Positions 1 to 64,000 of a stretch of DNA of 64,000 nt are shown here, piece after piece. The first letter of the stretch is position 1. The number at the start of each line of letters is the position of its first letter. The stretch comes from Macrostomum lignano (lineage: Eukaryota): assembly GCA_002269645.1 (NCBI GenBank), contig NIVC01002877.1, forward strand, positions 1 through 64,000, read 5' to 3'. A program made the position numbers and the translations under genes. The notes beneath the pieces were generated by a model. It ran no database searches. It worked only from the letters and a program-made list of their open reading frames with translations, and was not told the origin of the DNA.

Positions 1-123
1 GTCAACATCCTGGACAAAATGCTTGAGAAAAATATATCGATAAAAGAGCAAGAGAACTTTGCTTTCACGGTTTAACAAAAATAAATTTCTATTTAAAAAG
101 ATGCCGATTATTTTGAGAAAGAC

Positions 124-471
124 GTGGACAAATACTATGACAAAAGGAACTTAATCTCATTAAACGCGGATCTGGACTTTTCCCTGCAGGCCACTATCAA
201 GAAAAGAACGCTCTGGGAATGGCCTTGCCGATTTGATCGCTCAGGGGCCAAGATTTTTAAGGTCATTGGAGAGAACAAAGAGAACATCAAGAACGTTGCC
301 GAAGCGGCTGCAGTGTAGCCACAGCAGCCAAAAAGATAAAGGATACTGTAACACCTAAACAAGAGATTCAACCTCTGGCGCCGCTGGCCCCAAACCCAGA
401 CAGTGTGGACCTGCAGTCTATGAGAAGATGAGAGCTAGCATTAAAAAAGGAAGTGGTTTCAAATTTGACTA
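124..471 (+). pseudogene. Possible small virion core or membrane-active protein of the Polinton, frameshifted
   Basis: Amphipathic Ala/Lys-rich stretch (GAKIFKVIGENKENIKNVAEAAA; another frame gives VATAAKKIKDTV), and a frame ending KKGSGFKFD*, a GxG motif typical of adenain-processed proteins. Frames are broken. Confidence 0.35.
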
Positions 472-514
472 AAGGGTACTTTCGAGGGTACAGAAATGTA
501 AAGGTACAAGACTA

Positions 515-755
515 GTCCCAAAATGACACATCTAAGTCCAAAATGACACATCCTAAGTCCAAAATGACACAATAAGTCCAAAATGACACATTAAGAAATG
601 ACAATCTAAGTCCCAAAATGACACATCTAAGTCCCAAAATGACACATCTAAGTCCCAAAATGACACATCTAAGTCCCAAAATGACACATCTAAGTCCCAA
701 AATGACACATCTAAGTCCCAAAATGACACATTAAGTCCCGAAATGACACATCTAA
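515..755. repeat. 21-bp tandem repeat (AAAATGACACATCTAAGTCCC), about 11 copies
   Basis: Read directly from the sequence; explains the spurious (LGLRCVI)n ORF at 512..721. Confidence 0.95.
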
Positions 756-794
756 ATTATTTATTATTTAAATTTTTTTTCATCATAGAAAAAA

Positions 795-1592
795 ATGGAC
801 TTTTCAAACGACTTCAATCCTCACTGGACGCGTAATCAGATTAAGTTTTCTCATCATGAGTCAATCCCGAGTCACTTCAGATGCATTGTTGTTGGTTCAT
901 CAGGTTCAGGTAAAACATTCAGAGTCTTTAACATGCTTCTTAGACCTGGCTTTATCGACTATGACACTCTGCACATCTACTCTCCCACACTGTATCAAGA
1001 TGAGTATAAAATGCTGATTCAGGGCTTCAAAACAAGCTGAACAAAGAGGACATTATTGCAATGTTTTAATAACCAAATGAGCCTTCCCAGTAACCCAGAA
1101 ATTGTAGCCGAATATGCAAAGCACCTCAAAGACAATGAAAAATGGCAGAACATTAAAGTGTTCACCTATGGAGATCCACAGGCTGATCCAAAGACCAAAC
1201 TTCTACCCCAACCAGATGAGCTAGAAAAGGGGAGAAAGCATTTGATCGTCTTTGATGATTGTATGACAGGCCCACAGAAGCAGATAGAAAACTATTTTAC
1301 AAGAGGGCGACATAACAATTGTAATGTAATTTACATTGCACAGAATTGGTTCGAGCTCCCGAACAAAACAATTCGTGGGAACTGCAATCTGATTCTCCTG
1401 TTTCCAACCATTCCACAGGACAGGTTAAAAAGATTTTACAATGAGGTCATTGCGCCTGCCTATTTCATAAATCCAACAAAAAACTCAAGCAGAAAGATTT
1501 CACAAGAGGAATTCGTTAATCTTTGCTATGACAAGTGGAATCAGCCTTACCAGTTTGTGATTATCAGCAAAGAAAAAAGAACTGTAATTTAA
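795..1592 (+). pseudogene. A32/FtsK-like DNA packaging ATPase, interrupted at 1038-1040
   Basis: Walker A GSSGSGKT, Walker B LIVFDD, and RGRHNN motif. ORFs 795..1040 and 1056..1592 are in the same frame, separated by an apparent compensating indel pair. Confidence 0.9.
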
Positions 1593-1608
1593 AATTTGCT
1601 ATTAAAAG

Positions 1609-2091
1609 ATGTCGATAAACTTTGCAGGTGAATCCATTTCTGGCAACAGCGCTCTTACATCAGCTCAGATATCCATCCTTGACAGGCGATATATCAACAG
1701 CGACGAAAAGATCCCAGAGATCAAACTGAATAAAAACAGACTGAAAGCCCTAGAGCGCTCCATGCACCAGTTGCAAATAAACATGGAAGATCTCAGGCTT
1801 AAAGTAGCTAGGCAGAAGTTTGAAAGTGATAAGCTTTATGTGCCGTTGTTAAACGCAACTAATGAACTTAGGTCAGAAATAACTTCGATAGTCTCGCTAA
1901 TCAACGGCTTGAGATCATCAGTTAATCTTCTGGGAAATTCCACTGATAGACGGATGCGTATTCTTGAAGGAGGAGTTTTCACAAACACAGCTAAAGTAAA
2001 TAATTTAGAAGAGTTCATGAACCAGTCAACAGCGTTGCATGATAGAATTAAAGAAAACGTCGCAACCAACACAGTAAAGTCAATAATTTAG
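1609..2091 (+). CDS. Polinton hypothetical coiled-coil protein
   Basis: 160-aa ATG ORF co-oriented with the ATPase; heptad-like pattern; no recognised family. Confidence 0.55.
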   Translation: MSINFAGESISGNSALTSAQISILDRRYINSDEKIPEIKLNKNRLKALERSMHQLQINMEDLRLKVARQKFESDKLYVPLLNATNELRSEITSIVSLINGLRSSVNLLGNSTDRRMRILEGGVFTNTAKVNNLEEFMNQSTALHDRIKENVATNTVKSII

Positions 2092-2099
2092 AAGAGTTC

Positions 2100-2426
2100 A
2101 TGACTCAGTCAACATCGTTGCATGATCGAATCAAAGAAAGACTTGAAGCATTAAAGAGAAAGGATGTATCACACAGTAGCTATCTAAACGGAATGTATAG
2201 CTCTTGGGGTAAAATACTAAGGAGGCTTGATCGTCTGGAGAGAACACTCAATCTTCGTGACATTGCTATTGATGAAGCAGAATCTGCTGCTCGTCCGGTC
2301 ATGTCTACAGATCGAGTAGAAGGAGCTCTGGACCCCGCCGGAGTAATCCGGCACGCTCTCAAACGTCAGCCGCCCAGCCGCTGCCTGCTGGACTCGCGAT
2401 CCTCCGGCGTCACGAGAGCCGCCTAG
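2100..2426 (+). CDS. Polinton hypothetical protein; N-terminus duplicates the C-terminal segment of the preceding ORF
   Basis: MTQSTSLHDRIKE versus MNQSTALHDRIKE; the DNA at ~2015-2055 resembles ~2085-2135. Confidence 0.45.
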   Translation: MTQSTSLHDRIKERLEALKRKDVSHSSYLNGMYSSWGKILRRLDRLERTLNLRDIAIDEAESAARPVMSTDRVEGALDPAGVIRHALKRQPPSRCLLDSRSSGVTRAA

Positions 2427-2516
2427 ACAACCGGCGGTGCAGATGGAATTATCAAAAAGAAAACAGATCTTTCAACGGATAGTTTTATAATTTTTTTTAT
2501 TTTTTCTAGAGAAAAA

Positions 2517-3238
2517 ATGGCCCAACAAAATTCTCTATACGATCAGTCTCAATACGTTGAACCTAAAATACCGACAGCACCAAACTCAATGGCACCGAAT
2601 TCGAACACACAAAACCTGGCACCGAATCTGAATGCACCTCAATATGAGCAACAAAAACTCTACCCGTCATTACTTGTAACTCTCAGCAGTTTCGACTGGT
2701 GGAGATTCAAAAAATGCGCGATGATCTTGAAAAAAATATTTTCCACAACACAAAGAAAATTAAGCGCTATGACAACCACTGTAAATTTTTCGACTACAGC
2801 AATATGATTCTAGGATCTGTGTCTGTTCTATCTGGATCTGCTGCAGCTGTCTCAGTGTTGCCAGTCATCACAGCCCCAATCGCAATCCCGCTCGGCTCTG
2901 TGGGTGCTGCATGTGGACTTATTTCAGCAATTACTGGAGCATTAGCGCGAAACAGGCGAAAAAAACTAAAGCAGCTACAGGAGAAGCAAGTAAAAGAGAA
3001 AGGGGTGCACACTTCAATCATAGGGTACATTTCAAGGGCAATCGAGGATAAGTTCATTTCAGAGGATGAGTTCAAAACCATTCAGGATCTTTATGAACAA
3101 TCAATTCGAATGAACTTGAACATGGTCGGTACTGATGACATGAGTCAGCTGAGAAATGAACTCGAGAAAGTTCTTCAACATTATGTGGAAAGAAAGTCGG
3201 CAAGAAATTCGAAGAAGGACAACGAGAATGCACAATGA
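2517..3238 (+). pseudogene. Conserved Polinton membrane protein (probably the 'gasderminX'-type ORF of adintoviruses), one frameshift near 2680
   Basis: Coiled coil, Gly/Ala-rich hydrophobic hairpin (ILGSVSVLSGSAAAV...GLISAITGAL), basic stretch and ISEDEF motif. N-terminus is in ORF 2517..2807, the rest in 2699..3238. Confidence 0.6.
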
Positions 3239-3242
3239 ACCC

Positions 3243-3643
3243 CTATGAAACACAGCCAAGAATAATTTCCTTGTAGGTCTTTCGTGTTTTGGTCATTGCA
3301 TACAAAACAGTCATGCACAGCTCACCGCAAATATCACTGCTAAGACCTTGGAGAATAAAGTCTGAGCGATAAATTTTTTTATTATTTTTTCCCTTCATAT
3401 AATTTCTTAGCTCTTCTGGTACTGCCGTCCCATAGCTATCGAAGTAATAACACTTGTGCTTGCGATCGGGATCAATCACCCAGCAAACCCAATGAGATCC
3501 TGGCTTATCGGTGGTGTCAAAGTTCATGATGCCGCATTCTTTCTTAGAGGAAAATCAGGCAGAGTGTCCCTCATAAATATTCCTCTAAAGTTTGGGATTT
3601 CCAGTTCGTTAGCCAAATCTTCAAGAAAGTTATTTGTTGTCAT
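3243..3643 (-). pseudogene. Adenain-like (C5) cysteine protease, one frameshift near 3540
   Basis: GSHWVCW (catalytic His), YYFDSYG (Asp), Q...DICGELC (Gln, Cys). The ATG at 3643 gives MTTNNFLEDLANELEIPNFRGIFMRDTLP, joined to the rest by restoring one A. Confidence 0.88.
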
Positions 3644-3676
3644 TTTTTATGAGGTTTATTAAACTTTCTCTCAAAC

Positions 3677-6600
3677 CTAAACCCAATATCCACCTCCTAA
3701 ACCTAACCTCCAATGCCCGAACGGTAGACTGTTGATATTGTCATCAAAAATGAATCTCTTGTTATCTGCACCTGACAGTCCAATCTTCTTTTGCTGAATT
3801 GTGTGAATAATATGGTTTTTAGATTGTAGCTTTGAGAACTCATGTGATGTCTTTTTGTTGCAATTCAAGGCGTCTCTGTATTCAGCTTCATTAATTTCCT
3901 TCCTAACACACGTTTCGGAATTCCCTTTGATTTTTTAATTGGGTCTGACGACTCACATTTTACAAAATAGGACTTTGCTCTCAACCCAATGAATTCAGTG
4001 ATTATGTCACCAGCAATCTCGTCCTTCATTTTCCCAATCACTTTCTTGTTAGTGGCGTCAAACACTTGATCGCCATTCTGCGTCCTGCAAGATTCATCAT
4101 ACTCAGACAAGTCAAACAAATCTTTTTGCTGCAGCATGTCCTGATAAATGTCTTCTGTTTGAATGTCCATAATAAAACTGTCTGTGTCAGTGTACAAGAG
4201 TTTCATTTTATCCTTGTACTGCTGCTTCATGCCATAGAAGAACTGGTACATCAGACGTTTTGATTCGTCGAGAACAGTGACACCTGTATAGATCGGCTTG
4301 CGCAGCGTCACCTTGGTTTTGTAAAATATGATCACACCTAAGTAGCTATTAAAGATATGGAGTTCTTTGAATGTTGGCTTTGACATATTTGCCTGAATAA
4401 CAGCAGGCTCTGATGAGGTAACAAGTTTCAGGTTTGTTCTTTTCCGCTCATTCTCAAGAGTCTTGCCATAGACAGAGTTGTTGGCCAACTTAAAGAGGTT
4501 CTTGTCAAAGTCGTTGGTTGCTTTGGTCCTAAACTGGGTGTTCTTATCAATGTAGGGTTTCATCCACGCTTCCTCTGTAAATGTAAGAGCCCTGTGAACT
4601 TTGGTGACCCTGCAACCAAGTGAGATAAAATACTGAAGCAGTTTGTAATGGATTTTGTAACGTGTCTTGTTGTTTAGATTCTGTGTTAGTTTCTCTGTAT
4701 GTTCTTTTTCTGTTCCTGACAGGTGCCAAGTTCCATTATTATCATTGGGAGTTTCGATTATTTTCGGGCACTTGATGTTCTCTGGGAAGGGTGGAAAGTC
4801 AGAGAAATAGTCGTGAAGCTCTGGTGGAATGTAAACATCAACCTCATAAATGGCAGCCAATGAAAAGTCCCATTTAATTCTGATGAGGGTAGCCATCGAA
4901 AATCTCTAACTGGAAGATCTTGACTCATCGCCCACCCGTAGAGATTATTAGCGTCCAAGTAAGTAATGTAGTTTGAGGGCTGCTCCTTATTGTAAGATTC
5001 AATGTAGGGATTGTTTGCTTTTGCATACCTGTTAACGCAAATTGAGATTCCCCCTCGCTTTGACGATTCGACAAAATTGTACATGTCAATGTCTGTAAGA
5101 AGTTCAATGTACCAATCTGGATCTTGATCCCATTTCATTTTAAGCAAAGATTCCCAGCTAGTGGCAGGCAGAGACACATAATGTGCTGGATCGAGGCCAT
5201 ATGCTGTGTACCAGGTGTATCTGAAGGTTTCAAACACATCGCCAGCAGAAACACATCTGTGAAGAGGTAAAGCAGGTGATACTGGAAGAAGTTTTGACAA
5301 TTAAAGTAATTATAGACATGCTTCGCGTGCTCATAGTCTTTGTCAGAGATTCCAGAGTCTGTTAGCTTTGAAAAGAACTTTTCTTGTGGTGGTAAACCTT
5401 CTTCAAATACGTGATACCCAGTAATATTTTCATAGGGGTAGAAGCCTTTCTTTCTTAAAAGTTTAAATGATTCATCACTGTTGTTAATTTTACTTGCAAA
5501 CATCTTTGTATATGTACATTGTTCATCTTTTAGATTCTTGCTTAGTTCGTCTAGACTGGCAGCTAGAAATTGATATGAATCCTTCAGTCTTATTTTACCT
5601 GTACCCGAATTAACCCGAATTATCCTGTTTAATATCAACACACTTAAACTTCTCCTTGTTCTCTGCGATGCAATCAAGGTGTATGTCTGGAATCATGCCG
5701 ATTTTTTCAACTATTAAATGCATGTCATAGTTCTTTGCGTTGTGACAAAATATCGTTAGATCATGAATGTTCGATTTTAGCTTTAGATTACAGGTGTTAT
5801 GCGCTGCCTCTAAATTTCCCAGTAAAGTGGCAGTGGTCCTAACGGTCGGGTTTTTAATATCAGTGCAAGTTAAATGTTTCCTGCAGATGTGGCAATGAGT
5901 TGCTGATAGGAAATTGCTTTCATCCTCCTCAGTCATCATTATTGGAACAGGTTGAAGGGTGCTAATCACTTTTTGCAACTCTAACATTCTGGCAATAAAC
6001 TGCTCCACACACTGCTCTCCAAAGAAATAATTATACTCAACAAGTCCTTTTGTAGTAATAAAGGCATATGCTACTGAATTGGGGACATGTTTTTGAGTTT
6101 GAGTTTGTTTTTGAGTTTGAGTTTGTTTTTGTGTTTCCGGCATGATTGAGCATTCGAAATCAGCATATACAACAAATGGGAGCTTCTCCATCTTGTGATA
6201 GTTCTTAAAACGGAGATACTTCTCTTCAGCTGAAGGAAGAGAGCAGTTTGTCGGGTGATCCTCGCATGATAATTCATGCTCTGTTAGCTTTTCAAAGCGT
6301 TCAGGTCCACTGTAATGCTTAAGGCACAAGCGGCAGATGGCAACAGCCTCGTGATGATTATTCAACTGCTTGTGAATGAGTCTTGAAAGATCTTTAATCC
6401 AAACATAGTGAGCCTCCTCTAGTAAATTACCAATCACTAGAAGATCCACTTCAGTCCGCCTTTTCCCCTCAGGATCTAAAACGTCTTTGCTACATCTGAC
6501 CGGTTGAACTTTCTCAGTTTTTTCACTCCACTCAAAGACTGTGATTCTAATTTTGTTATTAAACACTTCTTCTAGCTTTGGGATCTGAGAGATCGCCAAG

Positions 6601-7549
6601 CCTCCTTTGTCAAACCTGATTCCCTTCTTTTCGCATTCGATGAGATAGTAGTTGAAATAATTTTGATAATTTGAGGTTCTTTCGGGGTGGTGAGGGACAC
6701 TATCATGAAAAAGTGCAGAAAGAACTGCCCATAGAGCACAGCAATTGTCTTTATTTTTAACATTTATGCAAGCTTTTTTCCGGCTAGCTTGTGTGGGAGC
6801 TCTATATAAGAGGAGGCTTTAAGTGGGTCATATTTCATGACCATGACAGTTGCTCTTTGAATCCCTCCTACGACCCATCCGGAACCTCTGGATGTAAACG
6901 CTTCAATTTTCTTAGTGACATCTTGAAGGAAAGGATCCAGTGTGTCTGTAGGGGTGAATGGCTTTGCCTTTGTTGTCATGTAATACTCGAGATGCTCAGT
7001 GGGTTTCGCAGGCATATAAAACGCAATCTTGAATGATATCTGTAGTTTAAAAGTCTTGCGTGTTTTGAGTGTGTGATCAACAACTGATTGGATGCTGTCT
7101 TTATAGTCGTAGATATTTGCGGTGGTACCGTTGGTGCCGTTAATTGGGATTGTGTACTCTATGTAATGTTCTGTAAACTTCCTCTGTGCAAAATTAATCT
7201 CTTCAGTGGCAAGCTCCGACTCTTTTAAATGGATTAATTGCTCTAATTTCTCTTGTTCCTGCTTATTTTGTGGGTACTTTGCTTTTTCACCAGTGAGAGT
7301 TTCATATTTGTTAACTAAGTTGCGACTCCTCTCTTGGTGTTCCTTTGCAGAATTTTTTATAGGCGCATACTGGTTTGATTCTAATTGATTGATGATTTCC
7401 AACTGTTTTTCATAGCTTCCCAGGTGACCAGGGTCGGTGTTGAACTTTTGTTTGCATGCTTCTCTTAGTGAATTACTTTTGTCTTGAAATGAGACGCCTT
7501 TTGAAAAATATTTGTTGACTAAATCTTTTGCTGGATTAGCTTTTGGCAT
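3677..7549 (-). pseudogene. Protein-primed family B DNA polymerase (pPolB) in about six frameshifted pieces
   Basis: Exonuclease motif VVYADFE; polymerase motifs YLDANNLYGWAM, KLANNSVYGK and LLYTDTDS; endonuclease VII-like HCHIC...AHNTCN segment. Confidence 0.93.
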
Positions 7550-7672
7550 TTTTTTCTCTAACATAAAAAAAATTTTGAGGGTGACCACCCTGATAGAAAA
7601 GTTGAACTGTTTCTACATCCTATAAGTAGTGTTAGGTTTATGAAGCTGGATAAAGTGGGGTTTTAAACCTCA

Positions 7673-8128
7673 TCACATCCGCATTATTGTAAACCCAGCA
7701 TTGTGCAGTGTCATGATTGCTTTGACAATGTCAGACTTGCTTACAGAATTTTCATGCTCACAATCATCACAATCATCAAAATCAGGGCAACCATCTCCTG
7801 CCTTAATTGTTATACCTTTGTCTCTTGCAATCTTTTGCAATTCCAGCTGGTGGGCTCTATCATTACCAGCTTTAACAGCAGTTGCTACACCTCCAGCTAC
7901 ACCACCTGCGGCACTTACAGCGCCTGCAATAATCGGGATAAGAGCTGCTAATGGTAGGATTCCTCCTGACTTTTCATCTGTGATGCTGTGTCTTTGCTCA
8001 TTACATTGAACTATTTGCTGTGTGGGATCGATTTTTACTTTGATACCTTTAATTGATATAAGACCTGGTTTCTTTGATTCAATGATTTTATTGAGTTTAT
8101 TGATGGTTCTGGTTTCAATCTTTGTCAT
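7673..8128 (-). CDS. Adenovirus protein X (mu precursor)-like core protein
   Basis: KSGG-ILPLAALIPIIAGAVSAAGGVA resembles the adenoviral pX C-terminus (MRGG-ILPLLIPLIAAAIGAVPGIA, recalled from memory); basic N-terminus. Confidence 0.7.
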   Translation of the reverse strand: MTKIETRTINKLNKIIESKKPGLISIKGIKVKIDPTQQIVQCNEQRHSITDEKSGGILPLAALIPIIAGAVSAAGGVAGGVATAVKAGNDRAHQLELQKIARDKGITIKAGDGCPDFDDCDDCEHENSVSKSDIVKAIMTLHNAGFTIMRM

Positions 8129-8144
8129 TTTTTATTTTAATATT

Positions 8145-9182
8145 TTAATTAATTTCTGTGTCAGCTGGTATCACTAGGAGTTCAGCTCTAGTGAATGACC
8201 GCGTGGGGGATTTAGGGTTAAAGGCTTGAGATAAAAAGTAATAGTCACCGGAGTCGGAGGTAAAATGTCTGTCTATTTTATGTACATCAAGGCTGAAGTA
8301 TGGATCTGTAGCTGTTCTTTTGGTGTCCTTCTCTAGCTCTCCAGGTAGATATAAAAAGCGTAGAAACTCAGAGTTTGTCAGTATGTATGGTGATTCAACT
8401 CCTGGAAGCTTAGGGTAGTTCGAGGTGTGTTTTGTGTTGTGTGTGTTGTGTGGGGTTGTAGTGTTGTTGTCTGTTCTTTGAGTTGCCTTAAGTTTGACAG
8501 TGTCTTGTTTAATTGCATGGGATGGTTTCAATCCAGTCATACGTGTGACTTCATTGTTCAGTTGCTCTATAACAGTGGGGAGCCGGTCTGACCACTTGGT
8601 ATAGTACTGACCACTTTTTAGTTTCAGCTCTTCAGCTGTCTGCTTAGTGAATAGCCTCTTGGCTAGAGTTAGATTGAATCTTTCCACAAAAGCCTAGTCT
8701 CTGTGCAAGTTTGTTCTGCCATAGCGAATCTCTGTGTTTTTCTTTTCCATAAGGGATTTCACTACACCCATGAATTCCTTACCCGGGTCGGTCATAAAGA
8801 TTTGGGGGTATGTGAGTGGAGAGTTTTTATAAATATCTTGCAGTGCGCTGGCAACAACCTCTGACTTCTTCGTCTTGAGTGGGCGAGCTTCCTTATATCT
8901 GGAAGCAATGTCAATAATTGTAAGAGCATACTTGTAGCCTGAGTCGTTGGGGAGAAACAAAAGATCTGCTTGGTGCGCTTCATTAGGTTTATAAATACTG
9001 AAATGGGGCCTTTCAAATTTTACTGGTGGGAAATAGACTTGAAAGACAGCCTGCTTAGAGAGCCATTTTTCTACTGTAGCTTTTGGCTCTTTACTCAGCT
9101 CCATGAGTTTACTAACAGCATTTTTGCCTACAAAGAATCCTTTGTCGCTGTAGTAGAGTTTTTTAAGTTTCTGATCTGTCAT
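8145..9182 (-). pseudogene. rve-family retroviral-like integrase with one in-frame TAG at 8694-8696
   Basis: HQADLLFL (D), YALTIIDIASRY, FMTDPGKEF (D), HRD*AFVERFN (E). The two ORFs are in frame across the stop. Confidence 0.92.
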
Positions 9183-9212
9183 ATATTTAAAAAGAAAATT
9201 TTAAATAAAATA

Positions 9213-9662
9213 ATGCAACGCTCTGGTGGTAAAATAGATTCACATGGACTGATAGAAAAGCTTCCTCGTCCAAACAAAGGCTGGACACTTCCCGGCTATA
9301 AATATTGCGGGCCTTTGAATCCACTTGAAATACAGTTAGATAAAAACAATAATCCACATCCTGGGCATGAGCCTGTGAACGAGCTAGACTCTGTCTGCAT
9401 GTGGCACGACGTTAAATATAGAGATTTTCCTGAGGAGAAGAATCGCTGGGACAAAGAAATGCTTAAGAGACTAGACAATATAGGGGCTTCAAGCGGATTT
9501 CGTGAGTCGATCGCTCGGAAGCTAGTTAAAGCTGTTATTTTTGGTAAAACAAAGTTGGGGTTGGGGGTTGGTTTGGGAGAAGGGGTGGGCTTTGCGTTGC
9601 ACGCACCAAGTAAAGAATTAGGAAGACTGTTGAAAGAGCTGGGGGTTGAGAGAGCAGAATGA
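9213..9662 (+). CDS. Parvovirus VP1u-like phospholipase A2 (PLA2X)
   Basis: LPGYKYCGP calcium loop and PVNELDSVCMWHDVKY catalytic HD motif; probable start MQRSGG at 9213. Confidence 0.88.
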   Translation: MQRSGGKIDSHGLIEKLPRPNKGWTLPGYKYCGPLNPLEIQLDKNNNPHPGHEPVNELDSVCMWHDVKYRDFPEEKNRWDKEMLKRLDNIGASSGFRESIARKLVKAVIFGKTKLGLGVGLGEGVGFALHAPSKELGRLLKELGVERAE

Positions 9663-10007
9663 TTCAAGTAAGAAAATTCAGCTGGATTAGCGGGTGTTTG
9701 GGAGAAGAGAGAACCGGGAGGGGGATTTGCATTGCACACGCCAAATAGAGACTGCGTACATCGACAGTGAATTTCCCAGTATTTGAGGTGGTTTTCCGAC
9801 AGTTTTCCGGCAGTTTTCCGACAGTTTTTGTTGAGCAAAAAAAATCCGACAGTTTGTCGGATATTTGTCGCAAACAAAAACTCATTATCTACTAATAGTA
9901 GTCCTAGCATATAGTACTCCTATATAGTACTCCTTATAGTAGTGGGTGTTGATTTCAACGGTGAAGAGTTCGTATTGACGTTGATCATTGAGAGAATGTG
10001 AGAAAAA

Positions 10008-10248
10008 TTACAACTGCCTTATAACTTCAGCAAAGTTATAATAGCTGTCAAAATTGTTAATGACTACTCCGTGTTTTTCAAACCAGTGAGATTTAAGTGC
10101 TTTATTAATATTAGGGACATTGATATCAACATCGGGCCAATATTTTCTCATGTATTCGTTGCATTCTAGTTTGCATCGGTACTTACTCTTGTAGTTAGGC
10201 TCGTGCGCTTTGTAATAAGAACCTGGAGAGACAACTGGAAACATTTTT
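10008..10248 (-). CDS. Small hypothetical ORF (MFPVVSPGSYY...), possibly part of the Polinton
   Basis: ATG preceded by an A-rich leader like other Polinton genes; no recognised family. Confidence 0.3.
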
Positions 10249-10480
10249 ATTGAGAATTTATTTTTTTTCAAAGGGTAAGGACCCTGGGTTAGGGGATTTA
10301 AAGTTTTAGGGATCTGGTAGCATGTTGCGAATCGAATGTGGGCCCCATGGGGAGAAGAATGCAGATTATTTTCTGATTGTTTCGAAGATGCTATGGGTGG
10401 ATGTTGGTGGATTATGTCTGTGTCAGTGAGCATAACAGGTGTCCACAGTGAGCATAACAGGTATCAGTGGACACCTGCTC

Positions 10481-10700
10481 TGATTCTGTCAGGGATAATA
10501 TGGATGGATTTAATAGGATTATGTTCGAAGTTTTCGGAGCAAGTGCGGCCCCTCCCCTTTTTCATGATTCTGTCAGGGATAATATGGATGGATTTAATGG
10601 GATTATGGAGGACGTTTTGTGAGCGAGTGCGACCCCCCCTTTTTTCTGATTCTGTCAGGGATAATATGGATGGATTTAATGGGATTATGGAGGATGTGAA
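10481..10700. repeat. ~83-bp tandem repeat, 3 copies (core TGATTCTGTCAGGGATAATATGGATGGATTTAAT)
   Basis: Core starts at 10481, 10565 and 10647. Confidence 0.9.
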
Positions 10701-10734
10701 AAATTTTGTCCCAGAAGCCCCCTCATGCCTTCTA

Positions 10735-10970
10735 CTGCTGTAGCTATTGTGTAGCACACCTGAAGGCTGCATATGGCTGTTCAGCCTAAGGACTAGGTCA
10801 CCAAACATACCCTCAATTACACCAGCTAATGCTGGTACACATTTTATAGCTGGGTAAACTGAAGTAATGCAGAGTAAAGTAGCTTGCTCAAGGACACCAA
10901 TTGTCCTAATGGGATTGGGAATTGAATCCTTGACTTTCAAGTTGTGAGTCTATGCTCTAAGCACTAGGCT
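10735..10970 (-). mobile_element. tRNA-derived CORE (MIR-like) SINE
   Basis: Minus strand reads GCCTAGTGCTTAGAGC (A box), GGATTCAATTCCC (B box-like), then CTTGAGCAAGCTACTTTACTCTGC...CAGTTTACCCAGCTATAAAATG, similar to the MIR CORE. Confidence 0.75.
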
Positions 10971-11033
10971 TCAACCTAGTAAATTGATGGTATCATGATG
11001 AGGAAGCCATGTTGCCCTACTCTAGCCAAGCTC

Positions 11034-12034
11034 GGGTCGCCATCACAAGCTCGAAAAATCACATCGTCGAAACAGGGCTCCATCACAAGCTCGAAAAGTC
11101 ATGAGCTTGAAAAGTCACATCGTCGAAAACTGATTTAGCAACCACCATCACAAGCTCGAAAACGCACAAGCTCGAAAACTCACATCGTCGAAAAGTTTAG
11201 CAACCACCATCACAAGCTCGAAAAATCATATCGTCGAAAAGTTTAGCAACCACCATCACAAGCTCGAAAAATCATATCGTCGAAAAGTTTAGCTAACATC
11301 ATCACAAGCTCGAAAAGGCACAAGCTCTAACCCTAACCCTAACCCCAAGGCACTAACCCTAACCCTAAGGCACCAGTACCCTAGCCTAACCCTGAACCAT
11401 AACCCTAACCCCAACCCTAACCAAACCCTAAACCCTAACTTAAAGGCATTAGTTCTAACCCCGACCCTAACCCTAAACCCTAACCCTAAGGCACAAGTTC
11501 AACCCCAACCCTAAACTTAACCCTAAGCCCTAACCCTAAGGCACAAGCTCTAACCCTAACCCTATTCAAGCTTGTGATGGTGGTTGCTAACCTTTTCGAC
11601 GATGTGACTTTTCGAGCTTATGATGGTGGTTGCTAGACTTTTCGACGATATGATTTTTTGAGCTTATGACTTTTTGAGCTTGTGATGGTGGTTGCTAAAC
11701 TTTTCGACGATGTGATTTTTTGAGCTTATGACTTATCGAGCTTGTGGTGCGGCTGCTAAATCAGTTTTCAACGATGTGATTTTTCAAGCTTGTGAGTTTT
11801 CGAGCTTGTGATGGTGGTTGCTAAACTTTTCGACGATATGATTTTTTGAGCTTGTGATGGTGGTTGCTAAATCAGTTTTCGACGATGTGATTTTTCGAGC
11901 TTGTGAGTTTTTGAGCTTGTAATGGTGGTTGCTAAACTTTTCGACAATATGATTTTTCGAGCTTATGACTTTTCGAGCTTGTGATGGTAGATGCTTTTCA
12001 ACGATGTGATTTTTCAAGCTTGTGATGGGCCCCC
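11034..12034. mobile_element. Foldback/MULE-like non-autonomous element with modular TIRs, a (CCCTAA)n-like core and a 9-bp TSD
   Basis: TSD GCCAAGCTC at 11025-11033 and 12035-12043. Arms are built of CATCACAAGCTCGAAAAATCACATCGTCGAAAA modules in opposite orientation; core at 11327-11563. Confidence 0.85.
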
Positions 12035-12188
12035 GCCAAGCTCTACATGGCTCATTGGGAAAATAAATAATTGTCTTAAAATAAATAATTTTGCTTTGAC
12101 AATGAGCAAGCATTTCAAATTCTTTCATGCTTTATATTTTATTTAAGAAAATATCAAATTTATGATAGAAACAAGATGCAAAAACTTT

Positions 12189-14235
12189 TTTCTTAGCTAT
12201 AGAAGTTAATCTAATTAAAGGGTGCTTATTGATTATTGTTTATTAAAAAACCAACTTATATTAGCCTTCCATGTAACTATTAGGCTCCATATCCTAAATA
12301 ATAAAAAGGTGATTTGCTCAAGTGCATGCTTCATTATGTTTATTCCTTGTAGCTTTTAGATACTATTTGGTTCTAAATGAACAGCTCTAAACCAACTATT
12401 TCACAGTTAATCAATATAAGCAGATTGAAATTTCTTACTTTTACTCTATTATAATAATATAACATGATTATCAATCATTTTCTATTTTTTTTAATGTCAC
12501 TGAGTCAATAAGTAGCAATGATAGAATTTTCTAGAGATTTGGAAATCATAAAAATGTTGCATCATACCTATCTGAGTCAATAAGTAGCAATGATAGAATT
12601 TTCTAGAGATTTGGAAATCATAAAAATGTTGCATCATACCTATCTGAGTCAATAAGTAGCAATGATAGAATTTTCTAGAGATTTGGAAATCATAAAAATG
12701 TTGCATCATACCTATCTGAGTCAATAAGTAGCAATGATAGAATTTTCTAGAGATTTGGAAATCATAAAAATGTTGCATCATACCTATCTGAGTCAATAAG
12801 TAGCAATGATAGAATTTTCTAGAGATTTGGAAATCATAAAAATGTTGCATCATACCTATCTGAGTCAATAAGTAGCAATGATAGAATTTTCTAAAGATTT
12901 GGAAATCATAAAAATGTTGCATCATACCTATTATATAAAATAAATTTTAGCAAATGTTACTAGATAAAAGAATTTAAGAAGTAAAATAGTATAGTTTAAA
13001 AGCTTTTGTTTTATCTTTGGTATTTTTACTTCATTTTTATTCTGATTTCATGTTTCTATAATTTGCAATCTATCAGTTTTCCAAATGTATTTTAACAGGG
13101 TTTTATGTTATCTTATATAAACATGTTTTTTATGACTTTTCTATTTTTATTAGAGTATTTCTTGGATAAAAAAGAAAAACAAAAAGATATACATCCAAAA
13201 GCCAAAGAACAATGGCTAAAAACTTTACTAATAATGGCTACTTACTTGGCTATAAAGATTCTTAAGACTAGTTGGTTTTATTATTCAACTAGGGTCCCTA
13301 CAATTTTGATTTCAAGTTTGGTATCCTAGAGATTATATATATATTAAAAAACTTAGACCTATTCTTAATAATGATAAATTCAACTTGAATAGGTGCTTTA
13401 ATAATATAAAACATGTATTAAGGATATTCTATTATCTAATTTTCCATTAATACCACATTAGAAACTAATGTCTATGACCAAAAGAGATGCGAAACAGTAT
13501 TAATAAAACATGTTTAGCTTTTTAATTTTAAACTAAATGTTTGGCCATGGACAATACAGACAATAGTTTTGAATGCTTTGAATAAGGTATATTTATGGGT
13601 AAAATCTTAGGGTAGAAGTCTAATAAAAAATATAAATAGCCTACTTAGCTTTTTATTTTTAGCTAATTAATCCTATATATTAAATCATTTTTTATAGTTT
13701 TTTTATCCTTTTTGGCAAAACATTTTTTTACAAAGCATATTATAACATTAATTTAAACTTAAAAACAATATTATTAAACAAACTAAAGATTGCTTTATTT
13801 TCATTTGTTTTTATAATATATAGCAGGCCCTAATTTAAAACTTACATACTATTACTAGTATTAGCATTTCCTTATTTAGGCCTAGATTTAGAAAATTCTA
13901 TCATTGCTACTTATTGACTCAGTGACATTAGAAAAAAATTGAAAATGATTGATAATCATGTTATATTATTATAATAGAGATAAAAGTAAAAAAATTCAAT
14001 CTGCTTATATTGATTAACTGTGAAATAGTTGGTTTAGAGCTGTTCATTTAGAACCAAATAGTATCTAAAAGCTACAAGGAATAAACATAATGAAGCATGC
14101 ACTTAAGCAAATCACCTTTTTATTATTTAGGATATAAAGCCTAATAGTTACATGGAAGGCTAATATAAGTTGGTTTTTTAATAAACAATAATCAATAAGC
14201 ACCCTTTAATTAGATTAACTTCTATAGCTAAGAAA
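12189..14235. repeat. ~345-bp inverted repeats (12189-~12533 and ~13890-14235) enclosing a 72-bp tandem array and an AT-rich spacer
   Basis: TTTCTTAGCTATAGAAGTTAATC... at the left is the reverse complement of ...GATTAACTTCTATAGCTAAGAAA at the right. Confidence 0.85.
12501..12929. repeat. 72-bp tandem repeat, about 6 copies
   Basis: Unit starts at 12501, 12573 and onward; gives the 24-aa periodic ORF 12497..12925. Confidence 0.95.
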
Positions 14236-15835
14236 TCTAGAAGCCTAGATTTAGGCCTATTTTTAAAAAAATTATAAGCCTATCCTCTTTATATAATTGA
14301 TTACTATATATTATATTAGGCCTTATATTACTAAAATATATTTTACAAACAAACTGTTTAAAATGGTCAAAGGTCAAGTTAGACAAAAATGCTTAATAAA
14401 AAATATATTGTTTGATTCTAATATTTTTATATTTAGGCCTTTGGGCAATCTTCTCGAATTATTATTTCTGGAATTATTTCGCCCTCTATTCAAGGGTGGT
14501 GGGAGGTGGGGGTTGAAATTAAAAAAAACGATTCGAGAAGATAGCTGGCCTTTGATCAAGCATTAAAGACTAAAGTTAATACTAGGCCTAAGTTTATAAA
14601 TATTTATTTTATTTTTATTGTTTTTATTTTATTGATAAGAATAGGCCTAGGCATAGGCCCCCTACTCATATGTAGGCCCTAGCCATAAGCAAAAGGATAG
14701 GGCCTAGTCTTACTCCTAGATAGGTCCAAGTCTGATATATAGCCATGGTCATAACTTCTAAGTCTAAAAGTAAGACTAGGCCTAAAAATATAATATAATA
14801 TAATAATATAATATAGATGGCCAATGTAAAATTAATATTTATTTAAGGCTTAGGCTTATATAAAAATATCAATTAGGGCTTATTGGCTTTTAAGACTAGG
14901 TCTATAATATAATCCCAAGTAAATCTTAACTCTTAAGGACTTAGCCTAGCCTATGCAATATTACTAATGTCAATGAACCAGGCCCAACAAACTAGTAACT
15001 AGGGCCTAGCTTATTCTAGCATTAAACTAGGCATAATTCACTCAGCTACACTAGGGGGCCTAAATCTCTAAAATCTTAAATAATAGGCCTAGTAAAAACT
15101 AAATTAGTAAGATCTACTAGGTCTATCTAGGCTAATGATGATAGGCGAGGGCCTAGGGGCCTAATGATATCTTTTACTAGGCCATAAATAACTTCTATAA
15201 GCTAGTTATTATTACTAATATTACACATGAAATCGTGATGAAAGAGAACTTTGTGCTGGCCTACAGATACAGTTCAAGTTAATCAATATACCCTGCGTAT
15301 CAATGAATACCTACACTTTACACCTATACGGTAGTATAATGGCGATGCTGATAGCTTTTATCCGTCGGTTACGCCAAGTTCATAAATGGAAAGTAAACAA
15401 CTCTGCGTACTTTTATCTCTTCAGTACGTTGTGTAAATTAATATAGTAACTCTTCTTCAGATGATGTTCAAGGTTACGCAAGAGATAGAACAAATTTTTA
15501 GAATTTTATACGATGAATTACTCAACTAAAATAGCACCATGCGAAGTTTATATCGTACCTATAAATTTTATTTATGCAAAAAGAGAATAAATTAGCAAAA
15601 ATCATACAAAGTATACTTTCTGGTGACAGAAGCTGTCGCCCATGTTGAATCTTCTGTCCAGAAAGCGCCGAACGTTTTGACTTTTCGCCAGCATACAAGG
15701 CACTGGTGAAATCTGATTGCATGCTTGTATGCTACTACTGATAGAGTTTTAATTCTCATCTCAGTTTCATTGGACCATTTTCTAGTTAAAAAAATATTGT
15801 ACATGTGCAGTACATGTATATATAAATGCGATGTT

Positions 15836-16350
15836 GCCGTGGACTTGTCGGGACTGCCTTCGGTTCCGTGAGGGCTGTCATACAGTCTGAGGCCCTGCCT
15901 GACCGCCAGAGGGCGGTGTTGTTCCAGGCGGCGATCGAGACCGTCCTGTTGTACAACGCCAAGATCGGGACGCTGACGGATTCGCTCGAACAGCAGGTCG
16001 CTCGAACAGCAGGCACGCTGGCCTGCTGCGCGCCGCCTTCAAGATCGCTTACTAGCGAGTCACCAACGCAATAATCTCGGCCTGTTCCATCCCAGCGAAC
16101 TGTTGTGCCTAGGATTATCCGAGCTGATCGAGTCGTACTGCCCAACTGCCTGCCACAACGGGCGCGGGTGCAGGAGGTGCGCTGCTGCTGATCGCTGCAG
16201 GCGCCCTACCGCGGCGAGGCAGGCACGCACTCGGCATTTCATCGACTGCCTGTTGGCTGATGCCATGGCCAGCGCCCCGGACACTGCTGGCGGTGCGGCC
16301 TACGTTCGCGCCCAGGCCCTGTATACGCGCCCTGTGACATTGTCCATCGC
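15836..16350 (+). mobile_element. Degenerate 3' fragment of a non-LTR (RTE-like) retrotransposon
   Basis: GC-rich island; LFQAAIETVLLYNAKIGTLT resembles the post-RT motif LF.A.VESVLLYG.E.WTLT. A related copy lies at ~45 kb. Confidence 0.65.
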
Positions 16351-17540
16351 TTGACTGCTGGCTGACAATGTACATGTATTTTGTTGTGTTGTTGTGTTGC
16401 ATGTACGAGTATTGTACATGTGCATGTACATACACGTGTAACATCAATTTACAGCAAGGTAGGTACTCCAAGTACTTGTAATCAATTGTTCAATTTACGT
16501 AATATAGTTTTGTTGATTCAGTTGTGATAAACTACATGTAGCTCGTTAAAGAAATATCCTGCAGCAGAATATTTGTAAAGAATATAAAGAATTAGGGCCT
16601 AAAATAATATCTTGGTTCGAATGAGCCGTATAAGCACAGCTGGAGTATTTAGTACATGTACAATATATATTGGTTGAAGCTGTCGTTGCAAGGGGGATAT
16701 AACCAGCTTCAGTTTTGATAAAAAATGCCACTGCTAAAACAATAAATATCCTTATCAAATGTCCTGATTATCAAGTTTACGTGTAACAGCTAGTAAAAGA
16801 GCGAAATACATATATATGCATGCAGTTGGTTGGTTTGTCACAACGCGAGCTCTTTGCAAGACGCAAATAAAAAAGCAGCGCTGGTTGCCCCATGGTTTGA
16901 CATTAGCTAGACTTACATGTAGGATGTCTGATTGCCCGAGATATCTGTCCGGTCAAGCGCCAATAAGTAAATGCCTGGACTGAGGCACTTTCAGTGTACA
17001 TTTTAGCTCATGCATGGTGTACACTTTCACGAGGAGCATAGATGTATATGCAGAAATATTTTTTAGTATTTACGACTATGTAGCTGTTGTATAAAATTTA
17101 CTTCCTAGCAAAGCAATTGCCGGTTACTCATGCATGCAGCTGAAGCTAGTGTAAATCAGCTTCAGTCGATCATTGAAAGTTCGGAACGACGTAAAAAGTA
17201 AAATTTTAGAAGGCTCAAAAGGCACGCGTTTTTCTATACAATATCTGGGAGTGTCAAAGCAGGAGTTTACAGAAACAGTTAGTGAGAATTGGGGGCGTCC
17301 AGGGGGCTGGGGTACATGTACTGTACATGTAAGAACGTGCGAGCTGGCCAGAAATATTGTACAAAGGACATATTGAGGCGTTCAATGAAGCATGGTGCTT
17401 TCAGAGCACATATGCTGCATATGAAGATGGAGCTCGAGTTTTTAGGAGCGCAGAGCATTAAGTCAATCAATAATTAATAATAAAAACTGATTACACCTGC
17501 CCTAATTAGACAGATGATGTGCAACCAACCAGCTCAGCCG

Positions 17541-17655
17541 CAGCTATTGCGCGGCGCACCTGAAGGCTGCGTACGGCTGTTCAGTCCAAGGACTGGGGGG
17601 TCGCCACACACCCTCAATTACCCCAGCTAATCCTGGCACCCATTTTACCACTGGG
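17541..17655 (-). mobile_element. Partial second copy of the CORE-SINE (tail part)
   Basis: Aligns to ~10740-10855 (GCTATTG...CACCTGAAGGCTGC...CCCTCAATTAC.CCAGCTAAT.CTGG). Confidence 0.75.
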
Positions 17656-17696
17656 CCCTGCGCACTCGGGGCTGCTCCGTGCATGAAAATATTAAT

Positions 17697-18047
17697 TGTT
17701 AACAAGAGATTCTTAAGAACTGAGAACTCAGCACTTGACGGCTAGCCTCGCAATTGACAATCGTAGCAGAACAAAATCAAAAGGGTACGCGCAGTCTACT
17801 CTTGAGCAAGAATAAATATAAATAAATTATATTTATTCTCAATATAATATATGGCGGGGTTGACACAGGCTTTAGCGGGGGGGTTGTAAGTGTGCATGAC
17901 TTGCAATGTACGTTATAACAAATCAATATGGAGGCGGTGAGAAAAGGTGGCGTGAGGCGCGGAGGGTGGCAGGTCCACTAGGCGAAGCATGAGTATAAGT
18001 AAAAGTACTGACGTACAATCAATAAGAAACCTTCACTCTTCAATCCA
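17697..18047 (-). repeat. 3' LTR
   Basis: Matches 22192-22542; I found two substitutions by eye. Confidence 0.95.
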
Positions 18048-18060
18048 TACCTCCCTTCTT
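18048..18060 (-). promoter_or_regulatory. Polypurine tract
   Basis: AAGAAGGGAGGTA immediately before the 3' LTR TG on the minus strand. Confidence 0.8.
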
Positions 18061-18695
18061 GGCATGAGCACATGCCAACAACAAAGAGCACCTCGAACAA
18101 AGATCTTAAAAATGGAAACATTCAATTATTATAGTACCGCGTACTTTTCAGGAAAAAAGTTAAATCGCTAGGATGGAATACGCTTGACAAAATGACAAAG
18201 TAAAAATAGGATCAAATAATTAGGTTAGTAAACGAATCACGGGGATGCGATAAATATTCGAATTAAATTAGCAAACGTGAATGAACCTGAAACGTAGCGT
18301 ACAGTGCGATGAAATGAGCAATGAATGAGAAATGAGGATAAACGCCAAAAAAGCAAAAAAACACAAAAAACATGAAAAACAGAAAACAAACACAAAAAAC
18401 AGACAACAAAAACTCCCAAGTCAGCAGACATGAAAAAAACACAATGCGATAGAACCAAACTGGATTTAATGCGCAGGGAAGCAAAACTCTCAAAAGCCAC
18501 AAAAGAAAAATTTAGCGCCAAAATGTAGCGCCAACCCATCACCAAAATAGCTTGAAACTGAAAACATCGAAAATTGAAACGCATGCAACGGCTAATCAAA
18601 AGTTACAGAAATAATCGCTAAGTCGCACAAATTTTTCAATAAATTAAAGTTTTGCCAAAATCTTAACTAGTCAGTTCTAAAGCCTCACTTCGTGA

Positions 18696-21600
18696 TTAGC
18701 GGACGCAGCCTCGCAGTCGGCCTCGCGGAGGCCTTGCCAACCAGCTGCACTTTTGCAACTCGCACCCGTCTCTCCGCGGCAGCCAGCAGATGGTTGCGAA
18801 TCGAGCTGTCTCGCCTTGCATGCAGATGCGCCGCTTTGAGCTCGAGAACCTGGTCGCCATGGTCGGGTCTAATCGTCTGACCGCTGATCGTTCCTCATTC
18901 ATGCTAACGACTGTGCTCCGACCAGTCACCCTTTGTCCATGCCACCAGCTGTCAACCTCCGTCAGCTGCTTCGCTGAAGTTCCTTGAGACAACGCATCAG
19001 CTGGATGGAATTCGGTCGTGACACACCTCCACTGGTCCGGATCTGTGACAAACTTGGTCTCTCCAATGCGGTTCGCACCAAACGGCTGGTCAAATTTAAA
19101 GGTGCACTCTTTCCGATCGCTTCTTAATTCTACACCAAGCGTCTTGATGGATGGCATCGGTGTCCATTCCAATGTTACTTCGGCTACTCGATCTTCTGGT
19201 GGCACTCTGCTCAACAATTCTCGCGAATTGGACATCCATTTCCTGGAGTGCATGCCTGCACGCTCCCAGCGAGTCTTCAACTCTTGAAACAGCTGGATCG
19301 CCTCAGCCTCTGACCCGACCGAATCTAAACAATCGTCCATATAGGTGGAGTTGAGAACAGCGTCTGCAGCTAATGGCAGCTCTTCTTTCAGGCGTTCCGC
19401 ATGCTCACGAACTACGAACTGAGCAAGAAACGGCGAGCTCGAGTTGCCGAAAACGATGCGTTTGGTCTCAAAAATTTCAACAGGCTTGCTAGAGTCCATC
19501 TCACGGCATAGAAAGCTATGCGTCGGCCTGTCCTCTGGCGCCATTTCGATCTGGAGGTACATCTCGGAGATGTCACAAGCCACAGCCACTGCATCTCTCC
19601 TGAAGCGAAGCAGAACGTCAAACAATTCTCGCTGAAGCTTCGGCCCTGGGAAGACCAGAAAGTTTAACGACTTTTCGTTCCCGCCCGCCGAGGCATCGAA
19701 GACGATTCGAACCTTTTTCGTCAGCTTGTCGAATCGAATGATCGGAAAATGCAGCAGAAAACACCTTCTGGCTGTGAACCCCTCTACTGCAACGTGCCGA
19801 ATGTAGCCTTGTTGCCCATATCGCTCTAGGCATGCTTGGTATTGCTTTGCCACCTCCAGATCCTTCTTCAACCGGGTCTCCGTGTTACAAAGCTGTATGA
19901 TCGCCATCTCATAGTTATTCGAGCGAACTTTCGCCTCTGGCTTCCACGGAATTCCCACCTGGTATCGGCCGTTTGTTAGCTTTAATGAAGACTTGGCTTG
20001 CTCGACTACAGCTTGCTCATCCGCTGTCCAATTTTGATCTTGAGCTGGCCGGATTTCTTCGACCTCCCAGAACTTGCGCAGCACTGGTGACAGCATCTCC
20101 TCGCTGGTGACACAGAAAAATGTGCTGGCCAAGTTTGTCTGATGCTGAATCTGTTCTACTGGACCCACACCTGTCCATCCAAGGGGAGTCAAACGTGCCT
20201 GTGGCTCCCCAGGGCCACCGCGAACTTCTCGGTAAGACACGTGTAACTCCGCATGATCTACTCCTATCAGCAGGTCTATGAGATGCGGCGCATGGAGCTG
20301 AGGAAATGGAAATACGCTCCAGATGTTTCCAATCCACTGCTGTCGTCTGCCAATCCGTGGCCTTCAGCTTCCCGGTGACACTGTCTGTCGTGAATGCCGT
20401 GATAGGACGACTCAGACTTCCATCTACACTTTCGAGCGTCATCGTAACCGGAGCTGTCAAGAATGCCTCTGTCTGTCCGTTCAAAACGTTCACTTTCAGT
20501 CGCTCCACATTGCCCTCCAGTCCCAGAGCTTCAGCAATCTCTGCATTCACATACGTCCTTGTACTCGCGTCGTCCAACAGTGCGTTCACCTTCACTACAC
20601 GGCCGCCTGCCTTGAGAACTACTGGAACTGTTCGCAGCGACGTTGCACTTCCACTTCCTGCCATCATAGTTACGGCGGCTCCTTTGCGACCCGACTCAGC
20701 GCTCTTTTTGCCTCCTTCGGTCGGAGAATTCTTCTTCGACTCAGTTTTTGCAGCCTCGTCAGAATGCAGCAAGCGGTGGTGAAACTTGTTGCATTCACCT
20801 ATTCCACATCGGCGTCCATGACGGCATATCCGAGCAGCATGACCGCGAGCTAAGCAGAAAAGCATGATTTCGAATCTTGCGCAGCCTTCCACCGATTTTC
20901 AATTGACAGCTGTCTAAATGTTGGACACTTCCACAGCTCATGTTGATCTTGACACAGCAAACAAGATTTTGACGGAGACGCTTGTTGATTATCTGCAAGA
21001 AACGTTTTGGACCGCGTCTCCTTCTTAACCTTCTTTTCACTCGTCACACCGTGCACAATCTCCATGGCTTCTGTCTGGAAAGCGGCCTCCATCAGCACCC
21101 ACTCACGTAACATCTTTACGCTCTCTTGCCTATGTCCTTCGAATAGCCAACGCCGGTAACGCGCCACCATCTGCTCAGGGAGCTTCTTCTGCAACTTTGC
21201 GTACAACAACCCGTCAGTCAATTCTGAGACCTTACCAGACTCTCGAGATTGACAACTGCGACATCTAACAGATTAGAGAATTGCTTAAGCTCTTTTGCAT
21301 TGGTGGAGCGGATGGGTGGAAAGTTATCGAGCTCTTCAAGATACAGAGCGATACGTCGGCGGCTGCCCCCAAATTCGCGTTCCAACCTGTCTTTGGCAGC
21401 CTCGTAAGCAGCGGCAGAGTGACCCAGATGTTCGACTAATTTCAAAGCCGGCCCTTGAAGATATTGACGGAGTTGAAGCAATATGAACTCCGGCTTGGCA
21501 GGAGCTCTATCAATACAAGCAGTAAAGGCGGCTTTCCAAGATTCGTACTGCTGCTTTTCGCCGCCGAACTTTGGGATCTCTACACGCCGAAGCATCTTCC

Positions 21601-21982
21601 AAAGATCCTTTGCTAACTCGGCTTCACCGCTGCTAGTCTGAGAATGGCCCGCCTCACTTACAGAGTCATCAATACTACTGGCACTCACAACCGGCATTGC
21701 CGTAGCCGCAGTCGCCGCCGTCGTCGCCGTCGTTGCAGTCGCCGCAGTCGCGGCAGTCGCCACAGGCGCAGCAGTCACGGCAGTCTGATGAGCAGTGATG
21801 AATTGAGTGACACATTTCATAGTGTCTTGAAACTGCTGCTCCACTTGATCCAGCTCGTCCAGAAGTTTGTCTCGAGCTTCTTCTGTGGCTTCTTGCTGAA
21901 GGAGCTCATCATAGAATTTATCAAGTAGCTTCACGCACTCATGCTGCAGTGGCTGCATCGCACGCTTGCTGGATCGCTTCAT
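18696..21982 (-). pseudogene. BEL/Pao gag-protease-RT, frameshifted
   Basis: Gag with DUF1759-like IPKFGG...W..F, Cys/His knuckles (CLLCQDQHELWKC; CRHGRRCGIGECNKFHHRLLH), protease ALLDDAS, RT VFDAS / DISEMYLQI / YMDD, and an RNase H tail QWR.V.T..HPADALS. Confidence 0.9.
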
Positions 21983-22170
21983 GATCGGTGTCGCTTTGTA
22001 GCAACAGTACCAGCCGGTTTCGAGTCCTAGTTGCTGCAGACTTCGTTCTTGCCTTCACTCGTCGAAACTGTTCGATGCGAAGCCGCTCCTCAGTGCTGAT
22101 CTCTTTTTATTCTTCATCTTCTGAGCAGCCAGTCTGCTGCTGATTCGATTCGTGGCTGGCCATTTACCTA

Positions 22171-22188
22171 AACCACGCTCTGCTACCA
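22171..22188 (-). promoter_or_regulatory. Primer-binding site complementary to initiator tRNA-Met
   Basis: TGGTAGCAGAGCGTGGTT begins 3 nt inside the 5' LTR boundary. Confidence 0.85.
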
Positions 22189-22191
22189 AAA

Positions 22192-22542
22192 TGTTAACAA
22201 GAGATTCTTAAGAACTGAGAACTCAGCACTTGACGGCTAGCCTCGCAATTGACAATCGTAGCAGAACAAAATCAAAAGGGTACGCGCAGTCTACTCTTGA
22301 GCTAGAATAAATATAAATAAATTATATTTATTCTCAATATAATATATGGCGGGGTTGACACAGGCTTTAGCGGGGGGGTTGTAAGTGTGCATGACTTGCA
22401 ATGTACGTTATAACAAATCAATATGGAGGCGGTGAGAAAAGGTGGCGTGAGGCGCGGAGGGTGGCAGGTCCCCTAGGCGAAGCATGAGTATAAGTAAAAG
22501 TACTGACGTACAATCAATAAGAAACCTTCACTCTTCAATCCA
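22192..22542 (-). repeat. 5' LTR
   Basis: Direct repeat of 17697-18047. Confidence 0.95.
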
Positions 22543-22705
22543 TTAATTGTTAATGAAAGTATGACAAAGGAATAAGGTATGCCTTCTGAATGTTATCCAG
22601 TGGCCATGTGTTATATTTGATGAATAAAATCCGCTTTGAAATCATCAAGTTGTCGTCAATGCGAGCGGACATGATAATTACCATTGTTTATTTCAGTACG
22701 CCAAA

Positions 22706-25700
22706 CTACCCAGCATATAGTGCAAATTCAGCTAAGCTGACTTCTCTTCTGTCCCTTTCGTTATAACTATGGTTGATCTTCATATATTTCACATTCGAAG
22801 CAGCGCACTCGTGCATTGAGTACGGATGCACAAAGTCTGTGTGGATGTAACATCGAGTAAGCTCTTGTTTATTGGAATTATATAGAGTGATTTGCAGATT
22901 TCTGGAAGACGAAACATCGTAATATTTTCTGGGCCAAACGATGAAGCTTTTTACTTTATTCGCCACTTGGTCGAGTGTGTACTGCCAGTGACCGCGGTAC
23001 TCTTGAGTGCCAGCCGGTGCGTGGAGTATGTGAATTGTTACTCCGTATGTGTTCACATCGTTATCGATAGTTTTTTCACACTCGTCAAAGCTCGGATCGC
23101 ATCTCATGCGTATCTTGCCTGAAAGAATGTTAGTATGAGTATTCGTATGGGTCAAACTGTACTTCAGTAAAAGCAGTAAACACTAGTTTTTAGCTATATA
23201 CAGCTCCAGTTTACTTACGGTAACATTTATCGGTGCCAAAGGTAGACCCAGAGTTGGGGCACAGGTCACAATGCGCCATTCCAATACGGCGTTTCAGAGC
23301 GAAGTTCAAATCACAATTGTGGCATCCTTTGGCACCGGATTCGCTGACGTACGTGCCAGCGGGACATTTCGAGCACTCGCTGCTGCCTGAGCTGTTTGAG
23401 AAAGTGCCTGCAGGGCACAGAGTGCAGTTAGCAGCGTTTCCAACTGAGAATGAGCCTCCTTTGCACAGCTGGCAAGATGCAGAGCCAGCGTTACTCCAGC
23501 TTCCAGCAGGGCACTGGCTGCAGTTGGTTGAGCCCACTCGGTCAGCAAAGGTCCCAGAAGGACAAACGGTGCATTCCGATGCAGCAGCATCGGAAAACTT
23601 CCCCAGCGGACACATTCTCTGCTCCGAACGGCCTTCCGTGTCGACGTACCACCCTGGCATGGCGCTCTTACAGTGCGTCTGGTTTGCCAGTGGCTGGTAG
23701 AATCCCCGGGGACACGGGGTGCAAGAAGCTGATCCGGCGCGACTGGAATAGCTGCCTTTGGCACAAAAAGTGCAATTTACCGATCCCGCGCTGGGATTGA
23801 ACGAGCCTGCAGGGCACTGGCTGCAGTTTGTTGAGGATATTTGGTCAGCAAAGCTCCCAGCAGGGCACGGGGTGCAAGAAGCTGACCCAGCCCTACTGGA
23901 ATAGCTGCCTTCGGCACACGAAGTGCAGTTTACCGATCCCGCGCTGGGAGTAAACGAGCCTGCAGGGCACTTGGCGCAAGGGATGCCCTCGGCTGGACTG
24001 AACTCGCCCCTCTTGCAGTTGTTGGCGCAGCTCACTGAGCCCTCAGCACTCGACGTTCCAGCAGGGCAAGCACTGCAAGATTTCTGCCCTGGATTGTCGG
24101 CGAAGAACCCCGATGAGCACAACTGGCACTGCGCCTGTCTCTCTGCTTTATTGAACTGTCCGACTGGACATGGAGTGCACTCCGTTTGACCTCGCTGAGC
24201 TGCGAACAAGCCGGCACTGCAGGCCCCGCACGAAGTTGATCCGTTAAACCTGCTCGCTGTTCCAACATGGCACTTCTGGCACTGTACCGATCCTGGCTTG
24301 GAAGCGAAATTTCCTGGACTGCAGAGCATGCAATTCACAGTCGCTTGTGATGCAGAAAAACTTCCAGGAGCGCATGCCAAGCAGTTATGATTTCCCGTTG
24401 TGTTCTTGAAATTTCCTGGTTGGCAGGGCACACACAGGTTTTCCTTGCTGTCACTCAGTTGGTAGCCAACTGGACACTCTGGCAAGCACTGCACTGTCCT
24501 GACTCTTCTGCCCCCAATAGAATTCCACAATTCAACGCGCGAATTGCGACACTGGAAGCAGCTCGTGTCATCTTTTGCTAGATTGCAGTCGATGCACTCT
24601 TTGTGACAATCCAGGATGCAGTGACCATCAACCAGCTTGTAGTTATTGTTCAAACACTCCACCTGCGGCATGTCCTTGGTGAGGTGAATGTCCATCAGCG
24701 ACACAGACTTCGAGCCCGCTCCGAACGTGTAGAAAGACAGGCGGCTGTACTGACTGTCCGATCGGAACTTGTACCCAGAGTAGACGGTGCCGATCTCGCT
24801 GTTCGAGCCCGCCTTACCGAACTGCATTAGAACTGATCCATTGGCCTGATTCACACACAAGAAGTAAGACTGGTACAGGTTCTTGTCTCCAAGTGTCCCC
24901 ATTCCCTTCTGATAGTCTCTCTTTTGCGGTTTCATTGCTTTGTAGAATATCACTCCATCCATATTGATCTGCAGGTAGTACCATGTTGTGTGGTCTCTTG
25001 GTATGGACGCGAATATAACAAAGATGTCTCCAGCAGTCGCAGCCGTAAAGTAAAGACAGTTTTCTTCCCGATCAGGGTCCAGTCTGTGAGAGTTCAACCA
25101 CCGAACGTTGCACGGAATTGACGCCGCATCAGTCGAGTCTGTGCCTTTTTGTCCTTCTACCCGAGAAGCCCTAGCAACAGTGGTACCTTCTATCCAATCT
25201 GGAAAGGTTGGGTTGCGGCGCTTTGATGCAATAAAGTCCAGCGGATCGATATGGAAGAAGCCTGTCTCCTCCTCATAGGTGAGGATGATGCTCCAGATAC
25301 AGATCTTAGTCTCAGCTGGCTTGAAGCCTTCGAGCTGACAGCCTTCGTACAGGTGTGCATGATGATGCCCTGGCTCAGTCGCAAACCACCTGTTTTTTAG
25401 ATAAGTCATCACATACTTGGCTTGCGATTTCAACAAGTTCGGAATATCCTGAGGCAGATCAAATGAGATTAAAAACGGGGATTTCTTGAGCTGCAGAAAC
25501 GTCAGTGTGTTGTTATTTGAGTTGAACACGTCGATCTTGGCCAGTGTAGAGCTCTCACAACCGGGTTGCCCTGCTTTCAACTCGTGCGAGGAAGTTGGGA
25601 AAGGACCTTCCGTCATGTACGCAGCTACGGCCTTCTCCAGTGAGAGTCTTCGTCTCTTTAGAGCGTTCTTAAAGTTTTCCTGGTTCTTGTATTTGCAGTA

Positions 25701-27440
25701 GATTTTAACCAATTTAGTTTTAGTCTTATTGTTAGCAAAGTAAGTCTCCTCATCGAGGTAGTAGCGACGACGAGTTTTGGGCTCCGTCAAAATATTCACT
25801 TTGCTTCCCGCACTTCCAATACAGCCAAAGTCGCGGTTTCCAGCCGGAAACAGGTCGTCCATGTTCATGTCGAACAGCTGATCGATGGGCTTCAGCTTGA
25901 ACTCGAACGGCTTCACATAGTCATTGATGGAGGCGATCCACCTGTGGTACAGCTGCTTGAATGCCGGAGTGTAAAAGTCAATGAGGGCTTCTGCGATCTC
26001 CGGAGTTCCTCCCTGAGCCTCGACGGTTGTCTGAGTAAACTCGGACTCGCTGGAACTGTGAGACTCTTGATTATGTTCTTTTCTTGTGCTTCTGTGCTGG
26101 CTCTCCAACCTTTCACTGCTCGATTTTGTTGTAGTCGTTTTCTTGGGGCCAAGACCCAAAAAGCCCGTCCGGGTGGTTTTCTGAGAATTTTTTGACTGCA
26201 GCGATGAAAACATTGACTGGAACTCGGTCTCAGCCAGACTGGCAAACTCTTCCGACGACGCAAACTTGTTTGTCTTTGCTCTCTTTGTGATTTTTAGCTG
26301 ACCGCCGAACTTTCCAGACCGGATAAAATGCGTGCCCCAGCGTAGCAGAAAGTCTTGAAATTTGCTGGCAGCGCCCACTGAAAAGTAGGACTCTGGAAGA
26401 CTCATGTAGTCTCTGAGCGCAGCGAAGTTTATGTCATTAGGCTTCACATCATCCAGTGAAATTTTGTACATGATTACACTCACATACATGATGGCAAAGA
26501 AATCCTCAGTAGAACCTTGTTTTCTTGTAGCCTGGGAATACTGTAAATTTACTGAGGCTGATTGACTGCTAGTGGTTGTTGACGAGCTGCCAGAGCTCTG
26601 CCGCCCCGCCTTAGAAGTGCTGTGCTGGCGAGATTCGCTTAAGAACAAATTTCGCTGCTCTGACAGACCGGCTTTGTCCCTGATGTAGCTCATGTACTCG
26701 TCCGCAGACCGGAACGACTTGGTCTCAGCTGTGGTCTCGAAGATGCCATACACGTTCATGGTGTCGGGCACGTCCTTGTCCAGAAAGCTGCCCATGTTGG
26801 AACAGTAGCGCTGCACCAGACTGGCTTTGCGGCTCTCGATCTTGTAGAATCCTCGTCCGTCGAAGCCGACGCCGATGTACGCGGCAGCGTCCAGGAGGTT
26901 CATGCAGATTGTATTGCCATTGCCAGGAACCTTGCTGGAGTAGCACTTGCTAGTCTTGGGATAGGATGCACCTGTGCACCCATTCATCAACACCGGACCA
27001 ACCCCCATTGGATAGACATAGACGGGCATCTTGTCTTCTGCCTCTTCCTTCATTTTTTCAGGCTCGCCCACAGTCTCCGTCATCACCCAATTCGAAGGCT
27101 GATAGTTGGAGAATCCGTTGAAGCCCTGCTCGGCCTGCAGACTGATGGATCTCGTGCCTGCTTTCTGCGTTTTTGCCGAGCGGTCTGTCAGCATGTTTTT
27201 TAGAATTTCCTTGGTGATGAGTGGGGTGGCTTGACCGTCAGTTGATTGCGTGAGATCATCCAGCAAGTCCTTGGTCTTCTTGTCTGAGTTGCTGATTGCG
27301 TTTGCAATCGCGTCTACAGCCGGACCGTACTGCTCCAGGGCGTTGGCATCGACAGTCTTGCTGGTGTCTTTTTCTGCAGCTTCAACTTGAAGAAATCCAA
27401 GCAATGCAATTGCGATCACTGCAGCCAGACAGGCGTGCAT
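22706..27440 (-). CDS. Secreted MACPF-domain protein with Cys-rich ephrin-receptor-like (GCC2/GCC3) repeats; exons 27440..23219 and 23118..22706, ~1544 aa
   Basis: Signal peptide MHACLAAVIAIALLGFLQVEA; MACPF signature WGTHFIRSGKFGG; many CPAG(S/T)F repeats. A 100-nt intron (GTAAGT ... CTAAC ... TTTCAG) in phase 1 joins the 149-aa ORF in frame. Confidence 0.9.
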
Positions 27441-28192
27441 TTTCGAAGCCAGCAAGTTGCTTCAGATTGAAGTAAAATTCGATTGGTTTTTGACGCTTCT
27501 TGAATCAGTTCGAGTCGGTTCTGAAGGAGTTATGATAGCAAATATGAAAGTGAGCAATGTCCAATGTACTGAAATTTTGAAGTACGCTCGTATCTACGAG
27601 TAGATACTAAAAGCATGAAAACAGATGGGGCCCGCTCCAGATTGTTCTTTTGTCCCCACCCCCACGCTCGCGCTACCCGTGTTCAATTGGCGATCCTCAG
27701 CTAATGTTTGACTGCATTTCTTATTTTTCCATTTGCTGAACAAGATAGATTTTGAAATTTTGAGCAAGTCAGATTGTGTTGCAGCTGAGAGTTAAGTTGA
27801 GCAGGAGACCGGAAATTCGAACCCTCTCTCTAGAAGGGGGGGCTGCTACATAAACTGAAATTTCACAACGCCGAAAATTTGCATGGTACCTAGTACATTT
27901 TCACTATGTGAAATTTCGGTCCGATGAAATTTCGGTATTGAAAAGGCATGATTCTTTTGGCGTTGCCTTTTCGCTAGAAAGCGACCCCTCTCTCTCACTC
28001 TTCGTCTGACCATAAAGATCTAGAACTAGAAGCTACAAGCTATTAAAAGCTACTAGATCTAGATTTCCTTGGTCTTACTCACCCACGAGTGGATGTACAA
28101 AGACCCACCCTTCCCCTCCCCTCTCGGCAAGTTTGCTTGGCCAGTCTGGCTCCAACATGCCCCCCACGGCCCACATCCACACCAACTCCGGA

Positions 28193-28721
28193 CTGCTGTC
28201 CCCTGGCTAACTTTAAAACTGAAGTCCGTGCACTCGCTGCTGTCCCCTGGCTAACTTCAAAACTGAAGTCCGTGCACTCGCTGCTGTCCCCTGGCTAACT
28301 TCAAAACTGAAGTCCGTGCACTCGCTGCTGTCCCCTGGCTAACTTCAAAACTGAAGTCCGTGCACTCGCTGCTGTCCCCTGGCTAACTTCAAAACTGAAG
28401 TCAGTGCACTCGCTGCTGTTCCCTGGCTAACTTCAAAACTGAAGTCCGTGCACTCGCTGCTGTCCCCTGGCTAACTTCAAAACTGAAGTCCGTGCACTCG
28501 CTGCTGTCCCCTGGCTAACTTCAAAACTGAAGTCAGTGCACTCGCTGCTGTCCCCTGGCTAACTTCAAAACTGAAGTCAGTGCACTCGCTGCTGTCCCCT
28601 GGCTAACTTCAAAACTGAAGTCAGTGCACTCGCTGCTGTCCCCTGGCTAACTTCAAAACTGAAGTCCGTGCACTCGCTGCTGTCCCCTGGCTAACTTCAA
28701 AACTGAAGTTAGTGCACTCGC
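28193..28721. repeat. 44-bp tandem repeat, about 12 copies
   Basis: Unit CTGCTGTCCCCTGGCTAACTTCAAAACTGAAGTCCGTGCACTCG. Confidence 0.95.
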
Positions 28722-28949
28722 TTGAACTCGAAAAAATTATACCCTATTCTGGGGTATCAATGGGAAAAATAGTGCCCCAAATCAGTTGACTATTAACCCT
28801 TGGGGTACTAATTGGGGAAAAAAGAACCCTGCCACAGAGTCGTACGGAACTACTCGAGCAGTCTGGTCCCAGTGACTGTAAGTGACCGTGGCAACCTGGT
28901 CTGCACACGAGCTTGGGTTGGCCTCTGGCTCTCAAACACGACAAGAGAA

Positions 28950-29953
28950 ATGGGGAAGGAGAGGGATGGGGAAGGAGAGGGATGGGGAAGGAGAGGGATG
29001 GGGAAGGAGAGGGATGGGGAAGGAGAGGGATGGTGAAGGAGAGGGATGGGGAAGGAGAGGGATGGGGAAGGAGAGGGATGGGGAAGGAGAGGGATGGGGA
29101 AGGACAGAGATAGGGAAGGAGAGGGATGGGGAAGGAGAGGGATGGGGAAGGAGAGGGATGGTGAAGGAGAGGGATGGGGAAGGAGACGGATGGGGAAGGA
29201 GAGGGATGGGGAAGGAGAGGGATGGGGAAGGAGAGGGATGGGGAAGGGATCGGTAAGAAGAGGGATGGGGAAGAGATGGGTAAGAAGAGGGATGGGGAAG
29301 GAGAGGGATGGGGAAGGACAGAGATAGGGAAGGAGAGGGATGGGGAAGGAGAGGGATGGGGAAGGAGAGGGATGGGGAAGGAGAGGGATGGGGAAGGAGA
29401 GGGATGGGGAAGGAGAGGGATGGGGAAGGAGAGGGATGGGGAAGGAGAGGGATGGGGAAGGAGAGGGATGGGGAAGGAGAGGGATGGGGAAGGAGAGGGA
29501 TGGGGAAGGGATCGGTAAGAAGAGGGATGGGGAAGGGATGGGTAAGAAGAGGGATGGGGAAGGAGAGGGATGGGGAAGGAGAGGGATGGGGAAGGACAGA
29601 GATAGGGAAGGAGAGGGATGGGGAAGGAGAGGGATGGGGAAGGACAGAGATAGGGAAGGAGAGGGATGGGGAAGGAGAGGGATGGGGAAGGAGAGGGATG
29701 GGGAAGGGATCGGTAAGAAGAGGGATGGGGAAGGGATCGGTAAGAAGAGGGATGGGGAAGGAGAGGGATGGGGAAGGAGAGGGATGGGGAAGGACAGAGA
29801 TAGGGAAGGAGAGGGATGGGGAAGGAGAGGGATGGGGAAGGAGAGGGATGGGGAAGGAGAGGGATGGGGAAGGGATCGGTAAGAAGAGGGATGGGGAAGG
29901 GATGGGTAAGAAGAGGGATGGGGAAGGAGAGGGATGGGGAAGGAGAGGGATGG
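28950..29953. repeat. ~1-kb purine-rich 16-bp minisatellite (TGGGGAAGGAGAGGGA)n
   Basis: Read directly; the long Pro-rich and Gly-rich ORFs in all frames are artefacts of the repeat. Confidence 0.95.
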
Positions 29954-30122
29954 CAAAACTGCCTACTACATTGACTCGTGCCTGCGAAACAACCAAAACC
30001 GACCTCAATGTGAATTGAAGAATATGAAAAATTCCAATGTGCCCAATTTTATGCAACAAAAACCCCTTGCAGGGATAGCAAAATATTTCTTAAATAATCT
30101 ACACTTACTGATTCGAATATCA

Positions 30123-30250
30123 ACAGCCTGAGAAGGGAAAGGCAGACACGAGAGCAGATGAAGAGCGGCTCAGTGACGGCAGACAGCCTGAGAAGGGAAA
30201 GGCAGACACGAGAGCAGATGAAGAGCGGCTCAGTGACGGCAGACAGCCTG
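30123..30250. repeat. 60-bp tandem duplication
   Basis: CAGCCTGAGAAGGGAAAGGCAGACACGAG... occurs twice, 60 bp apart. Confidence 0.9.
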
Positions 30251-30897
30251 AAAAAATGACTCACCAGACGTGAATGCCGAGCTGGTCTCCTGACGAGATT
30301 TCTCCGCCTCGCTTTGCTGTCGAAGAGTTCCAAGCCGCATTTATGGAGGCCGCTTCCGAGCCAGAAGGTTTCGAGCCGCACGGAATCCCAGCAACGGAAT
30401 TTTGTGAAGAGATCGAACGAAGACAGACCGAACATCATGTTATTTCAGTTTTAAGTTTGAATTTCTTTCTAACTTTTTCAAAACTCTATCAACTAGAATA
30501 AGTTTCAGGAACTTTAACTAAAAGAATGTAAATGCTAATCGAAATAAAGTTTTTAATCAATTTTAATAGTTGCACTAAATTTCTGAAATGAATTTTCTCC
30601 ATGGGTGCAAAGCTCTGGTTGGTTAAACTGATTGATTTCTTCGCTGTATGAAATTATAAAAAAAATGCGGGATTTTTGTGCCCGAATTTTTTTTTGAGGA
30701 ATGCAAAGTTCAGTCGTCATGGCTGCAAGCTGCTAGTGAGACCAGATAATATTGGGAACATGCTATCGATAAAAAACAGTTTTTAATATCTGCGGTATCT
30801 ACTAGCACAGCTCAGCTATCCCCGGTAAGCCTTGAGATCTCAGCAATTCTCGCCAAGAGTCACCGCATTATAGCATTTCCACTATGATCCCTCGCAG

Positions 30898-31164
30898 GGG
30901 AGCACGAGATTTGCCCGCCGAGATTTGCCCGCCGAGGTTTGCCTGCAGTGCATTTAGCCACGCCGCAGATTTTGTCTGCATTGCCTCCCCAATGCTTAGT
31001 AAGTCTTAATACAAAGATTTACACGATCAAAACGTTTCGATAGTAACTGCATCAAATGGCATATTTTTGGGGTGCGGGGGGAATGCAGGCAGAATCTAGC
31101 TGACAAATGCGTTGCAGGAAAAGAGCATTGCGGGCAAATCTCGGCGGGCAACTCTCATGGACCC
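30898..31164. mobile_element. MITE with GGG-starting TIRs and an imperfect 9-bp TSD (MULE-like)
   Basis: TIR core TTGCCCGCCGAGATTTGCCCGC at both ends in inverted orientation; flanks CCCTCGCAG and CCTTCGCAG (8/9 match). Confidence 0.65.
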
Positions 31165-31775
31165 CCTTCGCAGCTCAAAAATTTTCCAAGTTTTTTTACT
31201 TTCTTTGAGTTTTTCTAACTTAGAAACGCTTCTAATAAAATGCAAAAAACAAGAATATAATTGCAAACATTTGCAATTACAATATCCTTACAATATCCGC
31301 TCGAAACTTCCCACTTCCCAAGCTCGAAACTTCCCACTTCCCAAGCTCGAAACTTCCCACTTATTGTAAGGAATGCAAATGTTTGCAATTATGTTCTTGT
31401 TTTTTGCATTTCTTAAGCGAACTAGCGTTCCTAAAATTTACTTCTAATAAAAAACCTTTACACCTACTAAAAAATTCAATTCGACTTAGGTTATGACCTA
31501 ATTTATTTCTCAGTCGGTCAGTATGAGTCTCCATTAAGGCTAGCAATATGGTTTCTCAATCTAAATCAAGCCAAAGTTGAGATGCAGATTCCACACCGTG
31601 ACGAAATTCAAGTGGAACTCAGCCAGCATGACGATAAGTATGATAAAAGCCTGTTGTGATGCAGAGTCAGAGTTCAGTCAGTCATTTTTTCTACAATTTT
31701 TTCACTGCATTTCGAGTCGAAAAGCCAGCTTAACCTTTGCAAATAGCATGTTTTTCGAAATTCACTCACTCGAAG

Positions 31776-32360
31776 CATCAAGTCAAACATAATAGAGGCA
31801 CCATGTAAAACATAAGCGAAGCGTCATGTCAAACATAATAGAGGCACCATGTAAAACATAAGCGAAACGTCATGTCAAACATAATAGAGGCACCATGTAA
31901 AACATAAGCGAAGCCTCATGTCAAACATAATAGAGGCACCATGTAAAACATAAGCGAAGCGTCATGTCAAACATAATAGAGGCACCATGTAAAACATAAG
32001 CGAAACGTCATGTCAAACATAATAGAGGCACCATGTAAAACATAAGCGAAGCGTCATGTCAAACATAATAGAGGCACCATGTAAAACATAAGCGAAGCGT
32101 CATGTTAAACATAATAGAGGCACCATGTAAAACATAAGCGAAGCGTCATGTTAAACATAATAGAGGCACCATGTAAAACATAAGCGAAGCGTCATGTTAA
32201 ACATAATAGAGGCACCATGTAAAACATAAGTGAAGCGTCAAGTCAAACATAATAAAAGCGTCATGTAAAACATAAGCGAAGCGTCAAGTCAAACATAATA
32301 AAAGCGTCATGTAAAACATAAGCGAAGCGTCATGTCAAACATAATAAAAGCGTCATGTTA
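31776..32360. repeat. 46-bp tandem repeat, ~10 copies, decaying into shorter variants
   Basis: Unit GTCATGTCAAACATAATAGAGGCACCATGTAAAACATAAGCGAAGC. Confidence 0.95.
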
Positions 32361-32536
32361 CACTTAAAAGAAGCATTATGTCAGAAATTATAAAAGAAAA
32401 TTAAAGAAGCGTCATCTCGAACATAAAATATTCTTTGAGGAATGCTAGGATGTCAGGGCTCGTGGAAAATATATCTGAGATCAAAGCTGGTATAATATTC
32501 TTGGTATAATTCTTGTGACTGTTAGGGAGAATTGAT

Positions 32537-32641
32537 CAGATATCAAGGCTTACTAGGGGATTTGCTGCGATGTCAAGGCTTACTGGGGGAGTTGCTGCGA
32601 TGTCAAGGCTTACTGGGGGAGTTGCTGCGATGTCAAGGCTT
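32537..32641. repeat. 30-bp tandem repeat, ~3.5 copies
   Basis: Unit GATGTCAAGGCTTACTGGGGGAGTTGCTGC. Confidence 0.9.
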
Positions 32642-33264
32642 ACTGGGGGAGTTGCTGCGATGCACTTGCACTGCAAAAGTGCGCGACACAACACGTGCGT
32701 TAAATAGATCACAGACCCTGAAGATTACCTTTGATCTACCGAAACGCGTTCGTTTACCAATTTAAAGCAACCTATACATTGATTTCCAAGGGCGCATGCG
32801 GGAGGGGGCTGGATCCAGCCGGATAAGTGTTTTGGTGTGGGCCAGGATGACCTGCTCTCCGGGATGCCACGAAGAGGCTGCACCTACGTCCGAGATCGTG
32901 CGATCTCCTCGATCTGTTGACCATGCGGGCTGCTACTGCCGTGTGTTTCTGTTAGTTCAAACTATTGGTCCCATTATCTCCTGCGCCATGAGATTCTACG
33001 CTCGTAAGGAGTGCCGTATCTAGTTAGTGTAGATTGGCTGGCCAATCGCTGTTAGCGGGGCCGGGGGGCTTGTCGTCGCCCGTGTTTGGGGGTGCTTGGT
33101 CCGGGGGTGGGTGCGCCGCCCCCGGGGCGGGGGTGGGTGTCTGTGGGGCCTTTTAGCCCCGTGGGTTGTGCCCGCCTCAGGCTATCTCTCCTCGCCAGCT
33201 TGCATGCGTTTTTTTTGCGATTTTTGGCTAGCCCAACTTAATTACTCAACTTACTCTGGGTACT

Positions 33265-34257
33265 ATGAGTTTGCGTAGGATGACTGTAAATCAGCTACGT
33301 GAAGAATTGACAGATAGGGGCCTGAGCACACACGGCTACAAGAAAGACCTGGCCAGCAGACTCTCCACTGCGATGAACCAGAGCGAAGCAGCTAGTCGGC
33401 GGGAACAAGCGGCGTCAAACTCCGCGGAGACCGACAGCGAAGGTCGGCGGCAGCAGCAGCAACAACGGCTGGAGGCAGGGGAGGCGCTGGACCTAGCAGA
33501 GCTCCGGTGGAAGATAGCTAGCCTGGAATCGGAGACGGCAGCAATGCGCCAGCAGCTGGAAGGCCGATTTAGACCAGGTGAGGTGGACCAACAGCTTCTT
33601 AATGAGCCCTCTGATTGTAGTAGCGACATGAATATCCCGAGTATGCTCAGAGGTCCCGGGTTCGAGACCAGGCTCGAGCCCTCAGTAGCTCAACTAGGGC
33701 TACGGGCGGCACCACTCGTCGTTGCGGATTTCTGCGGTTGCGACCCTCGGACGGCGTCGGCGAGTCGTAGGGAAAAGGTGCTGCATCCAACCGCCAATCA
33801 GCCTAAACCCGAATCGCTGGGAATCGGTCAGTGGATAGTCGGCAACGCGCGCATCCTCGACGCCCTGATCTCTAGGGGACAGCTCGACCTGGAAGGCGTT
33901 CGGCAGTACTTGCAGTACAGTGTGCAGATCGGTGAGCTGGTCGAGGCAGGTTACGACACCACCAGGATCATGCGGTTTGACGACGCATTTAGAAGAGAGC
34001 AGCAGGCGGGCATGCAAGACTGGGCGCGACCGAGTTTCTCGCTGGTGGCACGGCACCTCATCGCCCCGCAGCAGACTCCACAACATGCCCGTTCTCGCAT
34101 GGACAGGAAGATTCCTATGGTTCAAGGAGCGCCCGTCTGCCTCAAGTTCAACACCCGTGGTGGCTGCAAGTTCCAGAATTGCAAGTACACTCATGCGTGC
34201 CGAGTCTGCTTGCGCTCGGACCACAGCGAGACGCAACACGCGGCAAAAAACGAATAG
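33265..34257 (+). CDS. Gag-like ORF1 with N-terminal SAP motif, coiled coil and C-terminal Cys/His finger
   Basis: MTVNQLREELTDRGLSTHGYKKDLASRL (SAP-like); VCLKFNTRGGCKFQNCKYTHACRVC...H. Confidence 0.88.
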   Translation: MSLRRMTVNQLREELTDRGLSTHGYKKDLASRLSTAMNQSEAASRREQAASNSAETDSEGRRQQQQQRLEAGEALDLAELRWKIASLESETAAMRQQLEGRFRPGEVDQQLLNEPSDCSSDMNIPSMLRGPGFETRLEPSVAQLGLRAAPLVVADFCGCDPRTASASRREKVLHPTANQPKPESLGIGQWIVGNARILDALISRGQLDLEGVRQYLQYSVQIGELVEAGYDTTRIMRFDDAFRREQQAGMQDWARPSFSLVARHLIAPQQTPQHARSRMDRKIPMVQGAPVCLKFNTRGGCKFQNCKYTHACRVCLRSDHSETQHAAKNE

Positions 34258-36089
34258 CCGCGGCTCCAGTGGCCTCGGCAAGCTGGCAGCCGCAAATTTT
34301 AATCCCAAGTTTTTACTCCATTCGCGACATCAATTTCAATCCGAGTGGCTCCCTTGACGCAAATGCCTGGGCGAAGGAGCTGAACGGCGACCCCAACGGG
34401 CCTTTTTTAATTGACGGAGTCCAAAACGGCTTCGCGCTCACTACTGAAACAGATTTTAAGCCTTCCGAAGTTGAGAACTACTCGTCCGCCATTGAGTACA
34501 AGACGCTGGTTGAAGAGCAATTGCAGCGTGAGATCGCCAGCGGGCGGTATGTGTCAGTCAGCCGACGCCCGTGCAAGATCTCAGCGCTTGGTGCCATCCC
34601 GAAAGAGGACGGTGGAGTCCGTATCATCCACGACTGCAGTCGTCCGGAAGGCTGTGCGGTCAACGACCACTTTATCGCAGACCACAAGATTAAGTTTGAA
34701 ACGGTTAGCGGCCTCTGCTCACAACTCAAGCCCGGTGACTTCACGGCCAAGATCGATCTCAAGGAGGCGTATCGCTCAGTGGGTGTTCATCCTTCTTCTC
34801 TCGACGCTCTGGGCATCAAATGGCAATTTAGCGGCGACAGTGAGCCTACCTACCTGGTCGACACCCGGCTGAGCTTCGGCGCTGCGGCCTCGGTGTACCA
34901 TTTCAACAGGCTGTCTAAGGCGGTGGTGCGCATGATGCAACGGCGCGGGTTCACCTGCATTGGCTACCTCGACGACTTCGCTGTGGCCGGGAGCACCTAC
35001 GAGTCCTGTGTCGAGGCTTACGAGAGCTTGAGGAGCCTGGCGACGAGCCTCGGTTTCACCATCAACGAAAAGAAGTCTAGCGGGCCGTCGCGGCGCACGG
35101 TTCTCCTGGGCGTCCTGATTGACACAGAGTCGGGGATGCTGAGCATCCCACCGGCCAAGCTCAGTGCACTCAAAGACGCACTTGGGAGCTGCTTGCATCG
35201 ACGCGGTGCCATCAGCAAGCGCGACCTTCAGCGGATCTGCGGCAAGCTGTCCTGGGTGAGCAGCGTGACCAGGAAAGGCCGAGCTTCCATCCGCCCTCTA
35301 CTGATGCTGGCGAGCCGGGCGACTAGACCTGGGGACAAATTGCGGCTGACCCCGCACCTCACTGAGCTGCTGCACTGGTGGAGGAGAAGCCTTCAGTCCG
35401 TTGGCTGCGCGCCCATCTGGCCTCGCTACGCTCGAAGGATCGTCATCGAGACTGACGCCTGCAACTCGGGTGGTGCCTGCATTGTTCGGGAGGCCAATAA
35501 ATCCGACTGGCTCTACATCAACTGGAAGAACGACGCTGGTGGCCGTTTTGCTTCGGCCCACATCAACGTTAAGGAGACCATCACGCCTGTCCTCAGCATC
35601 CTCGCGGCCCCGGGCCGCTTCGCCGGTGCGGACATCGTCGTGTACAGCGATAGCTCGGCAGCTGTCGGTGCGCTGAACAAGCTCAGCTCGCCATGTAACG
35701 ACGTCAACCGGCTCCTGCACACGCTGTCGCTTGCCTGCGACGCGTGGGGTCTGCGGCTGCGGGCCTTTCACGTTCCAGGCGCCTTCCAGGTCCTGGCGGA
35801 CCCGGCCTCTCGCCTTGCTTCTAGAAGCGGGGCGCAGAATTTCTTTCTCCGCTTCTACCGTAGCCTGCATGATTTAGCTGCTGAATCCTGCTGCATCTCG
35901 CGCCACGCACTCTGCCCTGCCTCCGCCTCCCTTTTGCTTTTGCAGGTCCGGCGCCTCCTGCCTCCCGCCTACCCGGGCCGCTCCTTCGCTTTCTCGCCGA
36001 CGCCTGGGCTCCTAGTACGAGGGCATCGTACGCTTCAAACCTCGAACAGTGGCAGCGCTTCTGCAACCTCGAAGGTGTTCAGCCACTAG
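34179..36089 (+). CDS. Reverse transcriptase-RNase H (ORF2)
   Basis: KIDLKEAYR, RLSFG, YLDD; RNase H motifs IETDAC, HINVKE, VYSDS and VLADPASR. Confidence 0.95.
   Translation: MQVHSCVPSLLALGPQRDATRGKKRIAAAPVASASWQPQILIPSFYSIRDINFNPSGSLDANAWAKELNGDPNGPFLIDGVQNGFALTTETDFKPSEVENYSSAIEYKTLVEEQLQREIASGRYVSVSRRPCKISALGAIPKEDGGVRIIHDCSRPEGCAVNDHFIADHKIKFETVSGLCSQLKPGDFTAKIDLKEAYRSVGVHPSSLDALGIKWQFSGDSEPTYLVDTRLSFGAAASVYHFNRLSKAVVRMMQRRGFTCIGYLDDFAVAGSTYESCVEAYESLRSLATSLGFTINEKKSSGPSRRTVLLGVLIDTESGMLSIPPAKLSALKDALGSCLHRRGAISKRDLQRICGKLSWVSSVTRKGRASIRPLLMLASRATRPGDKLRLTPHLTELLHWWRRSLQSVGCAPIWPRYARRIVIETDACNSGGACIVREANKSDWLYINWKNDAGGRFASAHINVKETITPVLSILAAPGRFAGADIVVYSDSSAAVGALNKLSSPCNDVNRLLHTLSLACDAWGLRLRAFHVPGAFQVLADPASRLASRSGAQNFFLRFYRSLHDLAAESCCISRHALCPASASLLLLQVRRLLPPAYPGRSFAFSPTPGLLVRGHRTLQTSNSGSASATSKVFSH
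34245..34293 (+). promoter_or_regulatory. Predicted -1 ribosomal frameshift signal
   Basis: Heptamer A AAA AAC (34245-34251) in the ORF1 frame, 8-nt spacer, then stem GCGGCTCCAG / CTGGCAGCCGC; the -1 frame is ORF2. Confidence 0.7.
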
Positions 36090-36958
36090 CGGCGTCCCCG
36101 GTGCACTTGGTCGAGTATGTGCGACGCCTGGCTAAGCGCGGCGTGGCACCCGGTAGCCTCGGTGGACACCTGGCAGCCATCAGCTGGAGCTTCAAGCTGG
36201 CGCAACTCCCCGACATCACCAAGTCCGGCCTGATCGATCTGGCAGTTAAGAGCGCCAAACTGACAAGCGGCCATTCAGTCAAGCAGAAAGACCCCATCAC
36301 CCCGGCTGTTCTGCTTTCACTGGCAAACCAGGTGAACCCAAGAGACCCTGCAGACGCCGCCTTTTGGGCCGCCGTGCTCTGCTGCTTCTGGGCGCTTCTC
36401 AGGAAAGCAAATGTCTGCGGGCGCCACTCCATTCTCGTCGGCGACACTCAGGCCGATAGTCAGTGCTGGAGACTCCGAGTTCGACAGTCGAAGACCAACC
36501 AATGCGGACAAGACTACCAGGAGGCGGTGCTGCCAGCGCTCGGAAGCCACCCACTATGCCCTGTCCAAGCCCTGCGGCGGCATTTTCAGACTAACAAGCT
36601 GCGGTCTGCGCCGGCGCTCACTCGGCTGTTTTGCGTCCACATCGCCGGAAGCTGGTGCCCGATGTCATCGCGTCAATTCGACCGCCGCCTCGCTCGGGCT
36701 CTGACAGATGCGGGTTGGGCGGCGACAGCTTTCTCAGGCCACTCTCTACGACGGGGTGGCGCCTGTCTGGCGTTCGACAGCGGCCTCGACGTGGAGCAGA
36801 TCAAGCGGCTGGGCGGCTGGCGCAGCGGCGCCGTTTCACGCTACCTGCCGCAGTCGGGAGGTTGCCTCCGTCTCCTGCGCCCAATGGTCAACCGTGTGCT
36901 GTCGGCACCTCCTAGCGCTCGCCTGACTCGCCCCGTCGCCGTGTACCCTACTTTTTAA
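35946..36958 (+). CDS. Tyrosine recombinase (ORF3); frame open from ~35885, overlapping RNase H
   Basis: AWAPSTRASY N-terminal domain upstream of the called GTG start; catalytic LLRK, KT, GHSLRRGGA and GGWRSGAVSRY. Confidence 0.93.
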
Positions 36959-38572
36959 TCCGTTTGTTCGGGTTTTTGGGATGTTTTGCTCGTGCTCTGC
37001 AATCCTTGCCTTTGCTCTCTCCCTCCGGCCGTTCCGCTAAGTGTAGATTGGCTGGCCAATCGCTGTTAGCGGGGCCGGGGGGCTTGTCGTCGCCCGTGTT
37101 TGGGGGTGCTTGGTCCGGGGGTGGGTGCGCCGCCCCCGGGGCGGGGGTGGGTGTCTGTGGGGCATTTTTAGCCCCGTGGGTTGTGCCCGCCTCAGGCTAT
37201 CTCTCCTCGCCAGTTTGCATGCGTTTTTTTTTCTGCTTTTAGCCCTCTTTCTCGCAATTCCTGCAACTTCTTTTTTCCTTTCGCTTCGATTACCTTTTAC
37301 TCTTCCAAATAGTTTTTTCGAATGCTTTCCAAATATACTCGTGTCTCGTAAGTTGCCCATACAGGGCGGTAGGATGTTTTGCTCGTGCTCTGCAATCCTT
37401 GCCTTTGCTCTCTCCCTCCGGCCGTTCCGCTAAAGGCAACTTAGCACCAGGACTATTTTCATCTATCGGAATAGCGCGTAAAATCTATCGTAAAACGTAC
37501 AGGAAAGTCGAATTCAGCACGCCAGTGAAGTAATAGACAGGCTAGGCTTATGGGCTAAGGTCTGCGATGCTTCACGCCTGCCCCTATCTTCAGCAGGTTA
37601 AGGCCGGTGGGAGGTCTGCACTCCCTGTTTGCCTCTGGCAGCCGCAGACTCTCCCACGCTGTCTCGCAAATCGACCCAGGGGTACCCGTCCCCGCGAGTG
37701 TTTAAGGCAGACCCTAGGGCTGCTGGACAGACTGTGCTCAGGTTCCGACGCTGGCCACCCATCCAATGGCTTTTGCCGAACTTGGGTATGCGGGTCTAGC
37801 TCGCCAGTCCGCAGGTTGTGTTACTGCTTATCCGCGTACTCTCTAATCCCTAAGGTGTTTGACCGTGCCCATGGACTGGAAGGCCGGGGAGTAGTCCGGT
37901 AGCTAGCTGTATCAGCAAGCCAAATCAGGACCTGCAAGATCCAAGCGACCGAGGAATGCATCATCGCCATCTCACCGCTGACGAACAAACTCGCGATTCT
38001 GCTTTTCTCTCGCATTGCCAGCTCCATCAGTCGAGTCAATTTAGCCTTCTTCGGAAAGTGATATGAGCTGTTAAAGCAGCAACTGCCACTTGCGTGTTAC
38101 TCAAGCCCTCAGTCTGAGGAAATTTTTTCCATCTGGCAGCCGGCTTTCACTCATTGGCATTCCTCCCCAATTATGGACAACAGTCGCGAAATATGGAAGC
38201 AAGCAGAATTCTCTTCCTTGCCTGATCTTCGTTTTCGATCCGTGCAAAAATGACTGAAAGCCGCAACTGGCATTATCGCATGCGGGGGTGGGCGGAGCTT
38301 GGCTCTATTTTAGTCGCAATTTAGGCATAACACTGCGACGTTGCTATGGGACTGCAGATGCTAATGTGCTCAGCAGTTTGACTTCTTGGATAGAGAGGGA
38401 GATAGTTGGGGTTGCTGGGCCAAAAACGGGAGCATCAATTTGGCCATGCGTCAATCAGTAGCCACGAGAGCAGTCATCTAATTTAGCAGCACCCAGCTGA
38501 GCTACAAATACAAGCGCGGGGGCCTGAGGCTTCGCTACCCATGCAGATTAAACAGCTCTCACTGTTCCGGCC

Positions 38573-38827
38573 ATGATCGAGTCTTCGAGAGCCATTCTGC
38601 TGCTGTTGTGGCTGCTGACCGTCGCGATTCCGCAGTGTCGCAGCGCGGCCGTCCAGCCTTCGACCGACCCGGACAAGCCGCTCGACTGGTTCCGGAGACC
38701 CGGCCTGCAAGCTGCGGTCGCCGTGGCTGCGGCTGATAAGCGGCAGTTCGACAACACGGAAGCTCTGCGCCAGGAGTTGCGCCGCATTCTGTACAGAATC
38801 GAGCACGGCAGTGGGGATTTGAGGTGA
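38573..38827 (+). CDS. Secreted prohormone-like protein, probably a first exon
   Basis: Hydrophobic signal (AILLLLWLLTVAIPQCRS), dibasic RR and KR sites, Gln after KR, and donor AG|GTGAGC after 38823. Confidence 0.55.
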   Translation: MIESSRAILLLLWLLTVAIPQCRSAAVQPSTDPDKPLDWFRRPGLQAAVAVAAADKRQFDNTEALRQELRRILYRIEHGSGDLR

Positions 38828-39716
38828 GCAGTCCCAACATTTTCTTTCAGTTAATTCCGTAGATGATCAGTTTGTATCCAATACAATCAGCAAACTTCAG
38901 TGCTCAGTGCACCGCAGACAGTTGCAGCTATGGTGAAGCGGTGGCATTCAAAGAGGGACTCGATTTAGTTCGAGTGCAGAGCGAAACTTCTCATCAGAAA
39001 AGTTCAGAAGGGAGAATAAGTCCGACCTGAGCCTTGTAGCTTCGCTAGACGCAACTAGAAAACCGCGAGACATCCCATCCCGACTCCGCTCTTTAAAACG
39101 CCTAGAAATACACGTACAGGCGAGATCGCATTGCATCATTTCTGAATAAAAAGCAATTGCAACACCTTTGTTGCAGGTACGGATAGCCACGAAAGTGTGA
39201 CCGTCATTTGGATCAAGCAGTGCTGCGGCGAGTTGAACTGCAAAACATTCTGGCAACCGATTGTGACAACGAGAGATAATACATAAATGGGAAGTTAAAG
39301 TTTTTTATATAAATATATCGCTGCTGCAGACTTAACTGAATTTTATGCTGCCACTGTTTTAACATTCAAATTTAGTATTTATAATTAATAATCCTGATAA
39401 CTATGCATATAATACTTTTAGTTTATTTTTTCCACATACATGTAATAGCTCGAATTGAATTGATTGATTTAGAATGTTTCATTGTATAAAGCTTTTAAGA
39501 TTTTAAGAAACAATTAACTACTCGTACCCAAGAAAGTAGTATATTAGGAATTTTTCAGACCCAAAGTACGAGCGTATATCTGAATTCAATTTACGAGGTG
39601 GATATTGTATTTGTGCATAAGTTCTACGGGTATGGCCTTTTCTTCTAGGAGCCTACCGCATCGATTTGGCAGCGGCTAACGAGAGCTGCGGCAAAAAAAC
39701 GGAAAAAAGCCGAGCG

Positions 39717-41020
39717 TTCAATCTCTTTACTGGACCTTGTGACGGCTCTTAGAGAGCCGAGTCTTCAATCTCTTTACTGGACCTTGTGACGGCTCTTAGA
39801 GAGCCGAGTCTTCAATCTCTTTACTGGACCTTGTGACGGCTCTTAGAGAGCCGGGCCTTCAATCTCTTTACTGGACCTTGTGACGGCTCTTAGAGAGCCG
39901 AGTCTTCAATCTCTTTACTGGACCTTGTGACGGCTCTTAGAGAGCCGAGTCTTCAATCTCTTTACTGGACCTTGTGACGGCTCTTAGAGAGCCGAGTCTT
40001 CAATCTCTTTACTGGACCTTGTGCCGGCTCTTAGAGAGCCGAGTCTTCAATCTCTTTACTGGACCTTGTGACGGCTCTTAGAGAGCCGAGTCTTCAATCT
40101 CTTTACTGGACCTTGTGACGGCTCTTAGAGAGCCGAGTCTTCAATCTCTTTACTGGACCTTGTGACGGCTCTTAGAGAGCCGAGCCTTCAATCTCTTTAC
40201 TGGATCTTGTGACGGCTCTTAGAGAGCCGAGTCTTCAATCTCTTTACTGGACCTTGTGCTGGCTCTTAGAGAGCCGAGTCTTCAATCTCTTTACTGGACC
40301 TTGTGCTGGCTCTTAGAGCCGAGCCTTCAATCTCTTTACTGGAACTTGTGACGGCTCTTAGAGAGCCGAGCCTTCAATCTCTTTACTGGACCTTGTGCCG
40401 GCTCTTAGAGAGCCGGGCCTTCAATCTCTTTACTGGACCTTGTGACGGCTCTAAGAGAGCCGAGCCTTCAATCTCTTTACTGGACCTTGTGACGGCTCTA
40501 AGAGAGCCGGGCCTTCAATCTCTTTACTGGACCTTGTGACGGCTCTTAGAGAGCCGAGCCTTCAATCTCTTTACTGGACCTTGTGACGGCTCTAAGAGAG
40601 CCGAGCCTTCAATCTCTTTACTGGACCTTGTGACGGCTCTTAGAGAGCCGAGCCTTCAATCTCTTTACTGGACCTTGTGACGGCTCTAAGAGAGCCGAGC
40701 CTTCAATCTCTTTACTGGAACTTGTGACGGCTCTTAGAGAGCCGGGCCTTCAATCTCTTTACTGGACCTTGTGACGGCTCTAAGAGAGCCGAGCCTTCAA
40801 TCTCTTTACTGGACCTTGTGACGGCTCTAAGAGAGCCGGGCCTTCAATCTCTTTACTGGACCTTGTGACGGCTCTTAGAGAGCCGAGCCTTCAATCTCTT
40901 TACTGGACCTTGTGACGGCTCTAAGAGAGCCGAGCCTTCAATCTCTTTACTGGACCTTGTGACGGCTCTTAGAGAGCCGAGCCTTCAATCTCTTTACTGG
41001 ACCTTGTGACGGCTCTTAGA
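39717..41020. repeat. 47-bp tandem repeat, ~27 copies, each with a 7-bp hairpin
   Basis: Unit TTCAATCTCTTTACTGGACCTTGTGACGGCTCTTAGAGAGCCGAG(T/C)C; stem CGGCTCT/AGAGCCG. Confidence 0.95.
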
Positions 41021-41945
41021 GAACGAAATGAATCAGGTAAGCTTCGCCTCGGCCTGAAACTTTTGTATTGGTTGCTCCAACGAGTTGAAAGAATCCTCAG
41101 GAAAGAAGTCTGCTATCAACTGCTCTGGGACAACAAAATCGGCCTCGTGTCGACGCGATGCCGTGGCTTTGTCAGATCTCTCAGTTAGTGGAGGATTTGT
41201 AAAGTAGTGCGGCATAGTTGTGCTGCTGAATTGAGTGGCAACCGCCTCTGGCTTCAATCTTCTCTGGGAGAGGAGAGAGCATCGGGATCATCACTAGGTT
41301 TTCCGTTTCTTCCTGTACAGGTTTCTGACTCAGCTGTCTGACTCGACGAACTGCAAAGACAGATGCGAGTGTAATTGGTTGGTTGGAACGTTGCCTTTCT
41401 AGATAGATTTCGAAGACATTTTGCAAGATCTTTTTTCTCAGGAAACCGGTGAAATGACACTTCATTCGCTATTGCCCAGAGTGTCGTTTTCGGATTTTCA
41501 GCCATATACTGGACACTTGTTGGGCATTCGGACAAATGCAAGTATTTCCCAAGGACTACTCAAAAACTCAGGACTTAAACTTGGTAGGAATCAAAGATCA
41601 TATATGCATCGATAAGAATATAAGATCTATGGTAGGAATTTTTTTTCAAGGCTCGCTTGAAAGCTTTCTCTATGGTAAAAAGTCTCTACTAGATAGCGAT
41701 TATGTATCAGATTAAACATGCCTTTTGAGGGAGTTATTTGTATAAATCACGAGGGGCCCGAGGGATTTATGAAAATAACTCCCGAAAAAGGCATGTTTAA
41801 TCTCGTATAAACCATAGACATAAAGACTTTACGGGATATTTTTGAATATTACCAAATAAAATCCCGGAGAACGCAAATATTGTCACGGAAAGTCTTTATT
41901 TCTATGGATTATATACGAATTGCAAAGTTTGAAGTCGTGTTGCTA

Positions 41946-43018
41946 CACCTTTTACCATTCTATTTTGGCAAACGTGCAATCAAAGTCAAAATCTTTTCGT
42001 TCAATTCAGACAGTTTATGATAGTTCTTGGCCGGACGTGCATTCAATTCAGACAGTTTATGGTAGTTCTTGGCCGGACGTGCATTCAATTCAGACAGTTT
42101 ATGGTAGTTCTTGGCCGGACGTGCATTCAATTCAGACAGTTTATGGTAGTTCTTGGCCGGACGTGCATTCAATTCCGACAAATGTGCTTTCAAAAGCGAC
42201 AATTTTCAAACAAAGCAAACAAGCTACCACACGAGAAACCGACACTTTGCAATCAATTCCTATGAATTGGCTTTTTCTGTCCTCTTATCCATGGCTCATA
42301 CTGCAAAATTTCCAATCAATTCCGACAAATTTCAATCTATTTAGACAAGCCATTGGAGTACATACTACATGTACTGTACATTTACAGTATACTTTAAAAT
42401 GCAACAGGACAACTAAAACTGAAACAGTCAGCAGAATTCATGAGGTTCGTAAAGATTCAGCAGTCAGATTTTAGCCATCAATCGGCACTTCCGCAATGCA
42501 GCGCGGTACATAAGTCAGACAATGGTTGTACCAAGCCGTGCAGTTGGCTCTGGTGACGACGTTTACAGTACTATTCGTTACTCCCTCAAGCATATCACGC
42601 CGACATGCTGCTTTGGTGCAAGGCTAAATCTATGGGTGTTCCGAATCTCCAAGTTTCTCTCCATGATGTGTCTATGGCATTTAGTCCTGGCCCCACCCAA
42701 AGTAAAAAGTAGCTTGTCTAAATAGATTGAAATTTGTCGGAATTGATTGGAGATTTCGCAGTATGAGCCATAGATAGGAGGACAGAAAAAGCCAATTCAT
42801 AGCCAACTGTCAGAATTGATTGCAAATTGTTTGAATTGATTGCAAAGTGTCGGTTTCTCGTGGTAGCTTGTTTGCTTTGTTTGAAAATTGTCGCTTTTGA
42901 AAGCACATTTGTCGGAATTGAATGCACGTCCGGCCAAGAACTACCATAAACTGTCTGAATTGAATGAAAAGATTTTGACTTTGATTGCACGTTTGCCAAA
43001 ATAGAATGGAAAAAGGTG
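41946..43018. mobile_element. Long-TIR (foldback) non-autonomous DNA transposon with TA flanks; 42-bp repeat amplified in the left arm
   Basis: TA|CACC...GGTG|TA; ~41946-42345 is the inverted copy of ~42717-43018. Confidence 0.75.
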
Positions 43019-43031
43019 TAGTAGAATACTG

Positions 43032-43990
43032 TATAGCATTTTGCGTTGCACTTAAGCTTACGGGCAAATAAATCACTTGATCCTACGTGGCAGAATTACA
43101 CTGGCGAGGGCAGCTGCCGAACAAGTCCATGGCCCAAACCGTTGGCTGGCGGGCAAATTACTGCCACTGAGCTCAGATGAGTGCCTTGGGGCACTGACTT
43201 AATCCATTCATGCTCTATCAAATCGAAGTAGAAGCTAAGGCTCGCAGCAACATGAGCTCGGAAGATGAGGCCAGCAACGCTAGCTATGAAACTGCACCAG
43301 ATGGAATTGGGGGATGACAACAACGTAGACCGTGGTCAAGGATGAGCGATGAAAAGCACAGCCTCGTCATCGACGCCCTAGACAGGGGTGAGCGGCCGGT
43401 CGGCGTTGCGCGACGGTTCCAGGTCAACATTAAGACTGTTTTGTCAATCCGAAGGCGATACGAAGTTACTGGACGCCGTCATCGATTTCCCCAAGGCCAA
43501 GGCGTGGGCCGAGTACCAAAACTTTCAGTTGCCCATGTACAGCACCTCGTTGACAAAATCAACGCTAACCCGCTTCTAACCCTAGCTCAGATGAAAAACC
43601 TGCTGCAAAACGTTTTGCTCATGTCCATGTTTTGCTCATTTTGGCTCATTGCCAGTACTGGGTTGCAGCTGCTGTTGTTTATTTTCCAACTTTGTTATGG
43701 CCAACCAACCACCTGCCTATGTTCCCTCATTTGCTCATATGTTGCTCATGTTGACCGATTAAAATTATACCCTTGCCACAACACCACCCACTGGGCGGCC
43801 GATTGAAAGCTTTTCAAACTGCGATAGAGCATGAATGGATTAAGTCTGTGCCCCAAGGCTAAAGTAAATTGCCCACTAACCACCAGTTGAGACCATAGAA
43901 TCGATCGGCAGCCGCCCTCGCCAGTGTTATTCTGGCCACTTGGGATTAAGTGATTTGCCCGTAAGCTTAAGTGCAACGCAAAATCCTATA
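43032..43990 (+). mobile_element. Internally deleted IS630/Tc1/mariner-type element
   Basis: TIRs TATAG(C/G)ATTTTGCGTTGCACTTAAGCTTACGGGCAAAT at both ends. Confidence 0.8.
43342..43612 (+). pseudogene. Truncated transposase, N-terminal HTH region only
   Basis: GERPVGVARRFQVNIKTVLSIRRRYEVTG...GRVPKLS...ANPLLTLAQM; no DDE/D catalytic domain follows. Confidence 0.72.
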
Positions 43991-44984
43991 GAATATATAT
44001 ATACATATATTTATATGGATATGCATGTTTGTGAATATACCAGGTATCGAATGTATAGCGCCTATTAGTGTCCCTGCATTTGCTCCTGGAAATATGTAAA
44101 TATGGAAATATGTAAACGGCATAAGTTAAATTGAACTGAAACAGAAACAAGAACTGACACCATATAAGCCAACACACAACAAGCAATAGTAGATGGATAA
44201 GTGACGTTTATTTGGAAGAGGAAGAGGAGATTTTTACCAGTAGAAAGTTGATAACAATGTACACGCCCCAGCAATATGCTCGTAAAATGTATCAAACAGT
44301 AGCTGTTTAAAGCTGAACTTTCTCGATTTGCAAAAATTTCTTGTGAGATTTTTAAAAGCAAAACGCTGAATGATTCCTGCACGGTCACGAGTGATGACAT
44401 CGTGACATCTAGATGACACCTAGAATCCAATAATTTGAAAAGCGAGCAACTCTACCGGAATGACATCTCGCACGAGTCAGCGTGTTGGAATTCTAATGTC
44501 GATTGACCCTTCTATGTAGATAAGAAATAGTACACCAGACCGTAAGTTTGGGTAAGCTTATGGTTCCTATCTTTTCAATTTTAAATTTCGGGGTCAAGAG
44601 GGCGGCAAGCCTATTGATTGATTTCTTATCTTCTCTCATCTCTCAAATCTCGCAATTAGTCATCTAAATCAACCATGTTTTTATCGAAAACAAGCCTTGC
44701 ACATCTAGAATAAAATATTTTTGATATTTTTAAAAGTTTTAATTTAAACATAATATTTAAATTATATATTTACAAAGGAAATTCACCTCTAATTGCCTCA
44801 ACCTACCTTGATATGTCAATAAATGATGTACAGCAACGCTACCTGGCACTCGCAAACAAGAAAATTTCCAGAGAAAGTTCAGCTGCTGTTTTAGGTTTAT
44901 TGTAATGTGGCGGATTTTTCTACACTGAATTTTTTATAGTGTATGGTATCGTTCCGTGACACCAGTAGTTCGTTCGACCGCAAG

Positions 44985-45425
44985 TATCTGCAGGGTCTGA
45001 TTGGACTTGCCTGGGCTGCCTTTCGTTCCATGAGGGCAGCAGACCTGGCGTTTGAGCCCCCTACCTGACCGCCAGAAGGCGGCGTTGTTCTGCGCTAGGA
45101 CCGTCCTGGTTTACGACACCGAGACTTGGACAGACTGACAGACTTGCTCGATCATCAAGTTGACGCGGCGCACGCTGGCCTCAAGGACAACTGAAGTTAC
45201 GTTATATATAAAAATTACACGATACGCGAGTGTTGCGTCCTACTACTTCAGTTGTCCTTGGCTGGCCTTCAAGATCGACGGCGACAGAGCTACCAACGCG
45301 GCACTGTATCGCCGCGCCAGCCTTGATCCGTCCGTCCAAGCGACTTGTTGCGCCATCGGTGACTCCAGCTGGCAGCCATATCATAGGTGCCGAGTCGCAA
45401 TACCCACTGCCGGGTGTAGCCTGCT
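44985..45425 (+). mobile_element. Second degenerate RTE-like LINE 3' fragment
   Basis: Shares CCTGACCGCCAG.(A/G)GGCGG.GTTGTTC and NAALYRRA-type coding remnants with 15.8-16.3 kb. Confidence 0.6.
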
Positions 45426-46609
45426 GACCGTTTAAAGTCACATTTGCATAACACCTTTGCATGGGTTCGTCGACTGCCTGCTGACTGGCGCCAGCGTCCG
45501 GATTCGGCCGGCGGGGTGGCCTTCGCTCGCGGCCTTGGGTGCTCAGAGGCGCACCATGTTTTTTTATAAAACTTGACAGCGTTTTCTGTACAAAAAATCA
45601 ATTTTTTCGAAATCCGTTTTGAGAACAGAACTCTGCATGCATTTGTGTTTTGCAAGTCTTCAATGATATTTTTCAAATAAAGACTTTAATTAACTCGCGA
45701 ATCAACCTCAGGTAGAACTACCTGCTCTGCTTGAAGTTGATTCGGAAGTTCAGAGGGTGAGATTTGGCGATTTTAGTCCTATAAAACTGAAAAATTCCAA
45801 CCGGCCTCGGGTAAATTTTGTGAGCTCGGCGTCTTCTTCTTTAGATGTCGAGGAACAGGTCTACATGTGAAAAGGGGTGCACAGCATTGCCAGCATACAG
45901 GGCCATGGTCGCCCAGTAAGCGTCTTCAACTGGGCGCTTCATTAATCGCCTACGATGATCACTTTCGATCCAGCACTCATGACCATCCCTAATGGATTGG
46001 CTGCCCCGAGTCAGCTCTAACTTAATTAGCGAAATCTAGAAGAGGAACCTCTTCAGAAGGCGCCCGCCCTCCGATGCGAACTCACGCCCTTCTGCCGCCC
46101 CTTCTGCGACAGAACTGGACAAGACAAGAAGCGGGCGCTGTGTCAGAAATCCGTTCAATTTTCAGCAACCGGCATGCAGCAAGGCACCGGGCGGATGCCT
46201 GAATAATGCGCTAATTATATGCCACAAAAGGTGGGCCGAGATCGCGCCTCCGTCCGGCTGGGATAATTAAAGGAAAAATCCTTCGTCATCAATCAGCGGC
46301 CCGTTGCCAAAAGATCTGGATTTCTCCGAATCCCAAAGCACAGTATTCTCAGAAATGGATCACATGCTCCGCGTCTCAACAACACCCTATTATCCTTGAC
46401 TTGTTTTGGTTAACAAGCGAGGAAAAGTTTCCGGCCCGTTTGTTTTTCTGTCAATCCCGTCCTTTACCTCATGTTTTCCGCATCACTTTTCCTTTTGTAG
46501 CACCCGCGCTGTCTTGGGAAACTGACTCTGTGTGTGACAGCATGCGTTGAGGAGTTAGAGACAGCTAAAGCTTTAGGATTTTAAGATTAGGGCGAGGTTG
46601 GCAGTCAAC

Positions 46610-49010
46610 TTGTGTCAGTAAATCGCTGTTAGTCAATTGTCATTGGCAGGCAGATTGCAGTCAGTCAATTGTCATCGGCAGTCAGATTGCAGTCAGTCAA
46701 TTTTCATCGGCAGGCAGATTGCAGTCAGTCAATTCTCATCGGCAGGCAAATTGCAGTCAGTCAATTGTCATCGGCAGGCAGATTGCAGTCAGTCAATTGT
46801 CATCGGCAGGCAGATTGCAGTCAGTCAATTTTCATTGGCAGGCAGATTGCAGTCAGTCAATTGTCATCGGCAGGCAGATTGCAGTCAGTCAATTTTCATC
46901 GGCAGGCAGATTGCAGTCAGTCAATTCTCATCGGCAGGCAAATTGCAGTCAGTCAATTGTCATCGGCAGGCAGATTGCAGTCAGTCAATTTTCATTGGCA
47001 GGCAGATTGCAGTCAGTCAATTGTCATCGGCAGGCAGATTGCAGTCAGTCAATTGTCATCGGCAGGCAGATTGCAGTCAGTCAATTCTCATCGGCAGGCA
47101 AATTGCAGTCAGTCAATTGTCATCGGCAGGCAGATTGCAGTCAGTCAATTGTCATCGGCAGGCAGATTGCAGTCAGTCAATTTTCATTGGCAGGCAGATT
47201 GCAGTCAGTCAATTGTCATCGGCAGTCAGATTGCAGTCAGTCAATTTTCATCGGCAGGCAGATTGCAGTCAGTCAATTCTCATCGGCAGGCAAATTGCAG
47301 TCAGTCAATTGTCATCGGCAGGCAGATTGCAGTCAGTCAATTGTCATCGGCAGGCAGATTGCAGTCAGTCAATTGTCATCGGCAGGCATATTGCAGTCAG
47401 TCAATTGTCATCGGCAGGCAGATTGCAGTCAGTCAATTTTCATTGGCAGGCAGATTGCAGTCAGTCAATTGTCATCGGCAGGCAGATTGCAGTCAGTCAA
47501 TTGTCATCGGTAGGCAGATTGCAGTGAGTCAATTGTCATCAGCAGGCAGATTGCAGTGAGTCAATTGTCATCAGCAGGCAGATTGCAGTCAGTCAATTGT
47601 CATCGGCAGGCAGATTGCAGTCAGTCAATTGTCATCGGCAGGCAGATTGCAGTCAGTCAATTCTCATCGGCAGGCAGATTGCAGTCAGTCAATTCTCATC
47701 GGCAGGCAGATTGCAGTCAGTCAATTGTCATTGGCAGGCAGATTGCAGTCAGTCAATTCTCATCGGCAGGCAGATTGCAGTCAGTCAATTCTCATCGGCA
47801 GGCAGATTGCAGTCAGTCAATTGTCATTGGCAGTCAGATTGCAGTCAGTCAATTGTCATTGGCAGTCAGATTGCAGTCAGTCAATTGTCATTGGCAGTCA
47901 GATTGCAGTCAGTCAATTCTCATCGGCAGGCAAATTGCAGTCAGTCAATTCTCATCGGCAGGCAAATTGCAGTCAGTCAATTGTCATCGGCAGGCAGATT
48001 GCAGTCAGTCAATTTTCATTGGCAGGCAGATTGCAGTCAGTCAATTGTCATCGGCAGGCAGATTGCAGTCAGTCAATTGTCATCGGCAGGCAGATTGCAG
48101 TCAGTCAATTCTCATCGGCAGGCAAATTGCAGTCAGTCAATTGTCATCGGCAGGCAGATTGCAGTCAGTCAATTGTCATCGGCAGGCAGATTGCAGTCAG
48201 TCAATTTTCATTGGCAGGCAGATTGCAGTCAGTCAATTGTCATCGGCAGTCAGATTGCAGTCAGTCAATTTTCATCGGCAGGCAGATTGCAGTCAGTCAA
48301 TTCTCATCGGCAGGCAAATTGCAGTCAGTCAATTGTCATCGGCAGGCAGATTGCAGTCAGTCAATTGTCATCGGCAGGCAGATTGCAGTCAGTCAATTGT
48401 CATCGGCAGGCATATTGCAGTCAGTCAATTGTCATCGGCAGGCAGATTGCAGTCAGTCAATTTTCATTGGCAGGCAGATTGCAGTCAGTCAATTGTCATC
48501 GGCAGGCAGATTACAGTCAGTCAATTGTCATCGGTAGGCAGATTGCAGTGAGTCAATTGTCATCAGCAGGCAGATTGCAGTGAGTCAATTGTCATCAGCA
48601 GGCAGATTGCAGTCAGTCAATTGTCATCGGCAGGCAGATTGCAGTCAGTCAATTGTCATCGGCAGGCAGATTGCAGTCAGTCAATTCTCATCGGCAGGCA
48701 GATTGCAGTCAGTCAATTCTCATCGGCAGGCAGATTGCAGTCAGTCAATTGTCATTGGCAGGCAGATTGCAGTCAGTCAATTCTCATCGGCAGGCAGATT
48801 GCAGTCAGTCAATTCTCATCGGCAGGCAGATTGCAGTCAGTCAATTGTCATTGGCAGTCAGATTGCAGTCAGTCAATTGTCATTGGCAGTCAGATTGCAG
48901 TCAGTCAATTGTCATTGGCAGTCAGATTGCAGTCAGTCAATTCTCATCGGCAGGCAAATTGCAGTCAGTCAATTCTCATCGGCAGGCAAATTGCAGTCAG
49001 TCAATTGTCA
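46610..49010. repeat. 32-bp satellite, ~75 copies, with a 1024-bp higher-order duplication
   Basis: Unit GCAGTCAGTCAATTGTCATCGGCAGGCAGATT; rare variants recur at +1024. Confidence 0.96.
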
Positions 49011-50939
49011 TTCAGATGAGATCGCTTCACTACTAACAAAATCCATTCAAAAGAGAATTTTTTTAGCCATTCTAGCTAATTAACGTGGAAAGCAATTCCT
49101 TTCACCGGCTGGGGACTGTTGAAATTACGGTAGTGGAGAATTGCTCATTTGCATCTCTTATTCCGGGGCTTTACATCCATAGCTTTAGGCACTTGTCTTT
49201 GCACCAGATTAGTGGCTTTAAGCTCGTTTGACTACAAAGAGTGAAAGGGCAGACAGAGAACAATGAAGTTCCACTTCGAAGCACACTAGTCGTAATGAGA
49301 GCCTGTTTGACGCTGCGGTGCAAATGCAGTGTATTTCTGTCCGGCCAAATCTACCTGTAATTTACACTATCCACCGCTTCTGAGCAACCAATGTTAGCCA
49401 GCTGTTTCTTACGACGGGATCATTTTCAAAAACTGGAAATGAAAAATATCAAAGACAAACTTTGCATGGCAAGTACAGTCTTTTACTTTCCGGAAAAGCA
49501 GAGATGGGTAACGATGGCTGCTGGCTAATTCTCTAATCGCATTCAAAGGAGAAATGAGATTAGGTTTTGAAAGTGCTTTGACAAACTGGCCGGACCCAGT
49601 GAGAAGCCCCGCACCCAGTGAGGAGGGTTTCCTGCTCAAAAGATTGACACTGACTAATTATTCTTTAAATTCGACTCTCTGCTCGGTTTTCTTTTTAATA
49701 AGATGTCTCAGAACACCTCAAGGACGTGAGATTGGTGCGAAATCGAACTGCAATGCATCGAATCGACTTTCTTGCGGCCAGGGACAACTGGAAAGCGATA
49801 CTCAGCAAGGGGCTCGTGCGCGAGACTTGACCTGTGGCTTGCGCAATTACTACATTGCTCATTCAATTTTTAGCCACGCCAGCTTTTAACCTCGTGCAGC
49901 TGAAAAAGTTCTAAAGTTAAAATTAAAACCACGGTTGCAAAATTCATTATGAAACTTTACTAATGTTAGTAATTATAGCTATTTTGCAGTTCCTCCACCG
50001 TAGAACAGATGGCGACGCCCTGAATGCTGAGGCTGCTCTGCACGGACTCAACGAACTACAGCAGGCTGGCTACATAGTTTGGCTTAATTAGGCCATTAAT
50101 AAGAGCTCCAAGACTCACCTTTGTTGAATAAAATGCAGGTGCGCCTTCGAGATTGAAGGCTCGAGAGAAAAAGTTACGAAGATTGTGAGATTCTACATTT
50201 TATGAGCTAAAATTGAGGCAGCACTGATGAGAGGGGGCCGCAGCGACTGATCTGCGATGCGCGATAAGAAAGCAAGCAGATCTGAAAGAATGATTCTTAG
50301 GCTCGGCACAGAGGATGAAGGGTATTAGGCCGAAGAAACGTGCTTAGTCTTTTTGCAGTTTGGGAAATGATTGCGTTTTGTCATCACTTAATCACAGTAG
50401 CCAGAACAATCATTCCAAGATTAATAGGAATCAGCTGCCACCAGCATCCCATTAGCAGGCATAAAGCCTAATCTTTCACATAGGTGGCGAATCTCGCTAC
50501 ACCGGAACAAGAACGGTCGGAGTCAATGCACAGCGGGAGGCGGGGCTGCGTCAATTCCGGCCGCTGTGTAGCAGTTCCGCGGTCCCAAACTATCGTCTCT
50601 GCCAGAGAAAGTTGCAGAGTGCCGGGGAGGCAGGCCAGGGAAGAGAGATCGGCTGATCTGATTTGCTCTGGCAAATGTTCCCGGCCATGAAGCCTCACTC
50701 ACTTCAGCCTCTCGCCTCCAATCTGAGAACAAGAGGGTAGGAGAGAAATGGGGAAATGGGAATTTGAAGGAGAGGATGAGGATCCCCAACTGTTAGTATT
50801 TATACCATCCTCTGACTCGTCTCTGCTCTTTACTTACAACACTCTCAGATATTAGAACGTCAGAGCCTGTCTTTGGCAGTCACTTCGACCTCCCAATTCA
50901 AATATCTTCTCAAAACATCAACTAGTTCAGCTGAGCAGG

Positions 50940-52256
50940 ATGTACATCTTTCCCTATGAGCAGTTTATGTACGACAACTACCAAGCCTACCGGCTGAGCA
51001 AGCTGGTGAAGTGTGTGCTGCCGCCGATACTGCTGACTGTGGGCACCGCGGGCAACATCCTGGGCATGGTGGTCTTACATCGGCATTCGAAGTCGGTGCC
51101 ACTGTACCTCTATCTAATACTCATCGCTGTGGCCGACCAGATGGTTCTCTCGACCGGCCTGTTTTCGAAATGGCTCAAAGAAGCATTCGGCTTCCGAATC
51201 GAGACGCTGAGCAGCCTCAGCTGTAAGATGACGTTCTTCGTGCAGTTCTCGTTCAGCTATGCCTCCGTGTGGCTTATCGTTGCCATGACAATCGAGCGCT
51301 TCTACGCCGTTATTTCACCGCTGCGGGCGAGCACCAACACGCACAGCCGACGCCGCATCCGCTGGACCGCGGCCCTAATCTACGCAGCCGACCTGCTGCT
51401 GTTCAATTCGCACTGGATGTACACCATGGACCTGCTGCCCATGGTTCGCAACCTCACCGAGTTTAACGCCGACATCAACGCCACTCTGACCAACGAGTTT
51501 ACCTACCACGACTGCGACCTGCGGCCGGCCTTGGGCATCGCGTACTTCATCTATTGGTTTGACACTGTCTGCTACCTGCTGATACCGTTCACGGTAATCT
51601 TCCTGCTCAACCTGGCCATCATCGTTCATCTAGTGCGACCGAAATACACGAGGCGATCCACGCCAGGTAACCAGGGGCGGCGCCGGCATCAGCGGCAGCA
51701 CCGCCAGCATCCGTCTCTGGAGGGCAGCTTTGCTTCAGCTTCATCCTGCGGCAGTCGTCGAGGCCGTCAGAATCAGCACCAGCATCAGGATCAGCAGGCT
51801 GAGCGGCTGCGCACTCTTACGGCTTCACCCAGGAGGAGTCGATCGGCCAGACAGGTCACAGTGATGCTGGTCACGATCTGCGCCTGCTACCTGCTCTGCA
51901 CACTGCCCATCGCGCTATTGAAACTCTCCATCTTCTTGTTCGATCTGACGCGCTCAAGCGACTTGGGCAGCATTGCCAACTTCTACCTGATCGAGGCCCT
52001 GGCCGAGATGGTCATGTACCTGAGCAATGTTGGCAATTTCTACTTGTATGTGGCCTCGGCCGGCCGCTTCAGACGCGAGTTGAAGCAGACGTTCAGCTGC
52101 TTTCAGCGCCGCCAAATCAACGCCAGCCAGCGCAGCCGCAACAGTTTGCGCGGCGCTGACCGGCGGCCGAGCCAGTTTCAGCAGGTGGAGATTCCACTTC
52201 TAATGCCATCCGGAGTTACTGGCTGCCGCAGCGGTGCAACTGCCCTGTCAAGCTGA
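50940..52256 (+). CDS. Intronless rhodopsin-class GPCR, peptide-receptor type (FMRFamide/TRH-receptor-like), 438 aa
   Basis: TM1 GN, TM2 IAVAD, TM3 Cys and ERF (DRY equivalent), long basic ICL3, TM7 SNVGNFYLY followed by RFR. Confidence 0.93.
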   Translation: MYIFPYEQFMYDNYQAYRLSKLVKCVLPPILLTVGTAGNILGMVVLHRHSKSVPLYLYLILIAVADQMVLSTGLFSKWLKEAFGFRIETLSSLSCKMTFFVQFSFSYASVWLIVAMTIERFYAVISPLRASTNTHSRRRIRWTAALIYAADLLLFNSHWMYTMDLLPMVRNLTEFNADINATLTNEFTYHDCDLRPALGIAYFIYWFDTVCYLLIPFTVIFLLNLAIIVHLVRPKYTRRSTPGNQGRRRHQRQHRQHPSLEGSFASASSCGSRRGRQNQHQHQDQQAERLRTLTASPRRSRSARQVTVMLVTICACYLLCTLPIALLKLSIFLFDLTRSSDLGSIANFYLIEALAEMVMYLSNVGNFYLYVASAGRFRRELKQTFSCFQRRQINASQRSRNSLRGADRRPSQFQQVEIPLLMPSGVTGCRSGATALSS

Positions 52257-54422
52257 GCCCAGCTTCGCATTAAAAAAGGCCAGACATATGATGAAGAAAG
52301 GCTGCGGAAGCCACTCTGGACGATGGAGGAAGCCGCACAATGCGAGCCTGCCAAGCCACGCTTGACTGACCAACTGAGAGGAATCTGCTTTAGTCCGCTT
52401 CGGTGTAACTCACTTGTCCCCCCGTCCGTAGAATTCTGACGCTGATGTCGCTTGCAATCATTTTTGCTGCTCGTGTTGATTTATTTCCATTTCCCTTTGC
52501 TTGTTAGAGTCTAGGCCGCCTGCTCCCTGCTTACAGACCAGTGTCGCTGTTTCTTCAAGACCGATCTCGCTTGCAATTCTAAAATAGAATTTTGCTTTGC
52601 TCGCCCTTTTCACGCTTTCAGAAAGAAACATTTTATGCAGTTTTTTAATTCGTTTTGATCCCCAACAACGCCATTAAAATTGTCATTCAATTCATTCCTG
52701 AAATCTGCATCTATGCACAATGTTCTGTAGTCAAGGGCCCTAATGTAGGTAGTTCAACTAGAATTGAAAGAAAACAGTAAAAATACAAAAAACTCGCAAT
52801 CGCAACATTCTTGGCTTCTGCCAGAAACACCGGCTTGAGTAGATTGCAGTTGAGTGCAACTCAAAGAAAAAGAAAAAATCACTGACTTGCTGCTGTTTGC
52901 TTTCGTTTAATCTACGCAGAAAGCTTTTCTAAATTCTCGCAAGCAATATTCAAATTGGTACATTCAATCAGGGATGGCTGCATCCCTGCCGAGGCCAAGT
53001 ATAACTACTGATCATGGTTAGCTTTAGCAATTAGTGAATTTTATGGCACAAAAACTCTCCGCATGACAACTGCCTTGATGCTGCATAGAAATCGGGATTT
53101 TTTGACGGATGCGAAAGAATGCTTGAACAGAATTCCCATTGATGGCATTGACTATCAGCTTTTATTGTTGCAAACCAGCCGCTTGACTGATTCATTTCCA
53201 TGCAGAGATGGAAGAATTAGTTCTAGTCTCAGTCAGGCTAGCAGCTGAAAAAAAGAAAATATATATATTTAGAGCGTCATATTACTTTTTAGATGAAAGA
53301 TGTCGTACACAGTACTGATCAAGTAGACTGTTTGAGTTGGTAAAGCAGAAACAAGTAACAAACTATTTCTTCGCTTCTACAATGCAATGCCTCTTGTTAT
53401 TACGCATTTTTCGTAGTGTTTGATGCACACTTGTGTAAATTTCTACATGAAATCTGCAGGTTAGGCCCCGTGTCCAACCGCGCGTCTCTCTTCTTTACTA
53501 TCGTGTGCACTTCGTCATCCAGTCTCCTGCGGCCCCGGGTCAGCAGATCAGTGAGAGCACTGCAGAAAGGGTTATTACCTACAGAAATCGTCACCTGAGT
53601 CAAGTAACATGCTGATGACCAGTTTCTGACGACTTTCTCAACTACCAGCATCTGAACGTGTCAGTACGAGCTAGTACGTTAATTTTAAACTTACGAGTTG
53701 AATTTATTGTGTAATTCAATTGGCCCCTTCAAAGTATTCTCATGCACGAGCTCGCCATGAGCAAATATATGCTAAACGGCACGCATTCAGTGATAGTTAC
53801 CATACGTCTCAAGCGAATTTTCTTTACTCTTACACGAGATGCTCCGGTACATGTAGTTCCAGTTTCCTAGAATTAATTGCAAGTGCTACATCGGGATTTC
53901 TTAGTGACTGATTATCCTGAACTATGAAAGATATGAGCGCACTAAATATGACAAGATGCATAGATCTCTGCCAAAAGGCAAGCTGGCTTATGCATGGATA
54001 GCCTTTATTTTTTTGCGTTTCTGGCTGCACAGGCTTTTTTGGCCTCGTCCCGGATTTTATTAAGGCTTTTGTGAAGTGAATCTTTGAATTCTATCGTGAT
54101 TTTAATCAATTGCTCTAACTATTCCTACACTGTTCGATGCATTGAGCACTTGCTGTGCCGATGACATTCTTCATTTTTGTCGAAAGTAAAACATTCGAAA
54201 GGGTGCCATGAACGAACGCAAAAGCAAAACACTCTTGCTTGGAGAGTGGGCGTTAAGGTTTTATTTTTAGTTCTTGGGAAACCGCAGAAATTACATTGAC
54301 GCATTCTTTTCACTTGCTTGCCAGCATTCTGTCGCGGAGTCACTTACTGACACAAAGTTTAAAACAATCAGAGCTTTGATTATCCGTTAGAATAACCAAC
54401 TTAGAAGCTTTGATTTTTATGC

Positions 54423-55110
54423 CTACTCGTCTCCAGCCCTTTTGACGAATCCGCTCGACCAGCGCTGACCAGCTCGCTTACCGAAGCCGCTCGACCAGCG
54501 CTGACCAGCTCGCTTGCCGAAGCCGCTCGACCAGCGCTGACCAGCTCGCTTACCGAAGCCGCTGGACCAACGTTGATCCGGTCGCTTACCGAATCCGCTC
54601 GACCAGCGCTGACCAGCTCGCTTACCGAAGCCGCTCGCCCAGCGCTGACCAGCTCGCTTACCGAAGCCGCTCGACCAGCGCTGACCAGCTCGCTTACCGA
54701 AGCCGCTGGACCAACGTTGATCCGGTCGCTTACCGAATCCGCTCGACCAGCGCTGACCAGCTCGCTTACCGAAGCCGCTCGCCCAGCGCTGACCAGCTCG
54801 CTTACCGAAGCCGCTCGACCAGCGCTGACCAGCTCGCTTACCGAATCCGCTCGACCAGCGCTGACCAGCTCGCTTTTTTAAACCCTCACGCTGAGGCTGT
54901 TCGCTCGAGAGTTCGCGAGCAAGAGGCGCGACTTCATCGTCCTGTTCAGCTTCGTTTAGTTCTGCAACAAGCAATGCTGAGTCGGCTTATTTTGAGCGCC
55001 CAAGAAGATTATTCTTGATGTGCAAGTCTCAGCAACTTACCGTTTGTCTGGGCAGAAACGACCACAGCGAATATTACAGCCAGACACACCAGCCGCCAAA
55101 TGTATTGCAT
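54423..55110 (-). CDS. Neuropeptide precursor, two exons (55110..55041 and 54961..54423), 202 aa, 12 KR-flanked QRW(S/A)SGF peptides
   Basis: Signal peptide MQYIWRLVCLAVIFAVVVSA; 79-nt phase-1 GTAAG...TTGCAG intron; acidic spacer; GKR amidation and cleavage sites. Confidence 0.93.
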
Positions 55111-56771
55111 ATTGAGTTCAATGCCTGTAGGGCTTTTCTGGAAACCAGACTACGTCTTGTTGCTGTTAGGCCTGCTGTAACTTTGTTCCCCGTCCTAACT
55201 AAAACAAGATTAGGCGGCTGAGGAAGAGAAAGATTCGCCTCTTCTTATACACGCGCGCCAAATCGAAGTGGTTCTCGGATTGGCTGAAAACAGGGCGCTT
55301 GTAGCAAGCAGGAAGTGTTTTGGCAGATTGAAGGGCCATTGTTTTGGAAAATCTACAGTGGCTATAGCTTGTGAAACGCCGGCGAAACAGACAGCTCAAA
55401 GAGTTTGTGAATAATGTCAACAAAACAGTCAGATTTTTTGCCTAGAGACGAGTTTTAGGTTCATAGCTAATGAAGTATGCAGTCCGTCAATGCCGAGTAA
55501 GGGCTGGTAAAAAGGTAGATCATATCCATATCGGTGTAACCAGTGTGTAATATTTTTACAACCATTTTTATCGCAAGCTCCTAAATAGGACTTTGTGACC
55601 AGCAGCCGCTGCATTTATGGCATCCAGGTATAAAGCCCGAGCATCCTAGCATAACTTCGCTAGCTTGGAAAATTTTCTATGAACTATATGGGCTAGACTA
55701 ATAGAGTAGACTATGAGGCAATTTCGACTGAATCGCATTATTAGCGTAATTAATCCCCAGTTTTAAGACTATCAGTCTACTAGCTAGACTGGCAGGCATG
55801 GTCTGGCAAAATTTCCAAATGCGACCGAATTGTATCAATTTGGAAAATAGTCGCTCATCAGACCCGAGTTCTCAGCATGAATAGCAGTGCAGCTGGATAA
55901 GGCAAGTGAGTTCCTGCTGTCATTCTTGATGCTTATTGAACTGGCAAGCAGAAGTGGGGAACTGCGCTGGTTGAATAGAAAATAGCTGACTGCAAGGGAG
56001 CTCAAGCTCAAGCCCGAAGCCTGCGCTGGTTAGTGCGGATGCGGACTTCCCGACGGCGTCAACTTTCATTACTAAAAAAATTGCTGCCTGAGCTCGGGCT
56101 CCGGCCGGTCTGCCTGCCTACGCTACTTGTATGCAGATGACAAAGGCTGTTGAATAAAAGAAGAATGTCAAAAGGAGTTCGTCAGACATCTTTCGCAAGG
56201 CCAGCAGCTTGATCTGTTGGGTTGGGGGCGCCGACTGAAATAGACGCGTCAGTCCCAATTCCGCTTGCCCGGATGGCATGAATTCAGTGTAGTGCTCAGT
56301 GGGAATCACGCAGGGCCTGTCACTACGCTGAACATCACCCGCCTCTCTCACTGATTCTGCTCCCTGTCTAAGCGCCAAAGTTTATTTGCAATCACTTGCA
56401 TCAATAGCTTTCATAGGCGATTGTCTTTCCATTTATGGCTGCCTTTTTTGTCAGCTCTCGCTGTTTTGGAGATTCTCGACGGTTGCATAAATTTCACATG
56501 GATGGAAAAGAAGCAACACGAATGCTTAAAATGAAAACGCATAATGTACGAGCGTAGGTATCAAGTTTTTGGTCGACTTCAACCACAAATTGACTGCAGC
56601 TCACAAAGATGCAACCATTCTATGGTCAAGCGTTTTGAGTCTGTTCTTTTTCTAGAGCTATTAGATTTGAACCTAGAGTTTACAACATGCATCGAAAAAC
56701 TCACTGTTACTGATTTAGGCTTGAAAGTTTTAAAAACTCCGTCACGCATGAACGGTGAAAAAAGCTTACAA

Positions 56772-58774
56772 ATGTCTCGCCGCTTCAGGGCCGAGCAAAT
56801 CACCCTAATAAATGATCTGTGCAAGCGCCTGGGCTTCGACATCAACAGCGATGTTTTTGAAACTGACAGCGGCTTGCTGCAGCTTCTGCCTCTCATTCAA
56901 GCCCGACTCAATGAGCTTCAGGAGGAGGACACTTACCGCGATGTCGAAGAAATCACTACAGACAGTTGCCCAGTGCTGCATCCCAACCAGCTGCTTCATA
57001 CAAATGCTTACAAACCATCAGCATCGAAGCCGTCTTCGGATGTTAGTGCCGCCGTACACTCAATAATGAGAGCTATGGTTTTATCACAACTCCGACGCGC
57101 AATATCCGCCGCGGTGCTTGAATCATCCTCCGCATCTTCATCTTGCTTAATGCGCCGGGACATGAGCAGCACTGCCAGCGGCCAACAGTCCTCAACCATT
57201 ATCGAGAAGTCGCTGAGTCCCCTGATCACTGAGATCAGAAGTGACACGCTACTTAACGAGGTTGTTACGTCGGTTGTTCGAGCCGCCTCAGAGACGGTGC
57301 AAGATGCGGAATCAAATTTAAGCAGCAACGCGCACAGCAAACTGGACTATTCTGCATCCTGTTCCAGCGTTAAGACATCCAAAGTAAGAACCGAATGCTT
57401 CAATTTTTGTTCTGCTTCGAGTATAATGAGTTGAACTGTTATTTTTCATCCCTACCCTAGCAAAAGAAGCATGAGAAAGCGCAAACCTCAAGAACATCAA
57501 CGGCATCCTCCAGGTCGAGTACGAGTACCAGCAGTTTCAGCGGCTTCCCCTGTTTCCCCAGTCCACATTCGCGCGATGACAATCGAGGAACAGGAAGCTC
57601 AAAAGAGCAGAGCATAGTCGGAAGCACCACCAACTGCAGTCAGCGCTCGCGATCGAAGCGGCTGGATGCAGCTGACAAACGACGGGATGCGATGAGACAC
57701 GGCGTCAGAGTAGACGAGGTCGCCGCCCGACTGTGGGAAGCGACTAGCGGACTTTCCTGCAGTCGCATTCAGTCAAGCAACTCCGTATCAGATGCGCCTC
57801 GCTCCGATGACATTATGTCCAACTCAAACATGGAGGTAGATTCGTTCATGAGGTGGCCGAATTATTAATTTTGCTACAGTCCTACACTACTACAGTCGAT
57901 TACTGTAATGAAAGATTCGCTCAGATAATGTCTTTTTGTAGGACTTCAGACATAACTGCTAGAAGTACATGTCTCGAGTAAATGTTACATCTGAATGAGC
58001 TAGCCAATTGATGTGCCTTTACTCAGCCAGCCTCGCATAAAACTTAATCACTTTGCATCTGGGTCGTATTTGATTAAACTTGAGATCATCTTGAGACTTG
58101 AACTAGAGAATCAGGTTGCATTGAAAATGGCTGCTCTCTCAGCGGACACATAGGAGAAATTTTTTGCCAGGAGGGCAAATAGTCCCGCTGACCGTAATAC
58201 TTTAGCATTGATTTAGCGCAGTAGGTGAGGTTTTTTAAGAACGCAAGCCTTTTTCGCTAGGAGCAGCTGACTCCCTTGACCTCTCCTGGATGGCTCCCCA
58301 TTATTGCAGTTTAGCGATAATCTCAAATGTCCAGGGCAGTGGCCCCCATCTCCATCGCACCCTCAAACCCCATCGCATGATCAAAATTGCATTCGTTTAT
58401 GCATGCTGGTGAGTTAAAGAAATTCCCGAATCGCGCAGGCACGGTGGGGAGGTCGCACGCTGCTCGAGCGCAGGCGACAGTTCTGCTGGCCGATCGTGGA
58501 CCATTATCGACACCCGTACCACAGCACAAACGCTGTTGCCCGGGACAACTGGCAGTTCGTCAACCTGCGCAACCCGCTGTGCCAAGCCGACGCCCAGCTC
58601 AACCGGACCCGGCGGGCTGAAATTCTTGAGCATTGCCTGCAGCAGCGCCAGCTGGACGCAAAGAACCCGGAGCTGGACCGGGGCGCATCCAGTCCGTTCG
58701 AGCTCTACAACGGTGTAACTCATCCGCTGGGCCCGTCGGCAGCGCCCTGCAGAGCCACATTTGTTGGCCAGTGA
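56772..58774 (+). CDS. Orphan multi-exon protein; predicted exons 56772-57383, 57461-57835, 58310-58408 and 58439-58774
   Basis: All junctions are GT-AG in phase 0 and all exons are open. Ser-rich middle and Cys/Trp-containing C-terminal part; no family recognised; start and last exon uncertain. Confidence 0.5.
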
Positions 58775-60549
58775 GCAATTCGCTGCTCCAACTGATCGGA
58801 AACGGCTTTGAAAGAGCCGATAAAAAGAAAAGTACATGTAGCTACAGGTACTCCATGTACATTTCGATTGTACATGTAGCTATTGAGTACCGAGTATCAA
58901 GTTGTTGTTTGCAGGATTAAAGGCAAGATTGAGCTAGACTTTTCTCAAAGCTAAAGAACTGCATGTACATCAGTGTACATGCACGCAATATGAATGTGCG
59001 CTGCCTGATCACTGTCCCAACTGGGTCTTGTTGGGATAATTAGTTCCAGTATTTCTACTCTGAACTACCTCTGTATTTTAGTAAATGAATGTATACATTT
59101 TACGCTTAATAAGTTAATAATAGAACGATATTTCAGTTGCTTCTCGCGATATTTAACGAGTAAGTTTTATCACGCCGCCTCGTTTGCTCGTTTAGCAGAT
59201 GGAAAGTCTTGCGCTCGCATTGGCTTCTAACCTCAGTATTATATTGCTTTTGGGCGCATTAAGTCGGTTGATGTGTCAAAGGGGCAACGTGTATCCATAA
59301 ATTCAAGCACAAATAATTTAGTTTGTGCTATCTTTCAGCTGCTGTATTATTGAAATAAATCTGTGAGCCAAGTGCGTAAGCCTCTGTCACATTAGTTTCG
59401 GATTTGTGCACTGAAATCGTCCATATAAAATAAAGTCCCAGCATCTCTACCCTACCCTAATTGCAAAGCCTCTCTAATCTGCAGACTTCACGTTTACCAC
59501 GTTTACTCAAATTTGACAATCAAAAGGAATCTAGAAATTAAGCCCAATAATCCCAATCAAAAATCATTAATGAGATGAGATGGGATACGATTGCTGAGAT
59601 GATAAGGCGTATGTTGGAAATTGCTGAGAGACGTTAAGGCTGAGGTAAGAAGCTAAATGTAGTTTATTTAAAAATTTGTATTCCATTTTTTGTTTGGCTC
59701 CCGGAGGGCGCTGTTTGCTAGAGTCTGAATTTAGAGTCTTAAATCTTAAGTTCGTGGCACTTCTACGAGTATGTAGCTATAGCCGCGTCCCAGCCGCGTC
59801 GAATTTTGGAACCCACGCCCGTGTTCTCCATTTCTCATTCCGTCATGTTGAAAAATCTCGCTCAGGTGGCTATAGTCACCTGGTGCCATCTGTTAAATTA
59901 AGGTGCTGACGGCGTCGGAGCGATGACAGAATGCTTGAGAGACTTCAGCTGAGGATGTCCAGCGGTTGTGATTTGCCGCGCCCACTGACGAGGCTTCATC
60001 AGCGAAACCAGGGGAATTCGCAACAGGGTGTGGTGTCCACAGGCACCTTGTGCCATCTGTTGAAGGTCCAGACGTTCCGCCTGGGTGAAGGCCACTGACT
60101 AAGAGAAGTCAAGAGAAGTCGAAGAGCTGATGAAATTTGGAGGCTTTGGCAAAAACTGAGAAGAATCCGACTTCTGACAGAATCGTTGAACATCTCGACG
60201 GTCTGGAAGGCCGGTGACTTGATTCTTGTTTAATTGTTTAAAAATTTTTCCATGTTCTGGAACTTCGTGGGCCTGTGTTGCTTTGTTCCGGCGCAGCAAA
60301 AATAGTTGTCAGGGGATCCCCCATTGGTAGTTCTACTCTTAGGCAACTTAAACTCGCGCGCACCTACATGTAATTACTGTATATTACCGAATTCTAAAAT
60401 GCTGTACAAAATTGTCCATAAATCAAAAACACCCCCGGCCCTTTATATGCTCAAGCCTAAACTTATCCACACGAAAACTATTGGACAAAGACGAAATGAA
60501 AAAGAACAACCACCTTTAATTTATTTCTCTTCAATTAACTGAATTCCCG

Positions 60550-63295
60550 TTAACCCGCAACTCCACAAGCAGCAAAAGGAAGGAAAGGCGGCAGGTTGGC
60601 AGCGAGCACAAAGCAGCGACGAGGTGGGGAAGGCGACCCCAACCCCGAAAAAAAGAAGAAGCGGGGGAAGTTAGTGATAATTAAAAGAAGCAGCAATCCG
60701 CTGGACGGCGGAGCGCCTGCGGGCAAAAACTGCATCGTCCGAGAAATAGCGGAAGACGGAGTCGGAGCGCCAGTCACCAAGGCAGCGGATGTCGGCCACG
60801 GAGAGGCCACCCCGGAAGGCGGCGCTGGCTCCGCCGCTACGCAGACTGTGGCCAGAGAAGTTTTCCTCAGGGATGCCGCAAATCGACAGGCCCCGCTTGA
60901 GCAGGCGGATGAAGGTCGAGGCAGCCAACGGGATTCTGCGGGCGCCCAGGACAGCTAAGAGAGGCTGGTGCGGCTCGACAACTTGGTTCTCACGCAGATG
61001 AGTGGCGAGGGCAGAGACCGGGCATTGCGGGCAGTCGGTGCATTGCGGAAGGAACACTAGCAGCTGACGCTCCTTGAACTGGTTGGTCTTAGACTTGCCG
61101 ATGGTCAGGCGGAGGCCGCCAGGGCAAGTCGACAGCGCGCCGCGGCGCAAAGCAGCGCCAGTGGTAGACGGAAGAAGCTCGCCCAGACGAAGGACGCCCC
61201 ACCAGGCATCCAGCAGCGCAGCCTTGAAGGCCACGAAGAGGCGCCGGGGCAGCAATTGCTGAAGCAGAGGGCTGTTGCAGAGCAGACGGAGATGATGCGG
61301 CTGCAGTGGCTCTGCCCTGCGTGGCTGCCTGCTTAGTAGGCGTCGGGCTCCGCGACAGACGAGAGCCAGTCGGGCGTTGTCCTTGGTGGGGTCCGGTGCT
61401 GCTGTCGCCCTGTGGATGAAAGACACTGCGCTGAGGCTGATTTGCACGCTTGAGTAGGAGGCGCAGCCTCGCTCCAAAAGGAAGGCGGTGAAGTTGCAGA
61501 CGTCTGACTTCGATGCGGCCGTGGGGAAGACCCGCTGCTGTCGACAGAACTCCCTCCAGAGCTGCAGGTGGCTGGCATACGACTTCCGGGTGCTGGGTGC
61601 GAGCGACAGGCGGCACAGGATGGGCACGGACACGGCGGGGCGGTGGGGAGCGCGGCTGCGACCTGTGAAAGAAACAGTGGTGCGGGACACGTGCAGAGAT
61701 GGTGTGCGAGACAAATTCAGTAGGACAGACACACAAAGAGCCATAGTGGCGACAGCAAAAGTTCACGAGCTCATGCTTTGAGCTCAGCATCCGAGAGGCC
61801 GAGTCACCAGTGAGCTGCATGTGAGCGGGAAGATGAAACGCCTGCAGCTGGATCCCAGACTCGAGGCACAGGAGGACCACCGTCTGGTAGATTCGAATAA
61901 GCGATGGATGCCTGCAGGACAGCTTTTCGGATTAGACCACCACCCGGCTGTTGAGATGCTCGTGGAAGCGCAGGATGTTGAGGAGCGGAGCCAGGGCCTC
62001 CTTGTAGTTGATGTGGAGGTCTTTGAATTCTGACTCGAAGTCGTGCTCCCAGCTGAAGTACGCCCAGTCGTTGAAGCGGGTGCCGCTTACGATGCCAGCG
62101 GCGCCCTCGGAGCTGCTGTCGGACTCGATGGTTACCAATTGGTGAAAGCACGGGTGCAGCGGCGTAGGTGGCAGCGAATCCACTGCCTGCAGCCACCATT
62201 GCAGCAGATCGCGAGCTTCTTGAGGCAGCCGGAGATCTCGACCGTCGCTGATGAGGTCAAAAAGCGGGCGAAGAGACGGATGCAGCAGCTTGTTGATCTA
62301 GCCCAACCAGCACAGCTTCCCGGCCAGCCTCTCCAGCTGCTTGAGCTTGACAATCTCACGGGAGAGGCAGTCCTTCAGCAAATCCCTGGTGCTGGCGGCC
62401 TTGTCCATGGGTAGCGACAGCGTGCAGTCAATTGTGTCGATTTGAACGCTGAGGAAGACCATCTGCTGTGTTGGGGCCGTGGACTTGCTCCAGTTGATGG
62501 TGAAGCCCAGGTCTTGCAGGAGGTGCACCAGGTAGTCGTAAGCGCATTCAGCTGCTTCCTGTGAGTCGCCGGCAACCGCCCAGTCGTCCAGGTAGTTGAC
62601 CGTAGCTTGGAAGCCTTGCCTAAGCATGTGGCGATAAATGGCGGCTGAGAGACGGTGAAAGATCTCGCAAGAGGCCGAGCACCGAATGGCAGCCGGGAGT
62701 CGACGAGCACCGATGATTCGGTGTCAGCTGCGAAACGCCAGCTGAGGCCCGTCAACGCCTGATCGTCCGGGTGGATGCCGACAGAGCGGTAGGCCTGCTT
62801 CAGATCGACCTTGCCGATAAACGAGCCGGGCCGGATGTGACGCAGCAGATCCTGCACGGAGGAGAATCTCAGACTCCGCCCCTGCTCATAGCTGTCGTTG
62901 ACCGAAGAGCCGGAAGGACTGGACAGATCGTGAATGATCCGAACACTGCCGTCAGACTTAGGGATCGCGCCGATAGCGTTCACTATGACGCGTCCGCTAG
63001 CGTTCACTATGACGCGTCCGCTAGCGGGTTTTAAGCGGCCAAGGCGGCCGGAGCTCTTCAGAGAGTTGCTTGTCCACCTGCTCGGCATGGTCAGTAGCAG
63101 AACGGTAGTTGGCAGAATTCGTGAAGGCAGGCGGAGGTTTGTTCATGAGGCGGAAGCCGTTATGAAGGCCTTTTCGGAGGAATCTCTCGTCTGGGTCGTT
63201 GCGTAGCAAAAGATTCCAAGAAGCCAGGTTCATGTCAGAAGACAGCACCCTATGCGGCGGGGGAGGCGGGTCGGGTTGGCGGGCAGGGGTGATAG
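60550..63295 (-). mobile_element. Second Ngaro/DIRS-type YR retrotransposon, 5'-truncated, RT/RH frameshifted
   Basis: RT pieces (KVDLKQAYR, RLPFG, YLDDW), RNase H pieces (IESDSS, HINYKE) and an intact YR ORF. No gag and no split repeats seen. Confidence 0.9.
60671..61744 (-). CDS. Tyrosine recombinase, 357 aa
   Basis: SLAPSTRKSY, VLRLGE, KSKTNQ, GHSLRSGGAS and LGDWRSDSVFRY. Confidence 0.92.
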   Translation of the reverse strand: MALCVSVLLNLSRTPSLHVSRTTVSFTGRSRAPHRPAVSVPILCRLSLAPSTRKSYASHLQLWREFCRQQRVFPTAASKSDVCNFTAFLLERGCASYSSVQISLSAVSFIHRATAAPDPTKDNARLALVCRGARRLLSRQPRRAEPLQPHHLRLLCNSPLLQQLLPRRLFVAFKAALLDAWWGVLRLGELLPSTTGAALRRGALSTCPGGLRLTIGKSKTNQFKERQLLVFLPQCTDCPQCPVSALATHLRENQVVEPHQPLLAVLGARRIPLAASTFIRLLKRGLSICGIPEENFSGHSLRSGGASAAFRGGLSVADIRCLGDWRSDSVFRYFSDDAVFARRRSAVQRIAASFNYH

Positions 63296-64000
63296 GTAAT
63301 CATTGCTTAGTTAAATATTATTTTATAGATAGGCCTAAACAAATAATTAATAAACCATAGGGGCATAGGCCTTAGTCAAATAATTATATTTATATAAATT
63401 TGTCTAATATTACTTTTATTAGAAAGTTAACTAGGCTAACAAATAAAAAAATCTATACTTAAAAATAAATAGACCTATAGAATATAATATTGATGCATTA
63501 TTTTTAAAATGGTATGATATAAAAATAATACAGCTTCTTATAGCCCATTTGGGCTTATAAACATTGAATTTAATAAAATGTTGCTGTTTCAGCCTTGTTA
63601 CCATAGACAAAAGCCCTATTATATTGGCAAATATATCTTCAATTAAATTCAATATGTATAAAATCAAATGGGCTACAAAAAGCAATGAATAAATTATTTT
63701 CTTTACTCATATTTTTCAGAAACTACTAGGCCCTATTTAATAACAGCCTAACCAAATGGCCATACTTGGATTAGTTCTATCTGCTATAGCCAGTAATGTG
63801 CTTGGCAGTCTATGGTATTCTCCTATGCTGTTTGGCACAACTTGGTGCTTGCTAGTGCACAAATGCCAGCCATGCCAACTGAAGCTCAGCACCAGCTCTG
63901 CTGTCACTATCTATGGCCTGACCACAGCTGGCAATCTAACTACTCTAGTACTGTTGCGCCTGGCCATTAGCCAGTTTGTGGCCAATTGGCAGCAACTGTT

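Follow-up and report, generated by a model that had tools for sequence, protein, structure and literature searches.

The minus strand of the 64,000-nucleotide stretch of Macrostomum lignano DNA analyzed here (the window) carries a real and intact two-exon gene that encodes a secreted perforin-like (MACPF) protein. We give even chances to the reading that this protein, a predicted soluble ~165 kDa member of an ancient and unnamed MACPF subfamily, is a glycan-tethered defence effector that assembles via its MACPF domain. The features are collected in Table 1.

Table 1. Features of the MACPF gene and its product, with positions in the window
Feature	Position	Strand	Remark
Whole gene	22706..27440	minus	two coding exons, 1544 aa + stop
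Predicted signal peptide, aa 1-21	27378..27440	minus	MHACLAAVIAIALLGFLQVEA, followed by AEK; cleavage site read by eye
N-terminal extension, aa 22-145	27006..27377	minus	poorly modelled, varies between phyla
MACPF domain, structural sense, aa ~146-530	25851..27005	minus	Pfam HMM spans aa 294-524
TMH1-equivalent segment, aa 246-311	26508..26705	minus	Ser/Thr-rich, polar
In-frame 129-bp deletion site versus second locus	~26597-26607	minus	inside TMH1-equivalent segment
MACPF signature WGTHFIRSGKFGG, aa 368-380	26301..26339	minus	WGTHF-x6-GG, read directly
TMH2-equivalent segment, aa 396-465	26046..26255	minus	Ser/Thr-rich, 27% charged
Post-MACPF α/β region, aa 531-770	25131..25850	minus	family-conserved, no known-domain match
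ConA-like/galectin-like β-sandwich, aa ~775-925	24666..25118	minus	Foldseek
Furin-like/growth-factor-receptor-type Cys-rich module, aa 929-1002	24435..24656	minus	family-conserved, weak support
Stalk of 19 CxxCxxG modules, aa 1003-1409	23219..24434	minus	Ephrin_rec_like repeats, plus few degenerate two-Cys units
Intron	23119-23218	minus	phase 1, 100 nt, GT-AG, GTAAGT...TTTCAG
Exon 2 coding part	23118-22709	minus	C-terminal β domain, aa ~1410-1544
AATAAA hexamer	22687..22692	minus	14 nt past stop, read directly

Exon 1 (27440..23219, minus strand) runs from the ATG at 27438-27440 to the GTAAGT donor at 23218, and the stop codon occupies 22708-22706, giving a spliced coding sequence of 4635 nt. 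The ATG, donor, acceptor, and stop are read directly in the sequence, and the coordinates and length of 1544 amino acids given in an earlier note on this DNA are all correct. Chance alone cannot reasonably account for a reading frame of 1414 uninterrupted codons in DNA of 48% GC, the probability being about (61/64)^1414. The splice junction (TDKCYR joined to KIRM(R/K)CDPSF) recurs in the database proteins P0001 (NCBI) and P0194 (UniRef) and is common to these two gene models and a collinear second locus, ~95% identical, on NIVC01004190.1 of GCA_002269645.1. The gene is present as a single copy within the 64-kb window (tblastn), and the closest database matches of its product are M. lignano proteins. 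Retroelements flank the gene, with a BEL/Pao element beginning ~700 bp downstream.

The first 21 residues contain the sole strongly hydrophobic 19-mer (mean KD 2.2) outside the core strands of the β-sandwich, and the paralogues P0002 and P0003 likewise begin with signal-like peptides. A hydrophobicity scan of the 1544-aa protein shows no transmembrane anchor and the signal peptide as the sole hydrophobic helix; secretion is predicted, this N-terminal peptide being the only candidate membrane segment. The N-terminal extension is conserved among the inspected Macrostomum paralogues and has a pLDDT mostly below 50 (26-47 per 10-residue block). PF01823 matches residues 294-524 with 54 bits (cut-off 21.5) and is matched by 39 of 39 aligned family members. 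The signature WGTHFIRSGKFGG fits the pattern (Y/W)-G-(T/S)-H-(F/Y)-x6-G-G, with Gly-369, Thr-370, His-371, Phe-378, Gly-379, and Gly-380 invariant across the 39 sequences, and the motifs GVGF, RxGTH, and FGG are family-invariant (YIGVGFDGRG lies at residues 188-197). The AF2 model of the head is modest (mean pLDDT 61, pTM 0.44, hairpin segments below 50) and displays the bent central sheet (core strands 228-243, 313-329, 371-389, and 470-476) and two helical clusters of the MACPF fold, the helical segments 246-311 and 396-465 being located at the TMH1 and TMH2 positions. Foldseek searches with this model return perforin (PDB code 3nsj, 2e-10) and also Mpf2Ba1, GNIP1Aa, C6, C9, and MPEG-1, all at probability 1.0, and the 46 PDB matches at E≤0.001 are all of the MACPF family except two stonustoxin chains. 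The hydrophobic N terminus, the above-threshold profile match, the signature, and the structural match to perforin together support the earlier reading of a signal peptide followed by a MACPF domain.

The two segments described beforehand as Ser/Thr-rich and positioned like TMH regions are indeed composed of 35-36% Ser+Thr and lie exactly between core MACPF strands of the AF2 model. Each is 18% hydrophobic and 16-27% charged in the window copy, making them the least hydrophobic of the family, and neither has a β-amphipathic signal, with best β-moment z values of -0.3 and -0.9 as scored against shuffles rather than calibrated on proven pore formers. Short-hairpin relatives alternate hydrophobic residues in a pattern typical of membrane hairpins (z 2.4-2.6 on the same shuffle-based scale). 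Across the family the hairpins are of low complexity and variable length, TMH1 ranging from 40 to 112 residues. Compared with the second locus, the window copy is without 43 Gly/Ala/Ile-rich hydrophobic codons, and an equivalent Gly/Ala-rich stretch is present in TMH1 of the paralogues P0003 and P0004. The designation "pore-forming" in the earlier note fits poorly with the polar hairpins and the missing hydrophobic stretch of the window copy, for which pore formation is doubtful. These two features mean that the window copy may have little lytic activity, or may be a derivative that binds or agglutinates without lysis. Membrane perforation is probably the ancestral activity of the family.

Directly C-terminal to the MACPF domain, ~240 residues (aa 531-770) have no match in Pfam or among PDB sequences and no attributable Foldseek match, in keeping with the "unknown region" of the original description; the AF2 per-block pLDDT is mostly 63-91 with low-confidence loops. 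The β-sandwich that follows matches galectins, neurexin LNS, legume lectins, and LMAN1 in Foldseek (E ~1e-3, probability ~1, target TM 0.52-0.61). A farnesoic acid O-methyltransferase-like β domain had been suggested here, and the β fold is retained as a lectin-type sandwich but the profile match is not, as PF12248 finds no match in the window copy at E≤10 and is matched by only 1 of 21 family members (E 0.018). The predicted ConA/galectin-like fold leaves that homology undecided. The proposed furin-like module is Cys-rich and family-conserved, but PF00757 remains below threshold (E 0.038, 14.3 bits against a cut-off of 26.8, over 26 residues), and the family profile weakly matches ErbB-2 domain IV, insulin-receptor-related protein, and R-spondin (E 0.06-4.7). 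The furin-like resemblance is one of Cys pattern only.

The stalk is formed by modules with a strict 17-aa (51-nt) period, of which only 10 have the CxxCPxG form that more than 15 had been said to have. PF07699 matches 12-13 stretches (E 6e-52 to 3e-57, 174-191 bits, cut-off 23.1), the repeats also score strongly against PF23091 and NCD3G with a weak side-match to Giardia VSP, and the underlying DNA contains an internal duplication of 153 nt whose copies are 88% identical. SCUBE, ELAPOR, and SVEP1-type proteins bear Ephrin_rec_like repeats; the stalk resembles them in its repeated CxxCxxG units and strong PF07699 match and differs in joining a MACPF head to a terminal β-sandwich.

For the C-terminal domain, a profile of four Macrostomum copies matches the fucolectin-related PDB entry 2j22 over its full length (E 0.001), the F5/8C entry 7jnb (E 0.005), and discoidin-type glucanase domains. 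The window copy itself has no Pfam match; paralogue P0002 covers positions 13-126 of the 127 of PF00754 at E 6e-4, with 20.3 bits below the cut-off of 28.2. Alignment with the family's own F5/8C domains using hhalign gives a probability of 46% (E 2e-4), and a paralogue fragment is labelled "F5/8 type C domain-containing" in UniRef. A discoidin or galactose-binding-like identity, proposed from the outset, has profile matches in its favor and a sub-threshold Pfam score against it, and the exon 2 domain is, with weak to moderate support, a putative divergent galactose-binding-domain-like (discoidin/F-type-lectin-like) domain. F-type lectins bind fucose through the motif H-x24-R-x-D-x4-R/K. This motif is not exactly conserved in the alignment as read by eye (H-x19-R-KYY-D-VSSS-R in the window copy and R-T-D-CCPD-Q in P0003), and the spacing and last basic residue do not fit. 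Glycan targeting is suggested only by fold-level resemblance of the two β-sandwich domains.

A glycan-tethered effector of this composition would most likely be secreted into mucus or the extracellular space. There its terminal β-sandwich would catch carbohydrate on foreign surfaces, with the disulfide-laddered stalk (19 or more Ephrin_rec_like modules) as the tether, and the head would then oligomerise via the MACPF sheet. We would further suggest that the β-sandwich beside the MACPF domain may take the membrane-proximal role of C2 in perforin. The stalk would presumably form a rigid, disulfide-laddered rod of ~400 amino acids, estimated to keep the MACPF domain tens of nanometres from the target of the tip. 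Such a long rod between the head and the terminal domain is at odds with perforin and Mpf2Ba1, whose C-terminal membrane-binding domains are compact.

The distance between tip and head is also consistent with a protein that does not lyse membranes, in which the head is an oligomerisation or binding scaffold only and the function is one of recognition, agglutination, adhesion, a matrix or mucus component, or a developmental cue. Astrotactins, BRINPs, and Torso-like are MACPF proteins for signalling, adhesion, or development, not lysis. The window copy resembles these, and the endomesodermal MACs of the sea anemone Nematostella, which are non-lytic and developmental (PMC11090067), in having hairpins poorly suited to membranes; unlike astrotactins and their kind it has no transmembrane segment, Fn3, or annexin-like domains, and its structural match to Astrotactin-2 is weak (E ~1e-3). 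The developmental role of these cnidarian paralogues, the very polar, low-complexity hairpins with their variable TMH1, and the in-frame loss of the hydrophobic stretch while the remainder stays under purifying selection all argue in the same direction. However, none of the family-invariant residues, the GG hinge pairs among them, is missing from the MACPF core, short-hairpin relatives keep the alternating pattern, and the tails belong to lectin and scavenger types found in immune mosaic proteins; we consider a non-lytic role rather unlikely.

Comparison with the second locus raises the alternative that both copies are redundant in the partly duplicated M. lignano genome and are losing function, the intact frame of the window copy being transient. 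The second locus carries an in-frame TAA within ~100 bp of the site of the 129-bp deletion in the window copy, P0001 is without 6 residues of the post-MACPF region, and the flanking retroelements are compatible with decay. Against this, no stop interrupts the 1544 codons, the GT-AG splice sites are intact, an AATAAA hexamer follows, and the deletion preserves the reading frame exactly; the TAA of the other locus lies within a run of A and may stem from a mistake in assembly. The dN/dS ratio between the two copies is 0.27 overall (dS ~0.10), which argues against a pseudogene; it is 0.37 in the N-terminal third and 0.09 over residues 531-930, the most constrained part of the protein. Decay of duplicates is an improbable explanation.

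Amphioxus, Lingula, and acorn worm are non-venomous filter feeders, and we know of no venom apparatus in M. lignano. A cytolysin secreted against prey or predators, in the manner of nematocyst TX-60-type MACPFs or the apple-snail lectin-MACPF egg toxin, would share a secreted MACPF with lectin-like modules, and lectin delivery of a MACPF toxin is documented as a concept for PmPV2 (bioRxiv 10.1101/2019.12.23.880021), but the polar hairpins speak against strong lysis and the family is expanded in those three lineages, where immune mosaics are typical, making this very improbable.

Several known systems are close to this protein. Perforin, C6-C9, and MPEG1 have the same bent four-strand MACPF sheet, helical clusters at TMH1/TMH2, signature, and secretion, whereas in sequence only ~80 residues at the signature align (C8 alpha 1.5e-5, C9 3e-3, perforin 0.13, MPEG1 none), and the protein differs from them in its family-specific 400-aa post-MACPF module, its much more polar hairpins, and the lack of TSP1, LDLa, EGF, C2, or P2 domains and of a membrane anchor. 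Pfam searches of the 1544-aa protein (E≤1 for complement-type domains) find no TSP1, LDLa, EGF, C2, Fn3, or ApeC domain. In perforin-1 the MACPF domain is followed by EGF and C2, and an assignment to perforin-1 was rejected as neither is matched and the first 240 residues after the MACPF domain match no known domain. Mpf2Ba1 and GNIP1Aa rank with the best matches in structure (2e-9 to 2e-8) and, with Plu-MACPF, have a MACPF head and one compact C-terminal β-rich receptor-binding domain directly under it; in contrast to the M. lignano protein, Mpf2Ba1 and GNIP1Aa are bacterial, of ~450-540 residues (matched PDB chains), without a Cys-rich stalk, and share no sequence similarity outside the MACPF core. 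In PV2 a tachylectin-like chain is disulfide-linked to a MACPF chain. The title of the preprint presents PV2 as a dimeric toxin made up of two ancient immune proteins, and PmPV2/PcPV2 are similar in the concept of coupling a MACPF to a carbohydrate-binding module (bioRxiv 10.1101/2019.12.23.880021); the protein here differs as a single chain with another lectin-like fold and a long stalk, and any toxicity would be a putative role by analogy. MPEG1/perforin-2 has a P2 domain, a C-terminal transmembrane helix, and a short cytosolic tail (PMC10781884). That assignment was rejected, as the protein has no C-terminal hydrophobic helix, no MPEG-1 occurs among the best 50 Foldseek matches of the post-MACPF model, and the family profile matches no MPEG-1 chain at E≤10. 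Terminal complement, with TSP1 and LDLa ahead of the MACPF domain and EGF/TSP1 behind it in C6-C9 (PMC11312191), was rejected on the absence of TSP1, LDLa, and EGF at E≤1. Apextrin/ApeC-MACPF proteins and Ciona Ci-MACPF1, the most abundant protein of the gut barrier membrane (PMC6109156), are likewise secreted invertebrate MACPFs with microbe- or matrix-binding modules; theirs are ApeC, or TSP1 repeats with EGF, none of which the Pfam searches find here.

The first ~930 residues constitute the head of a MACPF subfamily found in anthozoans (corals and anemones among them), amphioxus, a hemichordate, a brachiopod (Lingula), and Macrostomum, and a bdelloid rotifer protein matches only the β-sandwich part. 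The 39 aligned homologues span 57-100% of this head, most of them 80-100%, with invariant core residues and, in 34 of the 39, a post-MACPF region of 379-425 residues. A profile of that region matches 345 clusters at 50% identity, and in the full-length proteins matched the region comes after a MACPF-sized N-terminal stretch. The tails include Ephrin_rec_like, F5/8C, pentaxin, LamG, C-type lectin, SRCR, fn2, kringle, fibrinogen C, SUEL lectin, HYR, Sushi, and Ca-binding EGF domains; the head is conserved and the recognition-type tails are interchangeable and lineage-specific. The domain order had been thought unlike perforin, C6-C9, MPEG1, astrotactin, or apextrin, which holds as domains of these are missing, but it is not unique: in amphioxus P0010 the domain types follow one another in the same way, with MACPF first, then Ephrin_rec_like, and F5/8C at the C terminus. 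The architecture search uncovered no known named family, and named homologues carry placeholder names only. The recurrence of the same ~930-aa head in many such proteins indicates an unnamed family and not a one-off, and by its distribution the subfamily appears to be old. The contig that carries the paralogue P0003 (4.9 kb, from a sequencing-run assembly) has UTRs and no introns, suggesting that a family member is transcribed in a macrostomid. The literature searched holds no paper naming the family, no mention of MACPF and Ephrin_rec_like together, and no expression, binding, or lysis report for this gene or any family member.

We tentatively propose, at less than even confidence, an undescribed MACPF subfamily predating the cnidarian/bilaterian split, whose head was joined to dozens of different lectin and scavenger tails through exon or domain shuffling, and within it a flatworm/amphioxus long-hairpin branch with a Gly-rich, glycine-zipper-like hydrophobic TMH1 insert, the window copy being a natural variant without the insert. 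If this is true, the subfamily would represent a perforation system parallel to complement, built as a single chain and directed by pattern recognition, and the long-hairpin TMH1 insert may be a different way of membrane entry.

Joining the two exons listed in the table gives a coding sequence of 4635 nt and a product of 1544 amino acids, in exact agreement with the coordinates and length proposed in the earlier note, and tblastn finds no further copy of the gene within the window. The closest database matches of the product are M. lignano proteins. The splice junction is more than a guess because two of the database entries read across it, the sequence TDKCYR-KIRM(K/R)CDPSF being common to P0001 (an NCBI Macrostomum lignano protein, 95% identical, its model cut short at the N terminus) and P0194 (a UniRef fragment with no difference from the window sequence across the junction). 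P0001 is encoded at a second locus, L001, on contig NIVC01004190.1 of the same assembly (GCA_002269645.1). The window from ~22.5 to 31 kb is collinear with L001 at ~95% identity, so L001 is an allelic or duplicated copy of the window locus. Across the gene, splice and domain checks, the overall observation made earlier stands with small corrections.

Positions of the MACPF gene and other features in the window
Feature	Position	Strand	Remarks
MACPF gene, exon 1 (ORF)	ATG at 27440 to GTAAGT donor at 23218	minus	read in sequence
MACPF gene, intron	23119-23218	minus	100 nt; 3' end TTTCAG
MACPF gene, exon 2	to TAG stop at 22708-22706	minus	continues in phase 1; read in sequence
AATAAA hexamer	14 nt past stop	minus	read in sequence
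BEL/Pao-type LTR retroelement ORFs	18696-21982	minus	begins ~700 bp past the stop of the MACPF gene
DIRS-like retroelement	33265-36958	plus	SAP, reverse transcriptase, tyrosine recombinase (Phage_integrase)
Rhodopsin-family GPCR	50940-52256	plus	438-aa ORF without introns; 7tm_1, E 1e-20
Long ORFs in series	3865-10940	minus	150-343 aa each
Tandem array, 44 nt x12	28193-28722		
Tandem array, 16-nt G-rich unit x62	28950-29953		
Tandem array, 46 nt x12.5	31771-32346		
Tandem array, 47 nt x28	39708-41022		
Tandem array, 32 nt x74	46631-49011		

The window is rich in repeats, with retroelements and many tandem arrays. The ORFs of the BEL/Pao-type element encode a gag-like DUF1759 domain, reverse transcriptase and an aspartyl protease match below the Pfam cut-off. 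All three frames of the 32-nt array are free of stops, which accounts for the stacked ORFs at 46.6-49 kb. L001 has a match to the 44-nt unit as well, although only ~1-3 units are aligned. Three scanned ORFs of the minus-strand series gave no Pfam match, and this series may belong to a gene with several exons or to an unclassified repeat.

The window protein is a predicted secreted mosaic combining a genuine MACPF fold and a constrained accessory module with a lectin-type β-sandwich, a probable second one at the C terminus and a long Cys-ladder stalk. By a hydrophobicity heuristic, the putative signal peptide (aa 1-21) is the sole strongly hydrophobic segment besides one core strand of a β-sandwich, indicating that the protein should be secreted and lack a membrane anchor. 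The MACPF domain scores 54 bits in Pfam, where the cut-off is 21.5, and both YIGVGFDGRG and the signature WGTHFIRSGKFGG are present in the sequence; a Pfam scan of aa 1-272 at E<=10 returns noise only. An AF2 model built from 39 homologues (mean pLDDT 61, ordered parts mostly 60-89) contains four long core strands and two helical low-confidence clusters at the hairpin positions TMH1 (aa 246-311) and TMH2 (aa 396-465). Foldseek at E<=0.001 returns 46 matches, all MACPF-family structures except two stonustoxin chains, led by perforin (2e-10) and followed by Mpf2Ba1, GNIP1Aa, C6, Plu-MACPF, C9 and MPEG-1. Sequence alignment to C8 alpha, GNIP1Aa and C9 is limited to ~80 residues around the signature, and the protein is a very divergent MACPF branch.

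The region directly C-terminal to the MACPF domain (aa 531-770) is modeled mostly with confidence, with some low-confidence loops (AF2 sub-model, mean pLDDT 75.6), as a long β-hairpin, a 25-residue helix and a mixed α/β part. It has no match in Pfam, none in a PDB sequence search and no attributable Foldseek match; a profile of the post-MACPF region finds nothing among PDB sequences even at E<=10, and Pfam scans of aa 478-763 and 770-930 at E<=10 give noise only. P0001 is without six residues, WSIILT (aa 715-720 of the window protein), which lie inside a predicted β-strand of this otherwise highly constrained region. Residues ~775-925 fold as a β-sandwich closest in Foldseek to galectins, neurexin LNS domains, legume lectins and LMAN1 (E ~1e-3, probability ~1, target TM 0.52-0.61). 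The farnesoic-acid-methyltransferase-like domain suggested here survives only at the level of a lectin-type sandwich fold; PF12248 is matched by only 1 of 21 family members (E 0.018) and not by the window protein. A search for relatives of the sandwich beyond the family recovers short unannotated fragments only, apparently exon-level pieces of family genes.

Residues 929-1002 carry the Cys pattern of furin-like repeats, retained in the family consensus, with weak profile matches to ErbB-2, insulin-receptor-related protein and R-spondin; the proposed furin-like module is supported at the level of this pattern only and scores 14 bits on PF00757. The stalk (aa 1003-1409) consists of 19 CxxCxxG units with a strict 17-aa period together with a few degenerate two-Cys units, and it matches Ephrin_rec_like at E 6e-52 to 3e-57. 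The count of more than 15 modules is therefore right for CxxCxxG, although the CxxCPxG form originally named occurs in 10 of the 19. Tandem Repeats Finder reports nothing in the stalk DNA, and seed-based repeat finding gives a 51-nt period; this period and a 153-nt duplication (88% identity) show the stalk to expand through duplicated blocks of three modules.

The C-terminal domain encoded by exon 2 (aa ~1410-1544) has no Pfam match in the window copy, but the weak discoidin/galactose-binding-like call gains weak to moderate support from its relatives. The equivalent domain of the paralogue P0002 matches F5/8C (E 6e-4, near-complete model coverage), and a four-sequence profile aligns full-length with a fucolectin-related protein of solved structure (E 0.001), an F5/8C protein and discoidin-type domains. 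Comparison with the family's own true F5/8C domains by hhalign gives a probability of 46%, and UniRef names a paralogue fragment "F5/8 type C domain-containing." A profile search with the domain finds two Macrostomum fragments only. The Macrostomum domains are absent at E<=1e-3 from an iterated HMM search started from the true F5/8C domains, P0002 appearing at E 6.9 under relaxed settings, and the F-lectin fucose-binding motif is not exactly conserved. The domain is read, from these matches, as a divergent galactose-binding-domain-like sandwich.

A search with the first 930 residues (the head) finds ~40 proteins, most of them aligned over 80-100% of its length (57-100% for the 39 taken into the alignment). 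They are four paralogues from Macrostomum (54-95% identity), a large number of amphioxus proteins (33-36%), proteins from corals, from sea anemones and from an acorn worm (30-35%), and some unassigned metagenome sequences. The post-MACPF region is 379-425 aa long in 34 of 39 homologues. Its profile, searched against 1.84 billion representatives, matches 345 clusters at E<=1e-3, of which 88 reach E<=1e-30, in full-length proteins at about residues 550-960 behind an N-terminal stretch of MACPF size. Look-up of ten of these matches added Lingula and a bdelloid rotifer protein with a match confined to the β-sandwich part, and returned placeholder names only. Downstream of the head the tails differ gene by gene, with Ephrin_rec_like, F5/8C, pentaxin, laminin-G, C-type lectin, SRCR, fibronectin type II, kringle and fibrinogen C domains, and a further scan adds SUEL lectin, HYR, Sushi and calcium-binding EGF. 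In the amphioxus protein P0010 the MACPF domain is followed by Ephrin_rec_like and a C-terminal F5/8C domain, the same order of domain types as in the window protein, so the architecture is not unique to this gene.

The full-text literature searched contains no paper naming or studying this group, and the window gene belongs to an unnamed MACPF subfamily with homologues bearing only placeholder names publicly. The papers nearest in topic treat MPEG1 (PMC10781884, PMC7424014), TX-60-type MACs (PMC11090067), Ci-MACPF1 (PMC6109156) and C6-like proteins (PMC11312191). M. lignano is reported to have 13 MPEG1 genes (PMC10781884), and an MPEG1 identity was considered for this reason; it was rejected because the domain content differs and no sequence match was found; TX-60-type nematocyst MACs and Ci-MACPF1 differ in architecture.

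The hairpin segments fall into two groups. In corals, in anemones, in the acorn worm and in one of the amphioxus clades, TMH1 is 40 aa and TMH2 45 aa long, and the patterns alternate (SGSYFGFSAGVKAAWG, for example). Longer segments (TMH1 69-112 aa, TMH2 76-89 aa) with Ser/Gly-rich inserts of low complexity occur in Macrostomum, a second amphioxus clade and the metagenome sequences, and Macrostomum joins the long-hairpin amphioxus clade in a midpoint-rooted neighbor-joining tree drawn without support values. On a scale set by the 12 family members compared, the window protein has the lowest hydrophobicity in each of the two segments (18% hydrophobic, 16-27% charged), and its best β-moment is no better than that of shuffles. 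L001 has 129 extra bases in TMH1 encoding GFNLGAIGGIVGGAIGAIAGGPAGAALGAALGGAVGG-type sequence, and the paralogues P0003 and P0004 have an equivalent Gly/Ala-rich stretch; the window copy has lost exactly this stretch, in frame. The stretch, present in several Macrostomum copies (L001:5754-5893, P0003 and P0004), is ~40 aa of Gly, Ala, Ile, Val and Leu with repeated small-xxx-small spacing and a central GGP. It resembles a helical hairpin of the glycine-zipper kind more than an amphipathic β-hairpin, which would be unusual for a MACPF protein. Here the evidence parts from the earlier interpretation. Perforation by the family is plausible; by the window copy it is doubtful, and this copy may not be lytic. 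A non-lytic protein of recognition, adhesion or development is a possible, if less probable, reading.

The dN/dS ratio against L001 is 0.27 overall (aa 318-1544), 0.09 in the post-MACPF region, 0.35 in the stalk, 0.43 in exon 2 and 0.37 in the N-terminal third, so the window gene has been under purifying selection. In L001 an in-frame TAA lies at 5934-5936, inside the TMH1 region, within an A-run just past the extra 129 bases, which is why the P0001 gene model begins at a downstream ATG; a true lesion and a fault of the assembly are both possible. Weighing the TMH1 loss and the stop in L001 against these ratios, a decaying duplicate is improbable. The Logan contig SRR30276812_16463 (L002, 4934 nt) encodes P0003 as a single unbroken ORF of 1523 codons, with a 219-nt leader, a 143-nt trailer and no intron ahead of the C-terminal domain. 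It begins with an adapter-like TTCCGATCT and is for this reason probably an assembled macrostomid transcript. An offensive toxin, which secretion and the MACPF fold would suit and the polar hairpins would not, is very unlikely.

In the most likely mode of action, carbohydrate on a foreign surface would be bound by the terminal sandwich, which would tether the protein there; the stalk would act as a spacer of perhaps a few tens of nanometres (estimated from module size), and the head would oligomerize. The MACPF-adjacent sandwich, present in all members and within the most constrained region, would be better suited than the distant tip to position the head on a membrane. The earlier interpretation is partly supported: the domain string is retained, the architecture is not unique to this gene, and pore formation by this copy is in doubt.

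MACPF proteins are central to animal immunity. Invertebrate members other than complement, perforin, MPEG1, apextrins and some toxins are little characterized. M. lignano is amenable to RNAi and transgenesis, making the question of perforation testable, and forms that naturally carry or lack the hydrophobic stretch of TMH1 offer a ready comparison for the role of this segment; both these forms and the family-level picture merit follow-up. The subfamily spans corals to amphioxus and flatworms, with an unmatched 400-aa module beside the MACPF domain strongly constrained and the recognition tail swapped freely. If the tails do choose targets for perforation, this would represent a simple and ancient alternative to the lectin-complement route, and the subfamily would also supply new accessory folds for structural work.

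What the first reader, a model, noticed from the sequence alone, without database searches (positions are those of the whole stretch)
33265..36958. Predicted spliced SAP-domain/tyrosine-recombinase fusion, with the acceptor conserved in a second divergent element
The YR frame has no AUG before its catalytic core. A strong acceptor CCCTTTTGCTTTTGCAG|G (exon start 35946) lies just upstream of the conserved APSTR..Y N-terminus, in phase 1. ORF1 has a near-consensus donor CCAG|GTGAGG (intron start 33578), also phase 1, right after the SAP motif and coiled coil. Splicing removes the rest of gag and nearly all of RT/RH and yields a 441-aa SAP-coiled-coil-YR protein. The second element has the same acceptor (GTTTCTTTCACAG|G, exon start 61662) at the same place and in the same phase. 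The recombinase would thus gain a DNA/chromatin tether and possibly an oligomerisation link to Gag, like env splicing in retroviruses but for the integrase function. I do not know of this being described.
Basis: partly seen in the sequence, partly recalled or inferred. Interest (0 to 1): 0.85.

Follow-up and report, generated by a model that had tools for sequence, protein, structure and literature searches.

The report
Spliced Gag-head/recombinase mRNA in Ngaro-like retrotransposon
An intact flatworm retrotransposon appears to make its start-codon-less recombinase from a spliced message that borrows the start and DNA-binding head of its Gag gene, and the same intron turns up in related elements of at least four other animal phyla.

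Summary
Element 1 (33026-37433, + strand) is an intact Ngaro-type tyrosine-recombinase (YR) retrotransposon, almost certainly in Macrostomum lignano.

- **Splice sites.** The YR frame opens at 35885 and has no ATG before the catalytic domain. GT 33578 is the best donor match of 124 GTs. AG|35946 is the best acceptor of 242 AGs. Both are phase 1.
- **Acceptor conservation.** Among 73 distinct related loci, the best acceptor-like site upstream of the YR core is phase 1 in 57 (p = 6e-15). It lies 17-28 codons before the invariant Thr.
- **Donor conservation.** The top donor in ORF1 is mostly phase 1 and sits in the linker after an N-terminal module.
- **Gene models.** Four RefSeq models (limpet, oyster, amphioxus, tardigrade) and UniProt A0A1I8J2F9 (M. 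lignano, element-2 family) carry this join. In the four RefSeq loci I located the intron: one phase-1 intron of 2.2-2.8 kb holding RT/RH.
- **Rivals.** Frameshifting, a short intron from pol and spliced-leader trans-splicing all fit poorly.

No transcript reads could be inspected, so splicing is inferred. I found no description of it in the papers searched.

Verdict: interpretation supported; a new variant of a known kind; interest 0.7.

The parts
33026..37433 (+). Element 1: an intact Ngaro-type YR retrotransposon, running from the first base of repeat A1 to the last base of repeat B2
   Evidence: Split direct repeats. Three open frames in the order gag, RT/RH, YR.
33026..33228 (+). Repeat A1, matching A2 at 37040-37243
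   Evidence: 129 nt at 99% identity plus 78 nt at 92%.
36979..37040 (+). Repeat B1, matching B2 at 37372-37433
   Evidence: 62 nt at 100% identity.
37040..37243 (+). Repeat A2
37372..37433 (+). Repeat B2
33265..34257 (+). ORF1 (Gag-like, 330 aa): SAP head, long helix, gag core and a CCCH-type zinc knuckle
   Evidence: The gag core is homologous to ORF1 of the related loci.
33274..33363 (+). SAP domain (ORF1 aa 4-33)
   Evidence: Pfam PF02037, 30.5 bits, E 2.6e-7. The AlphaFold2 model shows helix 3-18, a loop, then a second helix.
33328..33570 (+). One long helix (ORF1 aa 22-102), the putative coiled coil
   Evidence: AlphaFold2 single-sequence model, mean pLDDT 84 and above 90 over aa 61-100. 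Coiled-coil pairing itself was not tested.
33265..33577 (+). Predicted exon 1 coding part (104 codons plus 1 nt), shared by Gag and the spliced YR message
   Evidence: Phase arithmetic. The RefSeq models have analogous first exons of 113-144 codons plus 1 nt.
33578..35945 (+). Predicted intron (2368 nt, GT...AG) that removes the gag core and RT/RH
   Evidence: Best donor of 124 GTs and best acceptor of 242 AGs. Homologous introns of 2168-2833 nt occur in the four RefSeq models.
34245..34251 (+). A_AAA_AAC heptamer in the gag frame, the candidate -1 frameshift site for Gag-Pol
   Evidence: It is the only X_XXY_YYZ site in the gag/pol overlap and lies 2 codons before the gag stop.
34260..34293 (+). 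Hairpin 8 nt after the heptamer
   Evidence: -23.7 kcal/mol, z-score -1.7.
33993..36089 (+). pol frame (RT/RH); it has no ATG at its start and is in the -1 frame relative to gag
   Evidence: Pfam RVT_1 E 5e-13. The RNase H-like motifs were read by eye.
35924..35945 (+). 3' splice site: a pyrimidine tract (15 of 17 Y) followed by CAG
   Evidence: The position and phase are conserved in relatives.
35946..36958 (+). Predicted exon 2 coding part: the tyrosine recombinase (2 nt, 336 codons, stop)
   Evidence: Invariant residues R152, K182, H265, R268, W291 and Y299 in alignment A2.
60671..63242 (-). Element 2: a 5'-truncated, degenerate copy of a second family. The gag gene is absent, pol is broken and the YR gene is intact.
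   Evidence: The pol match starts at element-1 pol residue 56 and carries 2 frameshifts and 2 in-frame stops.
61734..63242 (-). Element 2 pol remnant (a broken gene)
60671..61744 (-). Element 2 YR ORF (357 aa, with an ATG at 61744)
   Evidence: It is 95% identical to UniProt A0A1I8J2F9 from the junction Gly onward.
61663..61684 (-). Element 2 3' splice site; the exon starts at 61662, phase 1
   Evidence: The A0A1I8J2F9 junction falls exactly here.

Best explanation
Element 1 is an intact Ngaro-type tyrosine-recombinase retrotransposon of Macrostomum lignano that uses two messages.

- **Unspliced RNA.** It serves as the genome and as the message for Gag (ORF1). Through a -1 ribosomal frameshift at A_AAA_AAC (34245-34251) it also gives Gag-RT/RH.
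- **Spliced RNA.** Part of the RNA is cis-spliced from the 5' splice site inside ORF1 (33577|33578) to the 3' splice site just upstream of the recombinase core (35945|35946). Both sites are in phase 1.
- **Product.** The resulting subgenomic message uses the Gag AUG. It encodes a 441-aa protein made of the Gag head (SAP domain plus long helix) fused to the recombinase, which has no AUG of its own.

The same design recurs across a wide clade of related elements in animals: an N-terminal module of ORF1, a phase-1 intron holding RT/RH (and the gag core where it could be recognised), and the recombinase. The module varies between SAP, SAM/HhH-like and coiled coil.

- **Shown here:** the sites, their phases, their conservation, and gene models with this exon structure.
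- **Inferred:** that the RNA is actually spliced, that Gag-Pol arises by frameshifting, and that the shared head gives the recombinase DNA binding and/or association with Gag.
For: **In the window.**
- Donor 33578 is the best of 124 GTs and acceptor 35946 the best of 242 AGs.
- The phases match, and the YR frame has no ATG before its catalytic domain.
- Element 2 has its acceptor at the identical codon distance.

**Host and host norms.**
- M. lignano proteins are 85-97% identical to window sequence.
- The host splice motifs are GT[G/A]AG and CAG (PMC8629364).
- The mean host intron is 1.1-1.4 kb (PMC5730564).

**Gene models.**
- A0A1I8J2F9 joins SAP plus coiled coil to the YR at the predicted acceptor. 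It shares its head with the gag models A0A1I8I1E9 and A0A1I8I2Y6.
- XP_050388701.2 (Patella vulgata), XP_019639177.1 (Branchiostoma belcheri), XP_055356622.1 (Paramacrobiotus metropolitanus) and XP_062617009.1 (Saccostrea cucullata) each have one GT-AG phase-1 intron of 2248, 2833, 2352 and 2168 nt.
- Each of these introns encloses RT/RH; a gag core was recognisable in the Patella and Saccostrea introns.
- The limpet and amphioxus loci have perfect A1..B1-A2-B2 repeats.

**Survey of 73 distinct related loci.**
- The best acceptor-like site is phase 1 in 57 (binomial p 6e-15). Control windows inside pol and YR give 36% phase 1.
- Of the 57 phase-1 loci, 37 have no in-frame ATG upstream of the YR core. 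The YR frame opens a median of about 10 codons before the acceptor.
- The top donor in ORF1 is phase 1 in 17.6 of 23 loci, against 9.6 of 22 in pol.
- The donors lie in the linker after the N-terminal module, at the same alignment column in related pairs.

**Against frameshifting as the route.**
- The YR frame relative to pol is -1 in 18 loci, +1 in 12 and the same frame in 9.
- In 12 of 39 loci pol ends before the YR frame opens.
Against: - No RNA-seq reads, cDNA or peptides could be examined, so splicing is inferred from sequence and from annotation pipelines. Those pipelines may be partly ab initio.
- M. lignano models disagree on the donor. A0A1I8G0Z6 joins from inside RT. UPI0007A1322A uses a 79-nt intron from the pol tail.
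- Element 2 and about a third of the phase-1 loci have an in-frame ATG near the acceptor. Splicing may therefore not be obligatory everywhere.
- The donor enrichment is modest, about 2-fold over pol.
- No other copy of the element-1 family was available to test donor conservation within that family.
Confidence: 0.78

Rival explanations
1. The acceptor is a spliced-leader (SL) trans-splice site. The YR region is cut out of the element RNA as its own SL-capped message, as happens with downstream genes of M. lignano operons.
For: About 30-39% of M. lignano genes are SL trans-spliced, and polycistronic precursors are common (PMC5730564, PMC8629364). The element-1 acceptor TTGCAG fits the trans-splice motif [T/C]TNCAG (PMC8629364).
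Against: - The SL given in PMC8629364 ends in ATG. Joined to 35946, that ATG falls in the pol frame, not the YR frame, and would open only a 48-codon ORF (arithmetic).
- A strong cis donor lies upstream, which favours cis-splicing (PMC8629364 cites that rule).
- Conservation of phase 1 across 57 of 73 loci only makes sense if the upstream exon is coding.
- The RefSeq models in other phyla are cis-spliced.
Confidence: 0.06
2. The YR is made as a Pol-YR fusion through a short intron that runs from the tail of the pol frame to the same acceptor. Candidates are GT 35860 in element 1 (86 nt) and the 79-nt intron used by model UPI0007A1322A in the element-2 family.
For: An intron running 35860-35945 would join pol frame 0 to YR frame 2. 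The model UPI0007A1322A (P0066) joins ...CRHYGS to FRAPNRP in this way.
Against: - The donors are poor: GTAGCC matches 4/9, and the other is GTGTGT.
- The two donors lie at different positions and in different phases in the two elements.
- P0066 uses the second AG rather than the one directly after the pyrimidine tract. It is also an obviously chimeric model that runs on into the neighbouring gene.
- Only 3 of 39 related loci have an in-phase donor scoring 7/9 or better in the pol tail.
- In 12 of 39 loci pol ends before the YR frame opens.
Confidence: 0.05
3. No splicing is involved. The YR is translated from the full-length RNA by a second -1 frameshift from pol, by termination-reinitiation, or from a non-AUG codon.
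For: - In element 1 the frames step -1 from gag to pol and -1 from pol to YR, and pol overlaps the YR frame by about 200 nt.
- ORF overlap is the textbook description of DIRS-order elements (PMC9210276).
Against: - The pol/YR overlap has no canonical slippery heptamer; it holds only C_CCG_GGC. The gag/pol overlap does have A_AAA_AAC plus a hairpin.
- Across relatives the frame offset is -1, +1 or 0, with no overlap at all in 12 of 39 loci.
- This reading does not explain a conserved pyrimidine-tract-AG in a fixed phase.
Confidence: 0.07
4. The splice-like sites are chance matches or reflect protein-coding constraints such as Phe/Ser/Leu-rich codons. The gene models are artefacts of predictors bridging frames.
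For: - Gene predictors do bridge frames in transposons, as P0066 and P0070 show.
- Element 2 has an ATG of its own.
Against: - Rank 1 of 124 and rank 1 of 242 in element 1.
- Phase 1 in 57 of 73 loci against 36% in control windows, with higher scores (Mann-Whitney p 4e-8).
- The amino acids across the tract vary while the YnNYAG pattern stays.
- Two annotation sources, RefSeq and the UniProt M. lignano proteome, give the same exon pair in five genera.
Confidence: 0.04

Closest known systems
Ngaro-like retrotransposons (DIRS order; Goodwin and Poulter 2004, as summarised in PMC9210276 and PMC3266345)
   Same: - Gene order gag-like ORF, RT/RH, tyrosine recombinase.
- Split direct repeats A1...B1-A2-B2.
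- No methyltransferase domain.
- Animal hosts.
   Different: The papers I could search describe three separate or overlapping ORFs. They do not mention introns or splicing (PMC3266345, PMC9210276, PMC6681497, PMC4157794). Here the recombinase appears to be the second exon of a message that starts in ORF1. A SAP head on ORF1 is not mentioned in those papers.
Avian sarcoma/leukosis virus env message (from my own knowledge of retrovirology; not checked with the tools)
   Same: A single intron removes gag-pol. The 5' splice site lies inside gag, so the downstream protein uses the gag AUG and begins with gag-derived residues.
   Different: There only about six gag codons are borrowed and the product is the envelope protein. 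Here about 104 codons forming a folded DNA-binding head are borrowed and the product is the integrating enzyme.
Foamy virus pol message (from my own knowledge)
   Same: The enzymes, including the integrase, are translated from their own spliced subgenomic message rather than as a Gag-Pol fusion.
   Different: Foamy Pol uses its own AUG and carries no Gag residues. The enzyme is a DDE integrase, not a tyrosine recombinase.
Drosophila copia and plant BARE spliced gag messages (from my own knowledge)
   Same: Splicing of a retrotransposon RNA sets the ratio of its products.
   Different: In those elements splicing removes pol to make more Gag, and no fusion of a Gag head to an enzyme results.
Classical -1 frameshift Gag-Pol expression (retroviruses and many LTR elements)
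   Same: Element 1 has A_AAA_AAC in the gag frame, an 8-nt spacer and a hairpin at the gag/pol overlap.
   Different: This explains Gag-Pol only. The pol/YR boundary lacks such a signal.

Membership tests
Ngaro-like YR retrotransposon | Gag-like ORF, then RT/RH, then tyrosine recombinase, all on one strand | tested here: met
   ORF1 with a CCCH knuckle, RVT_1 at E 5e-13, and Phage_integrase plus a SAM-like N-domain.
Ngaro-like YR retrotransposon | Split direct repeats A1 ... B1-A2-B2 (definition in PMC9210276) | tested here: met
   A1 33026-33228 matches A2 37040-37243, and B1 36979-37040 matches B2 37372-37433. A 128-nt unique stretch lies between A2 and B2.
Ngaro-like YR retrotransposon | No methyltransferase domain after RNase H (PMC3266345, PMC9210276) | tested here: met
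   The pol frame ends about 90 codons after the RNase H-like ADxxSR motif. Pfam reports no further domain.
Ngaro-like YR retrotransposon | RT/YR sequences group with reference Ngaro elements in a tree | not tested
Tyrosine recombinase | Match to the family profile | tested here: met
   PF00589 at 27.2 bits against a cut-off of 27.1 (marginal), plus the SAM-like N-domain PF02899. There were 62 homologues at E <= 1e-5.
Tyrosine recombinase | Catalytic residues R, K, H-x-x-R, (H/W), Y | tested here: met
   R152, K182, H265, R268, W291 and Y299 are invariant in alignment A2, numbered from 35948.
SAP domain | Match to PF02037 above the curated cut-off | tested here: met
   30.5 bits against 23.9, aa 4-33. 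The helix-loop-helix appears in the AlphaFold2 model.
SAP domain | Binds DNA or chromatin | not testable with these tools
   This is inferred from the family annotation only.
Spliceosomal GT-AG intron inside a retroelement | Consensus 5' and 3' sites with a pyrimidine tract that fit host motifs | tested here: met
   Host motifs are given in PMC8629364.
Spliceosomal GT-AG intron inside a retroelement | The exons join two open frames in phase | tested here: met
   Both sites are phase 1 (arithmetic). The same holds in the four RefSeq models, where exon 1 plus exon 2 translate exactly to the deposited proteins.
Spliceosomal GT-AG intron inside a retroelement | Sites conserved in divergent relatives | tested here: met
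   Acceptor: 57 of 73 loci in phase 1, p 6e-15. Donor: enriched in phase 1 within the ORF1 linker.
Spliceosomal GT-AG intron inside a retroelement | Spliced RNA observed | not testable with these tools
   No M. lignano reads or transcripts were reachable. Exact look-ups of window proteins found nothing.
-1 programmed frameshift (gag to pol) | X_XXY_YYZ heptamer in the upstream frame inside the overlap | tested here: met
   A_AAA_AAC at 34245-34251, the only such site.
-1 programmed frameshift (gag to pol) | Stable structure 5-9 nt downstream | tested here: inconclusive
   a hairpin of -23.7 kcal/mol after an 8-nt spacer, but the z-score is only -1.7.
SL trans-spliced gene of M. lignano (rival) | The leader supplies a usable start for the downstream ORF | tested here: not met
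   The SL ends in ATG (PMC8629364). Joined at 35946, that ATG is in the pol frame, not the YR frame.

The most novel reading that the evidence does not exclude
A whole clade of Ngaro-type retrotransposons across animal phyla (flatworm, molluscs, amphioxus, tardigrade and many unassigned metagenome contigs) expresses its recombinase only as the second exon of an alternatively spliced message. An exchangeable N-terminal module of ORF1 (SAP, SAM/HhH-like or coiled coil) is thereby shared by Gag and the recombinase. That shared head would couple the two proteins to the same nucleic acid or to each other, and would explain why YR ORFs in this order so often lack a start codon.
Probability: 0.6. Interest if true: 0.8.

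Novelty: new variant of a known kind. Interest (0 to 1): 0.7.

Why it matters
Descriptions of DIRS-order elements list three ORFs that frequently overlap (PMC9210276, PMC3266345). None of the papers I searched says how the recombinase ORF is translated, and here it usually lacks an AUG.

A conserved phase-1 intron that grafts the Gag head onto the recombinase would have three consequences:

- **Expression.** It gives a concrete, testable route to the recombinase.
- **Annotation.** Hundreds of "uncharacterized protein" gene models in animal genomes would be the spliced recombinase messages of active-looking elements.
- **Regulation and function.** It adds a regulatory step, the ratio of spliced to unspliced RNA, as in retroviruses. 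It also points to a functional role for the variable ORF1 head in integration rather than only in particle formation.

Tried and rejected
- **Exact look-ups.** Searches for A0A1I8J2F9, the element-2 YR and ORF1 in the assembly and transcript collection found nothing. No M. lignano DNA or cDNA beyond the window was reachable.
- **Protein searches.** Searches with P0049 and P0070 returned almost only themselves. No element-1-family protein is in the databases; the best YR hit is 35% identical.
- **Annotation method.** The paper describing the first M. lignano annotation (Wasik et al. 2015) is not held. I could not establish whether the A0A1I8 models are transcript-based.
- **Processed copies.** I looked among the 84 loci for intron-less copies with the head directly joined to the YR and found none.
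- **Frameshifting.** I scanned the pol/YR overlap for slippery heptamers and found nothing canonical, so I rejected frameshifting.
- **ATG after the acceptor.** In 8 loci an ATG follows the acceptor directly. It is out of the YR frame and is explained by Asp codons (x|AT-GAx), so I rejected it as a start codon.
- **Head module of relatives.** Pfam did not recognise it. A profile search against solved structures gave weak SAM/HhH hits.
- **Literature.** Searches combining DIRS or Ngaro with splic*, intron or subgenomic found only engineered reporter introns and nothing on natural splicing.

Full report
**1. What is in the window**

Positions 33026-37433 (+ strand) hold a compact retroelement.

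- **Repeats.** A1 (33026-33228) recurs as A2 (37040-37243). B1 (36979-37040) recurs as B2 (37372-37433). This gives the layout A1...B1-A2-B2.
- **ORF1 (33265-34257, 330 aa).** It starts with a SAP domain (Pfam 30.5 bits against a cut-off of 23.9, aa 4-33) and ends in a CCCH-type knuckle.
- **Head structure.** An AlphaFold2 model of the first 104 residues gives helix 3-18, a loop, and one long helix 22-102. Mean pLDDT is 84. This agrees with a SAP motif followed by a possible coiled coil.
- **pol frame (open 33993-36089).** It carries RT (RVT_1, E 5e-13) and RNase H-like motifs. It has no ATG at its start.
- **Recombinase frame (open 35885-36958).** It matches Phage_integrase and its SAM-like N-domain. 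It has the invariant residues R152, K182, H265, R268, W291 and Y299. It has no in-frame ATG before the catalytic domain.
- **Classification.** The repeats, the gene order and the lack of a methyltransferase domain fit the Ngaro-like superfamily as defined in PMC9210276 and PMC3266345. A tree with reference elements could not be made.

**2. Host**

A UniProt protein of Macrostomum lignano (A0A1I8J2F9) is 95% identical to the recombinase of element 2. A second M. lignano model (UPI0007A1322A) maps exon by exon onto the minus strand between 62324 and 54343 at 85-97% identity. The window is therefore M. lignano or a very close relative.

**3.

- **Donor.** CCAG|GTGAGG has its intron start at 33578 and follows 104 codons plus one base of ORF1.
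- **Acceptor.** CCCTTTTGCTTTTGCAG|G has its exon start at 35946. It supplies two bases and then 336 codons of the recombinase frame. Both sites are phase 1, and the product would be 441 aa.
- **Ranking.** Between 33265 and 35940 this donor is the only 8/9 match to MAG|GTRAGT among 124 GTs. The acceptor ranks first of 242 AGs by pyrimidine tract.
- **Fit to the host.** Both sites match the M. lignano motifs GT[G/A]AG and CAG (PMC8629364). The 2368-nt intron is ordinary for a genome whose introns average 1.1-1.4 kb (PMC5730564).
- **Element 2 (minus strand).** Its acceptor has exon start 61662 and lies at exactly the same codon distance from the conserved APSTR motif, in phase 1. An in-frame ATG lies at 61744.
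- **State of element 2.** It is 5'-truncated and lacks gag. Its pol carries two frameshifts and two in-frame stops. Its recombinase ORF is intact.

**4. Gene models in the same species**

- **A0A1I8J2F9.** It consists of a SAP domain and a coiled-coil stretch joined to the element-2-family recombinase. The join is at precisely the Gly codon predicted from the acceptor.
- **Shared head.** Its head is shared, up to that Gly, with two gag models of the same family, A0A1I8I1E9 and A0A1I8I2Y6. After that point those two continue into the gag core.
- **Disagreeing models.** A0A1I8G0Z6, from a third family, uses the same acceptor position but a donor inside RT. UPI0007A1322A uses a 79-nt intron from the pol tail with a poor donor and the second AG. 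It also runs on into a neighbouring neuropeptide-like gene.
- **Weight.** These models may be ab initio. On their own they are only suggestive.

**5. Comparative test of the acceptor**

- **Data.** A profile of recombinase sequences retrieved 80 related metagenome loci. Four more came from exact look-ups.
- **Method.** I anchored each locus on the invariant Thr of APSTR. I then took the best pyrimidine-tract-AG site in the 5-50 codons upstream.
- **Phase.** That site is in phase 1 in 57 of 73 distinct loci, with 10 in phase 0 and 6 in phase 2 (binomial p 6e-15).
- **Position.** It lies mostly 17-28 codons before the anchor; elements 1 and 2 are at 24.
- **Controls.** The same procedure in pseudo-windows inside pol and the recombinase gives 36% phase 1 and lower scores (Fisher p 7e-12, Mann-Whitney p 4e-8). 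Among sites scoring 18 or more, 33 of 37 real sites are phase 1, against 53 of 133 controls.
- **Sequence pattern.** The amino acids across the tract vary (FAG, FAD, FTG, FSG, VAG...). The nucleotide pattern YnNYAG stays.
- **Start codons.** Of the 57 phase-1 loci, 37 have no in-frame ATG between the upstream stop and the anchor. The frame opens a median of about 10 codons before the acceptor.

**6. Comparative test of the donor**

- **Phase.** In 23 loci with a complete ORF1, the top-scoring GT in ORF1 is phase 1 in 17.6 cases (ties split). The figures are 9.6 of 22 in pol and 9.8 of 23 in the recombinase.
- **Counts.** Sites scoring 7/9 or better number 61, 24 and 5 in phases 1, 0 and 2 in ORF1. 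In pol the counts are 40, 28 and 10.
- **Position.** In an alignment of ORF1 proteins these donors fall in the linker between an N-terminal module and the gag core. They occupy the same column in related pairs.
- **The head varies.** In most relatives the head is not SAP. A profile of it weakly matches the RadA N-domain (E 8e-5), the SAM domains of Caskin and Eph receptors, and the RNA polymerase alpha C-terminal domain. That suggests a SAM/HhH-like fold.

**7. RefSeq models**

An exhaustive profile search showed recombinase homologues with N-terminal extensions of 110-170 residues. Four of them are RefSeq proteins. I located their exons on the genomic loci. In each case exon 1 plus exon 2 translate exactly to the deposited protein.

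| RefSeq protein | Species | Donor | ORF1 codon | Intron (nt) |
|---|---|---|---|---|
| XP_050388701.2 | Patella vulgata | CAA\|GTATGT | 125 | 2248 |
| XP_019639177.1 | Branchiostoma belcheri | AAG\|GTAAGG | 145 | 2833 |
| XP_055356622.1 | Paramacrobiotus metropolitanus | CAG\|GTAATG | 114 | 2352 |
| XP_062617009.1 | Saccostrea cucullata | GAG\|GTGAGT | 142 | 2168 |

- All donors and acceptors are phase 1, and every acceptor has a pyrimidine tract.
- Every intron contains RT/RH. A gag core was recognisable in the Patella and Saccostrea introns.
- The limpet and amphioxus loci carry perfect A1...B1-A2-B2 repeats. They are therefore elements of the same kind, not host genes.

**8. Rivals**

- **Frameshifting from pol.** The pol/YR overlap in element 1 has no canonical heptamer. 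Across relatives the recombinase frame is -1 in 18 loci, +1 in 12 and the same frame in 9. In 12 of 39 loci pol ends before the recombinase frame opens.
- **Short intron from the pol tail.** Only 3 of 39 loci have an in-phase donor scoring 7/9 or better. In elements 1 and 2 the candidate donors are weak and not homologous.
- **Spliced-leader trans-splicing.** It is common in this host. However, the leader ends in ATG (PMC8629364), which falls in the pol frame when joined at 35946. A non-coding leader also would not explain conservation of phase.
- **gag/pol boundary, by contrast.** It has a textbook signal: A_AAA_AAC in the gag frame, an 8-nt spacer and a -23.7 kcal/mol hairpin. Gag-Pol probably arises by frameshifting.

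**9. Mechanism proposed**

- **Unspliced RNA.** It serves as the genome and as the message for Gag and, by frameshifting, for Gag-RT/RH.
- **Spliced RNA.** It is the message for a head-recombinase fusion that starts at the Gag AUG.
- **Shown:** the signals, their phases, their conservation, and matching gene models from two annotation sources.
- **Inferred:** actual splicing, the frameshift, and the function of the shared head in DNA binding and/or association with Gag.

**10. Comparison with what is known, and novelty**

- **Closest parallels (from my own knowledge).** In the avian sarcoma/leukosis virus env message, the 5' splice site lies inside gag, so Env starts with gag codons. In foamy viruses, Pol is translated from its own spliced message.
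- **Literature on this order.** For DIRS-order elements, the reviews and surveys I could search describe separate or overlapping ORFs and never mention introns or splicing. The search is limited to open-access papers and does not include the original Ngaro description.
- **Rating.** I rate this a new variant of a known kind. The main weakness is the lack of read-level evidence.

Noticed in passing
window 34245-34293: A canonical -1 frameshift signal sits at the gag/pol overlap: A_AAA_AAC in the gag frame, an 8-nt spacer and a -23.7 kcal/mol hairpin. It implies Gag-Pol expression by frameshifting.
   Followed up: partly
window 31633-32484 and 32525-32674: Two tandem arrays, with periods of about 23 nt and 30 nt, lie directly upstream of element 1.
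   Followed up: no
window 23211-27455 (-) and 50940-52256 (+): Two host genes. One is a single 1414-aa ORF with a MACPF domain and ten ephrin-receptor-like repeats. The other is a rhodopsin-family GPCR.
   Followed up: partly
window 18696-21982 (-): A fragment of a BEL/Pao-like LTR retrotransposon, with a DUF1759 gag, an aspartyl protease and an RT.
   Followed up: partly
window 54343-62324 (-) and 46600-49083 (+): The database model UPI0007A1322A (P0066) is a chimera. It fuses RNase H and the recombinase of element 2 to exons of a neighbouring gene that encodes GxRWSSGFGKR-type repeats, resembling a neuropeptide precursor. Weaker repeat ORFs of the same type lie at 46600-49083.
   Followed up: partly
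window 12001-14000, 28001-30000, 63300-63750: Two AT-rich blocks, one of GC 0.25 and one at the 5' truncation point of element 2, plus a strongly purine-skewed block (GC skew 0.43, AT skew 0.30).
   Followed up: no
L005, L006, L008, L014, L018, L019, L055, L073 (ORF1 N-termini): Relatives carry a head of about 70 aa that Pfam does not recognise. A profile of it weakly matches SAM and helix-hairpin-helix domains (RadA N-domain, Caskin and Eph SAM domains, RNA polymerase alpha C-terminal domain). The head seems exchangeable between lineages.
   Followed up: partly
L085 3739-8639; L086 3814-9126: The limpet and amphioxus RefSeq 'genes' lie inside elements whose split direct repeats are 99-100% identical. 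These are likely young copies annotated as uncharacterized host proteins.
   Followed up: partly
L009, L014, L016, L033, L040, L042, L048, L051 (just after the acceptor): Eight of 73 loci have ATG immediately after the acceptor AG. In the seven phase-1 loci it is out of the recombinase frame and reflects Asp codons (x|AT-GAx) at the start of the exon, not a start codon. L033, whose best acceptor-like site is in phase 2, was not checked.
   Followed up: yes
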